Shown here in pieces: positions 1-64,000 of a stretch of 64,000 nucleotides of DNA. The position numbers and the translations under genes were made by a program. The notes beneath the pieces are model-generated. The model had not been told where the DNA came from. It searched no databases and was given only the letters and a program-made list of their open reading frames with translations. The DNA is from Minisyncoccota bacterium. GTDB taxonomy: Bacteria > Patescibacteriota > Minisyncoccia > Phycocordibacterales > GWA1-40-21. The stretch's first letter is position 1, and each line of letters opens with the position of its first letter. The stretch spans positions 212,403 to 276,402 of the forward strand of contig JBAZRH010000001.1 in assembly GCA_041663045.1 (NCBI GenBank), written 5' to 3'.

Positions 1-1008
1 AGGATCTTCGCTGAAAATTGTCTTTGTACCAAGACCATTGCAAGCCGGACATGCGCCATAAGGAGAGTTGAATGAGAAAAGCCTCGGCTCAATCTCTGGA
101 TATGAATAGCCATCATAAGGACACATAAATTTCACGGAAATCATTTTCTCGCCTTCAGGAGTCTCTATTTTTAGAAGTCCTTTCGATTCTTCTATGGCTT
201 TTTCTACGGCGTCACTAAGCCTTTGTCTTGTCGCGTCGGTCTTTTGCTTGTCCTTGAATTCAGAAACATAGAATTCATCCACAAGCACATCTATGTCGTG
301 TTTTTTATTTTTCGCGATAATTATCTGATTGCGAAGCTTCTTGATCTCCCCGTCTATCTTTACTTGTTCATAACCTTTTTCAAGTAGATCATAAAGAAGC
401 TGATAGTATTCACCTTTTCTGCCGACAACAAGCGGTGAAAAGACTCGTATTTTATCGGATATTATATCTACACCAAGAATTTCTTTCTTTTGTGTCGGCC
501 TAAGTTTTGATACATTATTTAAAATAGTCTCCAAGATTTCTTCTTTTGAAAGTTTTTTAATTTCTCTATCACAGATGAGGCAATGCGGTTTGCCGATACG
601 AGCGTAGAGAATACGAAGATAGTCGTAGATTTCAGTGATTGTGGCGACAGTAGAGCGAGGGTTATTTGAGCGGGATTTTTGATCTATTGAAATTGCCGGG
701 GAAAGACCGATGATTTCATCTACGTCCGGCTTCTGCATTTGATGTAAAAATTGTCTGGCATAAGAAGAAAGTGACTCCACATATCTGCGTTGACCCTCTG
801 CAAAAATAGTATCAAAGGCAAAAGACGACTTTCCCGAACCGGAAAGCCCTGTGACAGCTATCATCTTATTGCGAGGCATTTCTACTGTAATGTTCTTCAG
901 ATTGTGTGTTCGCGCACCTTTTACAATAATTTTTTCGGATTTTTCATCAAAAACAGCCTTATTTGTTCTTGCCCCGTGTGAATTTTCGCTTTCTTTTATT
1001 TTTGCCAT
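1..1008 (-). CDS. uvrA: Excinuclease ABC subunit A (UvrA), N-terminal part; the C-terminus lies beyond the window start
   Basis: Minus-strand translation from ATG at 1008 reads [81 protein letters not shown], the canonical UvrA N-terminus with a Walker A motif. The ORF runs off the window edge. Confidence 0.85.
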
Positions 1009-1154
1009 GCGGATATTAATTTAATTATCAAATATTAGAAATATTATGTACTATCCCCAAAATTCTTTACGGGGTTCATAATACATCAAATGCCCCTTGG
1101 ATTCACTCCTTAGGGGTATATACGAATAATATACTAGTTTAGACTTTTGGCAAA

Positions 1155-1535
1155 TTATTTCAAATCTTCTACGACACCCTCAACGATTTCGTCTATAGAA
1201 AGAAGCGCTTTGACCAAGAATTTTTTTGCACCGAGTTTGACACCCATATCTACGTCCGCTTTTTGTCCCAAGTTTGAGAGTATTATCACATCTATCTCTT
1301 TGGCTTTTTCATCGGCCTTCAATTCTTTTAGCACCGTATAGCCATCTTTTTTGGGAAGAAGAATATCCAGAAGTATAAGGTCGTATCTGTTTAAGCTTGC
1401 CATTTCAATAGCAGATTCACCATCTGGGGCGCGGGCCACAAGAGCCTTTTCGGCTAAGAGTTTACCTGCCAACATTTCACTAAGAAATTTATCGTCTTCA
1501 ACTATCAATATTTTTTTACCTTCAAGTCGACTCAT
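1155..1535 (-). CDS. Single-domain response regulator (CheY-like receiver, no output domain)
   Basis: 126 aa. N-terminal KILIVEDD acidic pocket, a phospho-acceptor Asp in LILLDILLP, and a conserved Lys later (KKFLVKA). Lies directly upstream of a histidine kinase. Confidence 0.8.
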   Translation of the reverse strand: MSRLEGKKILIVEDDKFLSEMLAGKLLAEKALVARAPDGESAIEMASLNRYDLILLDILLPKKDGYTVLKELKADEKAKEIDVIILSNLGQKADVDMGVKLGAKKFLVKALLSIDEIVEGVVEDLK

Positions 1536-1564
1536 TTGAGATTATTATAACAATATAGAAATAT

Positions 1565-2809
1565 TTAGTCTAATGGTAAAAACACTTCAACTTTAGTGCC
1601 CTTTCCTAAGATAGAAGATATTTTTATACTACCTCCATGCATTTCCACTATCTTCTTTGTGGCATAAAGACCGACTCCACTTTGGTTTGGATCAAGTCTT
1701 AAAGCATTCTTGCCACGGAAGAATTTTTGGAAGACATATTCTTGATCTGCCGAATCTATGCCGATGCCGTTGTCTTCCACTGTCAACTTTGCATATTGTC
1801 CTTCTTTTTTAATAGTAACTGTGACCTTACTTTTTGGAGCGTATCTGAACGCATTATCGAATATATTTGCTAAAGCAAGATCCAATACTTTCTTGTCACC
1901 ATAAACAGCCACCCCTTCTTTTATGTTTAATATTAAGCTAATTGCACTGCCTTGTATTAGATAAGCGAGATTTGAGATTATCTTTTCCACGATAGAATTT
2001 AAAGTGATCTTTTCTTTATTCAAGATTATTTTCTTATCGCCCAGATCATATTCGGCGGTTTTTATCATCTCTTCAATTATATTTATAGCTTGAACAACCC
2101 TTTCTCTTCCCTCTGTCAAAATTTTGATATCTGCGCAGTCTTTGTTTTGTATGGCGGTGTCTAATGCCCACCTGGCACCTGCAAGCGGTGATTTGAGCTG
2201 ATGCGATGTTGCTGTGAGAAAGATTTGTTTAACATTATCAAGCTCGCTCAATTCTACAAACTGTCTTTTCAATCTCTCTTTTTCAAAGCGTTGCATCATA
2301 ACTTCTTTGACTATTTTGTATAAATAAAAGACCATCAAAGAATAAACGGCAATATGCATTAAATATTTGATAACATAAACCGGATCTAGTCTGTTTTTAT
2401 CAAATAAAATCGTAGATACCATGACCAGAATCGTAAATAAACCAGTATTTATTGAAAGTCTCTCATTTAAATATGTTGCGGAAATTATCGGTATGAACAC
2501 CATTGCAAACATAAAGGTACTATCGAGACCTCCCGTGAGATAAATAAAAAGCCCATAGAATACAGCAAAAACATAGCCTATATGCATCCACAAGGATTGT
2601 TTTCTAAATACTTCAGCCAGTATGAAAATGATTGTTTGATAAATGAGCATTGCGATCGTGGCCACAAGGTAAAGTTTAATATTTGATATCCAAGGGAAAT
2701 ATTCCGGATATAAAAATGGAGCCACTATAAAAAGTATAAAATAGAAAATCGGAATTACTTTTAATAAAAAGAGTATACTTAATACCCTATTTGTTTTTTT
2801 CTCTATCAT
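1565..2809 (-). CDS. Membrane sensor histidine kinase
   Basis: 414 aa. About 6 hydrophobic helices at the N-terminus. H-box TSHQLKSPL and a HATPase_c tail (N-box NIFDNAFRYAP, G-boxes DNGIGI and GVGLYATKKIVEMHGG). Confidence 0.8.
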   Translation of the reverse strand: MIEKKTNRVLSILFLLKVIPIFYFILFIVAPFLYPEYFPWISNIKLYLVATIAMLIYQTIIFILAEVFRKQSLWMHIGYVFAVFYGLFIYLTGGLDSTFMFAMVFIPIISATYLNERLSINTGLFTILVMVSTILFDKNRLDPVYVIKYLMHIAVYSLMVFYLYKIVKEVMMQRFEKERLKRQFVELSELDNVKQIFLTATSHQLKSPLAGARWALDTAIQNKDCADIKILTEGRERVVQAINIIEEMIKTAEYDLGDKKIILNKEKITLNSIVEKIISNLAYLIQGSAISLILNIKEGVAVYGDKKVLDLALANIFDNAFRYAPKSKVTVTIKKEGQYAKLTVEDNGIGIDSADQEYVFQKFFRGKNALRLDPNQSGVGLYATKKIVEMHGGSIKISSILGKGTKVEVFLPLD

Positions 2810-2836
2810 AATGGAGAAATTATAACATATCTTTTC

Positions 2837-4933
2837 CTATTTGCTTTTTTTACCTTTCTTAACAGCAGTCATCTCTTTCAATTGTGCTATCTCATCCCGT
2901 AGAATCGCAGCTGTCTCGAAGTCCAGTATTTTAACAGCCGAATTCATCTGTGCTTCTTTTTGTCTCACAAGTTGTACTGGTTTCTTTCCCATGACTTCCC
3001 TATCGATTTTCAAAAGCTCGGCCACCGCTCTGTCATGATCGCTTCGCAAATGCTCTGTGATATCATGGATTTTCTTTAAAATAGTCTTTGGTGTAATCCC
3101 GTGCTTTGTATTGTAAGCGATTTGCTTTTCTCTTCTGCGATTTGTTTCGTCCAATGCGCGTTGCATTGAGCCTGTCATATTGTCGGCATACAAAACCACT
3201 CTCCCAGCCGAATTTCTCGCCGCACGGCCGATAGTTTGAATAAGCGAAGTATCTGAACGCAAAAAACCTTCCTTGTCGGCATCCAAAATACCGATAAATT
3301 CCACTTCCGGCAAGTCCAACCCTTCACGAAGCAGGTTCACACCGACAATACAGTCAAATTTCCCTTTTCTGAAATTTGTCAAAATATCTATTCTGTCAAT
3401 AGTCTTGATTTCACTATGCAAGTATTCTGCTTTCACCCCTTTTTCTTTCAAATATTCACTCAAGTCTTCTGCCATCTTCTTTGTAAGTGTGGTGGCGATA
3501 ACCCTTCCGCCATTTTTTATAACTTTCAATGCTTCATCTATAAAGTCAAAAACTTGTGATTTGCTTGCCACGAAGTCTTTAGATTTTCCGTGGTTTACCA
3601 CGAGGTCAGCAGACTTTTCGTGGTTTTTTCTTTCAGTGATTGGTCTAATATCTACAATCGGATCCACAAGCCCTGTCGGCCTTATCACCTGCTCTACTAT
3701 TTGCTCTGAATTTTCTTTTTCAAAATCACTTGGCGTCGCAGAAGTATAAATCGTCTGCCCCACTCTTTTTTCAAACTCACCAAAGTTTAGTGGACGATTG
3801 TCTTTTGCCGAAGGTAATCTGAAACCGTATTCTATAAGGGTGTTCTTTCTAGAAGCGTCGCCTGCTTGCATTCCTCGTATTTGTGGCACGGTAACATGCG
3901 ACTCATCTATAATAGTGAGAAAGTCCGCACTTCCATCGGCTTTACGCGGAAAATATGATAGTAGCGTGTCTGGTGCCTCGCCAGCATTTTTACCAGAAAA
4001 ATGTCTGGAATAATTCTCAATACCATTACAATAGCCAACTTCTCGTATCAATGCCAAATCATAACTCGTCTTTCTTCGGAGTCTTTCTGCTTCAAGATCT
4101 TTTCCTTGTTTTTTTAATTCCGTAAGTCTTTCCTCCAATTCTTTTTTTATGCTTTTGAAAGCACTCGCTTGCTGTTCTTTATTTGTTATAAAATGCTTTG
4201 CTGGAAAAATAAAAATTGACTTCAGACTTTCTTCTGTCAAGACTCTTGACACTGCATCTATTTTTGAGATTTTAGCAACCAAATCCCCTTCAATATCAAC
4301 TCTAACGATTATCTTTTCATTAACTGGCATTATTTCAAGTGAATTCCCCACGGCGCGAAATTCTCCAGCTGAAAGATCGGCATTTGTCCTTTCAAAATGA
4401 ATATTTACAAGTTTTTTTATCAATTCTTGCCTAGAAATCTTAAGCCCTTTTTCCAATTGCAAATTTACACTTAAATATTCTTCCGGACTTCCCAAACCAT
4501 AAATACAAGATACAGATGCAACCACTATCACATCTTTTCTTGTAAGAAGCGCTTGTGTGGAAGCATGGCGAAGGCGTTCTATCTCTTCATTTATCATCGC
4601 TTCCTTTTCAATATAAGTGTCGGTGACTGGCATATATGCCTCCGGCTGATAGTAGTCGTAATAAGAGACAAAATAATGCACGGCATTTTCTGGGAAGAAA
4701 TCTTGATATTCTTGGGCAAGCTGGGCGGCGAGAGTTTTGTTGTGGGCAATTACAAGCGTTGGTTTATTGATTTTTGCAATAACATTCGCCACAGTAAATG
4801 TTTTTCCAGAACCGGTAACACCAAGAAGGGTTTGTTTATTAAACCCTTTTTCTAGTCCGTCTATAAGCTTTTCTATCGCCACCGGCTGGTCGCCCGCTGG
4901 CTTAAAACCGCTTTTTAATTTGAATTTGTCCAT
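2837..4933 (-). CDS. uvrB: Excinuclease ABC subunit B (UvrB)
   Basis: 698 aa. N-terminus QTLLGVTGSGKTFTVANVI, a helicase core, a beta-hairpin region, and a C-terminal UvrC-interaction coiled coil. Textbook UvrB. Confidence 0.95.
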   Translation of the reverse strand: MDKFKLKSGFKPAGDQPVAIEKLIDGLEKGFNKQTLLGVTGSGKTFTVANVIAKINKPTLVIAHNKTLAAQLAQEYQDFFPENAVHYFVSYYDYYQPEAYMPVTDTYIEKEAMINEEIERLRHASTQALLTRKDVIVVASVSCIYGLGSPEEYLSVNLQLEKGLKISRQELIKKLVNIHFERTNADLSAGEFRAVGNSLEIMPVNEKIIVRVDIEGDLVAKISKIDAVSRVLTEESLKSIFIFPAKHFITNKEQQASAFKSIKKELEERLTELKKQGKDLEAERLRRKTSYDLALIREVGYCNGIENYSRHFSGKNAGEAPDTLLSYFPRKADGSADFLTIIDESHVTVPQIRGMQAGDASRKNTLIEYGFRLPSAKDNRPLNFGEFEKRVGQTIYTSATPSDFEKENSEQIVEQVIRPTGLVDPIVDIRPITERKNHEKSADLVVNHGKSKDFVASKSQVFDFIDEALKVIKNGGRVIATTLTKKMAEDLSEYLKEKGVKAEYLHSEIKTIDRIDILTNFRKGKFDCIVGVNLLREGLDLPEVEFIGILDADKEGFLRSDTSLIQTIGRAARNSAGRVVLYADNMTGSMQRALDETNRRREKQIAYNTKHGITPKTILKKIHDITEHLRSDHDRAVAELLKIDREVMGKKPVQLVRQKEAQMNSAVKILDFETAAILRDEIAQLKEMTAVKKGKKSK

Positions 4934-5377
4934 TTAAGTTGTTTTAGCTAAGACTACTCTAGGTTCACCATCTCCGAAATAATTTTCGATTCTTGATTCT
5001 ACAACAAAACCAAAAGATTTGTAAAGATTTAATACTGGATTGTCAGGATGGGTTACTAAATCAATCCTTCTAATATCTTTAAGTCTTTCTAATATCAATC
5101 TTAAAGCTTCTCTTCCTATACCTTGTCCTTGAAATTTTGGATTTACAACAAAACCGCTTATATATGCATGGTCAGGATTTTTTATTTCATACTCGATGCT
5201 TCCAACAATTTTATTATTATTTTCTATGAGATATATTGTATTTTTCTCAAATTCTTTCTTTACCTCATCTTCACTAATCATAGCAGAATACACTTTTAAA
5301 TGCGCCACACTCTTTTCAAGCTCAATAAAAATCGAGACATCTTTTTCAGTCGCTAATTTTAAAGTGATATTATTCAT
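4934..5377 (-). CDS. GNAT family N-acetyltransferase
   Basis: 147 aa with the acetyl-CoA binding motif QGQGIGREAL. Stop-start abutment with uvrB. Confidence 0.7.
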   Translation of the reverse strand: MNNITLKLATEKDVSIFIELEKSVAHLKVYSAMISEDEVKKEFEKNTIYLIENNNKIVGSIEYEIKNPDHAYISGFVVNPKFQGQGIGREALRLILERLKDIRRIDLVTHPDNPVLNLYKSFGFVVESRIENYFGDGEPRVVLAKTT

Positions 5378-5380
5378 AAA

Positions 5381-6917
<1,537 letters not shown>

Positions 6918-6938
6918 ACATCTTCCGCTCTATGATAA

Positions 6939-6974
6939 AACGCACGTCCCAGTGGCAGTGCGTTTTTCTTTTGT
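6939..6974 (+). terminator. Rho-independent terminator
   Basis: aaacgcac-gtcccagtggca-gtgcgttt stem-loop followed by a T-run. Lies between the convergent small ORF and the FKBP gene. Confidence 0.6.
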
Positions 6975-7003
6975 ATTTTTTCTCTGTCCGTAAGCGAGCG
7001 AGC

Positions 7004-7459
7004 CTATTTGACTGACAAAAGCTCCACTTCAAAAATCAATGTAGAATTTCCAGGTATTGGTCCATAGTCATTTGCACCGTAACCGAATTCTGGCGGAATA
7101 ATCAAAATTCTCTTTCCTCCAACTTTCATACCTTCAATTCCAATATCCCAACCCTTTATAACCATTCCAGATCCAAGTTTAAATGTAAACGGTACTCCCC
7201 TATCTCTTGAACTATCAAATTTCTGTCCGCTGGTAAAAACACCCGTGTAATGCACCGTCACTTCTTTACCGGCAGTCGCAACCGCTCCAATACCGACGAC
7301 AGTGTCACTGAGGTCCACTGTTGGAGTTTTCTTTTCTGTCTGTTTTTGATCAATCACGTTTTGTGTCGAAATTAAATTGTTAATAAGACCTGTACCACCT
7401 ACAAATAACAAGACCAGTACAATAGCTATAGTTATTGCGATATATGTTTTTTTGTCCAT
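7004..7459 (-). CDS. FKBP-type peptidyl-prolyl cis-trans isomerase with an N-terminal membrane anchor
   Basis: 151 aa. N-terminal TM helix, then VHYTGVFTSGQKFDSSRDRGVPFTFKLGSGMVIKGWDIGIEGMKVGGKRILIIPPEFGYG, a canonical FKBP domain. Confidence 0.85.
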   Translation of the reverse strand: MDKKTYIAITIAIVLVLLFVGGTGLINNLISTQNVIDQKQTEKKTPTVDLSDTVVGIGAVATAGKEVTVHYTGVFTSGQKFDSSRDRGVPFTFKLGSGMVIKGWDIGIEGMKVGGKRILIIPPEFGYGANDYGPIPGNSTLIFEVELLSVK

Positions 7460-7582
7460 TTATATAATATTAAAACTTTTAATTACTCATGGTATTATAT
7501 CAAACCATGTTTTATTATCAAATACATATGTTACCCTGTAGTAGATTTTGCCATTATATTTTCTAAAACCCCTTGGAGGTTT

Positions 7583-8341
7583 TTGATGGCAAATTCTACT
7601 ACAGGGTGCTATAATCTTTCTCATATGAATTTAAAAAATATTTTTCGTAGGACAAATGGAAAAACAAAAGAGGCCCAAGGTGATGCCCCTATTACATTAA
7701 AACAGGTTGAGAAAATAATATCAAAGAGGACTATGGTAGCAGACGACGAGTTTGCCCGTGGATATGATTTGATAAAAAAATACCCTAGATCGGTGAGTAT
7801 TTTAGGTTCCGCTAAATTCAAAGCGGATAATAAATATTACCAACAAGCCGTGTCTCTAGCTGGAAGGATCGCCCACGAGCTCGGATATGCAGTGGTGACA
7901 GGTGGAGGACCGGGAATAATGGAGGCTGCAAATAAAGGTGCTTATGAAGCCGGCGGTGTATCACTTGGTTTTGCTATTAAACTTCCAAATGAACAGTCTG
8001 TAAACAAATATCTTACCGAATATGTGCAGTTTGAATATTTTTTTAGCAGAAAGACACTCCTCTTTTTCTCTGCAGAAAGTTATGTTTATTTCCCAGGTGG
8101 ATTCGGGACAATAGATGAATTCTTTGAAATAGTCACTCTTGTAGAGACCAACAAAATACCACGTGTTCCGGTAATACTTGTCGGCAGAGAATTCTGGGAA
8201 CCTCTTTTGAAATTGATAAAGGATAAACTATATGAAGAATTTCACACCATAAAGACAGGAGATTTGGATATTTATAAAATAGTAGACAGTGAAGACGAGA
8301 TTATTCAGATCATCAAAAACGCACCTTTTAGGACAGAGTAA
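7583..8341 (+). CDS. LOG-family (TIGR00730) Rossmann-fold protein / cytokinin riboside 5'-monophosphate phosphoribohydrolase-like
   Basis: GGGPGIMEAANKGA and PGGFGTIDEFFE motifs. The true start may be the internal ATG near 7625. Confidence 0.8.
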   Translation: MMANSTTGCYNLSHMNLKNIFRRTNGKTKEAQGDAPITLKQVEKIISKRTMVADDEFARGYDLIKKYPRSVSILGSAKFKADNKYYQQAVSLAGRIAHELGYAVVTGGGPGIMEAANKGAYEAGGVSLGFAIKLPNEQSVNKYLTEYVQFEYFFSRKTLLFFSAESYVYFPGGFGTIDEFFEIVTLVETNKIPRVPVILVGREFWEPLLKLIKDKLYEEFHTIKTGDLDIYKIVDSEDEIIQIIKNAPFRTE

Positions 8342-8394
8342 ATCAATACAAAAATAGCGACCGCGCTTCGCGCGGTCGCTATTTTTGTATTGAT
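8342..8394. terminator. Bidirectional terminator between convergent genes
   Basis: Near-perfect 24-bp stem aatcaatacaaaaatagcgaccgcg-cttc-gcgcggtcgctatttttgtattgatt. Confidence 0.75.
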
Positions 8395-8850
8395 TTACTT
8401 CACCCCACTCCCCGCATAAGCCATCGGTAAAAGTTTTTTCAAACTCGTCTTTACAATAATATTTTTTGCGCTATTTGAGCATATTATTTCAATATCTCCA
8501 CCATTTATCGTGAGGTATTCTTCCATAAATTGTCTGCACACACCACAAGGCATTATTGGATTTTCAACCACGCCATCGCTATCTGTCCCGATAATAGCCA
8601 TCGCCGTGATATCTCTAAAACCAAGGGCGTTCGCTGCCGCTAGAGCCGCTCTTTCCGCACACATATTTACAGTGGAAGAGGCATTGGCCATACTGGAACC
8701 CAAGATAATACCGTTTCCCTTTGTCTGCACCGACGCTCCCACCCTCAACTGGCTATTGTAGGGATTATAAGCATTACCTAGAGCTTTCTCCGCAGAATCC
8801 AAAAGCTTTTTCTCTTCCTTATTCAAGTCTTTGTATTTTAGATTTGTCAT
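8395..8850 (-). CDS. cdd: Cytidine deaminase
   Basis: 151 aa. CAERAA zinc-binding motif and PCGVCRQ motif. Confidence 0.85.
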   Translation of the reverse strand: MTNLKYKDLNKEEKKLLDSAEKALGNAYNPYNSQLRVGASVQTKGNGIILGSSMANASSTVNMCAERAALAAANALGFRDITAMAIIGTDSDGVVENPIMPCGVCRQFMEEYLTINGGDIEIICSNSAKNIIVKTSLKKLLPMAYAGSGVK

Positions 8851-8852
8851 GT

Positions 8853-9599
8853 TTATTTCAATCCAAATGAAGCCCTCACTGTGACCATCACATTTTTATT
8901 TATCTTGGAAGTATCGTATGTTCCGTAGTCAGAAATTTCAAGAGAGTTTGAAGGAAGGACTTGTACCACTCCGCTTGCCGCCGACTTCAGACTACCAACA
9001 CTCTTGCCTGTGCTTTCTGCCATCTTATCTGCCCTTGCCATCGCGTCTTTTATGGCATCAGAAAGCAGAGCAACCCTAAGCTCTGGGAGTTTCGTATAAT
9101 AATATTCGACGGGATTTGTGCTGAATATCACACCTTTGTTTATAAGGTCGGTAGTCGCCTGCGCCAAAGCCGTGATCTTATTTACATCCGGAAGTGCAAC
9201 TTCTACATGTTGGCTAAGTGTATATTCTTTCTCGGTCTGATAATTATTATTGTTGTAATTGTAATTTTCCATCATTGAAACGGTAGAGATGGTGATATTC
9301 GCATCGGGTATTTTCTGGGCTTTCAGAAAAGCTTTTACAAGTGCCAAATCTTTTGCCATCTGTTCATACCCTGTCTTCAATTTACTTATCTTCACTATCC
9401 TTGAAAAATCTCCGCTAAACTTTGCGCTATCAGAGACAACCTCTTTGCTCGCAGAGCCTGTCACAGAAAGAGCATCACTTGAACTTCTTGAACTATAAAG
9501 GGCAACTGCCAAAATAGTAGAAGCTAATATCAAACTGATACCAGCGATAGCCGGCATCCACAAGACTTTGTTGTTTTTGAAAATATCTAGATTTGCCAT
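8853..9599 (-). CDS. SIMPL/BP26-like (DUF541) periplasmic protein
   Basis: 248 aa. N-terminal TM or signal peptide. Overall pattern resembles SIMPL domain proteins. Assigned by recall only. Confidence 0.5.
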   Translation of the reverse strand: MANLDIFKNNKVLWMPAIAGISLILASTILAVALYSSRSSSDALSVTGSASKEVVSDSAKFSGDFSRIVKISKLKTGYEQMAKDLALVKAFLKAQKIPDANITISTVSMMENYNYNNNNYQTEKEYTLSQHVEVALPDVNKITALAQATTDLINKGVIFSTNPVEYYYTKLPELRVALLSDAIKDAMARADKMAESTGKSVGSLKSAASGVVQVLPSNSLEISDYGTYDTSKINKNVMVTVRASFGLK

Positions 9600-9677
9600 A
9601 TTTTTATTTGTCCGATCAAATTTTTATTTGATTTAGGATAATTAACCGCCCCCATACTAAATACTATCTACTGATAC

Positions 9678-10286
9678 TTATTCGCAAGGATTGACCTTCC
9701 GGAAAATATAATCAACGATTCTTGTAATGACAAGACCGACGATAATCCAGATCAAAATAACAATCACATGCCTCATCTTATCTATATGATCGATAATCCA
9801 ATCAAAATAATTGTTGAAAATATAGCCGATACCTATAACAAGTGGTGCATAGATTATTATTGCCAAGGTATTGTAAAATTGGAAAGTCCTTGTTTTAGCT
9901 TTTGTATATCCGGCAAGCACAGGACCGACGAATCTCAAAAATGGGAAAAATCTTGAAAAGAAAATGGTTTTGCCGACATGTTTTTCCAAAAAACCCCTAT
10001 TTCTGGAAACGATTTTCAGAGATAACACTTCGTGTATGAGCTTGTGAACATGTTTATTGTTTTTGAGCGAAAGATTAAAAATAATATTGTCGCCGATAAG
10101 TAGAGCTAAAATAACTACCACAAGAGCCGGAGCAAAATGTATAAAATCTACACTTGCCATATAGCCGACAATAAGAAGGACGATTTCTTCAGGCACAGGA
10201 ACAATATATCCGGCAAAAATAGTGAAAAGGAAGATGGCGACATAAGAAAAATGCTCTACGGAATTTATAAAAAACAATTCTTGCAT
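9678..10286 (-). CDS. DedA/SNARE-associated family membrane protein
   Basis: 202 aa. GYIVPVPEEIVLLIVGYM motif typical of the DedA family. Multiple TM helices. Confidence 0.7.
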   Translation of the reverse strand: MQELFFINSVEHFSYVAIFLFTIFAGYIVPVPEEIVLLIVGYMASVDFIHFAPALVVVILALLIGDNIIFNLSLKNNKHVHKLIHEVLSLKIVSRNRGFLEKHVGKTIFFSRFFPFLRFVGPVLAGYTKAKTRTFQFYNTLAIIIYAPLVIGIGYIFNNYFDWIIDHIDKMRHVIVILIWIIVGLVITRIVDYIFRKVNPCE

Positions 10287-10353
10287 GGATAATATTTTAG
10301 CATAAATGTTATTTTTATACCAAATATAACTATGTTGTGATATAGTAGATTAA

Positions 10354-11046
10354 ATGGACGAGAAAATCAGAATAAATAAATATTTGGCACTGCACGGAAT
10401 AGCTACTCGCAGGGACGCAGACAAGCTCATTTCAGCAGGCAAGGTGCTTATAAACGGCTATAAGGCCGTCCTTGGGGACAAAATCTCGGAAGAGGACAAA
10501 GTTGAGGTTTTGGGTAGACCAAGCAAAAAGCTAGTGTATTACGCGTATAACAAGCCTCGCGATGTCATTACCCATAGCCCCCAGAGAGGAGAAAAAGATG
10601 TGCTGACTTCAAGCAAGCTAAAGGGCGTCTTCCCTATCGGCAGACTTGATAAAGATTCGGAAGGGCTTTTGATACTTACAAATGATGGCAGGATTACCGA
10701 CCGCTTACTGAACCCAGACCATACGCACGAAAAAGAATATATCGTAAAAACCCGCGTGCCGATAAAACAATTCCACATGAATGTTATGGAAGGCGGAATG
10801 GAGCTTGACGGTATAAAAACAAAACCTTGTGAGGCAAAACTTTTGAGCGAAGATTCTTTTAAAATAATCTTGACTGAAGGAAAGAAACATCAGATAAGAA
10901 GGATGTGCGATCATTTGAACTTGCCGATAGAGTCTTTAAAAAGAGTGCGCATTATGAATATAAAAGTAGATGGAATAAAATCAAATTCGTATCGTGAAAT
11001 GGTCGGCAAAGAACTTCAGGATTTTTTGAGACTATTGTCCTTGTAA
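10354..11046 (+). CDS. rRNA pseudouridine synthase (RsuA/RluB family) with an S4 domain
   Basis: 230 aa. N-terminal S4 domain (IRINKYLALHGIATRRDADKLISAGKVLINGY) and catalytic GRLDKDSEGLLILTNDG. Confidence 0.8.
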   Translation: MDEKIRINKYLALHGIATRRDADKLISAGKVLINGYKAVLGDKISEEDKVEVLGRPSKKLVYYAYNKPRDVITHSPQRGEKDVLTSSKLKGVFPIGRLDKDSEGLLILTNDGRITDRLLNPDHTHEKEYIVKTRVPIKQFHMNVMEGGMELDGIKTKPCEAKLLSEDSFKIILTEGKKHQIRRMCDHLNLPIESLKRVRIMNIKVDGIKSNSYREMVGKELQDFLRLLSL

Positions 11047-11047
11047 A

Positions 11048-11542
11048 CTATTTTATCGATAGAAATATCAACACGATACAAATAGTTGTGACTGTCTGTA
11101 TAAAAGCACCAAGAAAAGGCCTATGGTCTAGATTATTTTTTGTTTCAAATTTACTGTGAAATCTGACAAGCGAGTGTACTGGCTCTTTTTTATATGAGAA
11201 ATATATAAATTGAAAAAAATCTGGTAGAACTCCACCAGCCACACCAAGAAGTGTGATAAAAAGTGTGTGCCAATCTCTAGCAAAAACCAATATCGCTAAA
11301 AGGGTACCTATGGAGAAATCAAATAAAATTAAAAATAATTGGTAGACAGCTCTAATATTATGGGAAAGTGCCGGAAGGCTATCAACCACTCTTAAATCAA
11401 AATGGTGGTGTTCATAATGACTATGAGGAATCATGTCCAAAACATGGTGGCTCGCTATAGCTAGAGCAAAACCAACGACTGGATGTCCAGACAATGCACT
11501 AGCAACAGCGGCACCGACGATAGCGTGTGGGGTGAGTATCAT
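11048..11542 (-). CDS. His-rich integral membrane protein (possible membrane-bound metal-dependent hydrolase, DUF457-like)
   Basis: 164 aa. Several TM helices and clustered histidines (HHVLDMIPHSHYEHHHF). The family assignment is tentative. Confidence 0.35.
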   Translation of the reverse strand: MILTPHAIVGAAVASALSGHPVVGFALAIASHHVLDMIPHSHYEHHHFDLRVVDSLPALSHNIRAVYQLFLILFDFSIGTLLAILVFARDWHTLFITLLGVAGGVLPDFFQFIYFSYKKEPVHSLVRFHSKFETKNNLDHRPFLGAFIQTVTTICIVLIFLSIK

Positions 11543-11546
11543 TTGA

Positions 11547-12674
11547 TTATTTTTTAATACAGTTATTATACGCGGTTATCTCTTTGTTGTAATCTGTGAT
11601 TAATTGTTTTGTGTCTATTATCAAAGTATTGATTGAATTTACAAGATTATTATATTCATACACCCTAGAATTATAGTATGTCGGATTTGATGATGGATTG
11701 GTATTATTTATTTCAGCGAGTAGATTTTTTGCTTGACCCTCCATAGTATCTGAAGTAGCGTATTTTGTTTCTATCTCTGCCTTTTTTGTAGGATTTGGAG
11801 TGGGACAAGAAGAAAGTGGCTTACCAAAAACTTGGGCCGAGATCCATACGAGGCTATCTTTATATTTTGCTTCTACTGCGGAGACGCCGATCTCGGTATA
11901 CTTATTATTCAGAATATTTTCTTTATGTCCTTCGCTTGCCATCCACGCATCTAAAAGTACCCGTGCATTTTCAAAGTTGCCCATAGCGATATTTTCTCCA
12001 ATATATATGTATTTATAAGAAAAACGATCAGACATTTTTGAGACACTGTCACCCGTTGGAGAAATGTGTTCAAAATATCCTTTCTCAAACATATCATTTA
12101 CTCTTGCGAGAGCGATGGAGTTCAAAGATGAGCTTGGAGATAAAGCTGGCAGGCCGACTTTTGATCGTTCTATATTTGTCCAGTAAATTATTTGTGATTG
12201 ATTTATTTTTGCACCATCAGGCGTTGTGTCTCCAACAAGAGGTCCGGGTGTCTCAGATATCTTTTGTAAATCTACTTTAGTGGTGAAAGTCGGAGGTTTT
12301 ATATTGGTAGGTTTCTTGATGAATATCTTACTAGAGGTGGTAGCGGAAGGATTCGATGTAGAATTAGAAGATGTATTAGGAGAGACAAAAGGTGTCTTGG
12401 GGCAGATCCTTATTCCCAGATCGGTTCTAAACTCTCCGCCTTTCCAATCTCCTTTTGCTATAGCTGTATAGTAGTTCTCGCAAAAATCCCCTCTTATTTT
12501 CCCTAAAACAGTTTGACCAAAGAAATTAAAAAAAATATTAACACTACTAGCAATACTTGCTGTTGATTTTGAAAAGTCTATTGAAGGAAAAGTGAAGGCC
12601 CCAACCCGCGTAAAGGTAAATAAATTAAGAATCAAACAAAGTACAACTATTAATATTTTTGTCTTTTTCATCAT
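11547..12674 (-). CDS. Secreted CAP/SCP (PR-1-like) domain protein
   Basis: Signal peptide MMKKTKILIVVLCLILN, a Ser/Thr/Pro-rich linker, and a C-terminal CAP domain (GYFEHISPTGDS...GENIAMG...HKENILNNKYTEIGVSAV). The ORF extends to 12743; the start was chosen at the MMKK codon. Confidence 0.7.
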   Translation of the reverse strand: MMKKTKILIVVLCLILNLFTFTRVGAFTFPSIDFSKSTASIASSVNIFFNFFGQTVLGKIRGDFCENYYTAIAKGDWKGGEFRTDLGIRICPKTPFVSPNTSSNSTSNPSATTSSKIFIKKPTNIKPPTFTTKVDLQKISETPGPLVGDTTPDGAKINQSQIIYWTNIERSKVGLPALSPSSSLNSIALARVNDMFEKGYFEHISPTGDSVSKMSDRFSYKYIYIGENIAMGNFENARVLLDAWMASEGHKENILNNKYTEIGVSAVEAKYKDSLVWISAQVFGKPLSSCPTPNPTKKAEIETKYATSDTMEGQAKNLLAEINNTNPSSNPTYYNSRVYEYNNLVNSINTLIIDTKQLITDYNKEITAYNNCIKK

Positions 12675-12734
12675 CGGTTGTATTTTACCATAAATAATTA
12701 AGCAAGTTAATGAATTGTCTTTAATAGTATCATT

Positions 12735-13181
12735 TTGGGACACTTTGTTGATTTCAAAATAATTGTTATAATATTCTATATGAAATTTTTGTTGGTCTTT
12801 TGGAGATACCTTTTATGGCATTACAGCAAGGGTGTAAAAGCGTCTTTCTTGCTTTGGGAAAATTTAACATCTTTTCTATATAATTTCTTTTCTATTAGAA
12901 GCCTTCTCGGGAACTTTTTTACACCATGGAGAAGACTTAGCGACATCTATCCGAAGTGGTATGAATTCAAAGAATTCTTCTCAACTTTTTTAACAAATGG
13001 ACTGATGAGAATTGTTGGCATGTTTATAAGGTTTTTCGTATTGCTTTTTGGCTTTACTGTCATCCTTATATTTATTTTGCTTTACCCCGTAGCGTTTATC
13101 GTCTGGCTTTTACTACCGCCCGCCATTATCTTTATGATTTTAGCCGGGATTGTCCTAATTATTAATGGAATATGGATATAA
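12735..13181 (+). CDS. Hypothetical polytopic membrane protein
   Basis: 148 aa, very hydrophobic. Overlaps the downstream AAA+ gene by about 10 nt, suggesting an operon. Confidence 0.4.
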   Translation: MGHFVDFKIIVIIFYMKFLLVFWRYLLWHYSKGVKASFLLWENLTSFLYNFFSIRSLLGNFFTPWRRLSDIYPKWYEFKEFFSTFLTNGLMRIVGMFIRFFVLLFGFTVILIFILLYPVAFIVWLLLPPAIIFMILAGIVLIINGIWI

Positions 13182-15643
13182 GAGCTTATTTAAAACAAAG
13201 TCCCCTCTATGATGTGCTTGTCGTAAATTCTCTTGTATCTACAAAGACTAGGGAGAAGATAAATAGCATAACTAAAAATGCCATCGTGGTTATTTTATTT
13301 ATAATGGTTATATATTACCTTGTCAGAAGTTCTTCGAAATTTGTTGCTTTCCAAAGTTTTGCAAATTTTATTGCACCAATATTATTTGGTTTACTTCTTA
13401 TAAATATCGCCGTATTTCTTTTTGCTAAACTTGTGGATATATATTTGTCTACTCAATATTATTTTGAGCATATTATAAAAAATAGATATGCAAACGATGA
13501 ACTTTATACCGTTTCTGCTGGTAAAATATTATACGCGGGTAGAAAAACAGATATTCTTCACGGACTTTTCTATTCTAGGATAGGAAAGATACTTATGTTT
13601 AGACTTGGGATAAATGAGCCAAATATAAAAGCATTCGTCGCTTCTCAACCGGTGGTAAGGGAAGAAGTAATGCCAAAACAAGAAGGAAATATTTTGAAGC
13701 TTCAAGATATTGTTTTACATTTATTTAATAACAACAAAGCATTTCAAAATTTCTTGCAGTGCAGAGGTATTACAGAAAAGCATCTTATAGGAGCTTTAAA
13801 TTGGGTAATTTATATGATTGAGACTAAAGAATATAGAAACCAATGGTGGAGGCCGGAAACCCTGGCTCGTATGGGTGGTATTGGTAGAGATTGGTCTTTC
13901 GGCAATACATATCTTTTGGATAAATATAGTAGAGATGTAATGAAAGATGAGGAAGTATCTTCAGATGCTTTCGTGATTTCAGATAGAGAAACAGAGATAA
14001 GTCAGATAGAAACCGCCCTTTCAAAATCAAATGAAGCAAATGTCATTTTGGTTGGTGAGGCAGGACAAGAAAAAATGCAGGTTGTTTGGAGTATATGTAG
14101 ACATATGAGAGATGGAAAAATAGCAGTACAGTTGAAAAACAAAAAGGTCATTTTACTTTCCGTAAATACAATTGTTTCTGTTTGTAAAAGAAAAGACACC
14201 CTTGAAGATCAGGTAAGAAAAATAATGAATGAAGTTTTGAAAGCTGGGGATATCATTCTTGTCGTTGATAACTTCCCTCTCTTACTCTCTACCGCTGAAG
14301 CATTGGGCTCTGATATGGTAAGTTTGCTTGATCCATATCTTGCAAGCCCTGCTCTCCAGCTAATAGCCATATCTGATAATAATGAGTATCACAGAGTAAT
14401 AGAACCAAACAAATCACTAATGGCTAGACTAGAAACTGTCCTAGTCAGACCACTTTCTACGGAAGAAAATGCGAGGATAATCGCTGACTCCACCCTATTT
14501 ATTGAAGCTCAATATGATATCTATTTTACTTTTCAGGCTGTACAAGAACTTGCGGAGAGTGCTGAATATTATTTCCCTGATGGAGTTTCTACAGACAAAG
14601 CAATGGATTTATTAAATGAGATAGCCCCGTGGTCTAAGAGACAAAATATCTCTTATATAGGTAGAGATGAAGTGCTTGAATATATACAAGAAAAGACCAA
14701 GATACCTACTGGAGGTAAAATCTCCCGGGAAGAAAAAGATAAGCTACTTAATCTGGAGAACATCTTAAATAAAAAAATAATTGGTCAGAAAGAAGCTGTT
14801 ACTGCAATAAGCAATGCGATGAGAAGATCACGTTCTGGTATTAGAAATCCAAATAAACCTATTGGCTCTTTCCTTTTCCTTGGACCAACCGGTGTTGGTA
14901 AGACAGAGACATCAAAAGCTCTGGCAGAAGTATTTTTTGATAGTGTGGACAATATGATGCGTTTGGATATGTCTGAATATCAGACAGATGATGCCATGGA
15001 ACGTCTTATAGGATCATTTACAAACAACAGACCTGGGGTGTTCTCAAGTATGCTTCGAGACAAGCCTTTTGGAGTTATGCTTCTTGATGAATTTGAAAAG
15101 ACAAATAAAAATGTCCTTAATCTTTTCCTACAGATTCTTGATGAAGGTTTCTTCTCAGATACCACTGGTAGAAAAGTTAGCACGAAAAACATTATCTTTA
15201 TCGCGACATCAAATGCTGGCGCAGACACTATCTTTGCAATGGTAAATGCTGGTAAAAATCCAAAAGACGCAAAAGAAGAGATACTAGCAGATATTATTGG
15301 TCGTGGTCTTTTTAAGCCAGAGCTTATAAACCGTTTCGATGGCACAATAATATTTAAACCTTTAGAAGAAATAGATTTAAAACAAATTGCTCGGATTATG
15401 TTAAAGAGAGTGGCAGAAAGACTCATAGAAAAAGGTATAGAGTTTAAAGTAACCGACACCCTTGTAGATTATGTAGTAAAACATGGTGCCAATGCTGCTT
15501 TCGGAGCAAGGCCAATGAATCGTTTTATACAAGACACCGTCGAGGGAAATCTTGCTGAGCTCATAATTAAAAGACAGATTCTCTCGGGCAATTCTATTGA
15601 ATTTAATGTTACAGATGAAGGCCTTTTACCAAAAATAAGATAG
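13172..15643 (+). CDS. Membrane-anchored ClpA/ClpB-like AAA+ ATPase with a degenerate first nucleotide-binding domain
   Basis: 823 aa. Two N-terminal TM helices. D1 Walker A reads GEAGQEK (the canonical form is GxPGVGKT). D2 is intact: GPTGVGKTETSKALA, Walker B LLDEFEK, sensor IFIATSN, and a C-terminal ClpB_D2-small-like region. Confidence 0.75.
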   Translation: MDIRAYLKQSPLYDVLVVNSLVSTKTREKINSITKNAIVVILFIMVIYYLVRSSSKFVAFQSFANFIAPILFGLLLINIAVFLFAKLVDIYLSTQYYFEHIIKNRYANDELYTVSAGKILYAGRKTDILHGLFYSRIGKILMFRLGINEPNIKAFVASQPVVREEVMPKQEGNILKLQDIVLHLFNNNKAFQNFLQCRGITEKHLIGALNWVIYMIETKEYRNQWWRPETLARMGGIGRDWSFGNTYLLDKYSRDVMKDEEVSSDAFVISDRETEISQIETALSKSNEANVILVGEAGQEKMQVVWSICRHMRDGKIAVQLKNKKVILLSVNTIVSVCKRKDTLEDQVRKIMNEVLKAGDIILVVDNFPLLLSTAEALGSDMVSLLDPYLASPALQLIAISDNNEYHRVIEPNKSLMARLETVLVRPLSTEENARIIADSTLFIEAQYDIYFTFQAVQELAESAEYYFPDGVSTDKAMDLLNEIAPWSKRQNISYIGRDEVLEYIQEKTKIPTGGKISREEKDKLLNLENILNKKIIGQKEAVTAISNAMRRSRSGIRNPNKPIGSFLFLGPTGVGKTETSKALAEVFFDSVDNMMRLDMSEYQTDDAMERLIGSFTNNRPGVFSSMLRDKPFGVMLLDEFEKTNKNVLNLFLQILDEGFFSDTTGRKVSTKNIIFIATSNAGADTIFAMVNAGKNPKDAKEEILADIIGRGLFKPELINRFDGTIIFKPLEEIDLKQIARIMLKRVAERLIEKGIEFKVTDTLVDYVVKHGANAAFGARPMNRFIQDTVEGNLAELIIKRQILSGNSIEFNVTDEGLLPKIR

Positions 15644-15657
15644 AAGATACTTCAATA

Positions 15658-16371
15658 CTATTTATTTTTACCCATATTTAAGTATTTTTGTCGTTCATTT
15701 TCCGGGAATTTCTCAATAGCATATCTAAGCATTATTCTAGGCATTTTATAACTGAACTTATCTAGAAACTTTTCTAAGTTCCCCACATTTACTTTTCCCG
15801 CTTCTCTAAGCATCCAGCCAACCGCTTTATGGATAAGATCGTGCTTGTCTTTTATCAGTATTTTTGCCAGTTTAAAAGTATCTTTTAGTTCACTGTTCTT
15901 TATAAAAGCAAGCGTTGAAATTATAGAAACTCTTCTTTTCCACAAATTATTTGATTCAACAAGGTCGTATAAAATTCTCTTAGGTTTATTCAATAAATAT
16001 CTACCCACAATCCTAGGTGCTGAAAGGTCCACCAAATCCCAATTATTTACTTGCTTTGAATTCTTTATATAAAAATCAAAGATTTGTCTTCTACCTGGTT
16101 CGTCTGTATTTTCAAAATTGTTTACTAGAATAAGTAATGAACAAAGTCTTTCCTCGTGAATCTTTGAATATAAAAGTCTTTTAATTTCAGAAAGTGAAAT
16201 ATCTATATTCTTCTTTGCTACTTTCCTTGTGTTTGGAACGCTTATTCCAAGAAAAACATCTCCTTCGCCATAATCACCTTTTCCGGTTTTAAAAAATCTT
16301 TGCAAAACATTTGCCTTTTCAAAATCAGCATATAGTCTTAAATCTTTTTTAACATCTTCTACGCTAGACAT
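15658..16371 (-). CDS. DNA alkylation repair protein (AlkD-like HEAT-repeat glycosylase family)
   Basis: 237 aa. N-terminal LRLYADFEKANVLQRFFKTGKGDYGEGDVFLGISVPNTRKVAKKN matches the DNA_alkylation family pattern. Confidence 0.7.
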   Translation of the reverse strand: MSSVEDVKKDLRLYADFEKANVLQRFFKTGKGDYGEGDVFLGISVPNTRKVAKKNIDISLSEIKRLLYSKIHEERLCSLLILVNNFENTDEPGRRQIFDFYIKNSKQVNNWDLVDLSAPRIVGRYLLNKPKRILYDLVESNNLWKRRVSIISTLAFIKNSELKDTFKLAKILIKDKHDLIHKAVGWMLREAGKVNVGNLEKFLDKFSYKMPRIMLRYAIEKFPENERQKYLNMGKNK

Positions 16372-16400
16372 ATCAGATTATAATATAACAAAATAGTCTA

Positions 16401-16439
16401 AAACAAAATCTACCTGATCGATCAGGTAGATTTTGTTTT
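16401..16439. terminator. Bidirectional terminator hairpin
   Basis: aaaacaaaatctacctgatcgatcaggtagattttgtttt, a perfect palindrome with flanking A- and T-runs. Confidence 0.7.
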
Positions 16440-16453
16440 AAAGCGAGGAAATA

Positions 16454-16672
16454 TTATACTTGTGGCTCTGAACCCCCACTACAATTCTTTGAAACAGTGT
16501 ATATAGCATATAGTCCCGATAGACCGACAAGAATGTAGACTATCTTAACTAATGTGGCTGTCCTAAAGATTATTTCAACGAGGTTTATATTGAAAGCAAC
16601 AAGACCCCAATTTATACCCCCGATAATTATCAAGATTAAAGCTATCCAATCCAACCAATTAAGTTTTGACAT
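16454..16672 (-). CDS. DUF378-family small membrane protein
   Basis: 72 aa with two TM helices. WIALILIIIGGINWGLVAF is typical of DUF378. Confidence 0.55.
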   Translation of the reverse strand: MSKLNWLDWIALILIIIGGINWGLVAFNINLVEIIFRTATLVKIVYILVGLSGLYAIYTVSKNCSGGSEPQV

Positions 16673-16750
16673 ATGTCTTTTTAATAGAAATTATTAAACG
16701 ACCTTTATTACCTCTATTATACCACTAAATTAAAATCGTCAACTGGATGT

Positions 16751-17326
16751 CTATTGCACTTTATGAAGTGTCTTTCTTCTAACTCTATACTCATGTATAA
16801 CGAGATATACTATAAAGATATCAAATATCGTAAGAGCTAAAAGCCACCCAGAGTGAATAAAATAATATCTATATGATTGATAAATTATAAAACCGGAAAA
16901 TACAACAATGGAAGCCGGGTATGCCCAGAGTCTATTCATAAGAAGTCCTGCAATGACAAAAACCTTCAAAATTCCGTGTACAAGTAGATATATTGAAAAG
17001 AAAGTTTGCGAACTCATAGCAAAGCTTGAAACAGAATTTACAATAAATAAACCCACCAAATCATTTGGGTCATCTGAGAGTTCGTTCTGTGTAAGAGTAA
17101 GGACCAAAGTTATTATATATGCTTTATTTACTAAAAGTACAGCGATACCGCCAAGAATCTCAGAAAGTGCATTTAATCCTTTAAGCCAAAGACTAATTTC
17201 AAAGATCCTAAATATCTTTTTCTCACTTATGACTGGTTGCATACTGAATATTGTACCATCCTTCTTGCATAAAAAAAGTGACACAGTACACTGCGCCACT
17301 TTCATACAACCCACCAAACAGGTCAC
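16751..17326 (-). CDS. Hypothetical integral membrane protein
   Basis: 191 aa with 4-5 TM helices. The start may be the internal Met near 17242. Confidence 0.4.
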   Translation of the reverse strand: MTCLVGCMKVAQCTVSLFLCKKDGTIFSMQPVISEKKIFRIFEISLWLKGLNALSEILGGIAVLLVNKAYIITLVLTLTQNELSDDPNDLVGLFIVNSVSSFAMSSQTFFSIYLLVHGILKVFVIAGLLMNRLWAYPASIVVFSGFIIYQSYRYYFIHSGWLLALTIFDIFIVYLVIHEYRVRRKTLHKVQ

Positions 17327-17553
17327 CTTTCGTTCAACGCTTTCCTCATGATCTTGCGATCATCGGGATTTCTGTCTTCGTGATTGGGAATGTGTTTGAC
17401 TACACTTTCATCGGTTCCGGGGTTTTCTTCATAGAATTTTCTCCGATAAGCCCTGGCTTGTTTAAGACGAACGACAAGCTGCTTCACACCATCTACGACA
17501 GGATCCAAAACATCCAACAACGCCCACCAAACCAACTTGAAGAACTGTGTCAT
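17323..17553 (-). CDS. Hypothetical small protein in a GC-elevated islet
   Basis: 76 aa. Local GC is clearly above the surrounding sequence. No recognisable domain. Confidence 0.3.
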   Translation of the reverse strand: MTQFFKLVWWALLDVLDPVVDGVKQLVVRLKQARAYRRKFYEENPGTDESVVKHIPNHEDRNPDDRKIMRKALNER

Positions 17554-17622
17554 TTCTGACCTCCCTTTTGTTTTTCTCCGATAAAGATGTTAACACGAGT
17601 ATACAACTCTTGTCAACTAACC

Positions 17623-18855
17623 CTATTCTATAAAAGTTAGTGCCTTTCCTTTCTTATTCCCACGGCCTGTTCTACCAATACGGTGGACATAGTCGTCATA
17701 AGTAGCTGGTAAGTCATAGTTTATAACATGGGAAATATCCGGAATATCCAAACCCCTCGCAGCCACATCTGTAGCGACCAAGATATTTATATATTCATCT
17801 TTGAAAGCGGAAAGTGCCTTTTGTCTTTTGGCATGATTTTTATCACCGTGAATAGAATCCGCCTTGAATCCCCTTGCAATCAGATTTTTTGAAAGTTTTT
17901 CTACCCCATGCTTTGTCCTTCCGAAAATAAGCACTTTGTAGAATTCTTCTTTATTGAGAATATCATGCAAAGTATCAAGTTTGTTTCCGTTTACTCTCAC
18001 GATATCTTGATCTACACTCTTTGCTGTATCGCCCGTCTTTACGGAAATAGTTATCGGATTTGTGAGAAAATCTTTAATCAAAATCTCAATCTCTCTTGAA
18101 ATCGTAGCGGAGAAAAATAGAGTATGTCTATGTTTTGGCATTTTTGCCATCACAAACTTCATATCGGCGATAAATCCCATATCAAGCATTCTATCTGCCT
18201 CATCTAGCACTATTGTCGCGAATTTAGAAAGATCTATAAATCTTCTATTTACCAAATCTTTCAATCTTCCCGGTGTGCCTATAATAAAGTTTGAGCTTCT
18301 ATTCCTAAGCTCGGATATTTGCCCGCCGATAGAAACTCCTCCGACACAGCATACAGAATATACAGGCATACCCAAGACAAGAGTCCTAAGCTCCTGATTT
18401 ATCTGCAAAGCAAGCTCGCGAGTAGGCACGACGATAAGCACCTTTTCATTCCTATTTATGAGCGCTTTCTGAATAAGCGGTATCAGAAAAGCACCAGTTT
18501 TACCTGTCCCTGTATTTGCAATACCGACGACATCTCTTCCTGCAAGAATCTGCGGGATGATCTGGTCTTGAATCGGTGTAGGTGTGCTAAACCCCTTCTT
18601 TGTGATATTTTCTTTTATTTTTAAATCAATACTAAAATCACTAAATTTATGTTTTGAAATATAGGCGACTTCTGCGATGAGAGGTTCCGCTTTATTTATA
18701 AATTTAGAAAAGTGAATATTTTGAGTGCGTCCTTGATTAGAGGTCCTTCTCTGACCTCCACCACTATTACCCCCGCGATGATTTCCACCGCCTTGGTATC
18801 CGCCACGACCATACGATCGTGAAGACGAACTTCTACTATTATTTCTTCTATACAT
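17623..18855 (-). CDS. DEAD-box ATP-dependent RNA helicase with an N-terminal Gly/Arg-rich tail
   Basis: 410 aa. Q-motif, Walker A GTGKT, DEAD (VLDEADRMLDMGF), SAT, and motif VI HRIGRTGRGNKKG. The RGG/GGYQGGG tail is at the N-terminus, not the usual C-terminus. Confidence 0.9.
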   Translation of the reverse strand: MYRRNNSRSSSSRSYGRGGYQGGGNHRGGNSGGGQRRTSNQGRTQNIHFSKFINKAEPLIAEVAYISKHKFSDFSIDLKIKENITKKGFSTPTPIQDQIIPQILAGRDVVGIANTGTGKTGAFLIPLIQKALINRNEKVLIVVPTRELALQINQELRTLVLGMPVYSVCCVGGVSIGGQISELRNRSSNFIIGTPGRLKDLVNRRFIDLSKFATIVLDEADRMLDMGFIADMKFVMAKMPKHRHTLFFSATISREIEILIKDFLTNPITISVKTGDTAKSVDQDIVRVNGNKLDTLHDILNKEEFYKVLIFGRTKHGVEKLSKNLIARGFKADSIHGDKNHAKRQKALSAFKDEYINILVATDVAARGLDIPDISHVINYDLPATYDDYVHRIGRTGRGNKKGKALTFIE

Positions 18856-19083
18856 AAGATTATTACTCCAATTAAAGAATTGAAGTGTGCAACGAGGCCG
18901 AAGCCTGTTGATTAATTGTTAACGTAAAATGCCGCACGGAATCCGGCGACATTTAACGCTGTATCAGTGAGATTACTTTACCCTACAAGTATAGCAAACC
19001 CCCGCTTTTTTGTCAATTGACACAATACATATAATATGCTGTCCTCCTAATCGGGGTTCTTAACACAGAAAAAGGAGGCTTGT

Positions 19084-19557
19084 GTGAGTATACATAAGGA
19101 AGTTGAGTATTTAAGTGCAGGAGGCTGGAAAAACCCCTATAACAGGGTAGCCTACAAAGTCTATCGTTGGCAAATCATATTCTCTGGTTTGTCTGACGGA
19201 GACCGTATTGCCCGCTGTTCGACGATAAATTCCGCAGAAAACATCGTCCTCGCAATCAGTGATACCGAAGGAATCGATCCGAGAAATTACAGGTTTTATG
19301 ATTTGCAAACCCACAGGGGGTACACAAGTCATAAGGACGGTGAATTCACATTTAACAGGCTCATTCTTCGGTGGAAACAAGGTATCAGGAAGCCGGCACA
19401 AGCGCATTGGGAAGAAGTAGAGTGCTTGCCGGAAATACTGGAGGAGTGGTCGTCATATATCTGGAGTGGTGAGCCTTGTGGTGAGCCACGCAGTCTCGCT
19501 ATGGTTCGGCGAGTATTACCAGCAGTGCGATCGCTTCTGATCAGTACCAGAGGCTAA
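19084..19557 (+). CDS. Hypothetical protein in a GC-elevated islet (GTG start with strong SD)
   Basis: AAAGGAGG sits 7 nt upstream of GTG at 19084. 157 aa with no recognisable domain. Followed by a strong terminator. Confidence 0.5.
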   Translation: MSIHKEVEYLSAGGWKNPYNRVAYKVYRWQIIFSGLSDGDRIARCSTINSAENIVLAISDTEGIDPRNYRFYDLQTHRGYTSHKDGEFTFNRLILRWKQGIRKPAQAHWEEVECLPEILEEWSSYIWSGEPCGEPRSLAMVRRVLPAVRSLLISTRG

Positions 19558-19580
19558 TCGAAAGAGACTATCGTATACAA

Positions 19581-19611
19581 CAGGCGATTCACACGAATCG
19601 CCTGTTTTTTT
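19581..19611 (+). terminator. Rho-independent terminator
   Basis: caggcgattc-acac-gaatcgcctg followed by TTTTTTT. Confidence 0.8.
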
Positions 19612-19613
19612 AA

Positions 19614-20150
19614 TTACTTCTTCTTCGCCACTCTCTTTATAAATTCCGAAGAGGTCATAATTGATTTAAAGTCTTTTACTCTATCCATAAAACTTAGTCC
19701 GTTAAGATGATCTATTTCATGTTGAAAAATACGTGCCCACAGACCTGAAGCCTTTTCTGTAATCTTCTTACTATCTTGATTATAATATTCAACTGTTACT
19801 GTTTTTGGTCTCGGAACCAGGGCGTATATTCGCCCCAGACTCAAACAAGCCTCCCAATCAGTTATTATCTTTTTCGAATAATTAATAATTTTTGGATTTA
19901 TAGCGAAAACTGGCCCTTTTTGTTTTTGTTTCGGCCTTTCTGGTGTTGGTCGGATCTCCATGACTATTATTTGTAAAGATTTACCGATTTGTGGAGCAGC
20001 TAGACCAATACCTTTACTTTTGCGCATAGTATAGAGCATATCTTTCATAAAAGTCTTGCCGGTCTTGCTTTTTAAAAAATTTAATGTGACTTTCTTCGCC
20101 CTAAGTCTCAAGATGGGATTTCCAAATTCAACACAATTTAATAATTTCAT
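19614..20150 (-). CDS. def: Peptide deformylase, paralog 1
   Basis: Motif I GIGLAAPQIG, motif II EACLSLGR, motif III HEIDHLNG. Start chosen at MKLLNCVEFGNPIL; the longer ORF to 20204 overlaps the upstream gene. Confidence 0.8.
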   Translation of the reverse strand: MKLLNCVEFGNPILRLRAKKVTLNFLKSKTGKTFMKDMLYTMRKSKGIGLAAPQIGKSLQIIVMEIRPTPERPKQKQKGPVFAINPKIINYSKKIITDWEACLSLGRIYALVPRPKTVTVEYYNQDSKKITEKASGLWARIFQHEIDHLNGLSFMDRVKDFKSIMTSSEFIKRVAKKK

Positions 20151-20154
20151 GCAT

Positions 20155-20487
20155 TTATAGTTGCTTATTATGTTTAGCTTTAATTTTCTCAATCTTCTTG
20201 CCAAGTGCGTCTGGGATATTTACATTCATAAGTTTCGCGAGGAGAAAAGTTGTAATCACTACATCGGCAAATTCATCGGAAAGGCTTTCTAAACTTCTGC
20301 CTTCCATCTTGCCTTTTCTTTGATCACCCAGATATGCCAAGACTTCATCAGACAACTCTCCAAACTCTTCCGATATCTTTACTGTACGGGATAATATCCT
20401 TTCTCGGTCAGTTTGAGTCGTATCCTTTACTGTACGAAATAATTTATCTTGATCATCTATAAATTTCTGAAATTCTTCCATGTTCAT
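20155..20487 (-). CDS. MazG-like nucleotide pyrophosphohydrolase domain protein
   Basis: 110 aa, all-helical. The EEFGELSDE (ExxE) motif is characteristic of the MazG/NTP-PPase fold. Confidence 0.65.
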   Translation of the reverse strand: MNMEEFQKFIDDQDKLFRTVKDTTQTDRERILSRTVKISEEFGELSDEVLAYLGDQRKGKMEGRSLESLSDEFADVVITTFLLAKLMNVNIPDALGKKIEKIKAKHNKQL

Positions 20488-20499
20488 ATATCTTTAATA

Positions 20500-20847
20500 T
20501 TATATATTTTCTAAAGGGTAAATATCCAAGGCAACCTCTTCATATGGATGGACTTTCTTTATAGCTTTTATCACTTCTTGTAATTTTTCTCTTGGACAAA
20601 TTGTCTCTATTCTTTCCTCAACTACTTCTTCAAGTTTACCGACACTACCTATATGTGGTTTTGCGTATTCTACTGGCTTAAATCTCCCAATACCTTTTGT
20701 AGAAAAAGTACAGTTGGTATAATTACCGATTATTCCGGCACCAGCATTAGCCATAGCTTCTCTAACAATGTTTGTATGTGTTTCTGGTACAAAAACTACG
20801 ATTTTTACATTTTTTGATTGCATATTTTTAAAATTCTTTAACATCAC
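20500..20847 (-). CDS. Nif3/YqfO-like (DUF34) C-terminal-half domain protein, stand-alone
   Basis: 115 aa. GAGIIGNY...GIGRFKP...HPYEEVALDIY resembles the C-terminal half of Nif3-family proteins. Assigned by recall only. Confidence 0.4.
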   Translation of the reverse strand: MMLKNFKNMQSKNVKIVVFVPETHTNIVREAMANAGAGIIGNYTNCTFSTKGIGRFKPVEYAKPHIGSVGKLEEVVEERIETICPREKLQEVIKAIKKVHPYEEVALDIYPLENI

Positions 20848-21460
20848 CTTCTATCATGGGGATAAATTCTATGCCTTTTGTTGGTAAAATCTTCGCCGGA
20901 AAAGCGTGGGCTGAGCCAAATCTTATTGCATCGTGAACTGGAAAACATACTTTGGGCTTAATTAAAATAGCATAATCCAGTGCATCACCTATCTTCATCC
21001 AAGGCCCGGAAACCGGCAGGGCCAATATCTTTACTTCTCTCTTTGGGTCTGTGAAAGCGTCACCTGGATACCACAAAAGATTATCAACAAAGTAACCAGT
21101 ATTAGAAGAAATCGGTATTAGACTGTGCATCATTGCATGCTTTTCCCCTATACCAGTCACCACCACCTCACCGACAGAAAAAGCTTGACCATTTTTCACA
21201 GTAATATTCTTAATATTTTCTTTATTTAGCAATTCACTAACTGAATCATTTGCGTAAATAATCGCTTGTGGATTATTTTTTAATATTATTTTCAATGACT
21301 CGATATGACAATGGTCTTGATGCTCGTGTGTAAACAAAACACAATCTATATCTTTCAATTTAGATTGAGCTTCCACAGTATAACTCCCAGGATCAGTAAG
21401 GATTCTTTTGCCCCTTGTCTCTATAAGTAAACAGCAATGTCCTAGTTTTGTGATTTTCAT
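20828..21460 (-). CDS. Metallo-beta-lactamase fold hydrolase
   Basis: 210 aa with the HxHxDH motif (LFTHEHQDHCH). Confidence 0.75.
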   Translation of the reverse strand: MKITKLGHCCLLIETRGKRILTDPGSYTVEAQSKLKDIDCVLFTHEHQDHCHIESLKIILKNNPQAIIYANDSVSELLNKENIKNITVKNGQAFSVGEVVVTGIGEKHAMMHSLIPISSNTGYFVDNLLWYPGDAFTDPKREVKILALPVSGPWMKIGDALDYAILIKPKVCFPVHDAIRFGSAHAFPAKILPTKGIEFIPMIEGDVKEF

Positions 21461-21481
21461 GTATTGATTATTAAAATATAT

Positions 21482-21835
21482 TTAGCTCGCCATGGATTTT
21501 CGGCTGGATATTGGGGTTATTACTGGCACTGGTGTGGGAGTAGGAGAGATTGTGGTAAGTGCCGTCGTAGAAACTATAGGCTTTGGTGCGGGTGCTATAT
21601 TCACCGAGGTATTTTGTGATATCACTATCCTCGAATCATCTTCTTCGTCTTCATCTTCCTCCCACTCTTCGCTTTCTGATTTCAGAATAACTTTGACCTT
21701 TTCATCTATTTTCTTTATCACTTCTTTTATCGGCTGTTGGGCAGTGGTTTTCTGACTATAAGCAAAAGTCCCACCCAGAAGCATCACAGCGACAAGTAAG
21801 AATGTTGCAACCGCATTGTAAGTATCTTTTCTCAT
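21482..21835 (-). CDS. Secreted protein with an acidic stretch and a Pro/Thr-rich C-terminus
   Basis: Start chosen at MRKDTYNAVATFLLVAVMLLGGTFAYSQ (signal peptide), followed by EEWEEDEDEEDD and then PTPTPVPVITP. The longer ORF to 21928 overlaps the rubredoxin gene. Confidence 0.45.
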   Translation of the reverse strand: MRKDTYNAVATFLLVAVMLLGGTFAYSQKTTAQQPIKEVIKKIDEKVKVILKSESEEWEEDEDEEDDSRIVISQNTSVNIAPAPKPIVSTTALTTISPTPTPVPVITPISSRKSMAS

Positions 21836-21846
21836 ATTTTTATATA

Positions 21847-22014
21847 TTAAACTTTTTGCCACATATGTGCATCGCTTTTTTTGACAGAACATTCCGGACA
21901 TTTGAAATCTGCGGGAAGATCTTCCCATTTGGTGCCTGGGGCTATGCCTCTTGTCGGCATGCCTTTGGCTTCGTCATATATCCAACCACATTCTAAACAA
22001 ACATATTGTGACAT
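21847..22014 (-). CDS. Rubredoxin
   Basis: 55 aa from MSQYVCLECGWIYDEAKG...FKCPECSVKKSD. Two CxxCG-type knuckles. The longer ORF-track version to 22158 is an upstream extension. Confidence 0.85.
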   Translation of the reverse strand: MSQYVCLECGWIYDEAKGMPTRGIAPGTKWEDLPADFKCPECSVKKSDAHMWQKV

Positions 22015-22036
22015 GTCTGTATTATAACATATTGGT

Positions 22037-22966
22037 ATGCATAACATCAAAAATGTTAGAATAAAGCTCGATATGAAGGAATTTGAATACAAAGGAAAGG
22101 CGATGGGGACGGATTTCTCTATTGCTATTGTATGTGATTCAAAAGGTTTGGCAGACAAGCTGGCAGACGAGGCCGAAAAAGAGATTTGGGATTATGAAAA
22201 GCTTTTTTCTCGATTTTTGCCGGAAAGTGAGCTGTCTAGACTGAATAAAGAAAAAGAGATTGTTGTGTCGGAAACTTTTATGAAAGTAGCTCTTGCTTCC
22301 AGAGAATTATTTTTCTTGACCGACGGAATATTCAATCCCCTATTTCAAATAGAAAGACTCGGCTATGATAAAGATTTTAATAGATTAGATATTATAAGTA
22401 TAAAGAAAAATATAGAAGAATATAATACAGATTTTACATCAACGGTTTTTGACGAGAAAGAGTCTATAATAATTTTACAAAAAGGGCAAAAACTTGATTT
22501 CGGAGGATTCCTAAAAGGTTATCTAGCTGAAATACTTTGCAAGGAGATCAAAAGCTCATCGAAAGAAATCGGCGGTGTTATCGTAAATATCGGTGGGGAT
22601 CTTTATACACAGGGGCTAGACGCTAATGGAAAAGAGTTTGTCTTTGAAATATACAATCCCATAACGAAAAAGGATGATATTTTGATCTCAATTTACAATC
22701 AAGCACTTGCAACAAGCGGAACTTATAAGAGAAATTGGAAAAACGGCAACTTAACTATTCACCATATTCTTGACATTTCAGGCATTCAAAATCCCGATAC
22801 AGGCGTAGTATCTGCTAGTATAATCTCCGATAGCGGGGCAAAATCTGAAGCCTTCGCAAAAGTATTTATTTCTGTCGGGCCAAAAGAAGCACAAAAAATC
22901 CTAAAAGATGATAAAATGAAATACATAATTATAAAAAGTGACGGAAAAATAATAAAAAACATATAA
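22037..22966 (+). CDS. apbE: FAD:protein FMN transferase (ApbE family)
   Basis: KGKAMGTDFSI, then a central ApbE-like region and GGDLY...ATSGTYKRNW. The start may be MKEF at 22073. Confidence 0.8.
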   Translation: MHNIKNVRIKLDMKEFEYKGKAMGTDFSIAIVCDSKGLADKLADEAEKEIWDYEKLFSRFLPESELSRLNKEKEIVVSETFMKVALASRELFFLTDGIFNPLFQIERLGYDKDFNRLDIISIKKNIEEYNTDFTSTVFDEKESIIILQKGQKLDFGGFLKGYLAEILCKEIKSSSKEIGGVIVNIGGDLYTQGLDANGKEFVFEIYNPITKKDDILISIYNQALATSGTYKRNWKNGNLTIHHILDISGIQNPDTGVVSASIISDSGAKSEAFAKVFISVGPKEAQKILKDDKMKYIIIKSDGKIIKNI

Positions 22967-23586
22967 TGAAAATATATTTACAAACGATTCAATTATTACA
23001 AAAAGTCTTCCTCGGAATATCGATTCTCATGATGCTAGCCCTGCCACTTATCATCGCTTTTAAACCCAATATCCTGCGTATCATAGGTATTTCAAATCTA
23101 TACAATATTTCACATATTACCATCTTCTTTGTCATGATTGTCCGCCCGCTTGCCGATATATTTATGCAAGCTAAATGGATTCGCCCTTTGGTCATACTTA
23201 GAAAAGGCGTCGGGGTATTGTCTGCTTCTGTGGTCGCTTCATTTATATTTTCAAAGATAATAATGGACCCGGCTGGATATCTCGGTTCATTTGCGACTGT
23301 TAAATATTGGTCTTTGCAAAATCTGGCGCTCTTTGCCCACCTTGCAGACATCTCCGCAATATTACTTTTAATCACATCAAATAATTTCTCGAAGAGAATA
23401 CTCGGCGACTGGTGGAAAAGGATACAAAGACTTTCATATGTGTATTTCTATGCGAGCTCCATGTATGTGCTAGTGATTTTGGGAAATAAAGATTATGTAA
23501 TATCAATAATCCTTGTCACAGCTCTCACTCTCATCGCCTTTATAAAGAATCGTCAGAAAGCCAAGCTTGAAACACAAACGATATGA
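22966..23586 (+). CDS. Polytopic membrane protein, possible ferric-reductase-like transmembrane (heme b) component
   Basis: 206 aa with about 6 TM helices and His residues inside helices (SHITIFFVM, FAHLADIS). Its stop overlaps the start of the downstream FAD/NAD reductase (ATGA at 23583). Confidence 0.4.
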   Translation: MKIYLQTIQLLQKVFLGISILMMLALPLIIAFKPNILRIIGISNLYNISHITIFFVMIVRPLADIFMQAKWIRPLVILRKGVGVLSASVVASFIFSKIIMDPAGYLGSFATVKYWSLQNLALFAHLADISAILLLITSNNFSKRILGDWWKRIQRLSYVYFYASSMYVLVILGNKDYVISIILVTALTLIAFIKNRQKAKLETQTI

Positions 23587-24284
23587 GTATAAAAAGAGTT
23601 TCTGGGAAAATTGTTGGAATAACAGATCTTACAAAGACGGCCAAAGAGATAAGGGTGGCTTTGGATAACCCTCTCGATTTTGTGGCTGGTGCTTTTGTAA
23701 ATATTTTTATTGATATAGACGGCGAGAAAGAAAGACGGGCATATTCTATTTCGTCATCAGATAAAGAGCAAAATAATATTTCTCTAGCTGTAAGATTGAC
23801 TCCAAAGGGCAAAGTAACACCTATTTTTTGGAACAAAGACCTTTTGGGCGAGAGAATAGAGCTCATGGGCCCGCTTGGTGTGAATACCGCAGACAAAATG
23901 CTTCATGAAAAAATATACCTTTTTGCTTTTGGTGTCGGTGCTGGGGTGGTGAAATCTCTAGCAGATCATTTTGCCGATGAAAATGGTCTCAAAAGCCTTG
24001 TGATTATGACAGGAAGCAGATTTGAAGACGAAATTATATACAAAGAATATTTCGATAATCTTGCCGAAAATTATCCAAAAATAAAAGTTTCTCATATAGT
24101 CTCGAGACCGCAAGACGCCTCCATTTATAAAAAAGGTTATATCCAAGATTATATTAGTGAACTTGATTTTAGCAATTCAGATATCTATGTCTGCGGGCAA
24201 GAGTCCGCCTGCACAGCTTTAGTAGAAAAAATAAAATTATCAAATCCGATCAACTGTAGCTTCTTCGTTGAAGCTTTTCACTAA
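23583..24284 (+). CDS. Ferredoxin-NADP reductase-like FAD/NAD(P)-binding oxidoreductase domain protein
   Basis: 233 aa. RRAYSISSS (RxYS FAD motif), GPLG, and a GxGxG-like FAFGVGAG NAD(P) site. Confidence 0.7.
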   Translation: MSIKRVSGKIVGITDLTKTAKEIRVALDNPLDFVAGAFVNIFIDIDGEKERRAYSISSSDKEQNNISLAVRLTPKGKVTPIFWNKDLLGERIELMGPLGVNTADKMLHEKIYLFAFGVGAGVVKSLADHFADENGLKSLVIMTGSRFEDEIIYKEYFDNLAENYPKIKVSHIVSRPQDASIYKKGYIQDYISELDFSNSDIYVCGQESACTALVEKIKLSNPINCSFFVEAFH

Positions 24285-24293
24285 AGTCAGAAC

Positions 24294-24677
24294 CTAAAGT
24301 AAATACCGACCAAATATTAAAATGCCGACAATAAGCGCTGTGCATGCTGATATCAATACAGCTCCAGCAGCAATATCTTTTGTATCTCGAGCAAATGGAT
24401 GATATTCGGGAGATGTCAGGTCCATATCTACTTCAATAGCTGTGTTAAAGGCTTCGGAAACAAGCACAAAACCTCCAGCAAGTGTCAGGAATATCCATTC
24501 TATATGGGTGATTTTCAGATAAACACCAAGAAAAACTGCCAAGATTAAGACGACAATATGAATCCACGCATTATGTGTAGACTTCACAAAAATCCAAATC
24601 CCCCTCCCCGCATGCGCAAAACTCTGCGCCCTTTTGATTATTGAGAATACTTTTTTGTTATTTTGATTGTCTTGCAT
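24294..24677 (-). CDS. dgkA: Diacylglycerol kinase / undecaprenol kinase family (DgkA)
   Basis: 127 aa with 3 TM helices and the EAFNTAIE motif. Confidence 0.8.
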   Translation of the reverse strand: MQDNQNNKKVFSIIKRAQSFAHAGRGIWIFVKSTHNAWIHIVVLILAVFLGVYLKITHIEWIFLTLAGGFVLVSEAFNTAIEVDMDLTSPEYHPFARDTKDIAAGAVLISACTALIVGILIFGRYLL

Positions 24678-24689
24678 ATCAGAATTGTA

Positions 24690-25691
24690 TCATGATAACT
24701 TATTTATTTCTTTCAAAAAACTGTGATACTTTTTAGCAATAGCAAGACGAGATTGATTGTTTTCTGAAAGCATATATTGATATGGGCAAACGATCAGTTG
24801 ACAATAAAGTATAAAATAATTATCAAGCCCTCTTGGTATTTTATTATTTGTCGATTTTTCATATCCTCTCAAAACTTCATCAAAATATCTTTTACCTAAA
24901 AACACGTAAATATCTGCGGCAATTCTATAAACGTTTAAGAATTTATATCCAGTAAGCCAATCGATTTTAGGTGCATAAGTGTCGAGTGGAAGGAAAGTTC
25001 CGTCTTTATCTAAGACAGCATTATCCGCATGAATATCTAAACACGGGCCGACTAGATTATTATTTTCAATAAACCAATTTTTATTTTGTTTTATATATTC
25101 TGATAATTTATTTAAATATTTATCACACTCACCTTTTTCAAAATATTTCCCTGCGGCCTTTACCCAGGCGGTCATATCTACAAGCCTAGTTTCCTGATCT
25201 TCATACAGACTTTTATTTATCTTAATCTTAGGTAAGGAAGCTTCTCTTTTGCCAAGTTCAAAACCGATTGAATAGCAATCCTGCATTGAAATACTATTTT
25301 TTAACAGTCTTTCAATGAGTGAATATGACATATCGATTTTATTCATCACTATTACAAATTCATCAGCAATGTCATCTGCTTCGGTGAATTTTATTTTGCC
25401 ATCTTCGAGAACTACTCCTCTTAAATCTGTATAAATCTCAGGGCTTAACTTATTATTCCATTCGAAGTCATTTCTTGTAAAAGACAATCGATTTTCCTTA
25501 ATGGAGAGATCATTAAAATCTTTATTGAAAAAAGCACTGTCGTCCATATATATTTTATAGACTTTATCATTACACAAAAATAGATTTGATATAGCGGTTG
25601 TAATCCTCTTCGGCTTACAATTTGCTCCCGGGAAATCTCCTTCAGCAAATTTATCAATTATTTGTTTGCCTTTGGTCATATTATTCTTCAA
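24690..25691 (-). CDS. Protein-kinase-like / aminoglycoside-phosphotransferase-like fold small-molecule kinase (putative)
   Basis: 333 aa. Lys in VYKIY (beta3-like), catalytic-loop-like LDIHADNAVLD, and an IDW metal-binding motif resembling APH/choline-kinase IDxE. Confidence 0.45.
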   Translation of the reverse strand: MKNNMTKGKQIIDKFAEGDFPGANCKPKRITTAISNLFLCNDKVYKIYMDDSAFFNKDFNDLSIKENRLSFTRNDFEWNNKLSPEIYTDLRGVVLEDGKIKFTEADDIADEFVIVMNKIDMSYSLIERLLKNSISMQDCYSIGFELGKREASLPKIKINKSLYEDQETRLVDMTAWVKAAGKYFEKGECDKYLNKLSEYIKQNKNWFIENNNLVGPCLDIHADNAVLDKDGTFLPLDTYAPKIDWLTGYKFLNVYRIAADIYVFLGKRYFDEVLRGYEKSTNNKIPRGLDNYFILYCQLIVCPYQYMLSENNQSRLAIAKKYHSFLKEINKLS

Positions 25692-26421
25692 TCTTTACTG
25701 ACCTATCACTTCTGTCGAAAATCACCTCTTTCGTTTTACCGTCAAAAGTGACTTTTAGTTTTATGATGCTTTTTTTATCTGATTCATAAGCTTCTATATA
25801 AACGGATTCACCAAAAGATGGTACGTTATATTTGCCCACATTCTCAATACCAAAGACATCATCTATAATATGGGTAATTACTTCAAAGTGCGAAACAGCT
25901 ATTACGTGTGGTGTTTTGTCCTCGGGTGGATGCTTTTCAAACCAACGAATCAAATATTCAAAGCTTCTATATAAACGCTCTTTTTTATTTTGCTGTGGCT
26001 CGATAATATCTGGTCTTTCATTAAAAAGAGGGTCTTTGTAGTGGTCTTCAGCTAATTTTTCGGGGCTAGTAGAGGATTTATTGAAATATTCAATAATAGT
26101 GTCGAGATCGTTTAAATCGCTACTGCGTAGCTGATCTATCTCGGTCTTAGGAACATCTTTTAGTCCGGCAGATTCAGCAACGAAATCTATTGTGCCTTTA
26201 GCTCGTCTTGCTGGGGAGTGTACTAATATAATATCGTCATTTTCTGAAATAGTACCGTCTTCACGAATTTTTTTACCTTTTCTTATCGCGTTTTCGACAC
26301 CCTCCGGAGTCAAATCGTGTCCCTCATCTTTATAAAAAGGTTTTTCATGTCTCATCAAAGTCACCTTAAACAGTAGTTTTGGCTCGACTTCAACTCCTTT
26401 TATAAATTCTTTTGACTCCAT
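25681..26421 (-). CDS. Histidine phosphatase superfamily (phosphoglycerate-mutase-like) protein
   Basis: 246 aa. N-terminal LMRHEKP (RHG-type motif), a second His in ILVHSPARRA, and a C-terminal SHFEVI. Confidence 0.65.
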   Translation of the reverse strand: MESKEFIKGVEVEPKLLFKVTLMRHEKPFYKDEGHDLTPEGVENAIRKGKKIREDGTISENDDIILVHSPARRAKGTIDFVAESAGLKDVPKTEIDQLRSSDLNDLDTIIEYFNKSSTSPEKLAEDHYKDPLFNERPDIIEPQQNKKERLYRSFEYLIRWFEKHPPEDKTPHVIAVSHFEVITHIIDDVFGIENVGKYNVPSFGESVYIEAYESDKKSIIKLKVTFDGKTKEVIFDRSDRSVKIEE

Positions 26422-26435
26422 AAAATTATAAGATT

Positions 26436-27881
26436 TTAATTAATTTTCTTTACGATTCCCTTTTCCGCATCCACTTCCACCATATCTCCGTCTTTGAAGA
26501 TTTTAGTAGCTATTTTAGTATTTGTAATACACGGTTTTTTCATTTCTCTTGCTACTATTGCCGCGTGACACAATATGCCTCCCTCATCGGTGACAAAAGC
26601 TGCAGCTTTTTCCATAGCTGGTATAAAATTTGGAAAAGTCATCACTGCAACCAAAATATCTCCTCTTTCGACTTTTTTAATATCATCTCCCGTATAAACT
26701 ACTTTAGCTTTACCAGAAACAACACCCCTAAATGCAATATTTCCAGACAATGTACTGACCCTTTCTGGTTCTTTAGTAATATTCATTAAATCTGCCATAG
26801 ATTTACTGCCAGACAAAAGCGTGTATGATTCGCCGTTTAAAACAAAAGCGAAAAAAGATTTCCTTCTATTCAATTCATCGTTTGAAATACCCGCCTTTAG
26901 ATTTTCAGCTATTTCAATTAATTCCGGAAAAGTTAAATAGATTACAGATTCTGTGTCAAAACCCGCTCTTTTGGCTATTTCATAAAATAGATTCTTTGCC
27001 TTATACCCCGAGCGATACATAATATCCGTCCTCCATGTTCTCACGTATGAGAAATCTTGCGTAATTGTCGCCAAGTGATTTGCAGCATCACTCATCTTCA
27101 AGTCTTCAACAAGTTTTATTCTCTCTTCTGCGGAACTCTTTTTCACCTCATCGAGAAGTGCCGTTTCTTCTTCCGGATTTTTCCCTTGCTTAAATAGATT
27201 GTCAATTCTTTCTATTATATCCTCTCTCTTCCACTCTCTATTCCACCAATATCCTCTCGTGCCTATCCAAGAAAAATTCTTTAAATGCTCTTCTAGAAGA
27301 CGATTAAAATCTTTATTCTTATCTTTATGTGCTTTAGCCAACGATAAAAAACTCCTCTCTTCTAGAGTATGCTCGTTTTCTTTTTCCGATTGCGTCAAAA
27401 TAGAGACCTCATCTAATTTCTTCTTTTCATCTTTACCTGGAAGTAAATCCATCAATTCTTTCAACAGAATCCTGTCTACGATAGCTAGTGGAATTAAAAA
27501 ACAATGCGAAGCTACTCCTAATTCATAATATCTATTTATATATTCTACGAGCTGTTTCTGGGACAATTTAGAATAATCGATTTCAGAAATAGAAGATGCA
27601 AATTCATAAAATTTACCGACTTGAGAAATGAGATTATCTCTAAATGAATACAAGAAATCTGTGCCATTACTTTTAAACAACGCCAACAGACCATCGAGTT
27701 CTTTCTTACTATGAATTATCTCGCCAGTACCCTTAAATATCGCATTCTTAAAACTAAAAGGTATTCCGACTACTTTATCCATAGCAGTATATGCTCTTAT
27801 GGTTAATGAATAGAAAAGCAGACTTTCTTTCCTATTTACCACATCTACCCAGTCGACTTTTTTTAAATCTTCTATCTCCAT
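26436..27881 (-). CDS. PEP-utilising-enzyme mobile (phosphohistidine swivel) domain protein, paralog A, with a novel N-terminal helical domain
   Basis: 481 aa. C-terminal GNIAFRGVVSGKAKVV...GGILCHAAIVAREMKKPCITNT...DGDMVEVDAEKGIVKKIN matches the PEP-utilizers swivel domain, catalytic His included. No ATP-grasp or TIM barrel. Confidence 0.7.
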   Translation of the reverse strand: MEIEDLKKVDWVDVVNRKESLLFYSLTIRAYTAMDKVVGIPFSFKNAIFKGTGEIIHSKKELDGLLALFKSNGTDFLYSFRDNLISQVGKFYEFASSISEIDYSKLSQKQLVEYINRYYELGVASHCFLIPLAIVDRILLKELMDLLPGKDEKKKLDEVSILTQSEKENEHTLEERSFLSLAKAHKDKNKDFNRLLEEHLKNFSWIGTRGYWWNREWKREDIIERIDNLFKQGKNPEEETALLDEVKKSSAEERIKLVEDLKMSDAANHLATITQDFSYVRTWRTDIMYRSGYKAKNLFYEIAKRAGFDTESVIYLTFPELIEIAENLKAGISNDELNRRKSFFAFVLNGESYTLLSGSKSMADLMNITKEPERVSTLSGNIAFRGVVSGKAKVVYTGDDIKKVERGDILVAVMTFPNFIPAMEKAAAFVTDEGGILCHAAIVAREMKKPCITNTKIATKIFKDGDMVEVDAEKGIVKKIN

Positions 27882-27883
27882 AT

Positions 27884-29275
27884 TTAATTTAATTTCTTCA
27901 CCACCCCTCTCTCCGCATCCACTTCCACCAAGTCACCGTCACGCAGCACTCTTGTGCCTATTCTAGTGCCAACAATACATGGGATGCCCAGTTCCCTTGC
28001 TACTATCGCCGCGTGACAAGTTAAGCCCCCTTCATCTGTAATTATTGCTTTTGCCAATTTCATTATAGGCAAGAAATCTGGTCGTGTCATCTCTGCAACA
28101 ATGATATTTCCACTTTCAAATTTACTAAATTCATTTGAACCGATTATTATTGATACATTGCCTTTAGCAAAACCCCTTGCAGCGGGGGTACCAGAAAATG
28201 TTTTAATATCTTTATCAACCTTGATTTTTTCTTCAACAAACACACCTTCTCTATACGATATTTCACTATTATTCCATAGGCATGTAACATACTCTCTCTT
28301 TTCAATTCTATTAGTTGTCTCCTCGGGACTACTAATTAAATCTCCGTATTCATCCCAAAAGAGTCTATCGGCGATATTCACATCAATCTTTAGTCTACTA
28401 CATGCCTCATCTAAGAAACGGTACATTGTATAATTGCCAATCAAATTTAGTTTTTTCCTTTGATCTCTAATGACCTCAGATATTTTTAATAGTTCCAAAA
28501 TACCTATCTCTTCTTGGTTTAGTTCGAGATTGTTTAAATTAAATCCAGTCTTATCTCTGTTTGTATGCGTCGCACCTTTAAATTTTGTCTGTATCTTATC
28601 AGGTGTCATTTTTCCACTATATTTATATGAAGCATCAATATAGAAAAATAACTTATAATAATCTTCAATCAGCTCAGCACGTTTAGATTCATCTTTCTCT
28701 TCCCTTATTCTTAAAAGAAGTCTCTCATTTTCAATCATGAAACTCGTATATGGAGAATTTAAATGATTTTCAATAATTTCATTGGTATTTTTATATCTCT
28801 TAGCAAGAACCTTATGTAGGTATTCAGAAATCACTCCATCATAGACGAAAGTTATCGCCCCTGGGGCATACTTTTCTATATAGACTTTCATAAAATTAAA
28901 GTACTCTGAGACTAATTCCTTAGCATTCATCTTACCCATTCTCTGTATATCAAGTAGAGCTGTTTTTCTTAGAGATTCCGAGTCTTGTATAATTGAATTT
29001 TTTATTTCATCAAAATAATTCAAATTTTCTGGCTTACTAACAAATTTCGCGACGGATGCACACTCAGTCTTTATATGTTCATCTATTATCCATTCATCGG
29101 CCTTTTCTTTTAAAACATTAATAGTATTAGCATAAAAACCTATTTTAAATTTATTTATATAATCAGCACATCTTACGACTTCTGGTAAGACTGATACAGC
29201 AAATACTGAAGCAGCCATACCCGAAACCTTGTCTGCTATATAATAACCAGTCTTTATGTTTTTATTTATAGCCAT
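27884..29275 (-). CDS. PEP-utilising-enzyme mobile domain protein, paralog B
   Basis: 463 aa. C-terminal GTPAARGFAKGNVSII...GGLTCHAAIVARELGIPCIVGT...DGDLVEVDAERGVVKKLN. Confidence 0.7.
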   Translation of the reverse strand: MAINKNIKTGYYIADKVSGMAASVFAVSVLPEVVRCADYINKFKIGFYANTINVLKEKADEWIIDEHIKTECASVAKFVSKPENLNYFDEIKNSIIQDSESLRKTALLDIQRMGKMNAKELVSEYFNFMKVYIEKYAPGAITFVYDGVISEYLHKVLAKRYKNTNEIIENHLNSPYTSFMIENERLLLRIREEKDESKRAELIEDYYKLFFYIDASYKYSGKMTPDKIQTKFKGATHTNRDKTGFNLNNLELNQEEIGILELLKISEVIRDQRKKLNLIGNYTMYRFLDEACSRLKIDVNIADRLFWDEYGDLISSPEETTNRIEKREYVTCLWNNSEISYREGVFVEEKIKVDKDIKTFSGTPAARGFAKGNVSIIIGSNEFSKFESGNIIVAEMTRPDFLPIMKLAKAIITDEGGLTCHAAIVARELGIPCIVGTRIGTRVLRDGDLVEVDAERGVVKKLN

Positions 29276-30340
29276 CTATTTTAATTTCTTCACCACCCCC
29301 CTCTCCGCATCCACCTCCACCATATCTCCGTCTTTGAAGACTTGAGTGGCGATTTTGGTGCCGATTACGCAGGGTATTTTGAATTCTCGCGACATTATGG
29401 CGGCATGGGAAATTATACCACCCTCGTCTGTTACTATAGCTCCGGCTTTTCTAATCGCTATCATCAGGTCTGGCGTAGTTGAGCTAGAGAGTAAGACATT
29501 TCCTTCTTCAAACTTTTTCGCTTCCTCTTTCGTAAATACAATAGATACCTTGCCACGATATATTCCTTTGTATGCTATTTGCCCTTTAACAAGATTATCT
29601 GCACCTAGATGATCATCTAGCTTGGGTGTTACAAGTTCAATCCCTGTATTTTCAAGAATTTCTTTTATAGATTTTCCGGTATAAAGATGTCCGTCGGCGA
29701 AATAAAATTCTTTATATCTAATTTTTAACTCTTCTTCATCTGGAATATTCCCATTTATAATTTCGTGTAAAGTTACCATATCCGCATATTTACCAAGATT
29801 TGGATATAAAGAAAGGATTGTTGAGCGGACAATGTGATCCAAGGCGGGTGCAAACTTATCCGTCCTTTTCCTAAATTCCATCAATTTATCCAGAAGATCT
29901 GGATGTAGATTTTTCTGCTCAAACATTTCAACTGTCCACCAAAGACCTGCATACCAAGCCCAAGAATATTTGGCATCAGATATAAATTTCTCGAAATAAT
30001 CCTTAGAGACAGGCTCGCCTTTATCAAAAATAGCACCGACTTTTGCATAAGCTTTCTCGTTTTCTGCCAGCATATTTTGTACGTATGAATTGTCTGCTTT
30101 TATTTTCTTAAGGATTTCCCCTTTCTGCCACTCAACTTGTTGACTATCAATATACAAACTACCTTTTCCCGCTTTTCTCTCAGCCACAAAATAAGGCTTT
30201 TTTAAGATGATATTATCAAGATACGGCAAAGGACCGGTCTCGGTATCCAATCCGATTTCATACAATGCTAATGTAAAATCACGATGTCCAAATAATTCTA
30301 ATTTTCTTTTTTGTTTGGAAGTCATAAAAGTTTTATTCAT
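29276..30340 (-). CDS. PEP-utilising-enzyme mobile domain protein, paralog C
   Basis: 354 aa. C-terminal GQIAYKGIYRGKVSIV...GGIISHAAIMSREFKIPCVIGT...DGDMVEVDAERGVVKKLK. Confidence 0.7.
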   Translation of the reverse strand: MNKTFMTSKQKRKLELFGHRDFTLALYEIGLDTETGPLPYLDNIILKKPYFVAERKAGKGSLYIDSQQVEWQKGEILKKIKADNSYVQNMLAENEKAYAKVGAIFDKGEPVSKDYFEKFISDAKYSWAWYAGLWWTVEMFEQKNLHPDLLDKLMEFRKRTDKFAPALDHIVRSTILSLYPNLGKYADMVTLHEIINGNIPDEEELKIRYKEFYFADGHLYTGKSIKEILENTGIELVTPKLDDHLGADNLVKGQIAYKGIYRGKVSIVFTKEEAKKFEEGNVLLSSSTTPDLMIAIRKAGAIVTDEGGIISHAAIMSREFKIPCVIGTKIATQVFKDGDMVEVDAERGVVKKLK

Positions 30341-31058
30341 TTACAACAAAGTTCTGTCCGTTTATATCTTTAGCTTCATCCGAAGCAAGAAACACCGCCT
30401 TTTCTGCAATATTTTCTGGTTCAACAAGTTTATGATTTGGTCTTGAGGCTAATTTTTTGTCTAATTCTTCTTTAGGGGCCGTGAGCCAATACCCAGCATT
30501 TGCAGCACCTGGAGAGACCGAATTTGCCCTACCGAAAGGAGCCAGCAATTTTGCATAAGACTGGGTGATATTTATCACACCTGCTTTGGCTGCTGCGTAT
30601 GAGATAGCGTCCGGTTGACCACTTAATCCGTGTACCGAAGCAATGCTCACAATCACTCCACTTTTCTGCTTTTGGAATCGCTCTATAACATATTTTGAAA
30701 TATTCATCATTGATACGAGATTTTGTTGCAATGATTTTACCCAAATATCTGAAGTGCCATTCCATTCATCTCCATCTACATATCTACCGGCATTATTTAC
30801 AAGTACGTCAATTTTCCCAAATTCTTTTACAACTTTCTCGACGGTCGCTTTCGCATCTTTTTCATTAATCAAATCAGCTTGAACGGCGATTGCTTTTACT
30901 CCGAACTTTTTGGCTTTCTCTATAACACTTTCAGCTCCAGCTTTATTACTTTTATATGTAATAGCAATATCTGCACCATTTTGTGCAAACATTATGGCGG
31001 TAGCCTCTCCGATACCACTTGAACCGCCAGTTATGAGGATTGATTTTGAATTGGACAT
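30333..31058 (-). CDS. Short-chain dehydrogenase/reductase (SDR)
   Basis: 241 aa. TGGSSGIGEAT cofactor motif, NNAG, and a catalytic YxxxK (YAAAKAG). Overlaps the paralog C start by 8 nt. Confidence 0.85.
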   Translation of the reverse strand: MSNSKSILITGGSSGIGEATAIMFAQNGADIAITYKSNKAGAESVIEKAKKFGVKAIAVQADLINEKDAKATVEKVVKEFGKIDVLVNNAGRYVDGDEWNGTSDIWVKSLQQNLVSMMNISKYVIERFQKQKSGVIVSIASVHGLSGQPDAISYAAAKAGVINITQSYAKLLAPFGRANSVSPGAANAGYWLTAPKEELDKKLASRPNHKLVEPENIAEKAVFLASDEAKDINGQNFVVNE

Positions 31059-31059
31059 A

Positions 31060-31629
31060 TTATTGTTTAATAATTTCTTCCAATAATTCAGGAAAGGCGT
31101 CGGTTTTCATATTTCTAAAACAGAAATGTCCGTAATTTTTAAAGTCTCTGATTTTAATATTTTTTACTTTTTCTCTGATAATCTTTACACTATCCTGCAT
31201 TTCTTTTTCGTCATTAGTAGAATTGAATACGGTAATACCTCTCGTCTTGTTCACAAGATTTTCGTCTATATTGAAATCAAACATCTTGGTTTTTTCCATC
31301 CCGTTCGGATTAATCCACGGAGCGACCAATACAACTTTTCCAACCTTTATGTTGTTTTCACTTAGCCACCTGACTATAAATCCAGCTCCACAACTATGGC
31401 CTATAAGGTGAGTGTTCTCATCGATTTCAAAACGCTCAAATACCGAACACCATTTTTTATAATCCGGATTATATGGCTCTGGCATTTCTGGAGTTTGTGC
31501 AAGAATACCTTTTGCAATTAATTGTTTTTGAAGCCAAGGTAGCCAGTGCTTATTTGATTCAGATGAACCTTCTAAATCAAAATATTGCTCCTTAGATGGC
31601 ATACCATGAATGATAATTGCGGTTTTCAT
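31060..31629 (-). CDS. Alpha/beta hydrolase (RBBP9/YdeN-like serine hydrolase)
   Basis: 189 aa. GHSCG nucleophile elbow (IGHSCGAGF) and a C-terminal GHF. Confidence 0.65.
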   Translation of the reverse strand: MKTAIIIHGMPSKEQYFDLEGSSESNKHWLPWLQKQLIAKGILAQTPEMPEPYNPDYKKWCSVFERFEIDENTHLIGHSCGAGFIVRWLSENNIKVGKVVLVAPWINPNGMEKTKMFDFNIDENLVNKTRGITVFNSTNDEKEMQDSVKIIREKVKNIKIRDFKNYGHFCFRNMKTDAFPELLEEIIKQ

Positions 31630-31631
31630 GA

Positions 31632-31958
31632 TTATCTTTTATCGATTATTTTGTATGAGAAATAAAAAGTAACTAGCAACAAGACAGCAAAAATCAACAA
31701 CACTAATATTTTTTGTCCTAAATTTTGATATGCAGTGTAAACATTTAATACAAACTGCATAACAGCAACCATAATCTGAACTAATGCAAAAAATCCGAGA
31801 ATTTTAGAAAAGATTGTCGTTGTCTTATCGAATTGTTCAAATCTCCTTCTTGTTAACTCTTCGGATGCCAAAGAAGCCAAGTTTGCATCGGTCTCATTAA
31901 TCCAATATTTTAATTGCTTTTCCGTTGCATCCTCTAGTCTTGGTGAAAAATTCGACAT
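31632..31958 (-). CDS. Hypothetical small membrane protein
   Basis: 108 aa with two C-terminal TM helices. Confidence 0.4.
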   Translation of the reverse strand: MSNFSPRLEDATEKQLKYWINETDANLASLASEELTRRRFEQFDKTTTIFSKILGFFALVQIMVAVMQFVLNVYTAYQNLGQKILVLLIFAVLLLVTFYFSYKIIDKR

Positions 31959-32038
31959 AATTTTGATTATTTATAATTATATGCGTCCTGTCTTAGATTT
32001 TCGCTTGATTTAAGCATATCATATCGACGCGACTGGAG

Positions 32039-33319
32039 CTATAAAAGATTACAATTACTGAGATTAACAAAATCAAATCCTTCTTCTATAATTCCACTAA
32101 AATTGATTCGGGCTTTTGCACCCTTTATAATAATTAATTCATTAAATTGTGGATTAAATGTACAAAGAAGAAAGACTTTACTTTCTATATCTTTACTTAT
32201 AAAAACACGGTAGCCAGAGTTCGTTTCGTAAGGTTCCTTAATATCAAAAATATAACCGGTATCGTAGACCTCTGTTCCAGATATTGAATTAATAAAGTTC
32301 GACTTTTCTAAAGATGTAGAAAATTGCCTCAGTTTTCCTACTAAATCAAAGGCTGATTGTTTAGTAGAGGTTGAATTAGGATAAATTCGATTTTCTATAT
32401 TTTGATTGTCAGTGGATATATCTTTATTGATTTCTAAACTTGATATTTTATAGTTCACAGGACCAAGGGAGATACTATCTGGTTTGATTCCAAATATAAG
32501 ATATAAAAGAAAAAGTATTATAGGAATAACTATCATCATAAAGATTCCTTTATCTCTTGAAAAATGAAAAATAAATTTATTGTTTTTATCGACATTTACT
32601 TTAGATATTTTATCTGCAACGGCTTTATTATCTTCTTTCTCTCTTACTTTGACTTCTTTATTCGTTGATAATAAGACGCAATGATCCAGGCACACAAGAC
32701 TGTCAGTCACATTACGTATTTCGCCTTCAGTGGTTATGGTATCTCCAATTATTAATAAAGATACTTCTGGTATAGCTGGTAAATCAAAATTCAAGGCAAT
32801 ATTAACGTTATCATGATCTTTTATATAAAAAGAAACGTAATCACTCATAACTGAATCTCCAGAAATTATTTTCCCTGTGACTTTTATGTGGTGTCCACTG
32901 AAACTTGTCTTTAAAACATTTTTTTTCAATGCAAGAGGGGTAATCTTGATTAAATCAGTCATACGTTTTGGAGAAAAATCTCTTACAAACACTCCTTTTA
33001 TTGTTCCTTCTAATGTATTTTCTTTCAAATAATCTTCAAATAATACAAGGAACGGTTCGAAGTAGTCCCAAGCACTAACCCCTGTTGATGTTCTATAACT
33101 AGTAGCGAAATCATGTTGATCTACATGTACAGAGACGTGGTTATATTTCTTATCAAATTTTCTAAGTTTTAGAATCCAATTCTCACTTTTATAAGTATTT
33201 CTACTTACAAAATTAAGTATCTTGTTGGTCAGACCCATTAATTCATCAAAAGTCAGTAAGCCATCTTTGATTGCTTGCTTCTTACTATTAATTTCTTCGA
33301 TTAATTCATTGTTATTCAT
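32039..33319 (-). CDS. Hypothetical protein with a single internal TM helix
   Basis: 426 aa. Cytoplasmic N-domain of about 235 aa, TM segment FMMIVIPIILFLLYLIFGI, and a C-domain of about 170 aa. No recognisable motifs. Confidence 0.5.
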   Translation of the reverse strand: MNNNELIEEINSKKQAIKDGLLTFDELMGLTNKILNFVSRNTYKSENWILKLRKFDKKYNHVSVHVDQHDFATSYRTSTGVSAWDYFEPFLVLFEDYLKENTLEGTIKGVFVRDFSPKRMTDLIKITPLALKKNVLKTSFSGHHIKVTGKIISGDSVMSDYVSFYIKDHDNVNIALNFDLPAIPEVSLLIIGDTITTEGEIRNVTDSLVCLDHCVLLSTNKEVKVREKEDNKAVADKISKVNVDKNNKFIFHFSRDKGIFMMIVIPIILFLLYLIFGIKPDSISLGPVNYKISSLEINKDISTDNQNIENRIYPNSTSTKQSAFDLVGKLRQFSTSLEKSNFINSISGTEVYDTGYIFDIKEPYETNSGYRVFISKDIESKVFLLCTFNPQFNELIIIKGAKARINFSGIIEEGFDFVNLSNCNLL

Positions 33320-33423
33320 AAATTTTTACGCGACTCGAGCTGGAACTGTTGTCGGTTAAGCCCTGTAAGGCTTTTCTACTATTTCCATCCTAACATTTTG
33401 ACCATACTCAGACAGTATATAAA

Positions 33424-34218
33424 TTACTTGTTTCTATCTATCATGCGCAACTGTGCAACCAAAGTGTCTAAAAACCACAAAGCATCACGTTCTGTGGGAG
33501 TCGCGGAGTTTCCGGCATGACGAGCACCCGATGCATCTGAGGCAAATTGGTTAAGAGCTTCAAGTACTTTTTTCTGTTCCTTATGTATTTTATCTTGCTT
33601 TTCGAACTCCTTTATTGCATCACCAAATCTTGAAGCACCTGAATTTGCTTTCATATATCCTTCTGCAGCAACAAAAATATCTTTTACAATATCTTCCGGT
33701 TTCGATTTTCGTCCCATCAGATTTCCGACAGCTTGAAAAAATCTATCACAAAATTCTGGGTATGGAGCTAGGATAGATTTAGTAGAGTCAATTTTTTCTG
33801 CGCTGTCTTTATCAACAATAAGCACAACTCGCCCCTCTTTGTTAATTTCATATACAGAACCGGAAAGATTAAAAGCTTTGTAAGTTTCAACAATGACTTG
33901 AGGTCGTCTTGTGTAATATAACTCCTTGCTTAAATCTAAGAATATTTCTACAACAGTAAAGACTTCGTGAAATTTGCCTGTCTGAATAATATCAAGGGGA
34001 TTTTTGTTAGGAAATTCCTGATGAGTTTTGTATGTGAAATCATCCGGTTCTATTGACCACTGGTTATCATTACCGAGAGATACATTTCCGCCCACGAATT
34101 TTTCGACGATAACTAACAAACGATCACGAAGAGACTTGGAAACGTCTTCGTGTCCAGAGTATTCAACGACATATTCATTTCTTCTTGAGAAATAGGCCAT
34201 GTTAATTAGATTATTCAA
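33424..34218 (-). CDS. Hypothetical protein (possible stand-alone defence/Abi-like protein; unassigned)
   Basis: 264 aa, soluble, no recognisable catalytic motif. C-terminal SGARHAGNSATPTERDALWFLDTLV. Confidence 0.45.
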   Translation of the reverse strand: MNNLINMAYFSRRNEYVVEYSGHEDVSKSLRDRLLVIVEKFVGGNVSLGNDNQWSIEPDDFTYKTHQEFPNKNPLDIIQTGKFHEVFTVVEIFLDLSKELYYTRRPQVIVETYKAFNLSGSVYEINKEGRVVLIVDKDSAEKIDSTKSILAPYPEFCDRFFQAVGNLMGRKSKPEDIVKDIFVAAEGYMKANSGASRFGDAIKEFEKQDKIHKEQKKVLEALNQFASDASGARHAGNSATPTERDALWFLDTLVAQLRMIDRNK

Positions 34219-34449
34219 AACTATTCGGATTCCGATCTATGCTCTTGTTGGTTGAGGAACAGGGAATCTCTCCTTCGCCTCTCAGTTCGCCGTCGCTCAT
34301 TTCGGGCTGGGCACCAGCTCACGACTTCGCCTGCTGGCTCAGTATCGTTCCGCTGTTCTCGTCCCTGACGCAAGAGAAGTAGTTCTCTTGCTTCCCCCAG
34401 CAAAGCATTAATCTGAGGAAAGCTCCGCTTACTATTTAAATCTGCTTTG

Positions 34450-34520
34450 CTGGGGGACAGGGACTCGAACCCCGATACTCAGGACCAAAACCTGATGTCC
34501 TACCATTAGACGATCCCCCA
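34450..34520 (-). tRNA. tRNA-Gln (anticodon UUG)
   Basis: The minus strand reads TGGGGGATCGTCTAATGGTAGGACATCAGGTTTTGGTCCTGAGTATCGGGGTTCGAGTCCCTGTCCCCCAG. 7-bp acceptor stem, anticodon loop tTTTGGt, T-loop GTTCGAGTC. No encoded CCA. Confidence 0.85.
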
Positions 34521-34665
34521 ATATTCAATTAGCTTGTAGAAAGTAGCTTTTTAGCTTCTTAGAACAAACTTATAGACTAGAATACTTCAAAAATGGACTT
34601 TTTTCAAGTCAAAAGTTATGAGAATGGATTCCACTCTTCAGTGGAATGACAGAGAATATGAAATT

Positions 34666-34705
34666 CAAGGAGAGACCTTTTTATAGATTTAAGGTCTCAC
34701 CTTGA
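34666..34705. repeat. Hairpin repeat sharing motifs with the tgt in-frame element
   Basis: tcaaggagagacctttt-tatagattt-aaggtctcaccttga: a 15-bp stem with one mismatch. Its 17-mer and 13-mer are identical to 6003-6019 and 5970-5982. Confidence 0.65.
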
Positions 34706-34711
34706 TTTCAA

Positions 34712-35764
34712 TTACCCTGTCAATTTTGCCAAAGCAAGCTCCAAAGGTAATTCCGGAATATACGCTTTTGCTGTCATATCATAATATCCGAGAAGGGCGA
34801 GTAAGGTGTCAGAATTGATTTTTGATGGTTTTCTTCCAGCCCGTCCGTCAGGATTAGGGTCGGCGAGAGATTTGAGGAATTTGAAATCGGTGTCGGTCAT
34901 TTCATCTTGTAGCTTCCATTCCGAGCCTTTCAGGTTTCGCAAGAGCAAAATAGAACGCATTTTGTGAAGGACAAGTTTGAAATACAAAAGCATATCTATA
35001 TTTGATTCTCTGGCCTTTGAAATCGCCGAAAGACCAAGCTCAAGATCGCCAGCATCTATGGCACGGATAAAATCATTGACCACCTCCGCTTTTGGCGCAC
35101 CTGTCACAAGCTCCACCTCTTCAGCAGAAATCTTTTTGTCTTTTGAAGCACTTATCACCTTTTGCAAAATACTTTGTGCGTCACGGAAAGAGCCGTCGCC
35201 AAGAAGAGCGATAAGGTCGGCAGATGAGGATTCTAGCGTATAGCCCTCCTTTTTTGCCATTACTACCACCAAATCTTTGAGAATCTTTTGCGTCGGTTTT
35301 TTAAATGAAAATGTCTGGCATCGGGAAATGATAGTCTCCGGAATTTTTTGATATTCTGTCGTGGCGAAAATAAAAATAACATGCTTTGGTGGCTCCTCGA
35401 TAGTCTTCAAAAGTGCATTCCAAGCGGACTTTGAAAGCATATGTGCCTCGTCTAAAATATAAACTTTATATTTTGATTCAAAAGGAAGTGTGTTTACAGA
35501 TTCATTGAGCGCACGGATATCATCTACGCCAGTATTTGAAGCAGCATCTATTTCTGTAATATCATTTGTGCTCGTGCCGATTTCTCTAGCAAAAATCCTT
35601 GCAACGCTTGTCTTGCCCGTCCCCCTTGAACCGGAAAAAATGTAGGCGTGGGCAATATGCCCAAGCTTGATAGAAGATTCCAAAACCTTCACAATATGAT
35701 CCTGCCCTAGGACCTCGCTAAATTTCTGCGGACGATATTTTCTGTATAAAGCTGTTTCGTGCAT
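34712..35764 (-). CDS. dnaX: DNA polymerase III subunit gamma/tau (short form)
   Basis: YRKYRPQKFSEVLGQDHI, GSRGTGKTS Walker A, DEAHML Walker B, and a SRC-like motif. Start chosen at MHETALYRKYRP; the ORF continues to 35815. Confidence 0.85.
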   Translation of the reverse strand: MHETALYRKYRPQKFSEVLGQDHIVKVLESSIKLGHIAHAYIFSGSRGTGKTSVARIFAREIGTSTNDITEIDAASNTGVDDIRALNESVNTLPFESKYKVYILDEAHMLSKSAWNALLKTIEEPPKHVIFIFATTEYQKIPETIISRCQTFSFKKPTQKILKDLVVVMAKKEGYTLESSSADLIALLGDGSFRDAQSILQKVISASKDKKISAEEVELVTGAPKAEVVNDFIRAIDAGDLELGLSAISKARESNIDMLLYFKLVLHKMRSILLLRNLKGSEWKLQDEMTDTDFKFLKSLADPNPDGRAGRKPSKINSDTLLALLGYYDMTAKAYIPELPLELALAKLTG

Positions 35765-35815
35765 AGGGAGATTATAACAGATTATTTTAATAATAAAAAA
35801 GGGAGAGAAGATCAC

Positions 35816-37759
35816 ATGGACCTACCCTCCCTTACATGGTGACAACAAACCTGCTGTCTTAGGAGAAAGATTTACCGTGCCCTCTCCTCATGGACACTTT
35901 ATTACGGCAGCAATGTCACACGAACGGCTAAGTTCATATGATTCCTCCCTTCACTCAGTCTCGCCGGTTTGATCACGCCGTGAGCGAGGCGCGCGCATAG
36001 TCGGGGTTATGGTCGATACCAGACACCGGACCAGCACGAGGGGCCATATGTGTTTTCATTTTACTGTCCTTTCTTGACCTTTTGGGTCGGACCGAATCCA
36101 TTTCCGTGGCATCCACGGCTATGAATTATGCCATATCAGAATAGTCCTTTCATTAGACTAAGTCAATTAATTTATGTTTATAAAATAAAAATCCACCCCA
36201 GCACTTGCCAGGGCGGATCGCATAGATCGCGCCGTCATTTCTATTCGGCCTAACGATCACTGCTATCGCCGAGCCTGTATTCAAACGGCCCAGCTATCGG
36301 ACTGTAATGAATCTTCATACGAGAGCCTCCTTCTGTGTGATTCACCATCATCCATCCAACACCAAAAGAACAGAGCGAATTCAATTGTATAATTAAAATA
36401 CCGCTTAATCAAAAACAAAAAGTGGATAATTAAAAAGGAGGCGTCCAGTGTTGTGCAAGTATCAGTTGCAGCATACACATAAACGCCCCTCAAGGACGAG
36501 CACATCTTATTTCGCCAACCCTCATCCGGCTGCATCAGCGAAACCAGGTGATTTTATTGTTCTTCCCAATCATCATTCACCATAATGATTGGGTATAGAG
36601 ACGAGGTCTCTAACAAGCAGGCTCATCTCGGGCCGCAGACTTGTTCAAACGAGGAGACGCAACACAACCATAAAGAACCTCCTAAGACACGTTACTCCAT
36701 CTCAGACCACCAATGCCAAGCACTAGTTATCAAATCTGAGAAGGTGAAGATCTCACGTTTCGCTCCAGATATATTTCACCCTGGAACTCTCGAGAGACCA
36801 GTACATCCGCTGATTCACAAACTTGCGCAAACGATTTACGTAAGGTAGCGAATCTGTCCGTAAACAACCCGCGCAAACCGCGAATCAGTTACTTACGAGT
36901 ACCTCCGTTCCAACCATTTCCTTAGAGTTACCGCTCCAAAGAATGATTTACCCGTCCCAAGTGTGAATTAAACATCGGCTATTCGCCTGACGAGTTTCAT
37001 ACCGAGACGAGATAGTAAAGATTCTATTCCTATCGAAGGGATGCGTCAATAGGCAATATATTTGAAAAGTTTATAAAAATTCTTGAAAATAAGAAAACCG
37101 CCCAACTACTACCACTTGTAGTCGGACGGTCAAGACTGCGTAAACAATTATTTTTTTCAAGAAAGACCAAACTCTAAAGCTGTGGTGAACTTCAGAGCAC
37201 GCCCACACCTCGGAAGTTTGAAGCCGAGGTGTGTTTTTGATTAAAGGCGCATTTTTTTCTTTTTTTCGCATCCACTAACCCAAAACGTTTTCTGAATTAA
37301 CATACTTACGATTTGGGTACCAAGTCTTTATTCTCCTTTCCTAATTCCTGTGATTCAGTAGGCCGCGGCCGATGTTCGGCTACAGCATGCTGGAGGCGCC
37401 GATGGCGATTTTTGATAATTTTTGACTATGACGACTCGCCAACCGCGGAGGACTTGTCGTATGCATGTTTTTGCCTTTCTCTTTTTTGACCGTTTTCAGG
37501 ATGGTCTTCCTTTTCTGTAGGGCGCCACATAGACGTCGCAGAAATTTATTTAAAGAACTAAATTGGTGGATTGCTAAGCACTAGTTTCAAGCGCAGGGTT
37601 TTTCCTATTCCTATGTTAGGTGTAGGTGAATGCCACAAGACACTCTTCCCTATACCGGCCTGAAGATTTCACCAAGCAACCCGAGGGTGAGTATAGCATA
37701 CCTAGCTTAAAAGTCAAGTGTTTTAGCCACTTTCTTTTTATATATGCAGAAATACGGCT
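35816..37759. other. ORF-poor region of about 1.9 kb with elevated GC and several terminator-like hairpins
   Basis: Only 60-90 aa ORFs with no recognisable products. GC is visibly above the flanking genes. Intrinsic-terminator-like hairpins at about 37215-37250 and 37408-37425. Confidence 0.5.
37215..37250 (+). terminator. Rho-independent terminator-like hairpin inside the ORF-poor region
   Basis: cacacctcgg-aagtttgaag-ccgaggtgtg followed by TTTTT. Confidence 0.6.
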
Positions 37760-38947
37760 CTATTTAGCCATATTATTAAATACCTTAATTATTTCAGCTA
37801 CTTCTTTTGAACTATTCGTTGCCATAAGTTTGACCCTCAACTCTTTTGCCCCATCAAAACCGGAAACATAGGCTTTGAAATGCTTTTTCATTACATCAAA
37901 TCGCTTGTGGTGAAGCATGGTTTTTTCAAAAAGTTTGGTGTGTTCTAAAAGCGCCTTTAATTTTTGTTCAACAGATATACCAGAATCATCCCGTACAATT
38001 TTAGGGGAATATCTGTTTGTCTTTAAATCAATATCACAGTGTCTTATTGTTTTCTTATTTTCAACTTTATCCTGTCGTGCAAATTTAACGGGACGCTCAA
38101 TTCGACTACCACGATAAGAATCGCGGGTCGAATTGGCGAATAACCACGGATTGCCGAAAATTCCCCTACCGATCATTATTCCATCAAAGCCAGATTCTCT
38201 GGCGAGTTCTCTTCCCTGCTTCAGGGAAATTACATCACCATTGCCTATCAATACCAGCTCCGGCTTTTGCTTCCGCACAAAATCCACAATCTCTTTTGCC
38301 AATTCCCAATGTGCAGGCACATCTGAAAGTTCTTTTCTTGTGCGGAGGTGTATTGTGAGAGCTGAAATATCTTCTTTCAGAATTTCAGTGAGCCACTCTT
38401 TGTATTCTATTTTATTAAAGCCGATTCTTGTCTTCACAGAAACTGGGATTTTGCCCGCACCTTTTATTGCTGAACGTATCACTTCCCTTGCAATCGCCGG
38501 ACTTTTCATCATTGCCGAGCCGGCACCCTGCTTTTCTACTTTTCTGTCTGGGCATCCCATATTTATATCAATGCCGTCAAAGCCGAGTTTGGAAATAAGC
38601 TTGCATGCGATTTCAATATTCTCAGGTTTGCTTCCAAAAATCTGTGCCACTATCGGTTTTTCGCCTTTCGAGAATTTCAAATCATTCAAAAGTCGCTTCC
38701 TACCTTTTTCTGAAGCAAGTCCGTCTGCCGAAACAAATTCAGTCCAAAAGACATCCGGCCCACCTGTGCCCGACACTCCGTGTTTAGGACGCCCAATACC
38801 GTGCTTGCTGTATTTTGCGATTATTTTCCTAAAGGGCGCATCTGTAACATCTGCCATCGGCGCCAAGCAGAAAAATGGTTTCTTTTTCGAAGCGATTTTT
38901 TGCCAAAAATTTTTCATTACTTCCGAGAATAACATTTTCGGTGTCAT
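37760..38947 (-). CDS. tRNA-dihydrouridine synthase (Dus family)
   Basis: 395 aa. FCLAPMADVTDAPFR N-terminus and a TIM-barrel FMN site (catalytic Cys in NMGCP). C-terminal helical extension. Confidence 0.85.
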   Translation of the reverse strand: MTPKMLFSEVMKNFWQKIASKKKPFFCLAPMADVTDAPFRKIIAKYSKHGIGRPKHGVSGTGGPDVFWTEFVSADGLASEKGRKRLLNDLKFSKGEKPIVAQIFGSKPENIEIACKLISKLGFDGIDINMGCPDRKVEKQGAGSAMMKSPAIAREVIRSAIKGAGKIPVSVKTRIGFNKIEYKEWLTEILKEDISALTIHLRTRKELSDVPAHWELAKEIVDFVRKQKPELVLIGNGDVISLKQGRELARESGFDGIMIGRGIFGNPWLFANSTRDSYRGSRIERPVKFARQDKVENKKTIRHCDIDLKTNRYSPKIVRDDSGISVEQKLKALLEHTKLFEKTMLHHKRFDVMKKHFKAYVSGFDGAKELRVKLMATNSSKEVAEIIKVFNNMAK

Positions 38948-39027
38948 TTGACAATTTTCGATAAAGTGATAAAAATATTGAGGATATGCTGAAACATAAA
39001 GTTTTGGCTATAAAAAAGGAGATAGAA

Positions 39028-39540
39028 ATGTTCTTCAAAAAACTGTCAGTGGTCGTTCTGTGGGGTATGCTCTTGGCGTTCCTTTTGCTTTGCGTCTTTG
39101 CCAACAACAATAAACAGGATTTGGCATGGATGCTCGCTGGTCTCATCGGCGTGTCTGGAGTTATTTTGCTCCTGTGCTACATGACATTCCTCTCTGGAAA
39201 GAAGACTCCATTTGAAGCAGCGGAGCTGATATGCGACAGGCCGTATGAAGTATTGGCGGTCTGGGAAAGCGGGCCAGGTACCTACTCTGCTTTATTCAGG
39301 ACGCTAGTCTTGATAGGCGAAGAATACGACCCAAGAAAACACTCGGCGATAATCGTGGAACTATACGATGTAAGACCAAGTCGAGGTTATGTGATTCCGT
39401 ATCTGACACCGGCTCACACTCTTTCCTTCAGGGCTTTTGATGGAAATGTCTCGCAATCAAAATCGGGATATAAAATCGCGGCTTTGGCGGAAGACAGTGC
39501 GCCATTTGTCACAGGGATGACTGTTGTCCCACAACCATAA
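39028..39540 (+). CDS. Hypothetical membrane protein
   Basis: Start chosen at ATG 39028, preceded by AAGGAG. Two N-terminal TM helices. Followed by a terminator. Confidence 0.5.
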   Translation: MFFKKLSVVVLWGMLLAFLLLCVFANNNKQDLAWMLAGLIGVSGVILLLCYMTFLSGKKTPFEAAELICDRPYEVLAVWESGPGTYSALFRTLVLIGEEYDPRKHSAIIVELYDVRPSRGYVIPYLTPAHTLSFRAFDGNVSQSKSGYKIAALAEDSAPFVTGMTVVPQP

Positions 39541-39556
39541 TGAAAGATGTTCTAGT

Positions 39557-39590
39557 GCGGCGCCGTATCCTCGGCGCCGCCTTTTTTTGA
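39557..39590 (+). terminator. Rho-independent terminator
   Basis: gcggcgccg-tatcctc-ggcgccgc followed by CTTTTTTT. Confidence 0.8.
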
Positions 39591-39621
39591 CCAAATTTCC
39601 AAAAAATGTTATTTTAATACT

Positions 39622-40167
39622 ATGGTAAAGAAAGCCAAGCAAATCGAAATACTTCAAAAAGATAACCCTGTTTTAAGACAAGTCTCTAAACCTATATCTG
39701 AAAAAGAAATATCCGGTACCGAAATCAAGAAAATCATTTCCGATATGAAAATAGCCCTAAATTCTCAAGAAGACGGTATTGCGATTTCTGCCGTTCAAAT
39801 CGGTTATTTATCAAGAATTTTTATAATTTCTAAGAAAATCTATGAAGTTTTAGGAGAAGCACCGGAAGTGGCCGGCAAGAAATCCGACCTTGTATTCATA
39901 AATCCAAAAATCAAGAAAGTTTCAAAAGACAAACAGCTTTTGGAAGAAGGTTGCCTTTCTGTAAGATATCTTTATGGCAAGGTTTTGCGTTCAGCAAAAG
40001 CCACCATCGAAGCGCTCGATGAAAACGGCAAAAAGTTTTCTCGAGGAGTCTCTGGACTTCTCGCGCAGATAGTTCAACATGAAAATGATCATTTGGACGG
40101 AATACTTTTTATAGACAAAGCTACTGATATTCAGGAAATATTGCCTGAGAGCATTAAGACGAAATAA
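39622..40167 (+). CDS. def: Peptide deformylase, paralog 2
   Basis: Motif I GIAISAVQIG, motif II EGCLSV, motif III QHENDHLDG. Immediately upstream of fmt. Confidence 0.85.
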   Translation: MVKKAKQIEILQKDNPVLRQVSKPISEKEISGTEIKKIISDMKIALNSQEDGIAISAVQIGYLSRIFIISKKIYEVLGEAPEVAGKKSDLVFINPKIKKVSKDKQLLEEGCLSVRYLYGKVLRSAKATIEALDENGKKFSRGVSGLLAQIVQHENDHLDGILFIDKATDIQEILPESIKTK

Positions 40168-40171
40168 ATAA

Positions 40172-41026
40172 ATGTTTAATAAAGTCAAAATCGTATTTTT
40201 CGGCAGTTCAGATTTCTCCGTGATTGCACTCGATGAATTAAAAAAACTCGGCATTATGCCAGAACTTATTATCTCTACTCCAGACAGACCGCAAGGCAGA
40301 AAACTCGTCCTCACACCGACTCCCGTAAAGATTTGGGCGGAAAACAATAGCGTAGAGTGTATCACTCCAGAAAAATTAAAAAATTCTGATTTCATTTCAA
40401 AAATATCCGAATACAATCTATTCGTCGTAGCCTCTTATGGGAAAATAATTCCGAAAGAGATTATTGAAATCCCAAAATATAAGATTTTGAATATTCATCC
40501 TTCCCTATTGCCAAAATATCGCGGAGCATCACCCTTGCAAGAACAAATATTAAATAATGAACAAGATATCGGCGTTTCAGTAATGCAAATAGACGAAGAA
40601 ATGGATCATGGAGCAATAATCGCTCAGAAGAAATTGGATATACTCGGCTGGCCTACCGGTTTTAGATCCACGCAAGAAACTTTGGCGAAGGCTGGCGCAG
40701 ATTTACTCGCAGAAATATTGCCTGATTGGATAAAAGGCAAAATCAAGGCAAAAGAGCAGAATCATAGCGAAGCGACATTTACAAAAAAAGTTGAGAAGTC
40801 CGACGGTCTTATAGATATCAAAAACGGTGATCAATTTAAAAATTATCTCAAAATCTTGGCCTATGAAGAGTGGCCACGTGCATTTTTTGAAATCGAAAAA
40901 GGCGGTAAAAAAATAAAAGTAATAATCACAAAAGCTATTTGGAAAGACGGCGTGCTAGAAATCCAAAAAGTCATCCCCGAAGGCAAAAAAGAAATGGATT
41001 ACAAATCTTTCTTGCTTGGACTATAA
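40172..41026 (+). CDS. fmt: Methionyl-tRNA formyltransferase
   Basis: 284 aa. N-terminal Formyl_trans_N (IVFFGSSDFSV...NIHPSLLPKYRGASP) plus a C-terminal domain. Confidence 0.9.
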   Translation: MFNKVKIVFFGSSDFSVIALDELKKLGIMPELIISTPDRPQGRKLVLTPTPVKIWAENNSVECITPEKLKNSDFISKISEYNLFVVASYGKIIPKEIIEIPKYKILNIHPSLLPKYRGASPLQEQILNNEQDIGVSVMQIDEEMDHGAIIAQKKLDILGWPTGFRSTQETLAKAGADLLAEILPDWIKGKIKAKEQNHSEATFTKKVEKSDGLIDIKNGDQFKNYLKILAYEEWPRAFFEIEKGGKKIKVIITKAIWKDGVLEIQKVIPEGKKEMDYKSFLLGL

Positions 41027-41174
41027 TCAGTATGACGCAGCACTAGTGTTTAAACCCCTATCTACCGTGTCCCAATAGTTTATTACACCGACAGATTTAA
41101 CAGAGAGATTGTAAATATAGAACATAAATATCACGATAGTTATGGTCAGTAAAATAATAAGATGTTTTTTTCTT

Positions 41175-41552
41175 TTATTGCCTATCCCCATAAAATCCTT
41201 TTAGAATTGCTTTTAATTTTGCACGACCTCTTTTTATAATACTCATTCTCCTATCTTTAAAGGACTTTAATTCATTGGCCATTTCATCATTTACAACGTC
41301 TATAGCAGCATAGAGATCATCTCTTTCTGATGTTGCCCTCAAAGATTTGCCTCCAATATGTAAGGTTAGTTCCGCTTTGAAAAAATCTCCAGATTTATGG
41401 TGCTTTGTCGTCTTGCCGATATCTACATAGCACATTACTGTCTCCAAATCTTCTGGACTTATAAATTTATCCAAATGAGAAAGTCTTTTATCAACATAAT
41501 CGGTAATCGCAGGAGTGAGAAAGATATTTGTCGTCTTAATATTATGCTTCAT
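41175..41552 (-). CDS. hpf: Ribosome hibernation promoting factor / RaiA (YfiA) family
   Basis: 125 aa. NIKTTNIFLTPAITDYVDKRL...KFI fits the sigma-54-modulation / ribosomal subunit interface family. Confidence 0.75.
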   Translation of the reverse strand: MKHNIKTTNIFLTPAITDYVDKRLSHLDKFISPEDLETVMCYVDIGKTTKHHKSGDFFKAELTLHIGGKSLRATSERDDLYAAIDVVNDEMANELKSFKDRRMSIIKRGRAKLKAILKGFYGDRQ

Positions 41553-41554
41553 GT

Positions 41555-41776
41555 TTATTTATCTAAACTTATAATTTTCCCCGGGGAGTGATGACCGCTC
41601 ACTATCCTTACATCACCATTATACACTTTAAAGTGTTCTCGAACTAGTTCTAAAATACGACCGTTTGCAAGTCCACGCTCGGCCGGCTCTTTGACCGACA
41701 CATCGAAATGATCTTCAGACTTTTTTACAAATCTTTCCTTTTTTGCCCCCGCTTGAGCTTTTACTTTTATATACAT
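41555..41776 (-). CDS. DUF167 (YggU-like) protein
   Basis: 73 aa. VKAQAGAKKERF...VKEPAERGLANGRILELVREHFKV matches the YggU pattern. Confidence 0.55.
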   Translation of the reverse strand: MYIKVKAQAGAKKERFVKKSEDHFDVSVKEPAERGLANGRILELVREHFKVYNGDVRIVSGHHSPGKIISLDK

Positions 41777-42076
41777 AAATAGATTTTACTATACTTTATA
41801 CAAAACAAAAATAGACTGAGCATACTTCCCTTTTCTCATTTCTTCTGCTAATATAATGCCCAGTTCTTTCAAGAAAATTCCGATTAAGTATTTCCCGAGT
41901 AGCAAGCGGTGAAGTGAGTGTTGGGTTGGGACCCGACACGCAAGACTTTTTTAGATAGTTTGGAGCATAGCGACAAAATATCAAAAAAGTGGACAGCTCC
42001 TGTAAGGAGGTTGCCTGTTTTGGCAACTGCACCGATATAGCTACTTTGTAAAATATTTTTTATGGAAAAATATTAT

Positions 42077-42148
42077 TCCGGAGTAGCTCAGCGGTAGAGC
42101 AGTTGCCTGTTAAGCAATTGGTCGCAGGTTCGATCCCTGCCTCCGGAG
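42077..42148 (+). tRNA. tRNA-Asn (anticodon GUU)
   Basis: TCCGGAGTAGCTCAGCGGTAGAGCAGTTGCCTGTTAAGCAATTGGTCGCAGGTTCGATCCCTGCCTCCGGAG. 7-bp acceptor stem, anticodon loop cTGTTaa, T-loop GTTCGATCC. No encoded CCA. Confidence 0.9.
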
Positions 42149-42221
42149 CAAATTAAAAACGCCACCCCTGTGTGGTGTTTTTCAATTTGCGACGGAGAGA
42201 AAGCTCTGGGAGAGCTTTCGT

Positions 42222-42319
42222 GCAGGGATCGAAAGATTTTCTATGTTTGCGAAAATCTCTATTTGAGCAAACCAGAAAATCACGCGCTGTAGGCGAGATA
42301 CCCCTGCCTCCGTAGCAAC
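42222..42319. repeat. Partial copies of the tRNA-Asn 3' end downstream of the gene (one inverted T-arm copy, one direct acceptor copy)
   Basis: cagggatcgaa at 42224-42234 is the reverse complement of ttcgatccctg in the T-arm. ccctgcctccgtagca at 42303-42318 directly repeats the 3' end ccctgcctccggagca with one mismatch. Confidence 0.6.
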
Positions 42320-42394
42320 TTGATAGTTATTATTTAATATGTTATTATGTAGAAGGAGTGAAATTAATGTTTAATAGATAAAGGAGATTAGTGT

Positions 42395-42658
42395 ATGTTC
42401 ACGAAGATTACCGTCAACGCCAATGCTGAGCGAGCACTGCTCGACCTACAGCAAAAACTCAAGGATGGAATCAGTATTAACAATCGCGCGGTACCAGACT
42501 TGCCCTGTATAGGATGTGACCGTGTGGATGAACGATTCGTGCAGACCGTTGGTGCACATCAATCCCACTGTGCTTGGAATCACATGTTCCATTGCAATCA
42601 GTGCGGTTATGATAGCAATCTAGCCAAGTACTTGGGTCTCGACTGTAACTGTAAGTAA
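42395..42658 (+). CDS. Small Cys/His-rich protein (putative metal-binding peptide) in a GC-elevated islet
   Basis: AAAGGAG sits 8 nt upstream of the ATG. 87 aa. N-terminal helical part, then CIGCDRV...HQSHCAWNHMFHCNQCGYD...DCNCK, with 8 Cys and 5 His in 50 aa. Confidence 0.5.
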   Translation: MFTKITVNANAERALLDLQQKLKDGISINNRAVPDLPCIGCDRVDERFVQTVGAHQSHCAWNHMFHCNQCGYDSNLAKYLGLDCNCK

Positions 42659-42797
42659 ACCCAAATATCTGGTCAAAAACATTTGCCACATGATTCTAGG
42701 CTGGAATCATGTGGTATTTTTTATATTTAACAGACAGTATTTATAATCTTGAGGGTATCTGTATATACAAATGATATATGTTTGATATAATTTTGGA

Positions 42798-44753
42798 ATG
42801 GGAGAAAATCTTATTCTAGAAAAGACGTCGCCCAATAAGCTTGAACTTACTAATGAACAGTTAGAGAAATTTAACCGTATCTATAAATATCTGGGTGTAG
42901 ACACTTTCGATAGTATGTCTAACCAAAATCATGATTTTGAGAGATTCGAGAAAGAGTGGAATTCACATTCATATGATATTGAAAGGCTCACGGCCCTATT
43001 ATCCAACAGAAGAAAATGGGTAGAGATAATGTCACTTGGTCCTAAGTTTCAAGAATTCATTGAAGGAGAAATTACTAAGAATCTCGAGGATAAGACGAGA
43101 ATAGCTAGCTATAATAGATACAAACTAATAACAGACTATTTTTCATTGGGATACGATACTCCAAACAGTTTTATCATTACTTTATTAAATAATGAGACTG
43201 TATGGAACAACCCGGATGGTAGTACTATGCATAAACTATTGAACTATATTGAAAGAAAGAGGAGCCCAGAAATCACTGACGCTGTAAAACAATATATAGA
43301 GAGAATAATTGAAGATGACTATACCAGACATCAATATCTTACTGGTGATTTAGCAAACGCGTTAAATACGCTCGGTATAATTGCCAACATAGGAACAGCT
43401 AGAGATACACTCGCAAATATATTATCTAAAAAACCGTCCCTAACAGCCTATTTTGCTGGCCATGGAGATATCTTTGATGGAATATTAGGGTTATATTACA
43501 AGGAAGTCAAACCTAATGAATTTGACCCTACAAAAGAAAACGAAAGACTTAAATCTTTAGAAGAAGAACTCGCACGCCTTAAAAAACATCCGGTAGACAG
43601 ACCAAAAGATTTAGATGACGATGAAGGCTACGACGACTATTATGGTACATCTTCATTGGGAGGTATATCATTAACAGATGATCCATGGAATGAAGGTTCA
43701 CACCTTAGGGATGAGAGAATGGAAACACTAGACAAAGAGACAGACGAGATGATTGGGAGGGTTAATAATCTAACTTTAAATGAGGGCCTTGCCCCTACGG
43801 CTGTATCAGCAATTCAACTTAATGTCTTTAATTTTCTCAGACAGAGCAGCGGGGCGACTGATGAAGAAGTCATGATACGAATTGAAAAACTCAGGAGATT
43901 GTCAGATAAAGAGAAATTGTCTAGTAACATTAAAAATCCATTGCCTACCATGGGTATAGAAATAGAGATACCAATGAATGTACTAGATGGTAAAAAAGTA
44001 GCTATATTAAACAAGTTCTTTATATCAAACTACCGAGAAATACTGGATGATTTGTGGGAAGTCAACCCAGATTTCTCATATTGTGCAGAAACACAAGCAC
44101 GAATAATACAAGAATTAGCAAAGATGGGAGCTCTACCGATTGATCGAGCTACCAAAAAGATAGATGACTACAGTCTCCTCTCTCTTCATGTAAATTTTGG
44201 TATACCAAGCGGTATTACGGGAGAAGATCTGGATAAATATCAGATAAAAATGGAATTAATGAACGACGTATTAATATATGCATATTCCTCAATAAATAGA
44301 ATAAAGGGAAGAAAGACTAATACATCTCTGACGTGGAATCATGCGGCTTCTTCAAGTGAAAAGAATAGTAATGGTATAGATCAGATTAGGGTTCGTAGTC
44401 AGGCCGTCAGACTTGAGTTGAGAGCGAATGAATTTAAAGATTACCCGACGTACAGAATGCTATCTGAATCGCAAGAAATCGTCGCAATGTTCTGTTCTTA
44501 CCTAAAGGTTAAAGAGGGATTACAGTATACTTTTGTCGATGCATATCTGTCAGATTTGTGGGATAAATTCGAGATAGAGGTATCTAACTATCTTAAGTCT
44601 GAAGGGTTATCACCAAACTCAGTCGATATGAACAGAGACCTTGTTATAGAGAAAATGCAAAATACTGATATACAAAAATGGTCAAGATTTCTTGTCTTTG
44701 ATTATGCAAAGAAAGTAAGAGAAGTGATTAAAGATATAGTTCCGGTTATATAA
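42798..44753 (+). CDS. Large hypothetical protein (651 aa), no confident domain
   Basis: Continuous ORF, helix-rich with acidic patches. The segment PTMGIEIEIPMNVLDG weakly recalls the first strand of GCS2/amidoligase-type carboxylate-amine ligases; this is very tentative. Confidence 0.55.
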   Translation: MGENLILEKTSPNKLELTNEQLEKFNRIYKYLGVDTFDSMSNQNHDFERFEKEWNSHSYDIERLTALLSNRRKWVEIMSLGPKFQEFIEGEITKNLEDKTRIASYNRYKLITDYFSLGYDTPNSFIITLLNNETVWNNPDGSTMHKLLNYIERKRSPEITDAVKQYIERIIEDDYTRHQYLTGDLANALNTLGIIANIGTARDTLANILSKKPSLTAYFAGHGDIFDGILGLYYKEVKPNEFDPTKENERLKSLEEELARLKKHPVDRPKDLDDDEGYDDYYGTSSLGGISLTDDPWNEGSHLRDERMETLDKETDEMIGRVNNLTLNEGLAPTAVSAIQLNVFNFLRQSSGATDEEVMIRIEKLRRLSDKEKLSSNIKNPLPTMGIEIEIPMNVLDGKKVAILNKFFISNYREILDDLWEVNPDFSYCAETQARIIQELAKMGALPIDRATKKIDDYSLLSLHVNFGIPSGITGEDLDKYQIKMELMNDVLIYAYSSINRIKGRKTNTSLTWNHAASSSEKNSNGIDQIRVRSQAVRLELRANEFKDYPTYRMLSESQEIVAMFCSYLKVKEGLQYTFVDAYLSDLWDKFEIEVSNYLKSEGLSPNSVDMNRDLVIEKMQNTDIQKWSRFLVFDYAKKVREVIKDIVPVI

Positions 44754-44964
44754 ATCTAATTTTCTCTGACTCAACCGTAATCCTCCCCCACTCCACAATT
44801 CTGAACTTGCTCACAAGATGGAGCCAGTTAGGACAACCAAATGTATTGATATTTCTATCGACTTGACATCATTTGGTGGTTTGATATACTTTCTATATTA
44901 AGACGAAGAGGGATCCAAACGGTTCACTACCTAAGGAGCCCTTTTCTTTTTATACGGAATTGTT

Positions 44965-45459
44965 TTATTTGATCTTCTCCTTAATATCTTTACTTTCTAA
45001 ATAATCAAAATATTCAGAACCAAGAGATTTATACAAGGACGAAGCAAATTTCTTGTTCGGAAACAGGATTTTTCCAAATTTATTTTCTTCAATCAAAAAA
45101 TCGACCAGTGCTTTAAAATCTCCATCTCCTGAGACCAAAATAATCTTATCAAAAGGTTCGCCTTTGTAGATTTTTTTCATTATTTGAAATACAATTTCAG
45201 TATCGACATTGCCTTTCTTTTTACCTAGCATGGCCGAATTATGTTCTCTGAATTTTAGGATCATCCCTGATTTTTGGATTTTATCATATAATTCATCATT
45301 CTCGTCCTGAACATAACCTAGAAAATAATACACATCTGACACATTGTATTTTCTTTCCAGATATATTTTGAATTTAACCAAATTAATTTCCCAAGGCGAA
45401 TTACAGCTTTTAGTCCCCATATATAGGTTCTGTCCATCAATAAAAGCAATGTTTTTCAT
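44965..45459 (-). CDS. NYN-domain (LabA/DUF88-like, PIN-related) protein
   Basis: 164 aa. IAFIDGQNLY, VDTEIV and LVSGDGDF acidic motifs are characteristic of NYN ribonuclease domains. Confidence 0.75.
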   Translation of the reverse strand: MKNIAFIDGQNLYMGTKSCNSPWEINLVKFKIYLERKYNVSDVYYFLGYVQDENDELYDKIQKSGMILKFREHNSAMLGKKKGNVDTEIVFQIMKKIYKGEPFDKIILVSGDGDFKALVDFLIEENKFGKILFPNKKFASSLYKSLGSEYFDYLESKDIKEKIK

Positions 45460-45696
45460 GCGGTAGATTATAACATAATTTGAATTACCAATGCAGGAAA
45501 AGTACTTAAAACTCCACTCGACTCAAGCTCATTTTTAATTTTATTCCAGTTTGCAGTTCTAAATGTATCAACTAGTTGGAGCCGTAAAGCAAAACCCTTT
45601 GACTCTAAATCAATAATATCCTAGTATGATTTATGAAGGGAGCATAACCCATAAAAAAGCCAACTGATTTTCAGTTGTGTTCTAGGAGAAATAAAG

Positions 45697-46317
45697 ATGA
45701 AGATGAAAAGGACTGCATTACTGTCAGTATTCGACAAGACTGGTATTGTCGAGTTCGGACGCGACCTAAATAATCTCGGCTTCGATATTCTTGCCTCAGG
45801 CGGAACAGCTCGGGCTTTGACTGAAGCTGGTATCGAAGTCACTGATGTGGCTACAATTGTCGGTGAGCCGATTCTTGGTCACCGAGTTGTTACACTGTCG
45901 CGCCAGATCCACGCTGCCCTGCTTGCCCAAGACAATGAAGAAGACAGGGCAGAACTGGCAAGGATCGGTATTCCTAAGATCGATCTCGTATACGTGAACA
46001 TGTATCCGCTGGAAGCAGAAGTGGCAAAAGATGGACACACGCTCCAGAGCGTTATCGAGAAGACCGACATCGGCGGACCGACCATGTTACGTTCGGCAGC
46101 CAAGGGACGCCGTATTGTCATGTGCCACCCCGATCAAATTCCTTCAGTTCTGGCAACGATAAAGGAACAGGACTTCATGAACGGCGGCAAGATGTGCGAG
46201 TCGTTCCTTTCCACGCTTGTAAGCATCGCGGAACGGACGGTCAGTGCATACTGTCTCTGCTCGGCGGATTTCCATGCGGAGGTCGCACGGAATCTCGAAT
46301 TTGTCGAGAAAGATTGA
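45697..46317 (+). pseudogene. purH: Fragment of purH (IMP cyclohydrolase MGS-like domain only), catalytic motifs degenerate, GC-rich
   Basis: ALLSVFDKTGIVEFGRDL...SGGTARAL...YVNMYPL...DIGGPTMLRSAAKG is collinear with the PurH N-terminus. The conserved GRVKTLHPKIHGG reads GHRVVTLSRQIHAA. The ORF ends after about 200 aa with no AICAR-transformylase domain. Confidence 0.6.
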
Positions 46318-46438
46318 TCGGCTTCGTCATAGTTGAATCGCCAAGGATTGTATCCTTGGCGATTTTTTTATACTTTACTTTTTGTCATAAAAGTATAGTA
46401 TCAGAAATAGAAATTTACTCGTTTGAGTATACTGTTCC

Positions 46439-48610
46439 TTGACAAGAACAGAGCAGATAGGAAACAAAAATAAACAGAAAGTAGAGGTAGAGAAAATGAT
46501 AGCAAAATTAGTTAGGAACTTCGGTCTATACGAAGTCTGTTTCTACATTGAAATGATTTCGGAAATGACCCTGGCAGAACTTCAAAAACTCCGCTGGGTA
46601 ATTGCCGAGACCTTCGAACCATTGCTTACGGGAGATCGTCATTCCTATAGCGAAGGTTCGTTTGTGGAAATTGGTCCGCGTCTCAACGTGGAAACACCTT
46701 TTTCAACCAATGCTGTGGCAATTTGCCATGCAATGGGTTTGGACAAGGTGGTTCGGATTGAACAGTCGAAAATATACAAACTGGATGGAGCCACGCGTGA
46801 AGAAATTCTCGCACAACATTTGGATCAGATGACGTAAGTTGTCTATCCACCTGGTGGTATCTCCAGTTTCAGTCTTGATTCGATCACAGCAGAAGTGCAG
46901 ATCATCCCAGTTCTTGAACAGGGAGAAGATGCACTACGAGCAGCGAACAAATTGCTCGGCCTCGGCATGGACAGTTGGGATATCACCTACTATACGGAAC
47001 TTTTCCGCAAGTATGGGAGAAATCCAACCGACGTGGAGCTATTCCAAATCGGTAATGCCAACAGCGAGCATTGTCGTCACTGGTACTTCAAAGGGAAGAT
47101 GGTGATCGACGGCGTGGAAATGCCGGAGTGTTTGCTCGATATCGTTCGGGCGCCGCTTCTTGCAGTTTCTGGCTTAAATGTCAGCATGCTCGCATTCAAC
47201 GATAACGTTGGTGCCTTGTATGGTCATCGGGTGCAGTTTTTTGTACCAGCAAATCCCGGGCAACCCTCGGAATTTAAGTCGGTACAGAGAACACTTCATC
47301 CGACAGCGACTGCGGAAACGCATAATCATCCGACACTCATCGCCCCCTATCCAGGAGCGGCGACGAAAATCGGTGGTCGTATCCGTGATACCTGCGCCGG
47401 CGGACGTGGATCGCTCATCGGGTTTGGAACAGCGGGATATTGCGTCGGTAATCTGTTCCTTCCTGGCGATTACAAAATCCCTGGTGAGGTCATTGGTGGC
47501 GAGGTAAGCAATAAGCATGCAACGCCACTTCGAATTCTCCTTGAAGGAAGTAACGGAGACTTCGACTACGGAAATCAATTCGGTGAGCCGACAATTGGTG
47601 GCTTTACCAGAACCTTTTGCCAGATAGTTAGTGGCGAAAGGCGCGAGTTCCGTAAGCCGATCTTTTACGGCGGCGGAGTTGGTCACATTGAGGACAAGCA
47701 CACGAAAAAGCAGACCCCTGAAAAAGGAATGCTTATCGTGGCTATCGGTGGGCCGGCCTATGATATTGGTTTTGGCGGTGGGGCCGCATCGAGTATGGCA
47801 CAAGGTCAAAATGACGCCGGGCTTGATTTCAAATCAGTTCAGCGTGGTAACGGCGAGATGGGCAATAAAGCTGTTCGCGTCATTCGAGCGTGCGTGGAGA
47901 TGGGAGACAAAAATCCTATTGAAGCAATTCACGATCAAGGCGCGGGCGGTCCAAGCAATGTCATAACCGAACTCGTCGAGATTATTGGCGGACGGGCAGA
48001 CATTCGACAGATTCGTCTTGGCGACAAGACGATGGCCGTCATCTCCATCTGGAGTGCTGAATATCAGGAGCGCTATGGCTTCCTGATCAAGCCGGACTGT
48101 CGGAAGCTGTTCGAGGATATTTGCGCTCGTGAACGGGTGAACTGCGAAATACTGGGAGAGATTACTGGCGATGGGTACATCACGGTGATTGACTCAGCAA
48201 AAAACACGACACCTGTTCATCTCAATCTGCGAGATATCTTGGGCAAGTTGCCGCAGAAGACGTTCAAGTCCGATCACAAGCCGATGGATCTCAAACCACT
48301 AGAATTACCCGACGATTTGTCGTTCAACGACGCGGCAGAAATTGTCCTGAAGCAGGTATCTGTCGGATCGAAGGGTTTCCTGGTACGGAAAGTGGATCGG
48401 AGCGTCGGTGGACGCGTGGTGCAACAACAGTGTTGTGGCGCAAGTCAGGTGCCGATCGGAAATGTTCAAGTCTTGGCTGGCGGACCGGATGGAAATAATC
48501 CTACATTATTGAATCAGAGATTGCATCAGCTTCTAATGATAACCGTCTGTATTATACTACCTTCATTTGCATTGAGTGTTGCAGGCAAATACTTGAACGA
48601 TAAGTCTTAG
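46439..48610 (+). pseudogene. purL: Disrupted large-type purL (FGAM synthetase): N-terminal roughly 700 aa in two frames, C-terminus replaced
   Basis: 46439-46837 encodes a PurL N-domain (ETPFSTNAVAICHAMGLDKVVRIE). 46895-48540 contains NSEHCRH and AETHNHP motifs. A frame break lies between 46837 and 46895. The last about 23 aa (ILPSFALSVAGKYLNDKS) match the C-terminus of the small membrane protein at 50428-50613. Confidence 0.7.
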
Positions 48611-48794
48611 ACACCCTTGCCTTTATTTTTTATTTTTCTCCGATCTTAAACTTGTAATCTGGAGTGATTCAAAGTTATTAAACTTAGCTAACGCTGATTT
48701 GACTTTGGTATAGACTAGTGTTAGCCTAATGAAAGATTAGTAAAGAGAGTTTACAAACTCTTTAAAAACAACAAAATATACAAAGGAGACGTCT

Positions 48795-49391
48795 GTGAAG
48801 AACGAATACAGCGTGGAGTCATTTATCCGTGACCAGTTGGTAAAATTGGTTTCGGATTTCACCAGTCTGAATGCAATGTTCATCTCATACCGACCGATTG
48901 GTGAATACCAAGATGGCTTGGTAAAGACAAATAAAGATGGCCTGCAGATTTTCGTCTCAAAAGGAAAAGAGGCCAACCAAGATCTTGCGGCATTAGGTAT
49001 ATGGACGCTTGCCCATGGCACGATCGAAGAAGATGTCGCTTATCACAATACCTGCCAAAGGATTGCCACAAACGAAGTCGCAGGAGTTGTCGGGAAAATA
49101 CCAAGTGAAAGAAAGAGCGATGTCTTGGTAATTTATCTCGGCTTGAGTGGCTTCAATGCGGCGGTTGAATTCATAAGGAAGACAAAAGAAACTATCCCTG
49201 CCATGAAAGTCGTGGCAGTGACTTGTGACTGTGACCTCGAATCCAAGAGGCCTACGGCTTCCCTTCTGATTGCATCCGGAGAGATTGACTATTTCGTCGT
49301 CACCAAAGGTTGCGGCGGCACTGGCGCGATGTCGAAAATTCTGGAAGCAATGATTGAGACATGGCCGAGTAAGGAACCGGTTCCAGCCTGA
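48795..49391 (+). CDS. Hypothetical protein (GTG start, strong SD), moderately GC-elevated
   Basis: AAAGGAG sits 7 nt upstream of GTG at 48795. 198 aa with no recognisable domain. Terminator downstream. Confidence 0.5.
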   Translation: MKNEYSVESFIRDQLVKLVSDFTSLNAMFISYRPIGEYQDGLVKTNKDGLQIFVSKGKEANQDLAALGIWTLAHGTIEEDVAYHNTCQRIATNEVAGVVGKIPSERKSDVLVIYLGLSGFNAAVEFIRKTKETIPAMKVVAVTCDCDLESKRPTASLLIASGEIDYFVVTKGCGGTGAMSKILEAMIETWPSKEPVPA

Positions 49392-49414
49392 TCAACATGA
49401 CCAAAAGTTGTTCT

Positions 49415-49448
49415 AACCCGCTATCATAGGATGGCGGGTTTTGTTTTG
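49415..49448 (+). terminator. Rho-independent terminator
   Basis: aacccgctatcat-agg-atggcgggtt followed by TTGTTTTG. Confidence 0.7.
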
Positions 49449-49608
49449 TATAAATTTGGTGCCTTTTCTTTTAGGTCTCAACCGCTAATATAAGCCTATG
49501 TCATAAGGGTTATTTTTGATATCTCAATAAGATCTATAACTAGTCAACATTTAAATTGATTTAGGAGTATAATATGAATACAGTTTAACAGTTTATTAAC
49601 TAAAATTT

Positions 49609-50148
49609 ATGAATAAAAAAATATTATACATCTTATCTGTCTTGTTTGTGTTTGCATTAGTAGGTGCAACCGGTGTTTATGCCGATGAAAGATCTGACGA
49701 TGAAGAATCAGACAATGCTACTAGCTCAATCGGTGAGCAACATAGAAGTAGAGTTGCTGATTTTGCAGAAGAATTAGAAAAAATTGACGATAAAGATGAT
49801 GCAGTTGAAAATGAAATAAAGACAATTGCTCGTGAAGAAAAAGATACAAGTGAAAGAGTAAAAGAAAAGATGGATAAAGTTGAGAAAAGAAATGGTTTCA
49901 AGATTTTTCTAATAGGTTCAGACTATAAGAATCTTGGGGCTTTAAGAAGCGAGCTAGTATCAACAGAAAACCGTCTAAATAGATTAAATAAAGCTCTTGC
50001 TAAGACAACTAGCTCATCGACTCAAGCCGAGCTACAAACGCAAATCGACGAGCTTACTACAATTAAAACAGAAGCGGATTCTTTTGTTAAAGACAATGAA
50101 AGCAAATTCAGTCTGCTGGGCTGGCTTGTAAGAATGTTTAACAGATAG
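49609..50148 (+). CDS. Secreted charged coiled-coil protein
   Basis: Signal peptide MNKKILYILSVLFVFALVGATGVYA, then acidic and coiled-coil-like sequence. Confidence 0.5.
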   Translation: MNKKILYILSVLFVFALVGATGVYADERSDDEESDNATSSIGEQHRSRVADFAEELEKIDDKDDAVENEIKTIAREEKDTSERVKEKMDKVEKRNGFKIFLIGSDYKNLGALRSELVSTENRLNRLNKALAKTTSSSTQAELQTQIDELTTIKTEADSFVKDNESKFSLLGWLVRMFNR

Positions 50149-50201
50149 AAGGCGGTATTTACTCGGAGGTAGAGCCATGAGGTTATAAAACCCTTATAGT
50201 T

Positions 50202-50399
50202 TTGCTTCGTCTATATCATATGAACAAAATTAAAATAATATGCTCCGTTCTATTAGTACTATTCGGCGTATTTATGTTTGTCTATGGTGAAATAGACGAC
50301 AGCCCTGGAGGGCAAATACTTGGTCTCATAACAGCCATTGTCGGTATTGTGGGTATTGTAAAAAGTAAGAAAAAAGAGCAAGCAACTCAAGGTAAATAG
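50202..50399 (+). CDS. Small two-TM membrane protein (tandem paralog 1)
   Basis: Two hydrophobic helices separated by DDSPGG. The likely start is MNKIKII at 50220. Confidence 0.4.
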   Translation: MLRLYHMNKIKIICSVLLVLFGVFMFVYGEIDDSPGGQILGLITAIVGIVGIVKSKKKEQATQGK

Positions 50400-50427
50400 G
50401 ATTGAGATATCGTGATATAATAAGGTC

Positions 50428-50613
50428 ATGCAAAAAATAGCAACAAAAATATTCGTTATTGCCTCTATCACTTTCGTAATCTTGGGTACTATCATGATAC
50501 TCACTGGAGGACCAGACAAGGGAGGAATAATACAAGAATTATTTTTTATAAACGTATTTATAATACTGTCTTCGTTTGCGCTTAGCGTCGCTGGTAAATA
50601 TCTCAAAAGTTAA
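50428..50613 (+). CDS. Small two-TM membrane protein (tandem paralog 2)
   Basis: 61 aa with two helices separated by GGPDKGG. Its C-terminal 20 aa and 3' nucleotides are shared with the tail fused to the purL fragment at 48541-48610. Confidence 0.45.
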   Translation: MQKIATKIFVIASITFVILGTIMILTGGPDKGGIIQELFFINVFIILSSFALSVAGKYLKS

Positions 50614-50622
50614 AATAACCAT

Positions 50623-51018
50623 ATGAACGCATACAACTGGTACTCGCAACTTATCAAACCATCGTGGTCACCACCGAGCTGGCTTTTTGGCCCTGTGTGG
50701 ACTTTTCTTTATGTCTTAATTGCACTTTCATTTGGTAAGGTATTCTTGATGGCCTTTAGAAAAGAGATTACTTTGATTGTTGTCTTGCCCTTCGTTCTAA
50801 ACCTGATTTTTAACTTTGCGTTTACATCGTTGCAATTTGGACTCAAAGATAATCTTTTGGCTTCAATAGATATCTTGCTTGTTCTCGGCACACTCATCTG
50901 GGCAATGGTGGCTATTTATCCACACGCCCGTTGGGTTGCCTATATACAAATACCATATTTACTCTGGGTTTCATTTGCTACAGTTTTACAAATAACCATT
51001 ACTTATTTGAATAGATAA
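50623..51018 (+). CDS. TspO/MBR (tryptophan-rich sensory protein) family membrane protein, short form
   Basis: 131 aa. LIKPSWSPPSWLFGPVWTFLY signature and several Trp-containing TM helices. Confidence 0.65.
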   Translation: MNAYNWYSQLIKPSWSPPSWLFGPVWTFLYVLIALSFGKVFLMAFRKEITLIVVLPFVLNLIFNFAFTSLQFGLKDNLLASIDILLVLGTLIWAMVAIYPHARWVAYIQIPYLLWVSFATVLQITITYLNR

Positions 51019-51125
51019 GTGGCGCGCTATCTTTACTGGCACGAAACTCGGCTTTCGAATTTTCGCTAAAAAATATGGCTTTCGTTCGGTTGTAATAATA
51101 TTATATTTGAATCGTCATTTATGGT

Positions 51126-51389
51126 ATGAAGACTAAGAAAAAAATCAAAGTGGCTGCAAAAAATGTAGCAAAAAAGGCTAAATTATTAGTCGGCAAAGCA
51201 AACGCAAAGACGAGAAAGGCTGTCAGATCGCTCAAGAAAGAATGGAAAAAAGGAAGACCTCATCGTAAGGAATATGAGAAAGAACTAAAGAACGCAGTGA
51301 ATCTGGTTTCAAAAGATGTAATAAGGATAGGTACTGACGTAATAAATACAATTAGAGACGATATCCGCAAGGTTAAGCGTAAAAATTAG
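51126..51389 (+). CDS. Small highly basic (Lys-rich) protein
   Basis: 87 aa, more than 30% Lys/Arg, predicted helical. Function unknown. Confidence 0.4.
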   Translation: MKTKKKIKVAAKNVAKKAKLLVGKANAKTRKAVRSLKKEWKKGRPHRKEYEKELKNAVNLVSKDVIRIGTDVINTIRDDIRKVKRKN

Positions 51390-51429
51390 AGCTATAATTT
51401 ATTAGTTATTATTAGTTAATCTAAAATAT

Positions 51430-51594
51430 ATGGAAAAAAACACAATTTTGGTAGTTAGTATTATTTTGCTTGTTCTCGGAGTAATCGGCCTTGTGTCGAG
51501 CTTCTCAACTTTTTTGATGTGGGCACTTGTAATACTTGGTATAATCGGTTTGGTTTGGGGATGGTTTAATAAAGGTAAAGAGATTTCTAAATAA
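51430..51594 (+). CDS. Small two-TM membrane protein (54 aa, below the ORF-track cutoff)
   Basis: ATG at 51430. MEKNTILVVSIILLVLGVIGLVSSFSTFLMWALVILGIIGLVWGWFNKGKEISK. The antisense ORF 51402-51611 in the track is rejected in its favour. Confidence 0.4.
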   Translation: MEKNTILVVSIILLVLGVIGLVSSFSTFLMWALVILGIIGLVWGWFNKGKEISK

Positions 51595-51657
51595 TAGATT
51601 AATACTTTCATAAGCTATTATCTGTAATAACGTAAAGTAGTTAAAAAATATATATAA

Positions 51658-52206
51658 ATGAGCTTTGTAGAAATAATTACAACCATAATACTAATCTCAT
51701 CAATTAGTATAGGAATTATTGTATATAGGTCATATCGACTCTTTCAACAGCAACAGCACATGAATGACTTGTTACTACATATTGATAGTAAGTTAAATAG
51801 TTTAAATTACCTGGAACGCATAAATAGACAACTTGAAGAAGTAATCGAAAGAGAAGACAATAAAACCCCAATCACCACCACCCTAATGACTCTGGATGGG
51901 GCCAAAGAGTTTGTGGATGTAAGCGCATTACTAACAAAGAACACAAAAGAAGACGCCGACCTACTAGCGAAAACAACAAAAGCAGACTCGGATTTACTAG
52001 CAAAGATAACAAAAGCATCAGCAGACTCATTGGCGGAAGAGACAAAAGCATCTGCTGATATACTAGCAGAAGAGACAAAAAAATCGGCTGAAGAACTCAT
52101 AAAAAGTAATGAGGTATATATAGGTTGGACGAAATGGATGACTATGACGTTGATCTTAGTTGGTCTTGCCCAAATGATAATTGCCATTATTCCTCTAATT
52201 AAATAA
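51658..52206 (+). CDS. Membrane-anchored protein with five tandem 11-aa repeats
   Basis: N-terminal and C-terminal TM helices. The central repeats are TKEDADLLAKT, TKADSDLLAKI, TKASADSLAEE, TKASADILAEE, TKKSAEELIKS. Confidence 0.5.
   Translation: MSFVEIITTIILISSISIGIIVYRSYRLFQQQQHMNDLLLHIDSKLNSLNYLERINRQLEEVIEREDNKTPITTTLMTLDGAKEFVDVSALLTKNTKEDADLLAKTTKADSDLLAKITKASADSLAEETKASADILAEETKKSAEELIKSNEVYIGWTKWMTMTLILVGLAQMIIAIIPLIK
51943..52107 (+). repeat. Five tandem 33-nt repeats (coding)
   Basis: Units beginning acaaaag(a/c)a... at 51943, 51976, 52009, 52042 and 52075. Degenerate but in phase. Confidence 0.7.
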
Positions 52207-52241
52207 TAATCCCGTCCCAAGGTCATGATATACTTCTATAT

Positions 52242-53078
52242 ATGAATAAACAAAAAGGCTTCTTAGTCCCCCTTGCGATTGTGGTCATAGCACTACTGGT
52301 GATTGGTAGCGGTGTTTATGTTTACAAGAATAAAAGAACTATAAACCCTCCAGTGGCTTGCACGATGGAAGCCAAGATCTGCCCTGATGGTTCCGCAGTA
52401 GGACGCATAGGACCAAAATGCGAATTCGCTCCCTGCCCTACAGATATAATATCCGAGAGACAAGGAAAATTCGATAAAACTATTTCAATAAAAATAAAAG
52501 ACAAAATTGTATTCTCTGATGGTTTATCTATAATACTCGAAGAAATAAATGACTCTCGTTGCAAACCAGATGTTCAATGTTTTTGGCAAGGAGAGCTTTC
52601 GGCATTATTTAGTATAAATAAAGATGGCTATTCAAAAGAAATCCGACTCGGTACTGTAAATAATAAAAAAACTAGCTCGCAAGGTTATACTTTCTCTCTA
52701 GAATTTGCCACGGAGGATACCGCGACGATTATTGTCTCTGTGAATTCAATAAGTGACAATGCAAGCGGTATAAATGGGTATTTACATTTGGGTCCTGTAT
52801 GCCCAGTGATGCGTATTCCCCCAGATCCGAATTGTGCTGATAAGCCTTTTGTAAATGCAGAAGTGGATATTACTGCCAAAGATAGTGGTATCTTGGTAAA
52901 GAGTATTAAATCTGATACAAACGGACATTTCAATGTAAATATTGCACCGGGAATATATATAATTAAGATTACGCCAGACAATGGTGGCTTCCTGCCAAGA
53001 TGCGAACAAAAAGAAATTGTCGTAGTGGCAAATAGATCTACAGATTCAGATATATCCTGCGATACCGGTATCCGTTGA
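52242..53078 (+). CDS. Secreted Cys-containing protein with a C-terminal beta-sandwich (carboxypeptidase-regulatory-like) region
   Basis: Signal anchor LVPLAIVVIALLVIGSGVYVY and paired cysteines. SDTNGHFNVNIAPGIYIIKITPDNG resembles a CarbopepD_reg-like fold. Confidence 0.45.
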   Translation: MNKQKGFLVPLAIVVIALLVIGSGVYVYKNKRTINPPVACTMEAKICPDGSAVGRIGPKCEFAPCPTDIISERQGKFDKTISIKIKDKIVFSDGLSIILEEINDSRCKPDVQCFWQGELSALFSINKDGYSKEIRLGTVNNKKTSSQGYTFSLEFATEDTATIIVSVNSISDNASGINGYLHLGPVCPVMRIPPDPNCADKPFVNAEVDITAKDSGILVKSIKSDTNGHFNVNIAPGIYIIKITPDNGGFLPRCEQKEIVVVANRSTDSDISCDTGIR

Positions 53079-53191
53079 TATCCGAGAATACTCCCCTGGC
53101 GAATAATAATAGGGTGTGTTATACTAGAAGGCAGTGTTAAGACACGGGAACATCGTCGAAGTTTCAAATAAAATAATTTTAAAATCACATC

Positions 53192-53389
53192 ATGACAGGA
53201 ACAATCAAAGCTCTTATAGAGAAAGGATTTGGATTCATTGCTCGCGAAGGCGAAACAAAGGATCTTTTCTTTCATTCTAAAGAACTTGTCGGTGTTACAT
53301 TTGCTGATCTAAGAATCGGTGACACCGTCACTTTTGAAGTTGTTGAGACCGAAAAGGGTCCTTCAGCTACAAAAGTATCAAGAGCATAA
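53192..53389 (+). CDS. Cold-shock protein (CspA family)
   Basis: 65 aa. GTIKALIEKGFGFIAREG...DLFFH RNP motifs. Confidence 0.9.
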   Translation: MTGTIKALIEKGFGFIAREGETKDLFFHSKELVGVTFADLRIGDTVTFEVVETEKGPSATKVSRA

Positions 53390-53408
53390 TAGCTTAAAAA
53401 CACCCTCG

Positions 53409-53447
53409 TCTGCCGTTTGGCAGACGAGGGTGTTTTTTGATATAATC
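53409..53447 (+). terminator. Rho-independent terminator
   Basis: acaccctcgtctgcc-gtt-tggcagacgagggtgt followed by TTTTT. Confidence 0.85.
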
Positions 53448-53452
53448 TTGTT

Positions 53453-53764
53453 ATGTTAGAAGAAGGACAAAACACAAGAAGGGATATACCGAAGATGCTT
53501 GAAAGACTTGATGTAAAGATCAGGAACGGTTTTCAGATTAGATTGATGAAAATGATGTTGGAAAATGAAAATCCAAATGAAACAGAACAATATGAATGGG
53601 CAGAAAGATATCACAAAGATGTAAGCGATATAATAGATGATACAAGTAATACTCAAATACGGTACTTGATTAGCCAAGGGGAACAATTTCCTGAAAGATA
53701 CGCCGAGGCCGCAAGGTTGGTAATAGCAATATTGAACCATCAAGAGATTCCTATTGCTGCTTGA
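53453..53764 (+). CDS. Hypothetical protein
   Basis: 103 aa, acidic, no recognisable domain. Confidence 0.4.
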   Translation: MLEEGQNTRRDIPKMLERLDVKIRNGFQIRLMKMMLENENPNETEQYEWAERYHKDVSDIIDDTSNTQIRYLISQGEQFPERYAEAARLVIAILNHQEIPIAA

Positions 53765-53789
53765 CAAAAAATATAGCTTGGTGTAAGAT
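53761..53789 (+). promoter_or_regulatory. Sigma-70-like promoter
   Basis: TTGACA (53761-53766), a 17-nt spacer, then TAAGAT (53784-53789). Confidence 0.55.
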
Positions 53790-53795
53790 AGTAGG

Positions 53796-53955
53796 CGGAG
53801 CTGTGGTGGTCACTTTGGTAGTGTCCGGGTGCAACCTATGGGGTTCCTCACCCCGACCTCCTTGGCGCTCGGACTCGAACAGCAGTGATCCCACGGCTCC
53901 CTATTCTCTCTTTTCGAGATGGTAGAACCCACAACAGGTGTTTGTGGGTTTTTTG
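53796..53955 (+). ncRNA. Candidate structured small RNA or cis-regulatory leader (family unassigned)
   Basis: GC-rich 160-nt segment between a consensus promoter and the intrinsic terminator aacccacaacaggtgtttgtgggtt + TTTTT. The 5' GGAGCUGUGGUGGUCACU pairs with the 3' AGUGAUCCCACGGCUCC to close a domain of about 105 nt containing a GGGG-UUCCUCA-CCCC hairpin. No ORF. Confidence 0.45.
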
Positions 53956-54004
53956 TTGGCTAAAAGATGATATAATATAAATGTTATAAATTTAATATTA
54001 ATAT

Positions 54005-54292
54005 ATGGGATTTTTTAGTGATGACACAAAACCAAGAGTAACTAAGGAAGAATTTCAAAAAGTGAGAGGCTCTCTTTCTGCAAATGGTTTTACTTTAAAA
54101 GAAATTAATAGGGTGGAAGAGATATTTCGTGGAGACATGTATGAGGAAAGAGAAAAAGATAAGGGGGTGGATGAATTTGAACTACAAAATACAATAGCTT
54201 GGATGAGAGCAAATATGAGTAAACATAATTTGTCCGAACCGAAAATAGCAATATTGGAAAGAGAAATGATAGAGAGAATAAATCATTTATAA
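54005..54292 (+). CDS. Hypothetical protein
   Basis: 95 aa, helical and charged. Begins 50 nt after the candidate RNA's terminator. Confidence 0.4.
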   Translation: MGFFSDDTKPRVTKEEFQKVRGSLSANGFTLKEINRVEEIFRGDMYEEREKDKGVDEFELQNTIAWMRANMSKHNLSEPKIAILEREMIERINHL

Positions 54293-54308
54293 ATCACGAA
54301 GATGGTCT

Positions 54309-54338
54309 GGGGCGCGGGCTTTGCCCGCGCCCTTTTCC
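54309..54338 (+). terminator. Rho-independent terminator
   Basis: ggggcgcgggc-ttt-gcccgcgccc followed by TTTTCC. Confidence 0.75.
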
Positions 54339-54384
54339 GTGCTAATATTCCCCCCGGAACAAAAGTTCTAGAAAGGAGGTATGA

Positions 54385-54684
54385 ATGATAAATTCAAAGA
54401 ATAGTGACAAAAGTTTCTGGCAATTATTTCTGGAATGGCAACATTTAAGAAAAGATAAACATTTTGATACTGCCAGAAAGAGACAGTTGGAAGAAAAACT
54501 TGAAGGGTATCTGATTGATACGTTAAATTTGAGACAAGAGCTCTTCATGGCATGGAGACTTACTCCGGTGAATGAACCACTCAAAGAAGCCTTCGCAAGG
54601 AGACTAGAACACACACAGATTCTTGAAGAAGAGCGTCAGCATACGTTTGATTGTGAAAGTGGTGAATTCTACGACCTTCCATAG
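54385..54684 (+). CDS. Hypothetical protein
   Basis: AAAGGAGG sits 5 nt upstream of the ATG. 99 aa with no recognisable domain. Confidence 0.45.
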   Translation: MINSKNSDKSFWQLFLEWQHLRKDKHFDTARKRQLEEKLEGYLIDTLNLRQELFMAWRLTPVNEPLKEAFARRLEHTQILEEERQHTFDCESGEFYDLP

Positions 54685-54685
54685 T

Positions 54686-54718
54686 AGCCCCGAAATATTT
54701 TCGGGGCTACCTTTTTAC
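54686..54718. terminator. Bidirectional terminator between convergent genes
   Basis: agccccgaaa-tatt-ttcggggct with a T-run after it and an A-run on the opposite strand. Confidence 0.75.
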
Positions 54719-55887
54719 CCCAGAATTTTTCTAGTATCTTCAGCTATCTGCTTCATTTCATTTGTCTTTACTACTTCAACCCTTATCCTTGAATCATCAG
54801 TAGATATGGCGGTATTTAATCTATCTGTATCTTCATTCTTCTTTTCATCAAGTTTAATCCCAAAAGCATCAAGACCATTGCAAATCCTTTGCCTCATCTT
54901 AAACGATCTCTCACCCACTGTACCGGAAAAGACAAGTAAATCCAAACCACCAAGCGCGGCTACATATGCCCCGATTTGTTTTTGTATTCTATAGGCATAA
55001 ATATCCAAAGCATTTTTTACATCAGTATTTTCATTCTCCACCTTAAATAATTCACGAACATCATCACTCTTACCAGACAAACCAAGAAGACCGCATTTTT
55101 TATTTAAATATTGTCTTAACTTTGTCCCTTTCAAACCCAGAACTTCCGAAAGATAAGCCACTGCGCCAGAATCGATATCTCCAACCCTTGTCGCCATCAC
55201 CATACCTTCAAGTGGAGTAAAACCCATGCTTGTATCTATACTTTTTCCATTTTTTAGTGCAGTAATACTCACACCACCACCCACATGACAAACGATCATT
55301 TTTTCAGCCATCTTTCCCGTCTCTTTCAGTTTATTTACAATAGAACCAAGGGATATACCATGATATCCATATCTATAAATTTCATATTCTTTAGAGTCAG
55401 AAAGTGGAATTGCATAAAATCTAGATTTATCTGGCATCCCTGTGTGAAAAGCACTATCGGAAACTCCAACAATCGGTACACTCTTACCAAAAAATTTTAA
55501 TAGCTTTTTGATTTCAGCCGAGATAGCCTCAATATGAAGAGGTGCTTTCTCCCCTGCGTTTTTTATATTTTTCAAAAACTCTTTATCTATAATATGATTC
55601 TGTTCAAAATAAACTCCTGGAGCTACGACTCTAATACCTACTCCAAAAATATCTTCTTTTGATAAAATAAATGTCTTTTTAATTAGAATAGAGACTAAAT
55701 AATCTAGTGATTTTTCAAATTCCCTGCTTGTAATTTTGGACTTTTCACTACCACTGTCACAAACAAATGTGGAAATATACTCACCATTTTCTGTCTCAAT
55801 ATGTAAAAAGGCGGCCTCTTTATCTCCCACAAATAAAGAATATTTTTTTGACGCACTACCTGTATTTACAATTAAATATTTATGCAT
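54715..55887 (-). CDS. ackA: Acetate kinase
   Basis: 390 aa. N-terminal LIVNTGSASKKYSLF and the acetokinase signature regions VVHLGGGSS-like (CHVGGGVSI). Confidence 0.9.
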   Translation of the reverse strand: MHKYLIVNTGSASKKYSLFVGDKEAAFLHIETENGEYISTFVCDSGSEKSKITSREFEKSLDYLVSILIKKTFILSKEDIFGVGIRVVAPGVYFEQNHIIDKEFLKNIKNAGEKAPLHIEAISAEIKKLLKFFGKSVPIVGVSDSAFHTGMPDKSRFYAIPLSDSKEYEIYRYGYHGISLGSIVNKLKETGKMAEKMIVCHVGGGVSITALKNGKSIDTSMGFTPLEGMVMATRVGDIDSGAVAYLSEVLGLKGTKLRQYLNKKCGLLGLSGKSDDVRELFKVENENTDVKNALDIYAYRIQKQIGAYVAALGGLDLLVFSGTVGERSFKMRQRICNGLDAFGIKLDEKKNEDTDRLNTAISTDDSRIRVEVVKTNEMKQIAEDTRKILG

Positions 55888-55910
55888 TCGGTTTAATTTA
55901 AATTAATAAT

Positions 55911-58271
55911 TTATCTCCAAGTCCACTTATCTATCTCTTCTGGATCAGCACCTTTTTCTTTTATATAATCTAGAGTATTCTTCGTCTTTTGCCTGTAAAG
56001 TTCTATGATTCTGGCTGCTTTGCTCTCCTCCACTACTCCTTTCGCAGAAAGCTTTTCAAGTGCTTCCATAAGCAAAGTATATCTGTCGGTACCATTTCTC
56101 ACATGTAAATCAAACGGTGTTGTCGTAGAACCACTTTCTAAATATCCGTGTACAGAAAATCTATCTTTTGCATTTTGATAATCAAAAAGTGATTGTTTAA
56201 GAGTTTCTGGATATCCATGAAAATTAAATATTACCGGCTTATCTTTTGTAAAATATTCATCAAATTTCTCATCACTCATTTTGGTGATAGAACTCCCGAT
56301 TGTATTTGGCGAAAGCTCCACAATATTTATAAATCGTGCTTTCGCCTCCGGTGCCTCTTTTTTAAGTAAACTAATGGCAGCTAGGGTTTCTTTCACAAGA
56401 TACTGTCCACAGGCAGAGAAAATAATGTCTGGATTTTCCGAGCTTACAAAATCCCAAATAGAAAGTCCGTCAGCGATTTCCTTTTGCGCTTGTGCTTGTG
56501 TGAGCCAAATATTTTCTATTGTCTTTTCAGCAACAATTATATTTATCTCATTTCTTGACTTAAGAGACTTCTTCATTATCTCTACCGCTTCATTGCCATC
56601 TGCCGGAAAATATACATTTATAAAGTCATTGTGTTTTTGTAAAAGACCGTCTATAAAACCAGGATTTTGATGTGAAAAACCATTGTGTTCTTGCCTCCAG
56701 CCACTTGAGGTCAAAAGGTATGTAAGCGAGGGTACATCGCCCCTCCAGGCCGTCTTTCTTGCGATTTTAAGGAACTTACTGTACTGGTCCGCCATACTTG
56801 TCACTATTGGCACAAAAGCCTCGTAGGAAGCAAAAATAGCGAATCTGCCACTAAGCGTATATCCCTGTGATAGGCCCTGCATGGAGTGTTCTGAAAGCAT
56901 CTCTATTACACGACCATCTCTGGCAAAATCTGAATCCCACTCAAAGAGTGGCCCCATGAAAGTCCTCTTCGTAACAGTAAAGATATCTTGTAGACGATTC
57001 GAGTATGTCTCGTCTGGTGAAAAAAGTCTGATATTTCTTTTTTCTTTGTTTAGCTTCATTACCTCGGCTAAATATGCACCGATTTTTCTCATTGAACTTA
57101 TTTGTTTTTCTCCTGGATATAGAATCTTTTCTTCAAAACTCGCTGTCTCTGGCAAAATAAGTCCACGTGAAATATCACCTTTCTTTATTCCCATTGTTAC
57201 TGGATTATCCCCCATTCTCAGATTTTCTTTAGGAATATTTTCAATAATTTCTTTTGTAAAACCGGTTTCTGGGTTGAAAAGTTCTTCAAATTTGTAAGAC
57301 TTGAGCCATTTTGCTATAGCTTTCAATTCAACTTTATTTGTTTTTGCATCTTTACCAACAACCTGATGTGAAAGACTATTCCCCTCTATTTTCTGTCCTT
57401 CAAGTTCTTTGATACCAGTCCAACCCTTTGGCGTCTTCACAATAATCATCGGAAATCTTGCAAAATATGTATCGGTTTTTTCTGTACCTTCTCTCGCTTC
57501 TCTTTGTATTTTTATAATAGACGCGTACGCTTTATCTAAAGCCTTTACCATTTTTCTGTAAACTATTTCACCCTTGCCTTCCACAATAATAGGGTCGTAA
57601 CCATAACCTTTGAAAAGCGCTCGCAAATCTTTATTATTCATTCTGCCAAATATCGTCGGGCCGGAAATTTTATATCCATTTAAATGTAAAATCGGAAGTA
57701 CCGCGCCGTTGTGTGCAGGATCGATAAATTTATTTAAGTGCCATGCTGTAGCAAGCGGACCAGTTTCCGCTTCGCCATCTCCGATAAGACAAGTTGCTAT
57801 AAGACTTGGATTATCAAGCACTGCTCCATAGGCGGTTGAAAGTGAATATCCAAGCTCTCCACCTTCAAGTATTACGCCGGGAGTTATCGGACTTGAATGA
57901 CTTGGAAACCCATAAGGCCAACTAAATTGTTTTGAAAAATAAGAAATGCCTTTCTCGTCTTTTGTCGCATCAGCATAATATTTACCAAGTGTTCCCTCAA
58001 GAAAAAGATTGGCTTGCAAAGCCGGAAATCCGTGACCTGGGCCTAAAAGAAACATCATATTTGTGCCGGTCTTATTTATCAGATTGTTGAGACATGCGTA
58101 AACAAAATTTATCCCTGGACATGTGCCCCAGTGCCCTAAAAGTCGAGGTTTGATATCATCAAAAGTCAGTTTATTATCAAGTAAGAAATTACTCTGTAAA
58201 TATATCTGAGTAACCGTGAGGTAGTTGGTAGTTCTTACGTACTTTTTAATTCTCTCTACTTCCTGATTCAT
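55911..58271 (-). CDS. xfp: Xylulose-5-phosphate/fructose-6-phosphate phosphoketolase
   Basis: 786 aa. LLGHWGTCPGINFVYACLN matches the phosphoketolase signature. TPP-binding GDGEAETG. Co-oriented with ackA. Confidence 0.9.
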   Translation of the reverse strand: MNQEVERIKKYVRTTNYLTVTQIYLQSNFLLDNKLTFDDIKPRLLGHWGTCPGINFVYACLNNLINKTGTNMMFLLGPGHGFPALQANLFLEGTLGKYYADATKDEKGISYFSKQFSWPYGFPSHSSPITPGVILEGGELGYSLSTAYGAVLDNPSLIATCLIGDGEAETGPLATAWHLNKFIDPAHNGAVLPILHLNGYKISGPTIFGRMNNKDLRALFKGYGYDPIIVEGKGEIVYRKMVKALDKAYASIIKIQREAREGTEKTDTYFARFPMIIVKTPKGWTGIKELEGQKIEGNSLSHQVVGKDAKTNKVELKAIAKWLKSYKFEELFNPETGFTKEIIENIPKENLRMGDNPVTMGIKKGDISRGLILPETASFEEKILYPGEKQISSMRKIGAYLAEVMKLNKEKRNIRLFSPDETYSNRLQDIFTVTKRTFMGPLFEWDSDFARDGRVIEMLSEHSMQGLSQGYTLSGRFAIFASYEAFVPIVTSMADQYSKFLKIARKTAWRGDVPSLTYLLTSSGWRQEHNGFSHQNPGFIDGLLQKHNDFINVYFPADGNEAVEIMKKSLKSRNEINIIVAEKTIENIWLTQAQAQKEIADGLSIWDFVSSENPDIIFSACGQYLVKETLAAISLLKKEAPEAKARFINIVELSPNTIGSSITKMSDEKFDEYFTKDKPVIFNFHGYPETLKQSLFDYQNAKDRFSVHGYLESGSTTTPFDLHVRNGTDRYTLLMEALEKLSAKGVVEESKAARIIELYRQKTKNTLDYIKEKGADPEEIDKWTWR

Positions 58272-58376
58272 ACTGAATATTATATCAAATTTTTATAAAA
58301 ATTTCGCTCTGTTGACTTTTATAAAAAAGACTATAATATTGGCGAGGAAAAATCACTTCAACAAAAAGGAGAAAAA

Positions 58377-58709
58377 GTGAAAGTTCTATATATTGATGAT
58401 GACGAATCGGTATGTGATATAATAATGAGGATGGCAAAAGAAGGACGACCAGATCTGGAGATACTTACAACCAGTATCATCGGTGAGGTGTTTGGAATTG
58501 TCAAAGACAATCTGGACATCAAAACCGTCATTATGGACGGTTCTATGGCAGATCACCCGAAGCTAATTGCCGAGATCAAAAAGGTTTTACCAGAAGACAC
58601 ACAGTTTATCGGAGTATCTTGCAATTCAGATTTGCTCAAGAAATTGGACAAAGCTGGTTGTGATAAAGTACACGATGAAAAAAGGACTGTCCTGCGTCTC
58701 GTCGGGTAG
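58377..58709 (+). CDS. Receiver-like (CheY-fold) single-domain protein, possibly degenerate
   Basis: 110 aa. VLYIDDDES acidic start and a VIMDGSM candidate Asp. No downstream Lys motif is evident. Confidence 0.4.
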   Translation: MKVLYIDDDESVCDIIMRMAKEGRPDLEILTTSIIGEVFGIVKDNLDIKTVIMDGSMADHPKLIAEIKKVLPEDTQFIGVSCNSDLLKKLDKAGCDKVHDEKRTVLRLVG

Positions 58710-58722
58710 AACCCAGACCACG

Positions 58723-58755
58723 AATAGCCAACCTGCCCGCGAGGTTGGCTATTTT
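58723..58755 (+). terminator. Rho-independent terminator
   Basis: aatagccaacc-tgcccgcga-ggttggctatt followed by TTATT. Confidence 0.75.
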
Positions 58756-58819
58756 ATTAAAAATATGTTTTAATAGAAGTACAAAATGCGCTTCGGCGCC
58801 TTTTAGTTTGAATAATAAA

Positions 58820-60613
58820 ATGGAAATACGAAACATAGCAATAATAGCCCACGTTGACCACGGAAAAACAACCCTTACCGACGCCCTTTTGAAACAAGCC
58901 GGTGTATCCGAGGAAGGCGCAACTATGGACAGCAATAAACTCGAACAAGAGCGTGGTATTACTATATATGCGAAAAATACTTCTCTTCCATACAAAGGTA
59001 CAAAAATCAATATTGTGGACACTCCAGGACATGCAGACTTTGGCTCGGAAGTTGAGCGTGTACTCCGCTCTATCGATACAGTTCTCCTTGTTGTCGATGC
59101 TCAAGAAGGTCCAATGCCACAGACTCGTTTTGTATTAAAAAAATCTCTTGAACTTGGTCTTAAGCCAATCGTCGTTATAAATAAAATAGATAAAAGTGCC
59201 GCAAGACCAGAAGAAGCACACGAGGAAGTTTTAGAACTTTTTATGGAGCTCGGCGCAAATGATGAGCAATTGGATTTTTCTATTATTTATGCAATCGGCA
59301 GAAAAGGTGTCGCTATGATTCACCCAAAAGATGAACAAAAAGATCTGTCACCCCTTCTGGATTTAATCTTAGAAAAAGTCCCATCATCTTCAACAGAAGA
59401 AAATCTCAATTTACCATTTTCAGCACAAATATTTAACCTGGCTTATGACAACTTTCTAGGTCGTCTGGGTGTTGCAAGAATTTATAGTGGGAAAGTGAAA
59501 GATGGACAAAATATTTTTGTAAAGACGCCAAACGGTGAATCAAGACAGACGAGGATTACCAAACTTTATACTTTCAACGGTATGACAAGGATAGCTGTAT
59601 CAGAGGCTTCTGCTGGCGATATTGTTATGATAGCAGGTATTTCAGATGCTTATATCGGAGAGACAGTTTGTGAAAATGCAGACCAAAAACCATTACCCTC
59701 TATAAATATTGACGAGCCAACAATTTCTTTGAATTTCCTTGTAAATGATTCCCCTCTTGCTGGACGCGAAGGAAAATTTGTCACAGGAAGACAGATCCGC
59801 GAACGTTTGGAAAAAGAAATGGAGGTAAATGTCGGACTAAGAGTCGATTTCGGTGCTGAACCCTTAACGGTTTACGGTAGAGGCGAGCTTCATATTGCGA
59901 TTTTAATTGAAAATATGCGCAGAGAAGGTTTTGAGTTACAAGTTTCGCAACCAAAAGCTATTATCAAAGAAGTAAACAGTGTCAAAATGGAACCGTTTGA
60001 AGAAGTTACCGTAGATGTTCCCGAAGAATTCCAAGGTGTTGTTATAGAAAAACTTGGCAAAAGAAAAGGAATAATGAAAGATATGAAAATCAAAGACAAT
60101 CAAGTCAGAATGATTTTCGAAATACCTACTCGCGGACTTTTGGGATACAGAGGACAGTTTGTCGTAGATACAAAAGGTCTTGGAATTTTGTGTAGTCGCT
60201 TTATAGATTTCAAAGAATACGCCGGCGAAATTCAAAAGCAAGAATTCGGTTCAATGGTTTCTATGATGACCGGAAAATCCCTTGCTTATTCACTTTGGAA
60301 TTTACAGGAAAGGGGCATACTCTATATAGACCCTGCAATAGATGTCTATGAGGGTATGGTTATCGGAAGTGTTTTAAATGGCGAACAACTCGATGTGAAT
60401 CCGACGAAAAATAAAGCCTTTTCAAATACCCGTTCTTCCGGAAATGATGAAGCGCTTTATCTTATCCCACCAACCAAACTTGATATTGAAAAAGGTCTTG
60501 AAATAATGCAGGGTGATGAATTTCTCGAAGTGACTCCAAAGAATGTCCGTCTTAGAAAAATGCTTTTGACCAAAACAGATAGAGCTAAAGCAGGAAGAAA
60601 AGATTTGAAATAA
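58820..60613 (+). CDS. typA: Translational GTPase TypA/BipA
   Basis: Start at MEIRNIAIIAHVDHGKTTLTDALL (G1), DTPGHADF (G3), NKIDK (G4), then EF-G-like domains. The upstream extension of the track ORF to 58745 is discarded. Confidence 0.9.
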   Translation: MEIRNIAIIAHVDHGKTTLTDALLKQAGVSEEGATMDSNKLEQERGITIYAKNTSLPYKGTKINIVDTPGHADFGSEVERVLRSIDTVLLVVDAQEGPMPQTRFVLKKSLELGLKPIVVINKIDKSAARPEEAHEEVLELFMELGANDEQLDFSIIYAIGRKGVAMIHPKDEQKDLSPLLDLILEKVPSSSTEENLNLPFSAQIFNLAYDNFLGRLGVARIYSGKVKDGQNIFVKTPNGESRQTRITKLYTFNGMTRIAVSEASAGDIVMIAGISDAYIGETVCENADQKPLPSINIDEPTISLNFLVNDSPLAGREGKFVTGRQIRERLEKEMEVNVGLRVDFGAEPLTVYGRGELHIAILIENMRREGFELQVSQPKAIIKEVNSVKMEPFEEVTVDVPEEFQGVVIEKLGKRKGIMKDMKIKDNQVRMIFEIPTRGLLGYRGQFVVDTKGLGILCSRFIDFKEYAGEIQKQEFGSMVSMMTGKSLAYSLWNLQERGILYIDPAIDVYEGMVIGSVLNGEQLDVNPTKNKAFSNTRSSGNDEALYLIPPTKLDIEKGLEIMQGDEFLEVTPKNVRLRKMLLTKTDRAKAGRKDLK

Positions 60614-60620
60614 AAATACA

Positions 60621-60649
60621 AAAACACCCGCAGAACGCGGGTGTTTTTG
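60621..60649 (+). terminator. Rho-independent terminator
   Basis: aaacacccgc-agaa-cgcgggtgttt followed by TTG. Confidence 0.85.
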
Positions 60650-60689
60650 TTAGATTACTCTAATCGATATAAAAGTCTTGCGACTAATA

Positions 60690-60971
60690 TTATCTTCTTG
60701 GAGCACCTCTAAAAGGTCTGTTTTCCAAAGGTTTAGCTTCGTTGACAGTGAGCTTTCTTCCGCCCATGTCTACGCCGTTTAATGATTCGATAGCTTTCAT
60801 AGCTTCCTCATCATTAGGCATACTTACGAATCCAAAACCTCTTGATCTGCCGGTCATCTTGTCGATCATAACGACAGCTGACTCAACAGCTCCAGCCTTA
60901 GAGAAGAAATCTGCCAACTCAGCATCATTTGCTGTGTAAGGAAGATTTCCTACATATAATTTCTTTGCCAT
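60690..60971 (-). CDS. RRM-type RNA-binding protein
   Basis: 93 aa. RNP-2 LYVGNL and RNP-1 RGFGFVSM. Confidence 0.8.
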   Translation of the reverse strand: MAKKLYVGNLPYTANDAELADFFSKAGAVESAVVMIDKMTGRSRGFGFVSMPNDEEAMKAIESLNGVDMGGRKLTVNEAKPLENRPFRGAPRR

Positions 60972-61208
60972 TTGTTTTGCAAAAATCTACTAAATTCGCA
61001 GAAACGACCTACTCTCAAACGGCTAAGAAAACTTAAACCTACGAGAATTGTTACTGCCAAAAGAGTATAGCATATATCAAGAAAAAAAGCAAGTTTTTCC
61101 CATGTTTTGGTGATTCTGTCAAGGTTTAGAGCCGTATAATAAAAAACAACTCGTCCAATCTTTCCACTTGTGTGAATTGATTGAACGAGCTGTATACTCT
61201 CATGTTAT

Positions 61209-61916
61209 TTAAGGTTTACGACGCAGGAATAGGAAGCGACGATGAGCAAAGAATTTACTATGAGGATGGCAAATACATGTAAGCAAATATAACTCCCCAC
61301 GCACATCACAATTCACAGTAAATACTTTGAGATAATTCTCTGAGTCAAGCATAGCTTCCATTGCCACCACAACACTTGTACCACTAGGCATGTCTTCTTT
61401 GAGCTGCAAGTACAGTTGGGGACCGACTTCGGCTGGACACATATCTAGACCGAGCATTAATGCACGCTTACACGTGTCCATATAGTAAGCACCGTCTTTA
61501 AAACCAAGTTGCTCATTACTAACATTGACTAATTCTACATCTTGTTCGGTCCCACTCACTCTGAAGGCAGGACTGTGGATAATGTCTTTCACCATTCTAT
61601 CCATATCTAAACCTTCATTCTTAAAAACTTGACAAAACGCCTCGGCAGTATATATAGTGCCGATCTTTATTATTTTCCACGTCTTCCATACCTCGGAAGT
61701 CTTGGCAACAACTTCATCACGCAGGAAAAGTTTGAACATTTTCAAAAACTCCCCTGTTTTGTCCGCATTCAGCTTCCGCAGGAAATCGTATATCAGGCCA
61801 AGGACTTCGTCCCCAACCTTCACGAGTTCCGCGAGCACATTCCTGAGCATGTTATTCATGGTCAGTTTCCTTTTCTTTTTTTGTATGCCGTCCATTACTC
61901 TTTGGCGTTGTGCCAA
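61209..61916 (-). CDS. Hypothetical protein, moderately GC-elevated
   Basis: 235 aa with no recognisable domain. Several Cys near the C-terminus (CDVRGELYLLTCICHPH). Confidence 0.45.
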   Translation of the reverse strand: MAQRQRVMDGIQKKKRKLTMNNMLRNVLAELVKVGDEVLGLIYDFLRKLNADKTGEFLKMFKLFLRDEVVAKTSEVWKTWKIIKIGTIYTAEAFCQVFKNEGLDMDRMVKDIIHSPAFRVSGTEQDVELVNVSNEQLGFKDGAYYMDTCKRALMLGLDMCPAEVGPQLYLQLKEDMPSGTSVVVAMEAMLDSENYLKVFTVNCDVRGELYLLTCICHPHSKFFAHRRFLFLRRKP

Positions 61917-61988
61917 AAATATAACGGAGAGCGACTATCTATTTGCATTATACACCTTCTATATTACTATGTCAAATAATTTAATTTT

Positions 61989-62022
61989 AAATACCATATC
62001 AGCTATAGCTGATATGGTATTT
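61989..62022. repeat. Perfect 34-bp palindrome in an intergenic spacer
   Basis: aaataccatatcagcta|tagctgatatggtattt is an exact reverse-complement. Lies between the truB stop and the upstream gene start. Confidence 0.8.
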
Positions 62023-62042
62023 AAGTAATTCTGCTATTGAAA

Positions 62043-62966
62043 TTAAATTCTATCCTTACCTATTCTGATTCTCTTGATATTCAGTGCTAAAGCTGGAATA
62101 CCTACTTTCTCCCCTATCGCATTTGCCAAGCTTCGCATATATGTACCACTTGTACAGGAGACTTTTATGGTGATAGTTTGAAAATTATCAAGGACGGTCC
62201 TTGATAAAGCTGATTCCCATGATTTTAAGATTTCTTTTTGGCGGAAATCGCCGGAAACTAGTGCGATAGATTCTTTTACAGATTTTTCAAATTCAGATTT
62301 TGAAATTGAACTTTCCTTTAATAATTCAATGTTTTTGATTTCAACATCTTTTGAGGGGATTTCGTCGGGGTCCAAGTTTCCGCTTTTCGCGTGAGCGAAA
62401 AGCGGAATACCGTTTACGGTCTTTGAAGAAAATGGCGGATATTTTTGAGAAAATCTGCCGACAAAGCTCTTTAATATACCGTCGAGCTTGGCGAGCGAGA
62501 TACTGCCCTTTCCGGAAACTTGCGAGGCTGGCTGAGCCGAGCACGAGGAATTTTTTAGCAAAAAAATATCCGTGTTCCGGAAAGGGCAGTATCGAGCGAG
62601 CCAATTATGTGCGATTCTAAAAGAAGACATTATTGAGCGAACAAGAATCCCTGGATCCCCGCATTCGCGAGGATGACAGACCGGGGAGGAATTAACCAAA
62701 CCCAATACATCAAAACTATCCGTCGCAAAGCCAAAAAGCACAGTTACTTCGTATTCTTTATCAAGCCCTAAATATTTATCTTTATTTTTACATTCTTCAC
62801 CAACAAGCACGAGAAGTATGCCCTCAGCGAGTGGATCAAGACGCCCAGCATAGGTCATCTTGTCATCTTTGTATTCAGGATTCGCCAATTTAAATCTATT
62901 CAAACATTCAAGAGGCGTTTCTCCCCTCTTTTTATATAATTTTAAGACACTTTGTTTTGGTATCAT
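62043..62966 (-). CDS. truB: tRNA pseudouridine synthase TruB with a GC-rich in-frame insertion of about 50 aa
   Basis: YAGRLDPLAEGILLV catalytic motif, KEYEVTVLFGFATDSFD, FVGRFSQKYPPFSSKTVNGIPLFAHAKSG. Extra segment CHPRECGDPGILVRSIMSSFRIAHNWLARYCPFRNTDIFLLKNSSC... between conserved blocks. Confidence 0.8.
   Translation of the reverse strand: MIPKQSVLKLYKKRGETPLECLNRFKLANPEYKDDKMTYAGRLDPLAEGILLVLVGEECKNKDKYLGLDKEYEVTVLFGFATDSFDVLGLVNSSPVCHPRECGDPGILVRSIMSSFRIAHNWLARYCPFRNTDIFLLKNSSCSAQPASQVSGKGSISLAKLDGILKSFVGRFSQKYPPFSSKTVNGIPLFAHAKSGNLDPDEIPSKDVEIKNIELLKESSISKSEFEKSVKESIALVSGDFRQKEILKSWESALSRTVLDNFQTITIKVSCTSGTYMRSLANAIGEKVGIPALALNIKRIRIGKDRI
62497..62593. repeat. Inverted-repeat-flanked GC-rich element inside the truB coding sequence
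   Basis: gatactgccctttccgg (62499-62515) and ccggaaagggcagtatc (62577-62593) form a perfect 17-bp inverted repeat. The centre contains a ttttttagcaaaaaaa mini-palindrome. Confidence 0.7.
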
Positions 62967-63072
62967 AATTTGATAGAATACTAACTGATATGAATAAAAA
63001 CACCCCGTAAAGAATTTTTTAGAAATTATTCATTATGGTAATATATTATATCTATATCAATAAACAAACATT

Positions 63073-64000
63073 ATGTCAAAAACAAAGCAAGGTGAAAATT
63101 CAGACGGGGCAAGCAAACAAAAAATAAGCACCGAGCCGTACAAAGGCGTTCGCGACTTTTATCCTGCCGATATGGCAGTTCAAACCTATATATTCAACAC
63201 TATGCGAAAAGTTGCAGAAAGTTTTGGATATAGCGAATACGGCGCATCCGTCCTTGAACCGGCAGATTTGTACAGAGCTAAATCCGGCGAAGAGATAGTA
63301 AATGAGCAAACCTACACTTTCAAAGACAAAGGCGACAGAGATGTATCTCTAAGACCAGAAATGACACCAACTCTCGCAAGAATGATAGCTGGCAAACTCA
63401 AAGAATTCTCCTTCCCTCTTCGTTGGTATTCTATTCCAAATCTTTTCAGATACGAACAACCGCAAAAAGGTAGGACACGCGAACATTGGCAACTCAATGT
63501 AGATATTTTCGGCGTAAAAAACATAAATGCAGATGTTGAGGTTATTGCTATGGCAAGCGATATTATGAAAGCTTTTGGTCTGAAAGATACGGATTTTGAG
63601 ATAAGAATAAATAGCAGAAAGATAGTAAATTATATATTGAATGATGTTTTTGCCCTATCTCCAGAAGTCACACAGAGAGTTTCCAAGCTTATAGACAAGA
63701 AAGAAAAGATGGATGCCAAAGAATTTAAAGCCGGAATACAAGAATTCATCCCTGAAAGAAGCTCCGAATTCCTAACACTCATAGATTCCAAAAATTTTGA
63801 AGAATTTATATCAAAACTTCCGAAGACCGCGAGCGAGCAAGAGGACGTGGCTGAAATCAAAGAACTTATAGAAAGACTAGAAAAACTCGGCATCACAAAT
63901 ACAGTATTCAGCCAGAGCTTAATGCGTGGTTTTGATTATTACACGGGGATTATTTTTGAAGTTTTCAGCACAAGCCAAGAAAACAGACGCGCAATATTTG
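63073..64000 (+). CDS. hisS: Histidyl-tRNA synthetase, N-terminal part (runs off the window end; not in the ORF track)
   Basis: ATG at 63073. Translation MSKTKQG...PYKGVRDFYPADMAVQTYIFNTMRKVAESFGYSEYGASVLEPADLY (motif 1), RYEQPQKGRTREHWQLNVDIFG (motif 2 region), GFDYYTGIIFEVF. Confidence 0.85.
   Translation, partial: MSKTKQGENSDGASKQKISTEPYKGVRDFYPADMAVQTYIFNTMRKVAESFGYSEYGASVLEPADLYRAKSGEEIVNEQTYTFKDKGDRDVSLRPEMTPTLARMIAGKLKEFSFPLRWYSIPNLFRYEQPQKGRTREHWQLNVDIFGVKNINADVEVIAMASDIMKAFGLKDTDFEIRINSRKIVNYILNDVFALSPEVTQRVSKLIDKKEKMDAKEFKAGIQEFIPERSSEFLTLIDSKNFEEFISKLPKTASEQEDVAEIKELIERLEKLGITNTVFSQSLMRGFDYYTGIIFEVFSTSQENRRAIF

What the first reader, a model, noticed from the sequence alone, without database searches (positions are those of the whole stretch)
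24690..31629. Operon-like cluster: three tandem PEP-utilising swivel-domain proteins with an APH-like kinase, a histidine phosphatase, an SDR and an alpha/beta hydrolase
Three consecutive minus-strand genes (26436-27881, 27884-29275, 29276-30340) each end in a complete PEP-utilizers phosphohistidine swivel domain. The domain carries the catalytic His (GG[IL][LTI][CS]HAAI[VM][AS]RE) and the shared tail DGD[ML]VEVDAE[KR]G[VI]VKK.

In known enzymes this domain shuttles phosphate between an ATP-grasp domain and a substrate-binding domain. Pyruvate phosphate dikinase, PEP synthase, PTS enzyme I and rifampin phosphotransferase all follow that design. Here none of those partner domains is attached. 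Each paralog instead has a different helical N-terminal domain of about 270-400 aa.

The three genes are packed with 2-15 nt gaps or overlaps alongside a protein-kinase-like/APH-like protein (24690-25691), a histidine-phosphatase-family protein (25681-26421), an SDR (30333-31058) and a serine hydrolase (31060-31629). A kinase, a phosphatase and three phospho-His carriers together suggest a phosphoryl-relay or small-molecule phosphorylation/inactivation module. An RPH-like split system is one possibility. I do not recognise it as a described system.
Basis: partly seen in the sequence, partly recalled or inferred. Interest (0 to 1): 0.8.

Follow-up and report, generated by a model that had tools for sequence, protein, structure and literature searches.

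The report
Split rifampin-phosphotransferase-like dikinase trio in Patescibacteria
The three tandem genes encode the substrate-binding plus phospho-histidine half of two-part, rifampin-phosphotransferase-like kinases, a small sample of large and apparently undescribed arrays (up to 20 genes sharing one ATP-binding partner) in ultra-small bacteria and archaea, while the neighbouring kinase and phosphatase form a separate module.

Summary
Three co-oriented genes (26436-30340, minus strand) each end in a PF00391 swivel domain with the catalytic His, and none has an ATP-grasp or PEP-binding domain.

What looks new is the scale. In 83 related loci, labelled almost entirely as Patescibacteria or DPANN archaea, these genes form arrays of up to 20 anciently diverged paralogs. 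A single stand-alone ATP-grasp gene (PPDK_N, about 315 aa) often flanks the array, and in some archaea everything is fused into one ORF of up to 4201 aa.

This 64-kb window has no ATP-grasp gene.

The APH-fold kinase and the His-phosphatase are a separate, conserved two-gene module found elsewhere without swivel genes. However, other His-phosphatase subfamilies are significantly enriched beside arrays. The SDR and serine hydrolase show no conserved linkage.

Substrates are unknown.

The parts
26436..27881 (-). Paralog A (481 aa): N-terminal RPH RIF-binding-type helical domain (about residues 1-345) plus a C-terminal phosphohistidine swivel domain. It is the H-type component of a two-component dikinase.
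26565..26567 (-). Codon of the catalytic His439 of paralog A (motif TDEGGILCHAAIVARE).
   Evidence: His is conserved in at least 90% of 60 homologues.
27884..29275 (-). Paralog B (463 aa): a divergent RIF-binding-type helical domain plus swivel domain, from a rarer subfamily.
   Evidence: Pfam PF00391 at residues 386-457. hhalign of its N-terminal domain against the A family gives probability 99.5%, E 4e-22, 282 columns. Nine orthologues, most 32-38% identical. One orthologue lies in an array of 8 swivel genes plus a PPDK_N (L089).
28013..28015 (-). Codon of the catalytic His421 of paralog B (motif TDEGGLTCHAAIVARE). B keeps a Thr at His-2, as PEP synthase does.
29276..30340 (-). Paralog C (354 aa): short-class member with a truncated helical domain (its C-terminal half) plus swivel domain.
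   Evidence: Pfam PF00391 at residues 277-348. A profile of 48 short-class sequences against the A class gives probability 95.8%, E 7e-9, aligning C 95-229 to A 220-365. Orthologues occur in L061 and L020.
29405..29407 (-). Codon of the catalytic His312 of paralog C (motif TDEGGIISHAAIMSRE).
25681..26421 (-). Histidine-phosphatase superfamily protein (246 aa, RHE variant of the RHG motif). It is the orthologue of phosphatases that pair with the APH-like kinase. It may also act with the swivel proteins, but that is not shown.
   Evidence: Pfam His_Phos_1 E 3e-7. 66.5% identity to the kinase-paired phosphatase of L005. His_Phos-like genes in general are enriched beside arrays: 21/346 near versus 2/580 far, p 8e-8.
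24690..25691 (-). APH/choline-kinase-fold small-molecule kinase (333 aa, or 329 aa from the ATG start). It belongs to a separate phosphatase-kinase two-gene module.
   Evidence: AlphaFold2 pLDDT 92.7. Foldseek hits APH(2'')-IVa and a choline/ethanolamine kinase family protein, E 1e-5, TM 0.44-0.60. K46, D219, H221, D223, N224 and D237 are invariant. A phosphatase gene lies directly upstream in 6 of 6 loci.
30333..31058 (-). Short-chain dehydrogenase/reductase (241 aa). It overlaps paralog C by 8 nt, but there is no conserved association with swivel arrays.
   Evidence: Pfam adh_short_C2 E 1e-46. Absent from the neighbourhoods of the 80 swivel loci fetched with the swivel-family profile.
31060..31629 (-). 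Serine hydrolase (PF06821, 189 aa). A neighbour with no conserved association with swivel arrays.
   Evidence: Pfam E 9e-11. Found in none of the other loci.

Best explanation
Paralogs A, B and C are three H-type components of two-component, RPH-like small-molecule dikinases. An H-type component is a substrate-binding helical domain plus a phosphohistidine swivel domain.

Inferred mechanism, by homology with RPH, HpeHI and PpsAB:
1. A separately encoded ATP-grasp protein (PPDK_N type, about 315 aa, not present in this window) binds ATP.
2. It transfers the beta-phosphate of ATP to the conserved His (A His439, B His421, C His312).
3. The swivel domain swings back to its own helical domain.
4. 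It phosphorylates a bound small-molecule hydroxyl group. The net reaction is ATP + X + H2O -> AMP + Pi + X-P.

The three strongly diverged helical domains imply three different substrates. The trio is a small version of ancient multi-paralog arrays that share one ATP-grasp and are widespread in Patescibacteria and DPANN archaea.

The adjacent His-phosphatase and APH-fold kinase are an independently conserved module. The SDR and hydrolase are probably just co-transcribed neighbours.

Shown here: domain architecture, fold, His conservation, genomic association with PPDK_N, and the fusions. Inferred: catalytic activity, the phosphoryl donor, and small-molecule substrates. The substrates themselves are unknown.
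For: Architecture and fold. RPH is the only PDB hit that covers the helical domain as well as the swivel domain.

B and C share the same N-terminal domain family.

The catalytic His is essentially universal in 310 family ORFs.

Link to the ATP-grasp:
- A PPDK_N-like ORF lies within +-10 kb in 30 of 83 loci, as 31 ORFs in total. 23 of those ORFs are separate from any swivel gene and 8 are fused.
- A stand-alone PPDK_N is the most frequent neighbour family, found in 20 loci.
- It is enriched within 2 genes of a swivel gene: 20/346 versus 3/580, p 1e-6.
- Further independent examples are L003 and L089.

Rosetta-stone fusions: single ORFs carry one PPDK_N plus 3-8 units. Pfam confirms 1 PPDK_N plus 8 PEP-utilizers in the 3761-aa ORF of L046. 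The single-unit fusions L062 (833 aa) and L054 (683 aa) have the RPH order of domains.

Distinct specificities: 217 of 232 array members match another genome better than their own array.

Biochemical precedent (PMC12167813): HpeI is the ATP-grasp and HpeH is the RIF-binding-like plus swivel component. Mutating the His abolishes kinase activity. No stable HpeH:HpeI complex forms, which is compatible with one ATP-grasp serving many H components.
Against: - No PPDK_N or other ATP-grasp gene lies anywhere in the 64-kb window. The rest of the 428-kb contig and of the MAG could not be examined.
- About 53% of multi-gene arrays (28 of 53) also lack a PPDK_N within +-10 kb.
- A (481 aa) is markedly shorter than HpeH (71 kDa) or the RIF-binding domain of RPH. 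Sequence identity to RPH is only 15-20%, so the substrate pocket may differ fundamentally.
- No member of the CPR/DPANN family has been characterised.
- All NCBIfam hits are far below their cut-offs.
Confidence: 0.65

Rival explanations
1. ATP-grasp-independent phosphotransferases. The H components are charged by a phosphorylated small molecule, or by PEP or another donor, and pass the phosphate to a second acceptor. Alternatively they run in reverse, harvesting phosphoryl groups from scavenged host metabolites. Neighbouring phosphatases would recycle the products.
For: HpeH alone catalyses phosphotransfer from 4-phosphoacetophenone to acetovanillone (PMC12167813). There is no ATP-grasp in the window. 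28 of 53 multi-gene arrays have no PPDK_N within 10 kb. His_Phos-like genes are enriched beside arrays.
Against: PPDK_N is the most frequent neighbour and is fused to the units in several archaea, which argues that ATP is the normal donor. The HpeH-alone activity reported was slow, at 2.7 nmol/min/mg. The absence of PPDK_N within 10 kb may simply reflect the limits of the fetched flanks or of short contigs.
Confidence: 0.15
2. The APH-like kinase, His-phosphatase and three swivel proteins, perhaps with the SDR and hydrolase, form one integrated phosphorelay or inactivation operon. The kinase charges the pathway or the swivel His, and the phosphatase resets it.
For: Very tight co-directional packing, with 0-14 nt gaps or overlaps. 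No ATP-grasp is available locally. The His-phosphatase lies directly next to paralog A. His_Phos-like genes recur beside arrays elsewhere, including one between the PPDK_N and the array in L058. There is a weak SixA (phosphohistidine phosphatase) hit, E 0.003.
Against: The kinase family is absent from the 80 swivel loci fetched with the swivel-family profile. The phosphatase-kinase pair recurs in 5 other loci with no swivel gene within the 8-10 kb flanks. In 2 of those loci the phosphatase is an unrelated Inositol_P enzyme, which suggests the pair acts on a small-molecule phosphate. The window's phosphatase is the orthologue of the kinase-paired ones. The SDR and hydrolase do not recur next to arrays. 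Patescibacterial genomes pack unrelated genes in long co-directional runs. APH-fold kinases phosphorylate hydroxyl groups and are not known to phosphorylate histidine (established knowledge).
Confidence: 0.08
3. The helical domains bind proteins or other macromolecules, as the helical subdomain of PTS enzyme I binds HPr. The arrays would then be phospho-His signalling or protein-modifying relays rather than small-molecule kinases.
For: Enzyme I N-terminal domains appear among the weaker structural hits (E 1e-4 to 1e-3). The substrates are entirely unknown.
Confidence: 0.05
4. Fragmented or decaying PEP synthase or PPDK genes (pseudogene pieces).
For: The best sequence hits of the swivel domain are PEP synthases. 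Public annotations call these proteins PEP synthase, COG0574 or K01007.
Against: The N-terminal domains are neither ATP-grasp nor PEP-binding TIM barrel. Full-length orthologues of about 480 aa are conserved across hundreds of 50%-identity clusters in two domains of life. The ORFs are intact and the catalytic His is conserved. NCBIfam PEP_synth scores 99-120 bits against a cut-off of 740.
Confidence: 0.02

Closest known systems
Two-component small-molecule dikinases: HpeHI (Rhodococcus), CreHI (Corynebacterium) and phenylphosphate synthase PpsAB (Thauera/Aromatoleum), as described in PMC12167813
   Same: The same split architecture. One protein carries the RIF-binding-type helical substrate domain plus the C-terminal swivel His domain (HpeH/CreH/PpsA). 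A separate protein of about 315-340 aa is the PPDK_N ATP-grasp (HpeI/CreI/PpsB). Both share the T/SxxGGxxxH motif. The transient H:I interaction fits shared use of one ATP-grasp.
   Different: The known systems are 1:1 pairs in aromatic-catabolism clusters of free-living bacteria, and their H components are about 600-640 aa. Here the H components are 354-481 aa. They occur as 3 to 20 anciently diverged paralogs per ATP-grasp, or fused into polyproteins, in Patescibacteria and DPANN. No aromatic-catabolism genes are nearby. In this window no ATP-grasp was found. Sequence relatedness to HpeH/CreH/PpsA was not measured.
Rifampin phosphotransferase RPH (PDB 5hv1, 5fbs) and the PRK06241 family, which includes the prodigiosin ligases PigC/RedH/HapC
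   Different: RPH is a single polypeptide of about 865 aa with an N-terminal ATP-grasp, which A, B and C lack. The NCBIfam RIF_Ptrans_rph model scores 47-64 bits against a cut-off of 999. There is no evidence that rifamycins are the substrate.
PEP synthase (PpsA, K01007) and pyruvate phosphate dikinase
   Same: The swivel domain is most similar in sequence to that of PEP synthase (8a8e, E 7e-23). Paralog B even keeps the GGxTCH motif with the regulatory-type Thr.
   Different: There is no PPDK_N and no PEP-utilizers_C TIM barrel, and the N-terminal domain is unrelated to either. These proteins are not PEP synthases, although public annotation often labels them so.
Aminoglycoside phosphotransferase / choline kinase family (for the gene at 24690-25691)
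   Same: The fold matches (Foldseek probability 1.0, TM 0.44-0.60). The ATP-binding Lys, the catalytic-loop Asp/Asn and the metal-binding Asp are conserved.
   Different: There is no hit to Pfam APH (PF01636) or to any sequence family. It is a tiny family of 29 proteins found only in Patescibacteria, and it is always paired with an upstream phosphatase.

Membership tests
Two-component RPH-like dikinase, H component (HpeH/CreH/PpsA type) | C-terminal PEP-utilizers swivel domain with the T/SxxGGxxxH catalytic motif | tested here: met
   PF00391 E 1e-23 to 1e-26 in A, B and C. The TDEGGxxxH motif is present in each. The His is conserved across the family.
Two-component RPH-like dikinase, H component (HpeH/CreH/PpsA type) | RIF-binding-type helical substrate domain N-terminal to the swivel domain | tested here: met
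Two-component RPH-like dikinase, H component (HpeH/CreH/PpsA type) | No ATP-grasp or PEP/pyruvate-binding domain in the same polypeptide | tested here: met
   Only PF00391 is detected.
Two-component RPH-like dikinase, H component (HpeH/CreH/PpsA type) | A separately encoded ATP-grasp (PPDK_N-only, HpeI/PpsB-like) partner | tested here: inconclusive
In related loci a stand-alone PPDK_N flanks the arrays (20 loci) or is fused to the units.
Two-component RPH-like dikinase, H component (HpeH/CreH/PpsA type) | ATP-dependent dikinase activity that needs both components and the catalytic His | not testable with these tools
   Biochemical. Shown for HpeHI in PMC12167813.
Two-component RPH-like dikinase, H component (HpeH/CreH/PpsA type) | Sequence clustering with HpeH/CreH/PpsA (about 45% pairwise identity among those three) | not tested
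The size difference (354-481 aa against about 600-640 aa) suggests a distinct subfamily.
Rifamycin phosphotransferase RPH | Single three-domain polypeptide (ATP-grasp, RIF-binding domain, swivel) that passes the NCBIfam RIF_Ptrans_rph cut-off | tested here: not met
   There is no ATP-grasp. NF041857 scores 63.6, 54.9 and 46.7 bits against a cut-off of 999.
PEP synthase / PPDK | PPDK_N plus swivel plus PEP-utilizers_C TIM barrel, passing the TIGR01418 cut-off | tested here: not met
   Only the swivel domain matches. TIGR01418 scores 99-120 bits against a cut-off of 739.75. No PF01326 or PF02896 hit.
APH/choline-kinase-like kinases (gene 24690-25691) | Bilobal protein-kinase-like fold with a conserved ATP-binding Lys, catalytic-loop Asp/Asn and metal-binding Asp | tested here: met
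   Foldseek hits APH(2'')-IVa and 3dxq at E 1e-5, probability 1.0. K46, D219, H221, D223, N224 and D237 are invariant in 27 sequences. Assigning roles to these residues is an inference.
APH/choline-kinase-like kinases (gene 24690-25691) | Match to Pfam APH (PF01636) or a related sequence model | tested here: not met
   No Pfam, NCBIfam or PDB sequence hit.
Histidine phosphatase superfamily, branch 1 (gene 25681-26421) | Pfam His_Phos_1 above the gathering score, with the N-terminal RH(G) catalytic motif | tested here: met
   30.7 bits against a cut-off of 21.7. The motif is LMRHEKP, an RHE variant, with R24 and H25.

The most novel reading that the evidence does not exclude
Patescibacteria and DPANN archaea carry an ancient, previously undescribed multi-substrate phosphorylation battery. 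One ATP-grasp protein charges the swivel histidines of up to about 20 different substrate-binding modules. These modules are encoded as an array, or as one polyprotein of up to 4201 aa, and a His-phosphatase is often nearby. The battery would let these minimal-genome symbionts phosphorylate (to activate, trap or detoxify) a broad panel of host-derived or environmental small molecules. It would also account for much of the 'PEP synthase (K01007)' reported as one of the few metabolic genes left in such genomes. The window's trio would be a reduced set of this battery, here placed next to a phosphatase-kinase module that may act on related compounds.
Probability: 0.4. Interest if true: 0.8.

Novelty: new variant of a known kind. 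Interest (0 to 1): 0.62.

Why it matters
Genomes of about 0.5-1.5 Mb that have lost most metabolism still devote up to about 28 kb to arrays of these genes. The paralogs are old and are conserved across bacteria and archaea, so they are likely to be central to the lifestyle of ultra-small symbionts.

The finding also flags a probable systematic mis-annotation. These proteins are labelled PEP synthase, K01007 or COG0574. Metabolic reconstructions of DPANN and CPR organisms treat 'PEP synthase' as a retained core enzyme (bioRxiv 10.64898/2026.05.13.725050 reports it in 54 of 54 Pacearchaeales that lack glycolysis). If those calls are this family, the inferred PEP/pyruvate node is wrong.

Finally, one ATP-grasp serving many substrate modules, together with the natural polyprotein fusions, extends the recently defined two-component dikinase subfamily. 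It also offers a set of new small-molecule kinases for biochemistry.

Tried and rejected
- Tested whether the 333-aa 'APH-like' protein is a divergent PPDK_N/ATP-grasp or matches the unknown 370-aa protein of L003. BLASTP shows no similarity, and its fold is APH/choline-kinase.
- Looked for a PPDK_N anywhere in the window with tblastn, phmmer and Pfam on 20 further ORFs. None found.
- Anti-phage defence: PADLOC gives no hit for any cluster gene.
- Fragmented PEP synthase: rejected (see the rival explanations).
- The first neighbourhood script used the wrong 'window' record, so its window-derived counts were void. It was redone.
- My regex suggested that 21 swivel ORFs lack the catalytic His. 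An alignment showed that they carry it in variant motifs, apart from fragments and one truncated ORF.
- The promoter/terminator scan gave counts no higher than shuffled sequence, so it is uninformative.
- The neighbourhood of the closest relative of A (L091/L092) is a short archaeal contig with a 3-gene array and no detectable PPDK_N, so it is not decisive.
- Seven literature searches found no description of these arrays. They did find the two-component dikinase paper.
- I could not locate the ATP-grasp of this particular genome. The 428-kb source contig was not retrievable beyond the window.


Full report
**1. Observation**

| Coordinates | Gene | Size | Pfam result |
|---|---|---|---|
| 24294-24677 | DAGK-type kinase | 127 aa | DAGK_prokar, E 3e-31 |
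| 24690-25691 | 'APH-like' protein | 333 aa | none |
| 25681-26421 | His-phosphatase | 246 aa | His_Phos_1, E 3e-7 |
| 26436-27881 | paralog A | 481 aa | PEP-utilizers, E 3e-24 |
| 27884-29275 | paralog B | 463 aa | PEP-utilizers, E 2e-26 |
| 29276-30340 | paralog C | 354 aa | PEP-utilizers, E 4e-23 |
| 30333-31058 | SDR | 241 aa | adh_short_C2, E 1e-46 |
| 31060-31629 | serine hydrolase | 189 aa | Ser_hydrolase, E 9e-11 |

Spacings range from an 11-nt overlap to a 14-nt gap. In A, B and C the complete PF00391 domain sits at the C-terminus and nothing else is detected. NCBIfam matches PEP synthase, RPH, PigC/RedH and PRK08296 models only over the C-terminal 100-240 residues, and always far below the cut-offs.

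The window is ordinary Patescibacteria chromosome. It carries UvrB, TGT, Dus, Fmt, acetate kinase, phosphoketolase, BipA, TruB and two tRNAs. Public records assign the proteins to a Candidatus Paceibacterota MAG on a 428,695-bp contig.

**2. What the three proteins are**

Paralog A has more than 2,800 detectable homologues. The best 120 are nearly all about 480 aa, carry only PF00391, and come from Patescibacteria and DPANN archaea.

- A profile of 60 of these homologues aligns to Listeria rifampin phosphotransferase over profile positions 193-485 and chain residues 567-866. That reaches deep into the rifampin-binding domain.
- The AlphaFold2 model is confident (pLDDT 92.6, pTM 0.90). Residues 59-342 are all-helical, and a beta-rich swivel domain follows.
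- Foldseek against PDB puts the six RPH entries on top (E 5e-15, TMq up to 0.62, about 570 alignment columns).

So A is RPH without its ATP-grasp domain.

B's N-terminal domain is homologous to A's (hhalign probability 99.5%, E 4e-22, 282 columns). C belongs to a common short class of about 350 aa. A 48-sequence profile of that class aligns to the C-terminal half of A's helical domain (probability 95.8%, E 7e-9). The three N-terminal domains are therefore one domain family, strongly diverged, and not three different domains. B has nine genuine orthologues.

**3. The wider picture**

A scan of one genome per species returned at least 572 relatives, and I kept 80 loci. Where the record titles are informative they name Patescibacteria or DPANN lineages. 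Some binned MAGs carry odd labels such as 'uncultured Gammaproteobacteria', 'uncultured Methanosarcinales' or 'Planctomycetota', and I did not resolve those.

*Array sizes.* Among 83 non-redundant loci with +-10 kb flanks, 53 have at least 2 swivel-family genes, 43 have at least 3, and 34 have at least 4. The genes are co-oriented and mostly joined by 4-bp overlaps. Merging two overlapping loci gives 20 swivel ORFs plus one PPDK_N in 27.6 kb.

*Age.* The arrays are not recent duplications. Of 232 members, 217 have a better N-terminal match in another genome than inside their own array (median 179.5 against 34.5 bits).

*Catalytic His.* It is essentially universal.

*Family size.* An exhaustive search with A's N-terminal 370 residues finds 672 representatives of 50%-identity clusters at E <= 1e-3. 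Most are about 480 aa. A minority are 700-860 aa with the match starting near residue 330, which is the fused RPH-type architecture. A few are multi-unit proteins.

**4. The missing ATP-grasp**

A PPDK_N-like ORF lies within +-10 kb in 30 of the 83 loci. That is 31 ORFs in total: 23 separate from any swivel gene and 8 fused.

An unbiased clustering of genes within 3 positions of swivel genes puts a stand-alone PPDK_N protein of about 315 aa first, in 20 loci. It is enriched near arrays compared with farther positions in the same loci (20/346 against 3/580, p 1e-6). Pre-computed annotations show the same arrangement in L003 and L089.

In several DPANN loci the whole system is one uninterrupted ORF. 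L046 is 3761 aa with one PPDK_N followed by eight units, and Pfam confirms 1 PF01326 plus 8 PF00391. L022 is 4201 aa. L041, L025, L039 and L071 are 1637-2711 aa. L062 (833 aa) and L054 (683 aa) have the classical single-unit RPH arrangement. These fusions tie the ATP-grasp functionally to the units.

No PPDK_N was found anywhere in the 64-kb window. 28 of the 53 multi-gene arrays also lack one within 10 kb.

**5. The kinase, the phosphatase and the rest**

*Kinase.* The 333-aa protein has no sequence-family hit. It models confidently (pLDDT 92.7) as an APH/choline-kinase fold with invariant K46, D219, H221, D223, N224 and D237. Its family is tiny, with 29 proteins, all from Patescibacteria where labelled.

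*Kinase-phosphatase pairing.* In all six loci examined, a phosphatase gene lies immediately upstream on the same strand. It is His_Phos_1 in four (window, L005, L087, L088) and Inositol_P in two (L006 and the P0140 locus). No swivel gene lies within the 8-10 kb flanks of the five loci other than the window (annotations; tblastn check of L005, L006, L087 and L088). The window's phosphatase is 66.5% identical to the kinase-paired one of L005. The kinase family does not occur in any of the 80 swivel loci fetched with the swivel-family profile. So the phosphatase and kinase form an autonomous two-gene module that happens to abut the trio here.

*Phosphatases and arrays in general.* His_Phos-like genes of other subfamilies are strongly enriched next to arrays: 21/346 within two genes against 2/580 farther away, p 8e-8. 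That covers 20 of 78 loci, and 19 of the 23 genes are directly adjacent to a swivel gene. LMW-PTP-type and HAD-type phosphatases recur in three loci each. A phosphatase partner for these dikinases is therefore likely in general. It could reset the phospho-His, as SixA does, or hydrolyse products, as in the Hpe pathway where the phosphorylated intermediate is later dephosphorylated. Whether the window's copy plays that role cannot be decided.

*SDR and hydrolase.* Neither shows any conserved linkage with the arrays.

**6. Comparison with what is known**

The split architecture is described. Dexter et al. [quoted passage not shown]

- The members are HpeHI, CreHI and phenylphosphate synthase PpsAB.
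- HpeI is homologous to the RPH ATP-grasp. HpeH corresponds to the RIF-binding and swivel domains.
- The catalytic His is essential for kinase activity.
- No stable H:I complex was detected.
- HpeH alone transfers phosphate between substrates.

The window's proteins fit that architecture (see the membership tests). They are shorter, come from different lineages, and are not in aromatic-catabolism contexts.

I found no paper describing the multi-paralog arrays, the sharing of one ATP-grasp by many H modules, the polyprotein fusions or the phosphatase association. The search covers only the held library.

These proteins are publicly labelled PEP synthase, COG0574 or K01007. A 2026 preprint lists 'PEP synthase (K01007)' as retained in 54 of 54 Pacearchaeales that lack glycolysis. 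It is plausible, but untested here, that those calls are this family.

**7. Verdict**

The RPH-like split reading is right. The proposed kinase-phosphatase-carrier relay is not supported as a unit.

The window itself holds a modest three-member set of a known kind of enzyme, with no visible ATP-grasp. It does point to a large, ancient and apparently undescribed expansion in CPR and DPANN organisms that deserves follow-up. The substrates and the physiological role remain unknown.

Noticed in passing
L046:473-11758; L022:4877-17482; L041:4154-12289; L025:2553-9677; L039:6806-13459; L071:5980-10893: Giant uninterrupted ORFs (1637-4201 aa) in DPANN archaeal MAGs fuse one PPDK_N ATP-grasp with 3-8 [helical + swivel] units. 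Pfam confirms 1 PF01326 plus 8 PF00391 in L046. Whether they are made as polyproteins or processed is unknown.
   Followed up: partly
L074 + L052 (contig CAZYIM010000003.1, merged 29.9 kb): The largest array seen: 20 swivel-bearing ORFs plus one PPDK_N in 27.6 kb, mostly joined by 4-bp overlaps.
   Followed up: yes
window 24690-26421; L005, L006, L087, L088 and the P0140 locus: A conserved two-gene module: a phosphatase followed by an APH-fold kinase. The phosphatase shows non-orthologous displacement (His_Phos_1 in four loci, Inositol_P in two). The kinase family is tiny (29 proteins), is Patescibacteria-specific, and matches no sequence model. Its substrate is unknown.
   Followed up: partly
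window 33424-34218 (-): A 264-aa protein matches the PADLOC candidate defence family PDC-S32 (E 5e-18) and faintly matches Pfam AbiJ_NTD4. It lies upstream in the same co-directional gene run, next to a 426-aa protein with no family hit (32039-33319).
   Followed up: no
Neighbourhoods of swivel arrays in about 20 of 78 loci (for example L020:12651-13325, L048:13792-14706, L032:9264-9839, L058:6190-7038, L073:13790-14287): Several distinct His_Phos-like subfamilies lie directly beside or inside the arrays, many of them on the opposite strand, and they are strongly enriched (p 8e-8). LMW-PTP and HAD phosphatases, TrmB-type regulators (7 loci) and Fic/Doc proteins (4 loci) also recur.
   Followed up: partly
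window 54715-58271 (-): An acetate kinase gene and a phosphoketolase (XFP) gene lie adjacent, the typical fermentative ATP-yielding pair of Patescibacteria. In L004 the swivel genes sit next to acetate kinase and PTAC.
   Followed up: no
Public annotations of the family (P0108 and JGI names); bioRxiv 10.64898/2026.05.13.725050: Members are labelled PEP synthase, COG0574 or K01007. A 2026 preprint counts K01007 'PEP synthase' among the few metabolic genes retained in Nanobdellota orders that lack glycolysis. This may be a mis-annotation of the present family.
   Followed up: no
Swivel motif across 310 ORFs: The residue two positions before the catalytic His is Thr in about 60% of motif occurrences, as in PEP synthase and PPDK where that Thr is a regulatory phosphorylation site. 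It is Leu in about 28%. Window paralog B has Thr, A has Leu and C has Ile. HpeH-type proteins are reported to have Met at this position.
   Followed up: no
L091:5203-8997 and L092: The closest relative of paralog A (50% identity) is encoded in an archaeal context (RL10P-type ribosomal protein gene nearby). This suggests exchange of these genes between DPANN archaea and Patescibacteria.
   Followed up: no

What the first reader, a model, noticed from the sequence alone, without database searches (positions are those of the whole stretch)
35816..37759. 1.9-kb GC-elevated, ORF-poor block between dnaX and the dus gene
In an otherwise tightly packed, AT-rich stretch this block has no ORF over about 90 aa and no recognisable protein in any frame. 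Its GC is visibly higher than the flanks. It contains several intrinsic-terminator-like hairpins (for example cacacctcgg...ccgaggtgtg+T5 at 37215-37250 and cgccgatggcg+T5 near 37410).

It could encode one or more large structured RNAs. It could also be the decayed remnant of horizontally acquired DNA. I looked for conserved 16S/23S/5S, RNase P, tmRNA and SRP motifs and found none. A CUGACGAG hammerhead-like core near 36976 lacked the required helices.
Basis: seen in the sequence. Interest (0 to 1): 0.55.

Follow-up and report, generated by a model that had tools for sequence, protein, structure and literature searches.

The report
Tandem micro-gene and structured-RNA cassettes
The apparently empty 1.9-kb stretch between dus and dnaX in this uncultivated Paceibacterota genome is a row of four or five tiny genes that gene callers miss: a roughly 0.6-kb folded RNA not found in Rfam, plus short messages encoding conserved 11- to 28-residue peptides of unknown function.

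Summary
The block has no long ORF: the longest stop-free run is 98 aa, against 101±21 in shuffles. It has no Pfam, Rfam, phage or plasmid match, and no hit among 5.8 billion proteins. GC is 44.4%, against 37.8% for the window but 41-42% for the two flanking genes. An independent assembly (L174) carries the identical sequence.

It is neither one large RNA nor dead foreign DNA. On the minus strand, co-directional with dus and dnaX, sigma-70-like promoters and intrinsic terminators delimit units A, B, B2 and C.
- **Unit B** (about 585 nt) has a 140-nt core conserved in four species. About 93% of pair cells are canonical, and 18-22 pairs show compensatory changes, against 8-9 in shuffles. A covariance model recovered a held-out species at 83 bits.
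- **Units A and C** carry micro-ORFs of 28, 28 and 11 aa. They are conserved at peptide level, often through different codons.
- **Unit B2** always carries a Shine-Dalgarno (SD)-led 10-22-aa ORF.

Every genus relative sampled has an ORF-free dus-dnaX gap of 0.26-3.6 kb with different cassette content. Distant relatives have dus abutting dnaX.

Function is unknown. I read it as a fast-turnover array of small accessory genes. Interest is moderate.

The parts
37686..37717 (-). Unit A promoter: -35 TTGACT (37717-37712), 16-nt spacer, TG-extended -10 TATACT (37695-37690). Predicted transcription start about 37683.
   Evidence: (10 of 12 matches, with TG) and for coordinates. The same promoter sequence lies just downstream of dus in L002, L091, L093 and L176.
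37380..37466 (-). Micro-ORF A, 28 aa: MHTTSPPRLASRHSQKLSKIAIGASSML. It belongs to a PP...IGA peptide family.
   Evidence: Homologues sit at the same locus in L175 (30 aa), L176 (40 aa), L088 (28 aa) and L089 (24 aa). Against L088, 12 of 25 aligned residues are identical, 7 of them through different codons.
37086..37240 (-). Unit A 3' region: three hairpins (37233-37204, 37198-37171, 37131-37096) and a U-tract ending at 37086. The last hairpin is the intrinsic terminator. The first also reads as a plus-strand terminator.
   Evidence: 14-bp terminator stem; fold z-scores -4.9 to -5.6.
37015..37049 (-). Unit B promoter: TTGACG, 17-nt spacer, TAGAAT. Predicted start about 37014.
   Evidence: It aligns with TTGACC-17-TACAAT in L086, L170 and L176.
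36432..37014 (-). Unit B: structured non-coding RNA of about 585 nt. It has 5' hairpin H1, a covarying core, variable hairpins, and a terminator (stem 36491-36437, U-tract 36436-36432).
   Evidence: Fold z-scores are -6.5 (window, B plus B2), -7.85 (L086) and -5.1 (L170). Homology to L086, L170 and L176 by nhmmer.
36810..36949 (-). Covarying core of RNA B. Helix H2 has a conserved C(U)GGUAA loop. A long bent helix H3 encloses the invariant CGCUACCU motif.
   Evidence: 45 pairs, 93% canonical. 22 pairs (three sequences) or 18 pairs (four sequences) have changes on both sides, against 9.1±2.3 and 8.2±1.9 in shuffles (0 of 500 shuffles reach the observed value). Slid controls give 1-7. Covariance model R1 scores 98.5 bits here and 83 bits on L176, which was not used to build it.
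36180..36412 (-). Unit B2: promoter-like TTGATT-17-TACAAT (36412-36384), SD GAAGGAGG, micro-ORF 36318-36250 (22 aa, MKIHYSPIAGPFEYRLGDSSDR), terminator 36219-36190 and a U-tract.
   Evidence: An SD-led 10-18-aa ORF follows RNA B in L086, L170 and L176 as well. Peptide similarity is weak.
36131..36166 (-). Unit C promoter: TTGACT, 17-nt spacer, TATTCT.
   Evidence: The same hexamers and spacing occur in L172 at 7871-7899 and 8247-8274.
35973..36059 (-). Micro-ORF C1, 28 aa: MKTHMAPRAGPVSGIDHNPDYARASLTA.
   Evidence: The L172 homologue is MKMQTAPRGSPVVAQNHMTDTTARASHQHTMRI. 13 of 28 residues are identical, 6 of them through different codons.
35902..35937 (-). Micro-ORF C2, 11 aa, ending Pro-stop: MNLAVRVTLLP. 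Its SD is AAGGGAGG.
   Evidence: The L172 homologue MVKSIRVSFIP has the same length, and Arg-Val at codons 6-7 and the terminal Pro are identical, with like-for-like changes at most other positions.
35795..35897 (-). Unit C 3' region. Possible pseudoknot or alternative hairpins (GUGUCC/GGGCAC and AGGAGA/UCUCCU around the conserved GGGCACGGUAA), then terminator 35833-35803 with U-tract to 35797.
   Evidence: Alignment with L172 and coordinates. The pairing scheme was read from the sequence and not tested statistically.
35762..35779 (-). dnaX promoter and start: TG-extended -10 TGTTATAAT ending 6 nt before ATG 35764. This implies a leaderless dnaX mRNA.
   Evidence: The same arrangement appears in relatives. 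107 nt here are 95% identical to L170.

Best explanation
The block is a tandem array of four or five short, separately transcribed cassettes. All lie on the minus strand, the same direction as dus and dnaX. Each starts at a near-consensus sigma-70-type promoter and ends at an intrinsic terminator.

- **Cassette A** (about 37683-37086) is a 0.6-kb mRNA for a 28-aa peptide of a conserved 'PP...IGA' family.
- **Cassette B** (about 37014-36432) is a 0.58-kb structured non-coding RNA. Its 140-nt core is conserved by compensatory base changes.
- **Cassette B2** (about 36377-36180) follows B in all four species sampled that carry B. It carries an SD-led 10-22-aa ORF.
- **Cassette C** (about 36131-35797) is a bicistronic mini-mRNA for a 28-aa and an 11-aa peptide, followed by a conserved structured tail.

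Gene callers miss these genes because every ORF is under 30 codons. GC is raised because the RNAs are helix-rich and the peptides are rich in Ala, Pro, Gly and Arg.

Shown here:
- the boundaries of the units;
- homology of A, B, B2 and C to units at the same locus in related species;
- RNA covariation in B;
- peptide-level conservation in A, C1 and C2.

Inferred: that the units are transcribed and translated as drawn, and that they are accessory genes. The accessory reading rests on the locus keeping its character across the genus (an ORF-free, co-directional array of promoters and terminators) while its cassette content turns over quickly.

Function is not established. My working model is that the cassettes make lineage-specific micro-proteins together with a regulatory or scaffold RNA. 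B and B2 would form a linked pair in which read-through of B's terminator, or pairing of its U-rich tail with the B2 ribosome-binding site, sets B2 expression.

The confidence given (0.62) is for the cassette-array architecture, with one structured RNA and translated micro-ORFs. For the specific B-B2 coupling model I would give about 0.25.
For: - **Unit boundaries.** There are 12 promoter-like sites against 5.7±2.7 expected, and 6 terminator-like sites against 2.1±1.5. The four best-placed promoters and the two strongest terminators are on the minus strand at regular intervals. The minus strand folds better than shuffles across 35740-37420, while the flanking coding DNA gives z near 0.
- **Synteny.** dus then dnaX is conserved across the family. 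Distant relatives have a 0-60 nt gap. Every relative with at least 74% DnaX identity for which both genes are on the contig has a gap of 260-1223 nt (1921 nt in L172, where the gap was measured from the gene calls), with no stop-free run longer than 149 aa. Several of these gaps are GC-elevated. L002 adds at least 3.6 kb of ORF-free DNA upstream of dnaX, with dus off the contig.
- **RNA B.** Homologues occur in L086, L170 and L176. The covariance model gives 83 bits on the held-out L176 and no hit in 88 other loci. Whole-unit fold z-scores are -5.1 to -7.9.
- **Micro-ORFs.** They have strong SDs at correct spacing. Family A is found in five species with invariant PP and I.A. A and C1 keep identical residues through different codons, 7 of 12 and 6 of 13. 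C2 keeps its length and its Pro-stop.
- **Orientation in relatives.** All 9 promoter-like sites in the L172 gap, and the best ones in L002, are in the sense orientation.
- **Independent assembly.** L174 is identical across the block.
Against: - There are no expression data. Promoters, terminators and start codons are consensus matches only.
- The B covariation rests on 3-4 sequences, and the alignment was made by hand or fitted to the model. That favours the structure, although RNAalifold found the same fold on its own.
- B2 peptides are poorly conserved: 5 of 18 residues identical. Only the window has a decent B2 promoter, so B2 may not be an independent unit.
- The SD of micro-ORF A is weak in the window.
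- Computed SD accessibility shows no consistent sequestration.
- Within the window, SD-plus-start sites are no commoner on the minus strand (5) than on the plus strand (6).
- Peptide HMMs found no members beyond those used to build them. The families are therefore tiny, and chance resemblance cannot be fully excluded for the more distant pairs (L089, L002).
Confidence: 0.62

Rival explanations
1. Purely non-coding. The whole block encodes structured small or large RNAs, and the short ORFs are incidental, for example purine-rich stretches and AUGs inside helices.
For: Fold z-scores are negative on the minus strand over most of the block. RNA B is clearly structured. B2 peptides are barely conserved. 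Unit C has conserved hairpins after C2.
Against: In A and C1, identical residues are encoded by different codons. C2 keeps exactly 11 codons and Pro-stop across very different nucleotide sequence. The PP...IGA family is recognisable in L088 and L089, where nucleotide similarity is undetectable. The 5' half of unit A is not structured (z near 0).
Confidence: 0.13
2. Cis-regulatory leader region of dnaX. Leader peptides plus attenuator terminators in series would tune read-through into dnaX.
For: Tiny SD-led ORFs are followed by alternative hairpins and intrinsic terminators directly upstream of dnaX. C2 ends in Pro-stop, a known ribosome-pausing context (established knowledge of TnaC-type leaders). 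In L086 and L170 the B2 terminator abuts dnaX.
Against: dnaX has its own conserved TG-extended -10 only 6 nt from the ATG. Every cassette has its own promoter. Cassette content next to dnaX differs between species: C in the window, B2 in L170, and unrelated units, repeats or two 87-89-aa genes in L172 and L168. Distant relatives have no gap at all.
Confidence: 0.1
3. Small-toxin (type I toxin-antitoxin-like) cassettes. These would be short toxic peptides with structured mRNAs, controlled by antisense or neighbouring RNAs.
For: The cassettes are lineage-restricted, fast-evolving, tandem, carry their own promoter and terminator, have long structured UTRs, and sit in an intergenic hot spot next to defence-like genes (AbiJ-like at 33424-34218; HEPN, Fic and MazG-like genes in relatives). 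A plus-strand terminator-like hairpin (37204-37238) could end an antisense RNA opposite the 3' end of unit A.
Against: The peptides are hydrophilic. They have no hydrophobic run longer than 5 residues (8 in the doubtful L002 peptide), and the GRAVY hydropathy score is -1.1 to +0.3 for all peptides of 18 aa or more; only the two 11-aa C2 peptides score higher, about +1. No convincing antisense promoter exists; the only plus-strand site near unit A's 3' end, at 37062-37090, scores 9 of 12. No repeats or antitoxin-like complementarity were found.
Confidence: 0.08
4. Decayed remnant of horizontally acquired DNA or of ordinary genes (pseudogenes).
For: GC is above the genome mean. The locus is an insertion relative to distant relatives, and at this site other family members carry real inserted genes with stop-free runs of 190-551 aa.
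Against: No frame matches Pfam or any of 5.8e9 proteins. There is no phage or plasmid match, no flanking repeats or integrase, and no alternative genetic code. Homologous units in sister species show compensatory and synonymous change, so they are under selection.
Confidence: 0.04

Closest known systems
Unannotated bacterial small-protein (sORF) genes and dual small mRNAs
   Same: ORFs of 11-28 codons with canonical SD and their own promoter and terminator. They are missed by gene callers and have a narrow phylogenetic range.
   Different: Here several unrelated ones are strung together with a structured RNA at one conserved locus, and they turn over between species. The peptides match no described family.
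Large or ornate structured bacterial ncRNAs (OLE, ROOL, GOLLD, raiA; Rfam RF01071, RF03087, RF01998, RF03072)
   Same: RNA B is 0.3-0.6 kb and multi-helical. Its core is supported by covariation, it shows GNRA-type (GAAA) hairpin loops in the variable part, and it has its own promoter and terminator.
   Different: No Rfam model matches, even at E<=10. Only about 140-230 nt are conserved. It is known so far from four closely related species and is always followed by a micro-ORF.
SRP RNA gene (ffs/scr) upstream of dnaX in Bacillota
   Same: A position immediately upstream of dnaX on the same strand. This is from my own knowledge of the B. subtilis scr-dnaX arrangement.
   Different: There is no match to either bacterial SRP model and no domain IV motif.
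Type I toxin-antitoxin loci and tandem small-toxin arrays (ldr, ibs/sib, hok/sok, txpA/ratA)
   Same: Short ORFs, structured mRNAs, tandem and lineage-restricted cassettes in intergenic hot spots.
   Different: The peptides are not hydrophobic, and no antisense RNA gene is evident.
Leader-peptide transcription attenuators (trp, his, tnaC, erm leaders)
   Same: A tiny ORF, including one ending in Pro-stop, followed by competing hairpins and an intrinsic terminator.
   Different: Each unit has its own promoter, and the downstream gene (dnaX) has its own conserved promoter. The units are not conserved with dnaX across the family.

Membership tests
Any Rfam 15 RNA family (including SRP, RNase P, tmRNA, 6S, OLE, ROOL, GOLLD, raiA, hammerhead, group I/II introns) | Covariance-model score at or above the family's gathering threshold | tested here: not met
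   The window at gathering threshold gives only two tRNAs outside the block. The block at E<=10 gives four sub-threshold chance-level hits; the largest score is 25 bits against a gathering score of 65. The homologous regions of L086 and L172 also give nothing.
Structured non-coding RNA (generic) | Conserved secondary structure supported by compensatory substitutions in homologues | tested here: met
   RNA B core: 45 pairs, about 93% canonical, 18-22 pairs changed on both sides against 8-9 in shuffles (0 of 500), slid controls 1-7. The held-out L176 scores 83 bits. Caveat: only four sequences, and the alignment was fitted to the structure.
Protein-coding micro-ORF | SD at 5-10 nt, conserved reading frame and length, amino-acid conservation exceeding nucleotide conservation | tested here: met
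   A: five species, invariant PP and I.A, and 7 of 12 identical residues through different codons. C1: 6 of 13. C2: 11 codons and Pro-stop in both species. B2 is inconclusive (5 of 18 identical).
Protein-coding micro-ORF | Evidence of translation (ribosome footprints or peptide) | not testable with these tools
   No expression data are available.
Pseudogene or decayed gene remnant | Translated similarity to an intact protein family in some frame | tested here: not met
   Pfam on six frames gives 0 hits at E<=1. A six-frame query against 5.8e9 proteins gives 0 hits at E<=1e-3.
Integrated mobile element, prophage or plasmid fragment | Similarity to mobile-element DNA, an integrase, and flanking direct repeats | tested here: not met
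   No blastn hit in 50,697 phage or 72,556 plasmid records. No meaningful flanking repeats. No integrase ORF.
Type I toxin-antitoxin | Hydrophobic or transmembrane toxin peptide | tested here: not met
   Longest hydrophobic run is 2-5 residues (8 in the doubtful L002 peptide). The maximum 15-residue Kyte-Doolittle value is at most 0.6 for window peptides of 15 aa or more; the 11-aa C2 peptide averages 1.2 over its whole length.
Type I toxin-antitoxin | Overlapping or complementary antitoxin RNA gene | tested here: inconclusive
   A plus-strand terminator-like hairpin lies at 37204-37238, and only a weak plus-strand promoter (9 of 12) at 37062-37090. There are no expression data.
Leader-peptide attenuator of the downstream gene | A single promoter upstream of the leader, a terminator between leader and regulated gene, and co-conservation with that gene | tested here: not met
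   dnaX has its own conserved promoter 6 nt from its ATG. The cassette next to dnaX differs between species and is absent in distant relatives.

The most novel reading that the evidence does not exclude
RNA B may be the founding member of a new class of ornate structured RNA in Paceibacteria. It would work as an obligate pair with the micro-ORF that always follows it, as an RNA-peptide two-component module. The dus-dnaX gap would then be a dedicated hot spot where such RNA and micro-peptide cassettes are gained, lost and diversified quickly. That pace would fit genes involved in conflict with phages or with the host cell of these episymbionts.
Probability: 0.2. Interest if true: 0.65.

Novelty: new member of a known kind. 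Interest (0 to 1): 0.45.

Why it matters
Genomes of the Candidate Phyla Radiation are small and tightly packed, so a 2-kb gene-free stretch kept by every member of a genus needs explaining. This analysis shows the stretch is not empty. It holds a structured RNA not found in Rfam and at least three peptide families of under 30 residues that annotation pipelines cannot see.

If the cassettes are expressed, they give a concrete, testable entry point into two things that are almost unstudied in this radiation: small proteins and regulatory RNAs. They also illustrate how an ancestral two-gene junction became a hot spot for rapidly changing small genes.

The practical lesson for scans is that 'ORF-poor and GC-elevated' in an AT-rich genome can mean micro-genes as well as RNA.

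Tried and rejected
- **Known RNA families.** Rfam at gathering and at permissive thresholds, on the window and on relatives' gaps, gave nothing. tRNA/tmRNA scan: none in the block.
- **Alternative genetic codes** (TGA, TAG or TAA read as sense): no long ORF appears.
- **Pseudogene test** by Pfam and by a six-frame search of 5.8e9 proteins: negative.
- **Phage and plasmid DNA similarity:** none.
- **Repeats or element boundaries:** only short chance-level matches. No paralogues of the block elsewhere in the 64-kb window.
- **Wider membership of RNA B.**
  - An nhmmer profile (166 loci plus the window), a motif regex and covariance model R1 (96 sources in two searches) were tried.
  - Only the window, L174 (identical to the window), L086, L170 and L176 are hits. 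L171, the same sequence as L170, also matches the block by nhmmer.
- **Wider membership of the peptide families:** HMMs against 50,906 stop-free segments found no new members.
- **SD sequestration as a shared control mechanism:** computed accessibilities are inconsistent, so the idea was dropped as a claim.
- **Automatic alignment of RNA B.**
  - MAFFT mis-registers helices H2 and H3 by 1-2 columns.
  - It was replaced by a hand alignment checked with RNAalifold.
- **Resemblances considered by eye and not pursued.** Similarity of unit C to SRP or RNase P RNA, of CGCUACCUUA to the 16S 3' end, and of H2 to a tetraloop receptor. No model supports them.
- **Literature:** two full-text searches found nothing on such loci in Patescibacteria.
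Full report
**Setting.** The window comes from a Paceibacterota (Candidate Phyla Radiation) genome. The best DnaX matches are Paceibacterota MAGs. The flanking genes are confirmed as dnaX (DNA_pol3_delta2/AAA; 34712-35764, minus strand) and a dihydrouridine synthase (Dus; 37760-38947, minus strand). The listed dnaX ORF starts at GTG 35815. The conserved protein begins at ATG 35764, just 6 nt after a TG-extended -10 box (TGTTATAAT). Relatives show the same arrangement.

**Checking the observation.**
- Between 35816 and 37759 no stop-free segment exceeds 98 aa, exactly what shuffled sequence gives (101±21).
- No stop-codon reassignment opens an ORF.
- Six-frame translations hit nothing in Pfam and nothing among 5.8 billion proteins.
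- GC is 44.4%, against 37.8% for the window. The adjacent genes are 41-42%, so the rise over the immediate neighbours is only 2-4 points.
- Rfam finds nothing.
- A contig from an unrelated sequencing run (L174) is 100% identical across the block, so it is not a mis-assembly.

**Anatomy.** Base skews (C>G and A>T on the plus strand over 36200-37200) and fold z-scores both point to the minus strand. Flanking coding DNA gives z near 0; the block gives -1.8 to -6 on the minus strand between 35740 and 37420. Promoter-like and terminator-like sites are about twice as frequent as in shuffles. The best ones alternate on the minus strand:

| Unit | Promoter | Terminator |
|---|---|---|
| A | 37717-37690 | 37131-37096 |
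| B | 37049-37021 | stem 36491-36437, then a U-tract |
| B2 | 36412-36384 | 36219-36190 |
| C | 36166-36138 | 35833-35797 |

The dnaX promoter follows unit C. This gives units A (about 600 nt), B (about 585), B2 (about 200) and C (about 335). Their GC contents are 43.6, 46.6, 49.0 and 50.6%.

**Synteny.**
- dus followed by dnaX is conserved throughout the family.
- In relatives with about 50% DnaX identity the two genes usually abut (0-60 nt), or an ordinary gene has been inserted.
- Every relative with at least 74% DnaX identity that has both genes on the contig has a gap of 260-1223 nt (1921 nt in L172, where the gap was measured from the gene calls). No stop-free run in these gaps exceeds 149 aa, and GC is often raised. 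L002 adds at least 3.6 kb of ORF-free DNA upstream of dnaX, with dus off the contig.
- These gaps share almost no nucleotide similarity with each other or with the window.
- Their promoter-like sites are overwhelmingly co-directional with dus and dnaX: 9 of 9 in L172.

The locus type is therefore conserved, while its content turns over.

**Closer relatives.** Dus diverges faster than DnaX, so a Dus search was used to reach closer species. Those species share individual units with the window.
- L086 and L175, two contigs of one organism (93% DnaX identity), share units A, B and B2.
- L170 shares B and B2.
- L176 shares A, B and B2, in the same order as in the window.
- L172 carries unit C plus a weaker paralogue.

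The block is therefore ancestral to this species group. It is not a recent insertion.

**Unit B is a structured RNA.**
- Whole units fold far better than shuffles: z = -6.5 (window), -7.85 (L086) and -5.1 (L170).
- All share a 5' hairpin H1, a helix H2 capped by C(U)GGUAA, a GAA(A/C)GGA linker, and a long bent helix H3 enclosing the invariant CGCUACCU. Variable hairpins and a terminator with a U-rich tail follow.
- MAFFT mis-registers two helices. I aligned the core by hand around the invariant motifs, and RNAalifold then recovered the same fold.
- On that alignment 93% of cells are canonical pairs. 22 of 45 pairs changed on both sides, against 9.1±2.3 in shuffles (0 of 500) and 1-3 when partners are slid.
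- A covariance model built from the three sequences found L176, which was not used to build it, at 83 bits. It found nothing else credible in 92 sources.
- With four sequences the figures are 92.6% canonical pairs and 18 pairs changed on both sides, against 8.2±1.9.
- The sample is small and the alignment is fitted to the structure. That is why I put the claim at strong-but-provisional.

**Micro-ORFs.** Strong SDs at correct spacing precede several short ORFs on the minus strand.
- **Micro-ORF A** (37466-37380, MHTTSPPRLASRHSQKLSKIAIGASSML) has homologues in L175, L176, L088 and L089, with invariant Pro-Pro and Ile-x-Ala. Against L088 no nucleotide similarity was detectable, yet 12 of 25 residues are identical, 7 of them through different codons.
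- **C1** (36059-35973) shares 13 of 28 residues with L172, 6 through different codons.
- **C2** (35937-35902) is 11 codons ending Pro-stop in both species. A conserved element follows (GGGCACGGUAA) that can form two overlapping helices.
- **B2** always carries an SD-led ORF of 10-22 codons, but the peptide is poorly conserved.
- All these peptides are hydrophilic. None has relatives beyond these species in the data held.

**Interpretation.** The best-supported reading is a tandem array of small, separately transcribed cassettes: one structured RNA and three or four micro-ORF mRNAs. The array sits at a junction that became a hot spot for such genes in one Paceibacteria genus.

Function is unknown. 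B and B2 are linked in all four species. In three of them I see no good promoter between B's terminator and the B2 SD, so B may act as a long leader, or as a partner RNA for B2. Computed SD accessibility does not support a uniform sequestration mechanism.

**Rivals.**
- An all-RNA reading is contradicted by the synonymous-codon pattern.
- A dnaX leader or attenuator is contradicted by dnaX's own conserved promoter and by the differing cassette next to dnaX.
- Type I toxins are contradicted by the hydrophilic peptides.
- Decayed foreign DNA has no protein, phage or plasmid similarity and shows clear selection.

**Verdict.** The horizontal-transfer-remnant alternative is not supported. The find is a new structured RNA family plus new micro-peptide families, both of known kinds, in a lineage where neither has been studied. 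Interest is moderate. It would rise if the cassettes prove to be expressed and to act in host or phage interactions.

Noticed in passing
window 35762-35815: The mechanical dnaX ORF starts at GTG 35815, but homologues start at ATG 35764. A TG-extended -10 (TGTTATAAT) ends 6 nt before that ATG and no SD is present, so dnaX looks leaderless. The same arrangement is seen in all genus relatives inspected.
   Followed up: partly
window 45697-48610: This is the highest-GC stretch of the window (about 50.5% over 46.6-48.5 kb). It holds purine-synthesis pieces: an MGS-domain-only 206-aa ORF, and FGAR amidotransferase (PurL) split into 132-aa and 571-aa ORFs. It could be a fragmented or horizontally acquired pathway remnant in a lineage that usually lacks purine synthesis.
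   Followed up: partly
window 32039-34218, and downstream of dnaX in L082, L084, L085: The other side of dnaX is also variable. The window has an AbiJ_NTD4-like protein and an unknown 426-aa protein next to tRNA-Gln (34449-34520). Relatives carry HEPN_AbiU2, Fic, MazG-like, SLFN-like helicase, GIY-YIG and Hypoth_Ymh genes there. This looks like a defence or accessory island.
   Followed up: no
window 42395-42658 (+): An 87-aa Cys- and His-rich ORF with a good SD (AAAGGAG) lies in the second-largest 'ORF-free' gap (41559-42785), next to tRNA-Asn. A 4-codon SD-led ORF (MFNR) sits just upstream. Small genes seem to be missed generally in this genome.
   Followed up: partly
L002 1-3593: This relative (79% DnaX identity) has at least 3.6 kb without any ORF over 95 aa upstream of dnaX, and the contig ends inside it. 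It contains three tandem mini-ORFs about 100 nt apart (MNTPPNYSLFS, MNGPPSYLF, MMADPFSF) and a second copy of the 'post-dus' promoter at 2804-2831.
   Followed up: partly
L172 8562-8635: Three tandem copies of a 25-nt unit (GTACTCGACAGTACGATGAAGCATT, 95% matches) lie between the last cassette and dnaX.
   Followed up: no
Micro-ORFs in window, L002, L088, L089, L172, L175, L176: Many otherwise unrelated micro-ORFs at this locus begin M-x-(T)-x-x-(A/P)-P, giving a Pro-Pro or Ala-Pro at codons 4-11 (mostly 5-7). Examples are MHTTSPP, MTTAPP, MKTGPP, MTRAPP, MNTPP, MKTHMAP and MKMQTAP. Early Pro-Pro is an EF-P-dependent pause context, but whether that matters here is unknown.
   Followed up: no
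window 27884-30340 (-): Two adjacent paralogous ORFs (463 and 354 aa) share a C-terminal PEP-utilising-enzyme-like mobile-domain motif (GG..SHAAI..RE..IPC..GT) and an identical ending DAERGVVKKL. This looks like a tandem duplication.
   Followed up: no

What the first reader, a model, noticed from the sequence alone, without database searches (positions are those of the whole stretch)
45697..48610. Decayed purine-biosynthesis gene fragments (purH', purL') in a GC-rich insert fused to a native small membrane-protein gene
A higher-GC block encodes the MGS-like IMP-cyclohydrolase domain of PurH. Its catalytic motif is mutated (GRVKTLHPKIHGG reads GHRVVTLSRQIHAA) and it stops after about 200 aa. 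Next comes about 700 aa of a large-type PurL, split by a frame break near 46840-46895. It then stops abruptly.

The final about 70 nt (48541-48610) are instead homologous to the 3' end of the small membrane-protein gene at 50428-50613 (...ILPSFALSVAGKYLNDKS versus ...IILSSFALSVAGKYLKS). So foreign purine-pathway DNA appears to have landed in a paralog of that gene and is now eroding. This is a snapshot of horizontal gene transfer followed by gene loss. The organism otherwise looks metabolically reduced.
Basis: partly seen in the sequence, partly recalled or inferred. Interest (0 to 1): 0.55.

Follow-up and report, generated by a model that had tools for sequence, protein, structure and literature searches.

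The report
Broken purL beside intact PurH-like gene
In this small-genome (Patescibacteria) bacterium one purine-synthesis gene, purL, has recently been broken by a stop codon and a deletion that fused it to half of a tiny membrane-protein gene. The supposed decayed purH fragment next to it is an intact member of a widespread, uncharacterised family of short PurH-like proteins.

Summary
The homologies are real, but the reading is only half right.

**purL' (46496-48478)**
- It is a genuine large-type purL remnant, residues 1-662 of about 1260.
- It is not frameshifted. It carries one in-frame TAA (46835-46837) at a Gln codon.
- It ends at a short microhomology (VLA / TTGGCTG), where it joins residues 24-67 of a 67-69-aa Patescibacteria membrane protein (48479-48610).
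- Its nearest relatives (60-87% identity) are intact purL genes of other Patescibacteria. These often sit beside purN or purC/E.
- One relative (L029) has purL at the same place in the def-fmt-hpf-tRNA-Asn ... TspO neighbourhood.
- dN/dS is about 0.08 and shows no branch-specific relaxation, so the breakage is recent.

**purH' (45697-46317)**
- It is not decayed.
- It belongs to a large family of stand-alone proteins of about 200 aa.
- The 'mutated' motif GHRVVTLSR(E/Q)IHAALLA is nearly invariant in that family.
- dN/dS is about 0.06.

**GC content**
- High GC3 is a property of both gene families in low-GC Patescibacteria. It is not evidence of a foreign insert.

**Verdict**
- This is ordinary recent gene loss, next to a mildly interesting uncharacterised IMP-cyclohydrolase-like family.

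The parts
45697..46317 (+). Intact stand-alone IMP-cyclohydrolase-like (MGS-domain) gene, 206 aa. NCBI calls it hypothetical protein WC631_01275 of a Candidatus Paceibacterota MAG, 204 aa from the second Met.
   Evidence: Pfam MGS E 2.5e-20. PurH positions 3-164 of 510. The family profile aligns to human ATIC residues 5-199, the whole cyclohydrolase domain, with E 5e-48. The family has about 200 aa and a near-invariant GHRVVTLSR(E/Q)IHAALLA motif. Only one deviation at conserved columns. dN 0.108, dS 1.70 against L090.
45599..45627 (+). Promoter-like site upstream of the PurH-like gene. A Shine-Dalgarno-like AGGAG lies about 8 nt before the ATG.
   Evidence: Consensus scan, 9 of 12 matches. 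Sequence read. This is a weak consensus match only.
46335..46365 (+). Intrinsic terminator of the PurH-like gene: 14-bp stem followed by a T run. It makes the gene monocistronic and separate from purL'.
   Evidence: sequence.
46496..46837 (+). purL' 5' piece: ATG 46496, N-terminal (PurS-like) domain, ending at the premature in-frame TAA (46835-46837). L004 and L003 have Gln at that position.
   Evidence: Pfam FGAR-AT_N E 1.7e-11. Continuous-frame translation. Homologue sequences. Q114>stop is one of only 7 unique changes at otherwise invariant columns.
46838..48478 (+). purL' continuation in the same frame: linker, A1/B1 half of the FGAM-synthetase domain, and the first ~37 residues of the second half. 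Homology to PurL stops at ...NVQVLA.
   Evidence: TIGR01735 positions 158-698 of 1307, 599.8 bits against a cut-off of 1123. Pfam linker, AIRS_C and FGAR-AT_PurM_N-like positions 1-37 of 160. One tblastn HSP covers residues 1-662 of the 1259-aa L004 PurL at 87%.
48470..48479 (+). Deletion junction. GTC TTG GCT G (V-L-A) is shared by PurL (L004: GTC TTG GCT GAT) and by members of the small-protein family (P0314: ILAGGPDG). This is microhomology at the breakpoint.
   Evidence: Codon-by-codon comparison. Family member sequences.
48479..48610 (+). Tail derived from residues about 24-67 of a 67-69-aa two-helix Patescibacteria membrane protein. The loop and second helix are kept; the first helix and start are lost. 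Stop TAG at 48608-48610.
   Evidence: tblastn against small61 E 3e-9. 76% identity over 42 aa without gaps to P0314, E 9e-21. GC falls to 0.386. Hydropathy.
50428..50613 (+). Intact 61-aa paralogue of the same small membrane-protein family (WC631_01305), directly upstream of TspO.
   Evidence: More than 500 family hits of 61-69 aa in Patescibacteria. Pfam finds TspO in the next gene.
39622..42149 (.). Left synteny anchor shared with relative L029: def (39622-40167), fmt (40172-41026), hpf (41175-41552, minus strand), tRNA-Asn (42077-42149).
   Evidence: Pfam. tRNA. Colinear tblastn/tblastx matches to L029 3592-6483.
50623..51018 (+). Right synteny anchor: TspO/MBR gene, 76% identical to L029 20250-20636.

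Best explanation
The two genes have different histories.

**1. purL' is a Patescibacteria-type large purL at a conserved chromosomal position.**
- It lies downstream of def-fmt-hpf-tRNA-Asn and upstream of TspO and bipA.
- It has recently been inactivated by two events. The first is a C>T nonsense change (CAA Gln > TAA) at codon 114. The second is a deletion with a breakpoint in a short microhomology (TTGGCTG, V-L-A).
- The deletion removed PurL codons 663 to the end, that is, half of the synthetase domain and the whole glutaminase domain. It also removed whatever lay in between and the first ~23 codons of a downstream 67-69-aa membrane-protein gene.
- The result is an accidental in-frame purL'-membrane-helix fusion. 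It cannot make FGAM and is most likely not a working product.
- purN, which sits beside purL in relatives, is absent from the window. This fits a lineage that is giving up de novo purine synthesis.
- Whether this copy was inherited vertically or came earlier from another Patescibacteria lineage is not resolved.

**2. The neighbouring 'purH fragment' is an intact gene under purifying selection, with its own terminator.**
- It belongs to a widespread stand-alone IMP-cyclohydrolase-domain family of about 200 aa.
- The family keeps the nucleotide-phosphate motif (SGGT) and the equivalents of human ATIC Tyr104, Asp125 and Lys137.
- It has a fixed remodelling of the GGRVKTLHP loop to GHRVVTLSR (Lys66 > Val).
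- It probably still binds a purine-nucleotide-like ligand. Whether it cyclises FAICAR or does something else is inferred, not shown.

**Shown versus inferred.** Shown: the anatomy, family membership, synteny and selection statistics. Inferred: the deletion mechanism, the loss of function and the ligand.
For: **Lesions**
- Single in-frame TAA; same frame throughout.
- Gln at that codon in L004 and L003.
- Breakpoint and microhomology.
- The tail corresponds to residues 24-67 of a family member.
- No PurL C-terminal remnant anywhere in the window.

**Native purL type**
- Most of the 80 best genome loci are Patescibacteria, and those mapped carry mostly intact ORFs of 1270-1300 aa.
- L004 (87% identity) has purL, then purC/E, then purN.
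- purN lies immediately upstream of purL in L029 and nine other loci, most of them Patescibacteria.
- About a third of CPR MAGs in one study encode the complete de novo purine pathway (PMC11608272).

**Synteny**
- L029 is colinear for def, fmt, hpf, tRNA-Asn, purL and TspO.
- purL is linked to bipA in L010, L013 and L046, and to fmt in L020 and L053.

**Recency**
- Window-branch N/S is 50/89 against 36/71 on the L004 branch.
- 7 unique changes at invariant columns, against 4-25 in the intact copies.
- Pairwise dN 0.078, dS 0.94.

**PurH-like family**. It sits in varied housekeeping contexts and is never next to purL.

**Second assembly**: identical across both junctions.

**Recurrent purL decay in the clade**: in-frame TAG at a Gln codon in L003; two frameshifts in L011.
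Against: - The purL' copy is compositionally atypical for this genome (GC3 0.52-0.54 against a background of 0.33 +/- 0.06, z about 3).
- It shows no AT-ward amelioration despite dS 0.94 to L004.
- It is 87% identical to L004 but only 60% to the syntenic L029. L004 shares no flanking genes within 10 kb. Earlier transfer between Patescibacteria, or replacement of the resident copy, is therefore not excluded.
- No intact relative with purL followed by a 67-aa small gene was found. The pre-deletion arrangement is thus inferred.
- Only 64 kb of a 428,695-bp contig was seen, so pur genes may exist elsewhere in the genome.
- The absence of relaxed constraint could also mean that the pieces are still used.
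- The Logan contig may derive from the same reads as the JGI assembly.
Confidence: 0.72

Rival explanations
1. First reader's model. A block of foreign purine-pathway DNA (purH plus purL) was inserted by horizontal transfer into a paralogue of the small membrane-protein gene. Both genes are now decaying.
For: The GC and GC3 of purH', purL' and the next ORF are the three highest in the window. The 3' end is fused to a small-gene fragment. The region lies downstream of a tRNA gene that has a nearby repeat of its 3' end.
Against: - purH' is intact and conserved. It is separated from purL' by its own terminator.
- The two genes are not neighbours in any other genome examined, so they are not one imported block.
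- There is no 5' half of the small gene upstream.
- There are no flanking direct repeats, integrase or phage-family hits.
- purL is at the same locus in L029.
- The same GC3 excess is seen for both families in many other low-GC Patescibacteria.
Confidence: 0.07
2. The purL copy was acquired fairly recently from another Patescibacteria lineage with about 50% GC (L004-like). It may have replaced a resident purL, and it was then broken in the recipient. This is transfer within the phylum followed by loss.
For: - 87% identity to L004, whose own genes have matching GC3 (0.54), against 60% to the syntenic L029.
- No net GC>AT drift on the window branch (66 against 60) despite host GC3 of 0.33.
- Incongruence: L010 has purL 71% but bipA 50%, whereas L046 has purL 60% but bipA 65%.
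- The 74-80% clade mixes MAGs labelled Falkow-, Uhr-, Staskawicz- and 'Saccharibacteria'.
Against: - A gene landing at exactly the ancestral purL position is improbable without homologous replacement. 60% protein identity is too low for easy recombination.
- A GC3 of about 0.5 is seen in intact purL of four other low-GC hosts, and likewise in the unrelated MGS family even between core genes. This points to a gene-intrinsic effect rather than repeated recent transfer.
- No mobile-element genes are adjacent.
Confidence: 0.17
3. The truncated pieces are functional: a PurS-like N-domain protein plus a membrane-anchored half-synthetase with a new role. The premature stop might also be read through.
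For: dN/dS is about 0.08 with no excess on the window branch. The tail supplies a hydrophobic helix in frame. All columns invariant in 12 homologues are retained in the surviving part.
Against: - The stop falls inside the N-domain (DQMT*V), not at a domain boundary. The next start (GTG 46895) has no Shine-Dalgarno sequence.
- Half of the pseudo-dimeric synthetase core and the whole glutaminase domain are missing. Large PurL needs its N-terminal, glutaminase and synthetase domains (PMC7124931).
- No other database protein shares the fusion; the only full-length match is this contig's own protein.
- TAA is the normal stop of 38 of 56 ORFs here, and no other conserved gene carries an internal stop.
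- Low dN/dS is expected if the breakage is simply very recent.
Confidence: 0.03
4. Assembly chimera or sequencing error created the stop codon and the purL-small-gene junction.
For: A GC shift occurs exactly at the junction. The Logan contig ends at 48582, inside the tail.
Against: - An independently built contig is 100% identical over 3658 bp, including the TAA and both junctions, and extends 104 nt past the junction.
- The junction is in frame and lies in a microhomology.
- The contig is 428,695 bp with normal gene order on both sides.
- NCBI holds proteins for the neighbours but none for purL', which is consistent with a pseudogene call (inference).
Confidence: 0.02

Closest known systems
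Large-type FGAM synthase PurL (TIGR01735; Salmonella/E. coli lgPurL; PDB-characterised)
   Same: The N-terminal domain, the linker and the first AIRS-like half of the synthetase domain are clearly homologous (599.8 bits). The remnant is 87% identical to an intact Patescibacteria PurL that lies in a pur gene cluster.
   Different: Only 662 of about 1260 residues remain. There is an internal TAA. The second half of the synthetase domain and the glutaminase domain are absent. A foreign membrane helix is fused at the C-terminus. The score is below the family cut-off of 1123 bits.
Stand-alone IMP cyclohydrolase domains: archaeal PurH2 (e.g. Archaeoglobi) and ForH of formycin biosynthesis (PDB 6NKO, 216 aa)
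   Same: It is a separately encoded protein of about 200 aa that covers exactly the N-terminal cyclohydrolase (MGS-like) domain of PurH. The ForH match has E 1e-22 for the protein and 4e-32 for the family profile. Separate PurH2 genes are documented in archaea (PMC3261824).
   Different: Archaeal PurH2 domains conserve all four residues, Lys66, Tyr104, Asp125 and Lys137 (PMC3261824). The Patescibacteria family has Val at the Lys66 position and Ser-Arg in place of His-Pro, essentially invariantly. It is not linked to other pur genes. No member has been characterised, as far as the searches here show.
Bifunctional PurH/ATIC (AICAR transformylase / IMP cyclohydrolase)
   Same: The family profile aligns to human ATIC residues 5-199 with E 5e-48. 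The SGGT, Tyr, Asp-Ile-Gly-Gly and Ala-Ala-Lys motifs are present.
   Different: There is no AICAR-transformylase domain. The protein scores 157 bits against a cut-off of 402 for the equivalog model. The Lys66 loop is remodelled.
Pseudogenes formed by nonsense mutation and microhomology-mediated deletion in reduced genomes of symbionts and parasites
   Same: There is a C>T nonsense change at a Gln codon, an internal deletion with a few bases of microhomology, loss of a biosynthetic pathway gene, and parallel lesions in related lineages (L003 TAG, L011 frameshifts).
   Different: Nothing material. This is a caught-early example in which the remaining sequence is still unscarred.

Membership tests
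Large-type PurL (FGAM synthase, TIGR01735 / PRK05297) | Whole-protein score at or above the curated cut-off | tested here: not met
   599.8 bits against 1123 (TIGR01735); 559.6 against 783 (PRK05297) for the 571-aa ORF.
Large-type PurL (FGAM synthase, TIGR01735 / PRK05297) | Uninterrupted ORF of about 1260-1300 aa | tested here: not met
   In-frame TAA at 46835-46837. Homology ends at residue 662 of 1259. Relatives have open frames of 1269-1305 aa.
Large-type PurL (FGAM synthase, TIGR01735 / PRK05297) | N-terminal (PurS-like) domain and linker | tested here: met
   FGAR-AT_N E 1.7e-11; FGAR-AT_linker E 2.3e-13. The N-domain is cut by the stop codon.
Large-type PurL (FGAM synthase, TIGR01735 / PRK05297) | Complete duplicated synthetase domain (two PurM_N-like plus AIRS_C halves) | tested here: not met
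   Only one AIRS_C is present, plus positions 1-37 of 160 of the second PurM_N-like module.
Large-type PurL (FGAM synthase, TIGR01735 / PRK05297) | C-terminal glutaminase domain (GATase_5) | tested here: not met
   There is no hit in the ORF and no remnant elsewhere in the window. It is present in L002 and L003.
Bifunctional PurH (TIGR00355 / PRK00881) | Both the IMP-cyclohydrolase and AICAR-transformylase domains; score above cut-off | tested here: not met
   Only model positions 3-164 of 510 match. 156.9 bits against a cut-off of 402. There is no PF01808 hit.
IMP cyclohydrolase domain (PurH2 / ForH type) | MGS-like domain covering the whole cyclohydrolase domain | tested here: met
   PF02142 positions 1-94 of 94. 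The family profile aligns to ATIC 5-199. ForH 6NKO E 1e-22.
IMP cyclohydrolase domain (PurH2 / ForH type) | Catalytic residues equivalent to human Lys66, Tyr104, Asp125, Lys137 (PMC3261824) | tested here: not met
   Tyr103, Asp124 and Lys136 are present and invariant in the family. The Lys66 position is Val65, invariant in the 28-sequence alignment.
IMP cyclohydrolase domain (PurH2 / ForH type) | Enzymatic conversion of FAICAR to IMP | not testable with these tools
   This needs an enzyme assay.
Patescibacteria stand-alone MGS family (about 200 aa, GHRVVTLSR motif; unnamed) | Length of about 190-230 aa, ending at the cyclohydrolase domain boundary | tested here: met
   206 aa. 110 of the 120 best relatives are 185-235 aa, median 204.
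Patescibacteria stand-alone MGS family (about 200 aa, GHRVVTLSR motif; unnamed) | Motif G-H-[RK]-V-V-T-L-S-R-x-[IVL]-H-A | tested here: met
   GHRVVTLSRQIH is present. The pattern was found in 110 of 120 relatives; the other ten did not fit the pattern as written. The window protein has one deviation (E70Q) at columns that are at least 90% conserved.
Patescibacteria stand-alone MGS family (about 200 aa, GHRVVTLSR motif; unnamed) | Purifying selection | tested here: met
   dN 0.108, dS 1.70 against L090.
Small 61-69-aa two-helix membrane protein family of Patescibacteria (unnamed) | Full-length ORF starting MQKIAT..., with two hydrophobic helices | tested here: not met
   The tail holds only residues about 24-67 (loop and second helix). 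No first half lies upstream of the block. The neighbour at 50428-50613 is a full member.
Horizontally acquired genomic island | Absent from the same locus in relatives | tested here: not met
   L029 has purN-purL between the same anchors.
Horizontally acquired genomic island | Integrase, transposase or phage genes, or flanking direct repeats | tested here: not met
   No bracketing repeats. No such Pfam or PHROG hits in 42798-50148. A 20-nt repeat of the tRNA-Asn 3' end lies only 167 nt downstream and does not bracket the block.
Horizontally acquired genomic island | Atypical base composition specific to this locus | tested here: inconclusive
   GC3 z is about 3 in the window. The same excess accompanies both gene families in other low-GC genomes.

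The most novel reading that the evidence does not exclude
The stand-alone PurH-like protein of about 200 aa is not a leftover of purine synthesis. It would instead represent an uncharacterised, phylum-wide Patescibacteria enzyme or nucleotide-binding protein. Its remodelled active-site loop (Lys66>Val, His-Pro>Ser-Arg) would give it an activity other than canonical FAICAR cyclisation, for example in nucleotide salvage or in sensing of IMP/AICAR-like ligands. It is retained even in lineages such as this one that are discarding purL and purN. A linked oddity is that this gene and purL keep a GC3 0.1-0.2 above their host genomes across many lineages.
Probability: 0.3. Interest if true: 0.55.

Novelty: new variant of a known kind. 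Interest (0 to 1): 0.32.

Why it matters
The purL' remnant is a clean, early-stage example of how a reduced-genome bacterium loses a biosynthetic gene. It shows one nonsense mutation and one microhomology deletion, with the rest of the gene still unscarred. Related Patescibacteria show independent lesions in the same gene. This is useful as an illustration but not surprising.

The more useful outcome is a correction. The short 'mutated' PurH-like ORF should not be annotated as a pseudogene or as bifunctional PurH. It belongs to a conserved stand-alone family with a fixed change at a residue considered important for cyclohydrolase activity. The family is spread through Patescibacteria, and its function is unknown. 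Clarifying it would bear on how these organisms, many of which lack full nucleotide synthesis, handle purine nucleotides.

The result also gives a caution for genome scans. High GC3 in these two gene families is not a reliable sign of recent foreign origin.

Tried and rejected
- **Frameshift model.** Rejected. Both purL ORFs share one frame with one TAA. An early codon alignment that started at 46497 gave 20% identity. It was a one-base frame error of mine and was corrected to 46496.
- **Stop-codon recoding (TAA or TAG read as Gln).** Considered because the window has TAA, and L003 has TAG, at Gln codons. Rejected as the main reading. TAA ends 38 of 56 ORFs, and the housekeeping genes are intact under code 11. 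C>T changes at CAA/CAG are the commonest route to stop codons.
- **5' half of the small gene upstream of 45697.** Searched for; none found.
- **Repeats bracketing the block.** None found.
- **Small-protein homologue downstream of purL in 80 related loci.** None found. The contexts of the two best tail relatives, P0314 and P0264, have no purL. The pre-deletion arrangement therefore could not be reconstructed.
- **ORF 48795-49391 as a remnant of the PurL C-terminus.** No similarity. It has no Pfam, NCBIfam or PHROG hit.
- **purH'-purL adjacency as a conserved operon.** Rejected; it is not seen in any other genome.
- **Literature on Patescibacteria purL or stand-alone cyclohydrolase.** The searches found only general statements.
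- **Long-read assemblies (MFD contigs L002/L051, L012) with split purL.** Not counted as pseudogenes, because indel errors are likely there (my judgement).
- **Not used.** Structure prediction, the fold search and the protein-representatives search, because sequence matches to solved PurH structures were already at E 1e-35 to 1e-48.


Full report
**What is at the coordinates**

The window is a chromosomal stretch of a Patescibacteria (CPR) bacterium.
- It carries uvrB, tgt, a ClpB-like ATPase, dnaX, dus, def, fmt, hpf, acetate kinase, phosphoketolase, bipA and truB.
- Two of its proteins are held by NCBI as hypothetical proteins WC631_01275 and WC631_01305 of a Candidatus Paceibacterota MAG, on a contig of 428,695 bp.

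Three ORFs fill the flagged interval.
- 45697-46317 matches the N-terminal MGS-like / IMP-cyclohydrolase part of PurH.
- 46439-46837 and 46895-48610 match large-type PurL.
- GC rises from about 0.33 to 0.52 across the block and falls again at 48480.

**Corrections to the observation**

- The two PurL ORFs are in one reading frame. Translation from 46439 runs straight through a single TAA at 46835-46837. A single tblastn alignment covers residues 1-662 of the closest intact PurL at 87% identity.
- The codon is Gln in both closest homologues, so the lesion is a CAA>TAA transition, not a frameshift.
- The true start is ATG 46496, behind a purine-rich ribosome-binding stretch.
- PurL homology ends at ...NVQVLA (48478). 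The 132 nt that follow, not 70, derive from a small membrane protein.
- That small protein family is large: 61-69 aa, with more than 500 database hits in Patescibacteria.
- The tail matches the 67-69-aa subtype better than the neighbouring 61-aa gene. It is 76% identical over 42 residues, without gaps, to residues 24-65 of P0314.
- Members of that subtype read ILAGGPDG and PurL reads VLADGYFG. The breakpoint therefore lies in a shared V/I-L-A stretch (GTC TTG GCT G), which is a microhomology.
- A contig from a different assembly pipeline (Logan, SRR18595301) is identical over 44925-48582. It contains the stop codon and both boundaries.

**The PurH-like ORF is not a decayed fragment**

A database search returned well over a hundred clusters of proteins of about 200 aa at 52-82% identity. 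Named examples come from Paceibacterota, Taylorbacteria, Andersenbacteria and Colwellbacteria MAGs.

- Among the 120 best, the median length is 204 aa and 110 are 185-235 aa. 110 match the pattern GH[RK]VVTLSRx[IVL]H; the other ten did not fit the pattern as written.
- In a 28-sequence alignment, H62, V64, V65, T66, L67, S68, R69, H72 and A73 are invariant. So are the SGGT phosphate motif, Tyr103, Asp124 and Lys136.
- The family profile aligns to human ATIC residues 5-199, which is the entire cyclohydrolase domain. The protein therefore ends at a domain boundary.
- The window's copy departs from columns that are at least 90% conserved at one position only (E70Q), shared with its closest relative. 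Family members range from 0 to 9 such departures.
- Against the closest relative with DNA (L090), dN is 0.108 and dS is 1.70.
- The gene has its own strong terminator at 46335-46365.
- In six other genomes it is a solitary gene in unrelated, largely housekeeping surroundings, for example between rpsR and efp, or between recG and the trigger-factor gene. It is never next to purL.

Stand-alone cyclohydrolase domains are known: archaeal PurH2, and ForH of formycin biosynthesis (PDB 6NKO), which this protein matches at E 1e-22. Archaeal PurH2 keeps all four residues Lys66, Tyr104, Asp125 and Lys137 (PMC3261824). This family has Val at the Lys66 position. It is thus a distinct, conserved variant whose activity is unknown.

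**The purL remnant is a native-type gene at a conserved locus**

- A scan of one genome per species found the closest PurL genes (60-89% in the best segment) mostly in Patescibacteria MAGs. Those mapped carry mostly uninterrupted frames of 1269-1305 aa.
- The closest, L004 (87% over 657 aligned codons), lies in a cluster: purL, a 421-aa ORF, a purC/purE fusion and purN.
- purN lies directly upstream of purL in L029 and nine further loci, most of them Patescibacteria.
- One study reports a complete de novo purine pathway in about a third of CPR MAGs (PMC11608272). An intact purL in this phylum is therefore ordinary.
- L029 is colinear with the window for def, fmt, hpf, tRNA-Asn, purL and TspO, the last at 76% identity.
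- purL is also linked to fmt in L020 and L053, and to bipA in L010, L013 and L046.
- No 5' half of the small gene lies upstream of the block. No repeats bracket it. No integrase or phage-family hits are nearby.

The simplest geometry is a deletion that ran from codon 663 of purL into codon ~24 of a downstream small gene. It is not an insertion of foreign DNA into that gene.

**How recent, and is it eroding?**

With six outgroups, substitutions were assigned by parsimony to each branch.

| Measure | Window branch | L004 branch |
|---|---|---|
| Non-synonymous / synonymous changes | 50 / 89 | 36 / 71 |

- The window copy has 7 unique changes at otherwise invariant columns, one of which is the stop. 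The intact copies have 4-25.
- Pairwise dN/dS to L004 is 0.078/0.94.
- Beyond the two lesions there is no sign of relaxed constraint. The inactivation is therefore very recent relative to the divergence from L004.
- The surviving product cannot be a FGAM synthase. It lacks the second half of the duplicated synthetase domain and the glutaminase domain. Large PurL depends on its N-terminal, synthetase and glutaminase domains acting together (PMC7124931).
- Related lineages show independent damage in the same gene: an in-frame TAG at a Gln codon in L003 and two frameshifts in L011.
- The window has no purN or other pur gene.

**The GC argument**

purH', purL' and the next ORF (48795-49391) have the three highest GC3 values among 56 ORFs in the window: 0.55, 0.52 and 0.51, against 0.33 +/- 0.06. 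The same excess accompanies these gene families elsewhere.
- Intact purL has GC3 of about 0.50 in hosts whose other genes have 0.29-0.36 (L007, L008, L010, L058).
- The stand-alone MGS gene exceeds its neighbours by 0.07-0.2 in four of four other genomes, even between core genes, and its overall GC exceeds its flanks in L090.

Composition therefore cannot be used here as evidence of a foreign insert.

It remains unexplained. The window's purL' shows no AT-ward drift (66 GC>AT against 60 AT>GC changes) despite dS 0.94. It is also much closer to L004 (87%) than to the syntenic L029 (60%). An earlier transfer between Patescibacteria lineages is therefore not excluded, and I give it about 0.17.

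**Verdict**

The purL decay and fusion are real. The claims of purH decay and of a foreign insert landing in a paralogue are not supported.
- The event is ordinary, recent gene loss in a reduced genome.
- The by-product of some interest is the conserved, uncharacterised stand-alone cyclohydrolase-like family with a fixed Lys66>Val loop, together with the unexplained gene-specific GC3 excess.

Noticed in passing
window 42135-42154 and 42302-42321: There is a 20-nt direct repeat (90% identical) of the 3' end of tRNA-Asn, 167 nt downstream of the tRNA. It looks like an attachment-site scar, but it does not bracket the pur block.
   Followed up: no
window 48795-49391 (terminator 49415-49440): A 198-aa ORF lies directly after the purL' tail. 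Its GC3 is 0.51, the third highest in the window. It has no Pfam, NCBIfam or PHROG hit, no similarity to PurL and no homologue in the 90 fetched loci.
   Followed up: partly
window 26436-27881, 27884-29275, 29276-30340 (minus strand): Three tandem paralogous genes each end in a PEP-utilising-enzyme mobile domain. Their N-terminal parts of 280-400 aa have no Pfam match.
   Followed up: no
window 19614-20204 (-) and 39622-40167 (+): There are two peptide deformylase genes in one 64-kb stretch of a reduced genome. Only the second lies in the usual def-fmt pair.
   Followed up: no
L004 13563-14828: In the closest relative's pur cluster, a 421-aa ORF without any Pfam hit sits between purL and a purC/purE fusion, followed by purN. 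It is a candidate for an unrecognised pathway component.
   Followed up: no
L003 3288-3290; L011 11320-11700: There are independent lesions in close purL relatives. L003 has an in-frame TAG at a Gln codon (78% identical copy). A Uhrbacteria MAG (L011) has two frameshifts and a gap of about 40 aa. This suggests recurrent loss of purL in this clade.
   Followed up: partly
L007, L008, L010, L058 (purL); L084, L086, L087, L089, L090 (MGS gene): Both gene families keep a GC3 roughly 0.1-0.2 above the surrounding genes in many low-GC Patescibacteria genomes, including where they sit between core housekeeping genes. The cause is unknown.
   Followed up: partly
window 44965-45459 (-); L054 8770-9246; L011 8610-9095: An NYN-domain gene lies next to purL in the window and in at least two other Patescibacteria loci (65% and 39% identity), although in a different orientation.
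   Followed up: no
P0147, P0230, P0239: A few relatives of the stand-alone MGS protein are 289-332 aa. They carry the same GHRVVTLSR motif followed by the first ~100 residues of the AICAR-transformylase domain. They may be intermediates in the loss of that domain.
   Followed up: no
window 33424-34218 (-): This ORF has a weak AbiJ N-terminal domain 4 match (E 1e-5, below the curated cut-off). It is a possible abortive-infection-type defence gene.
   Followed up: no
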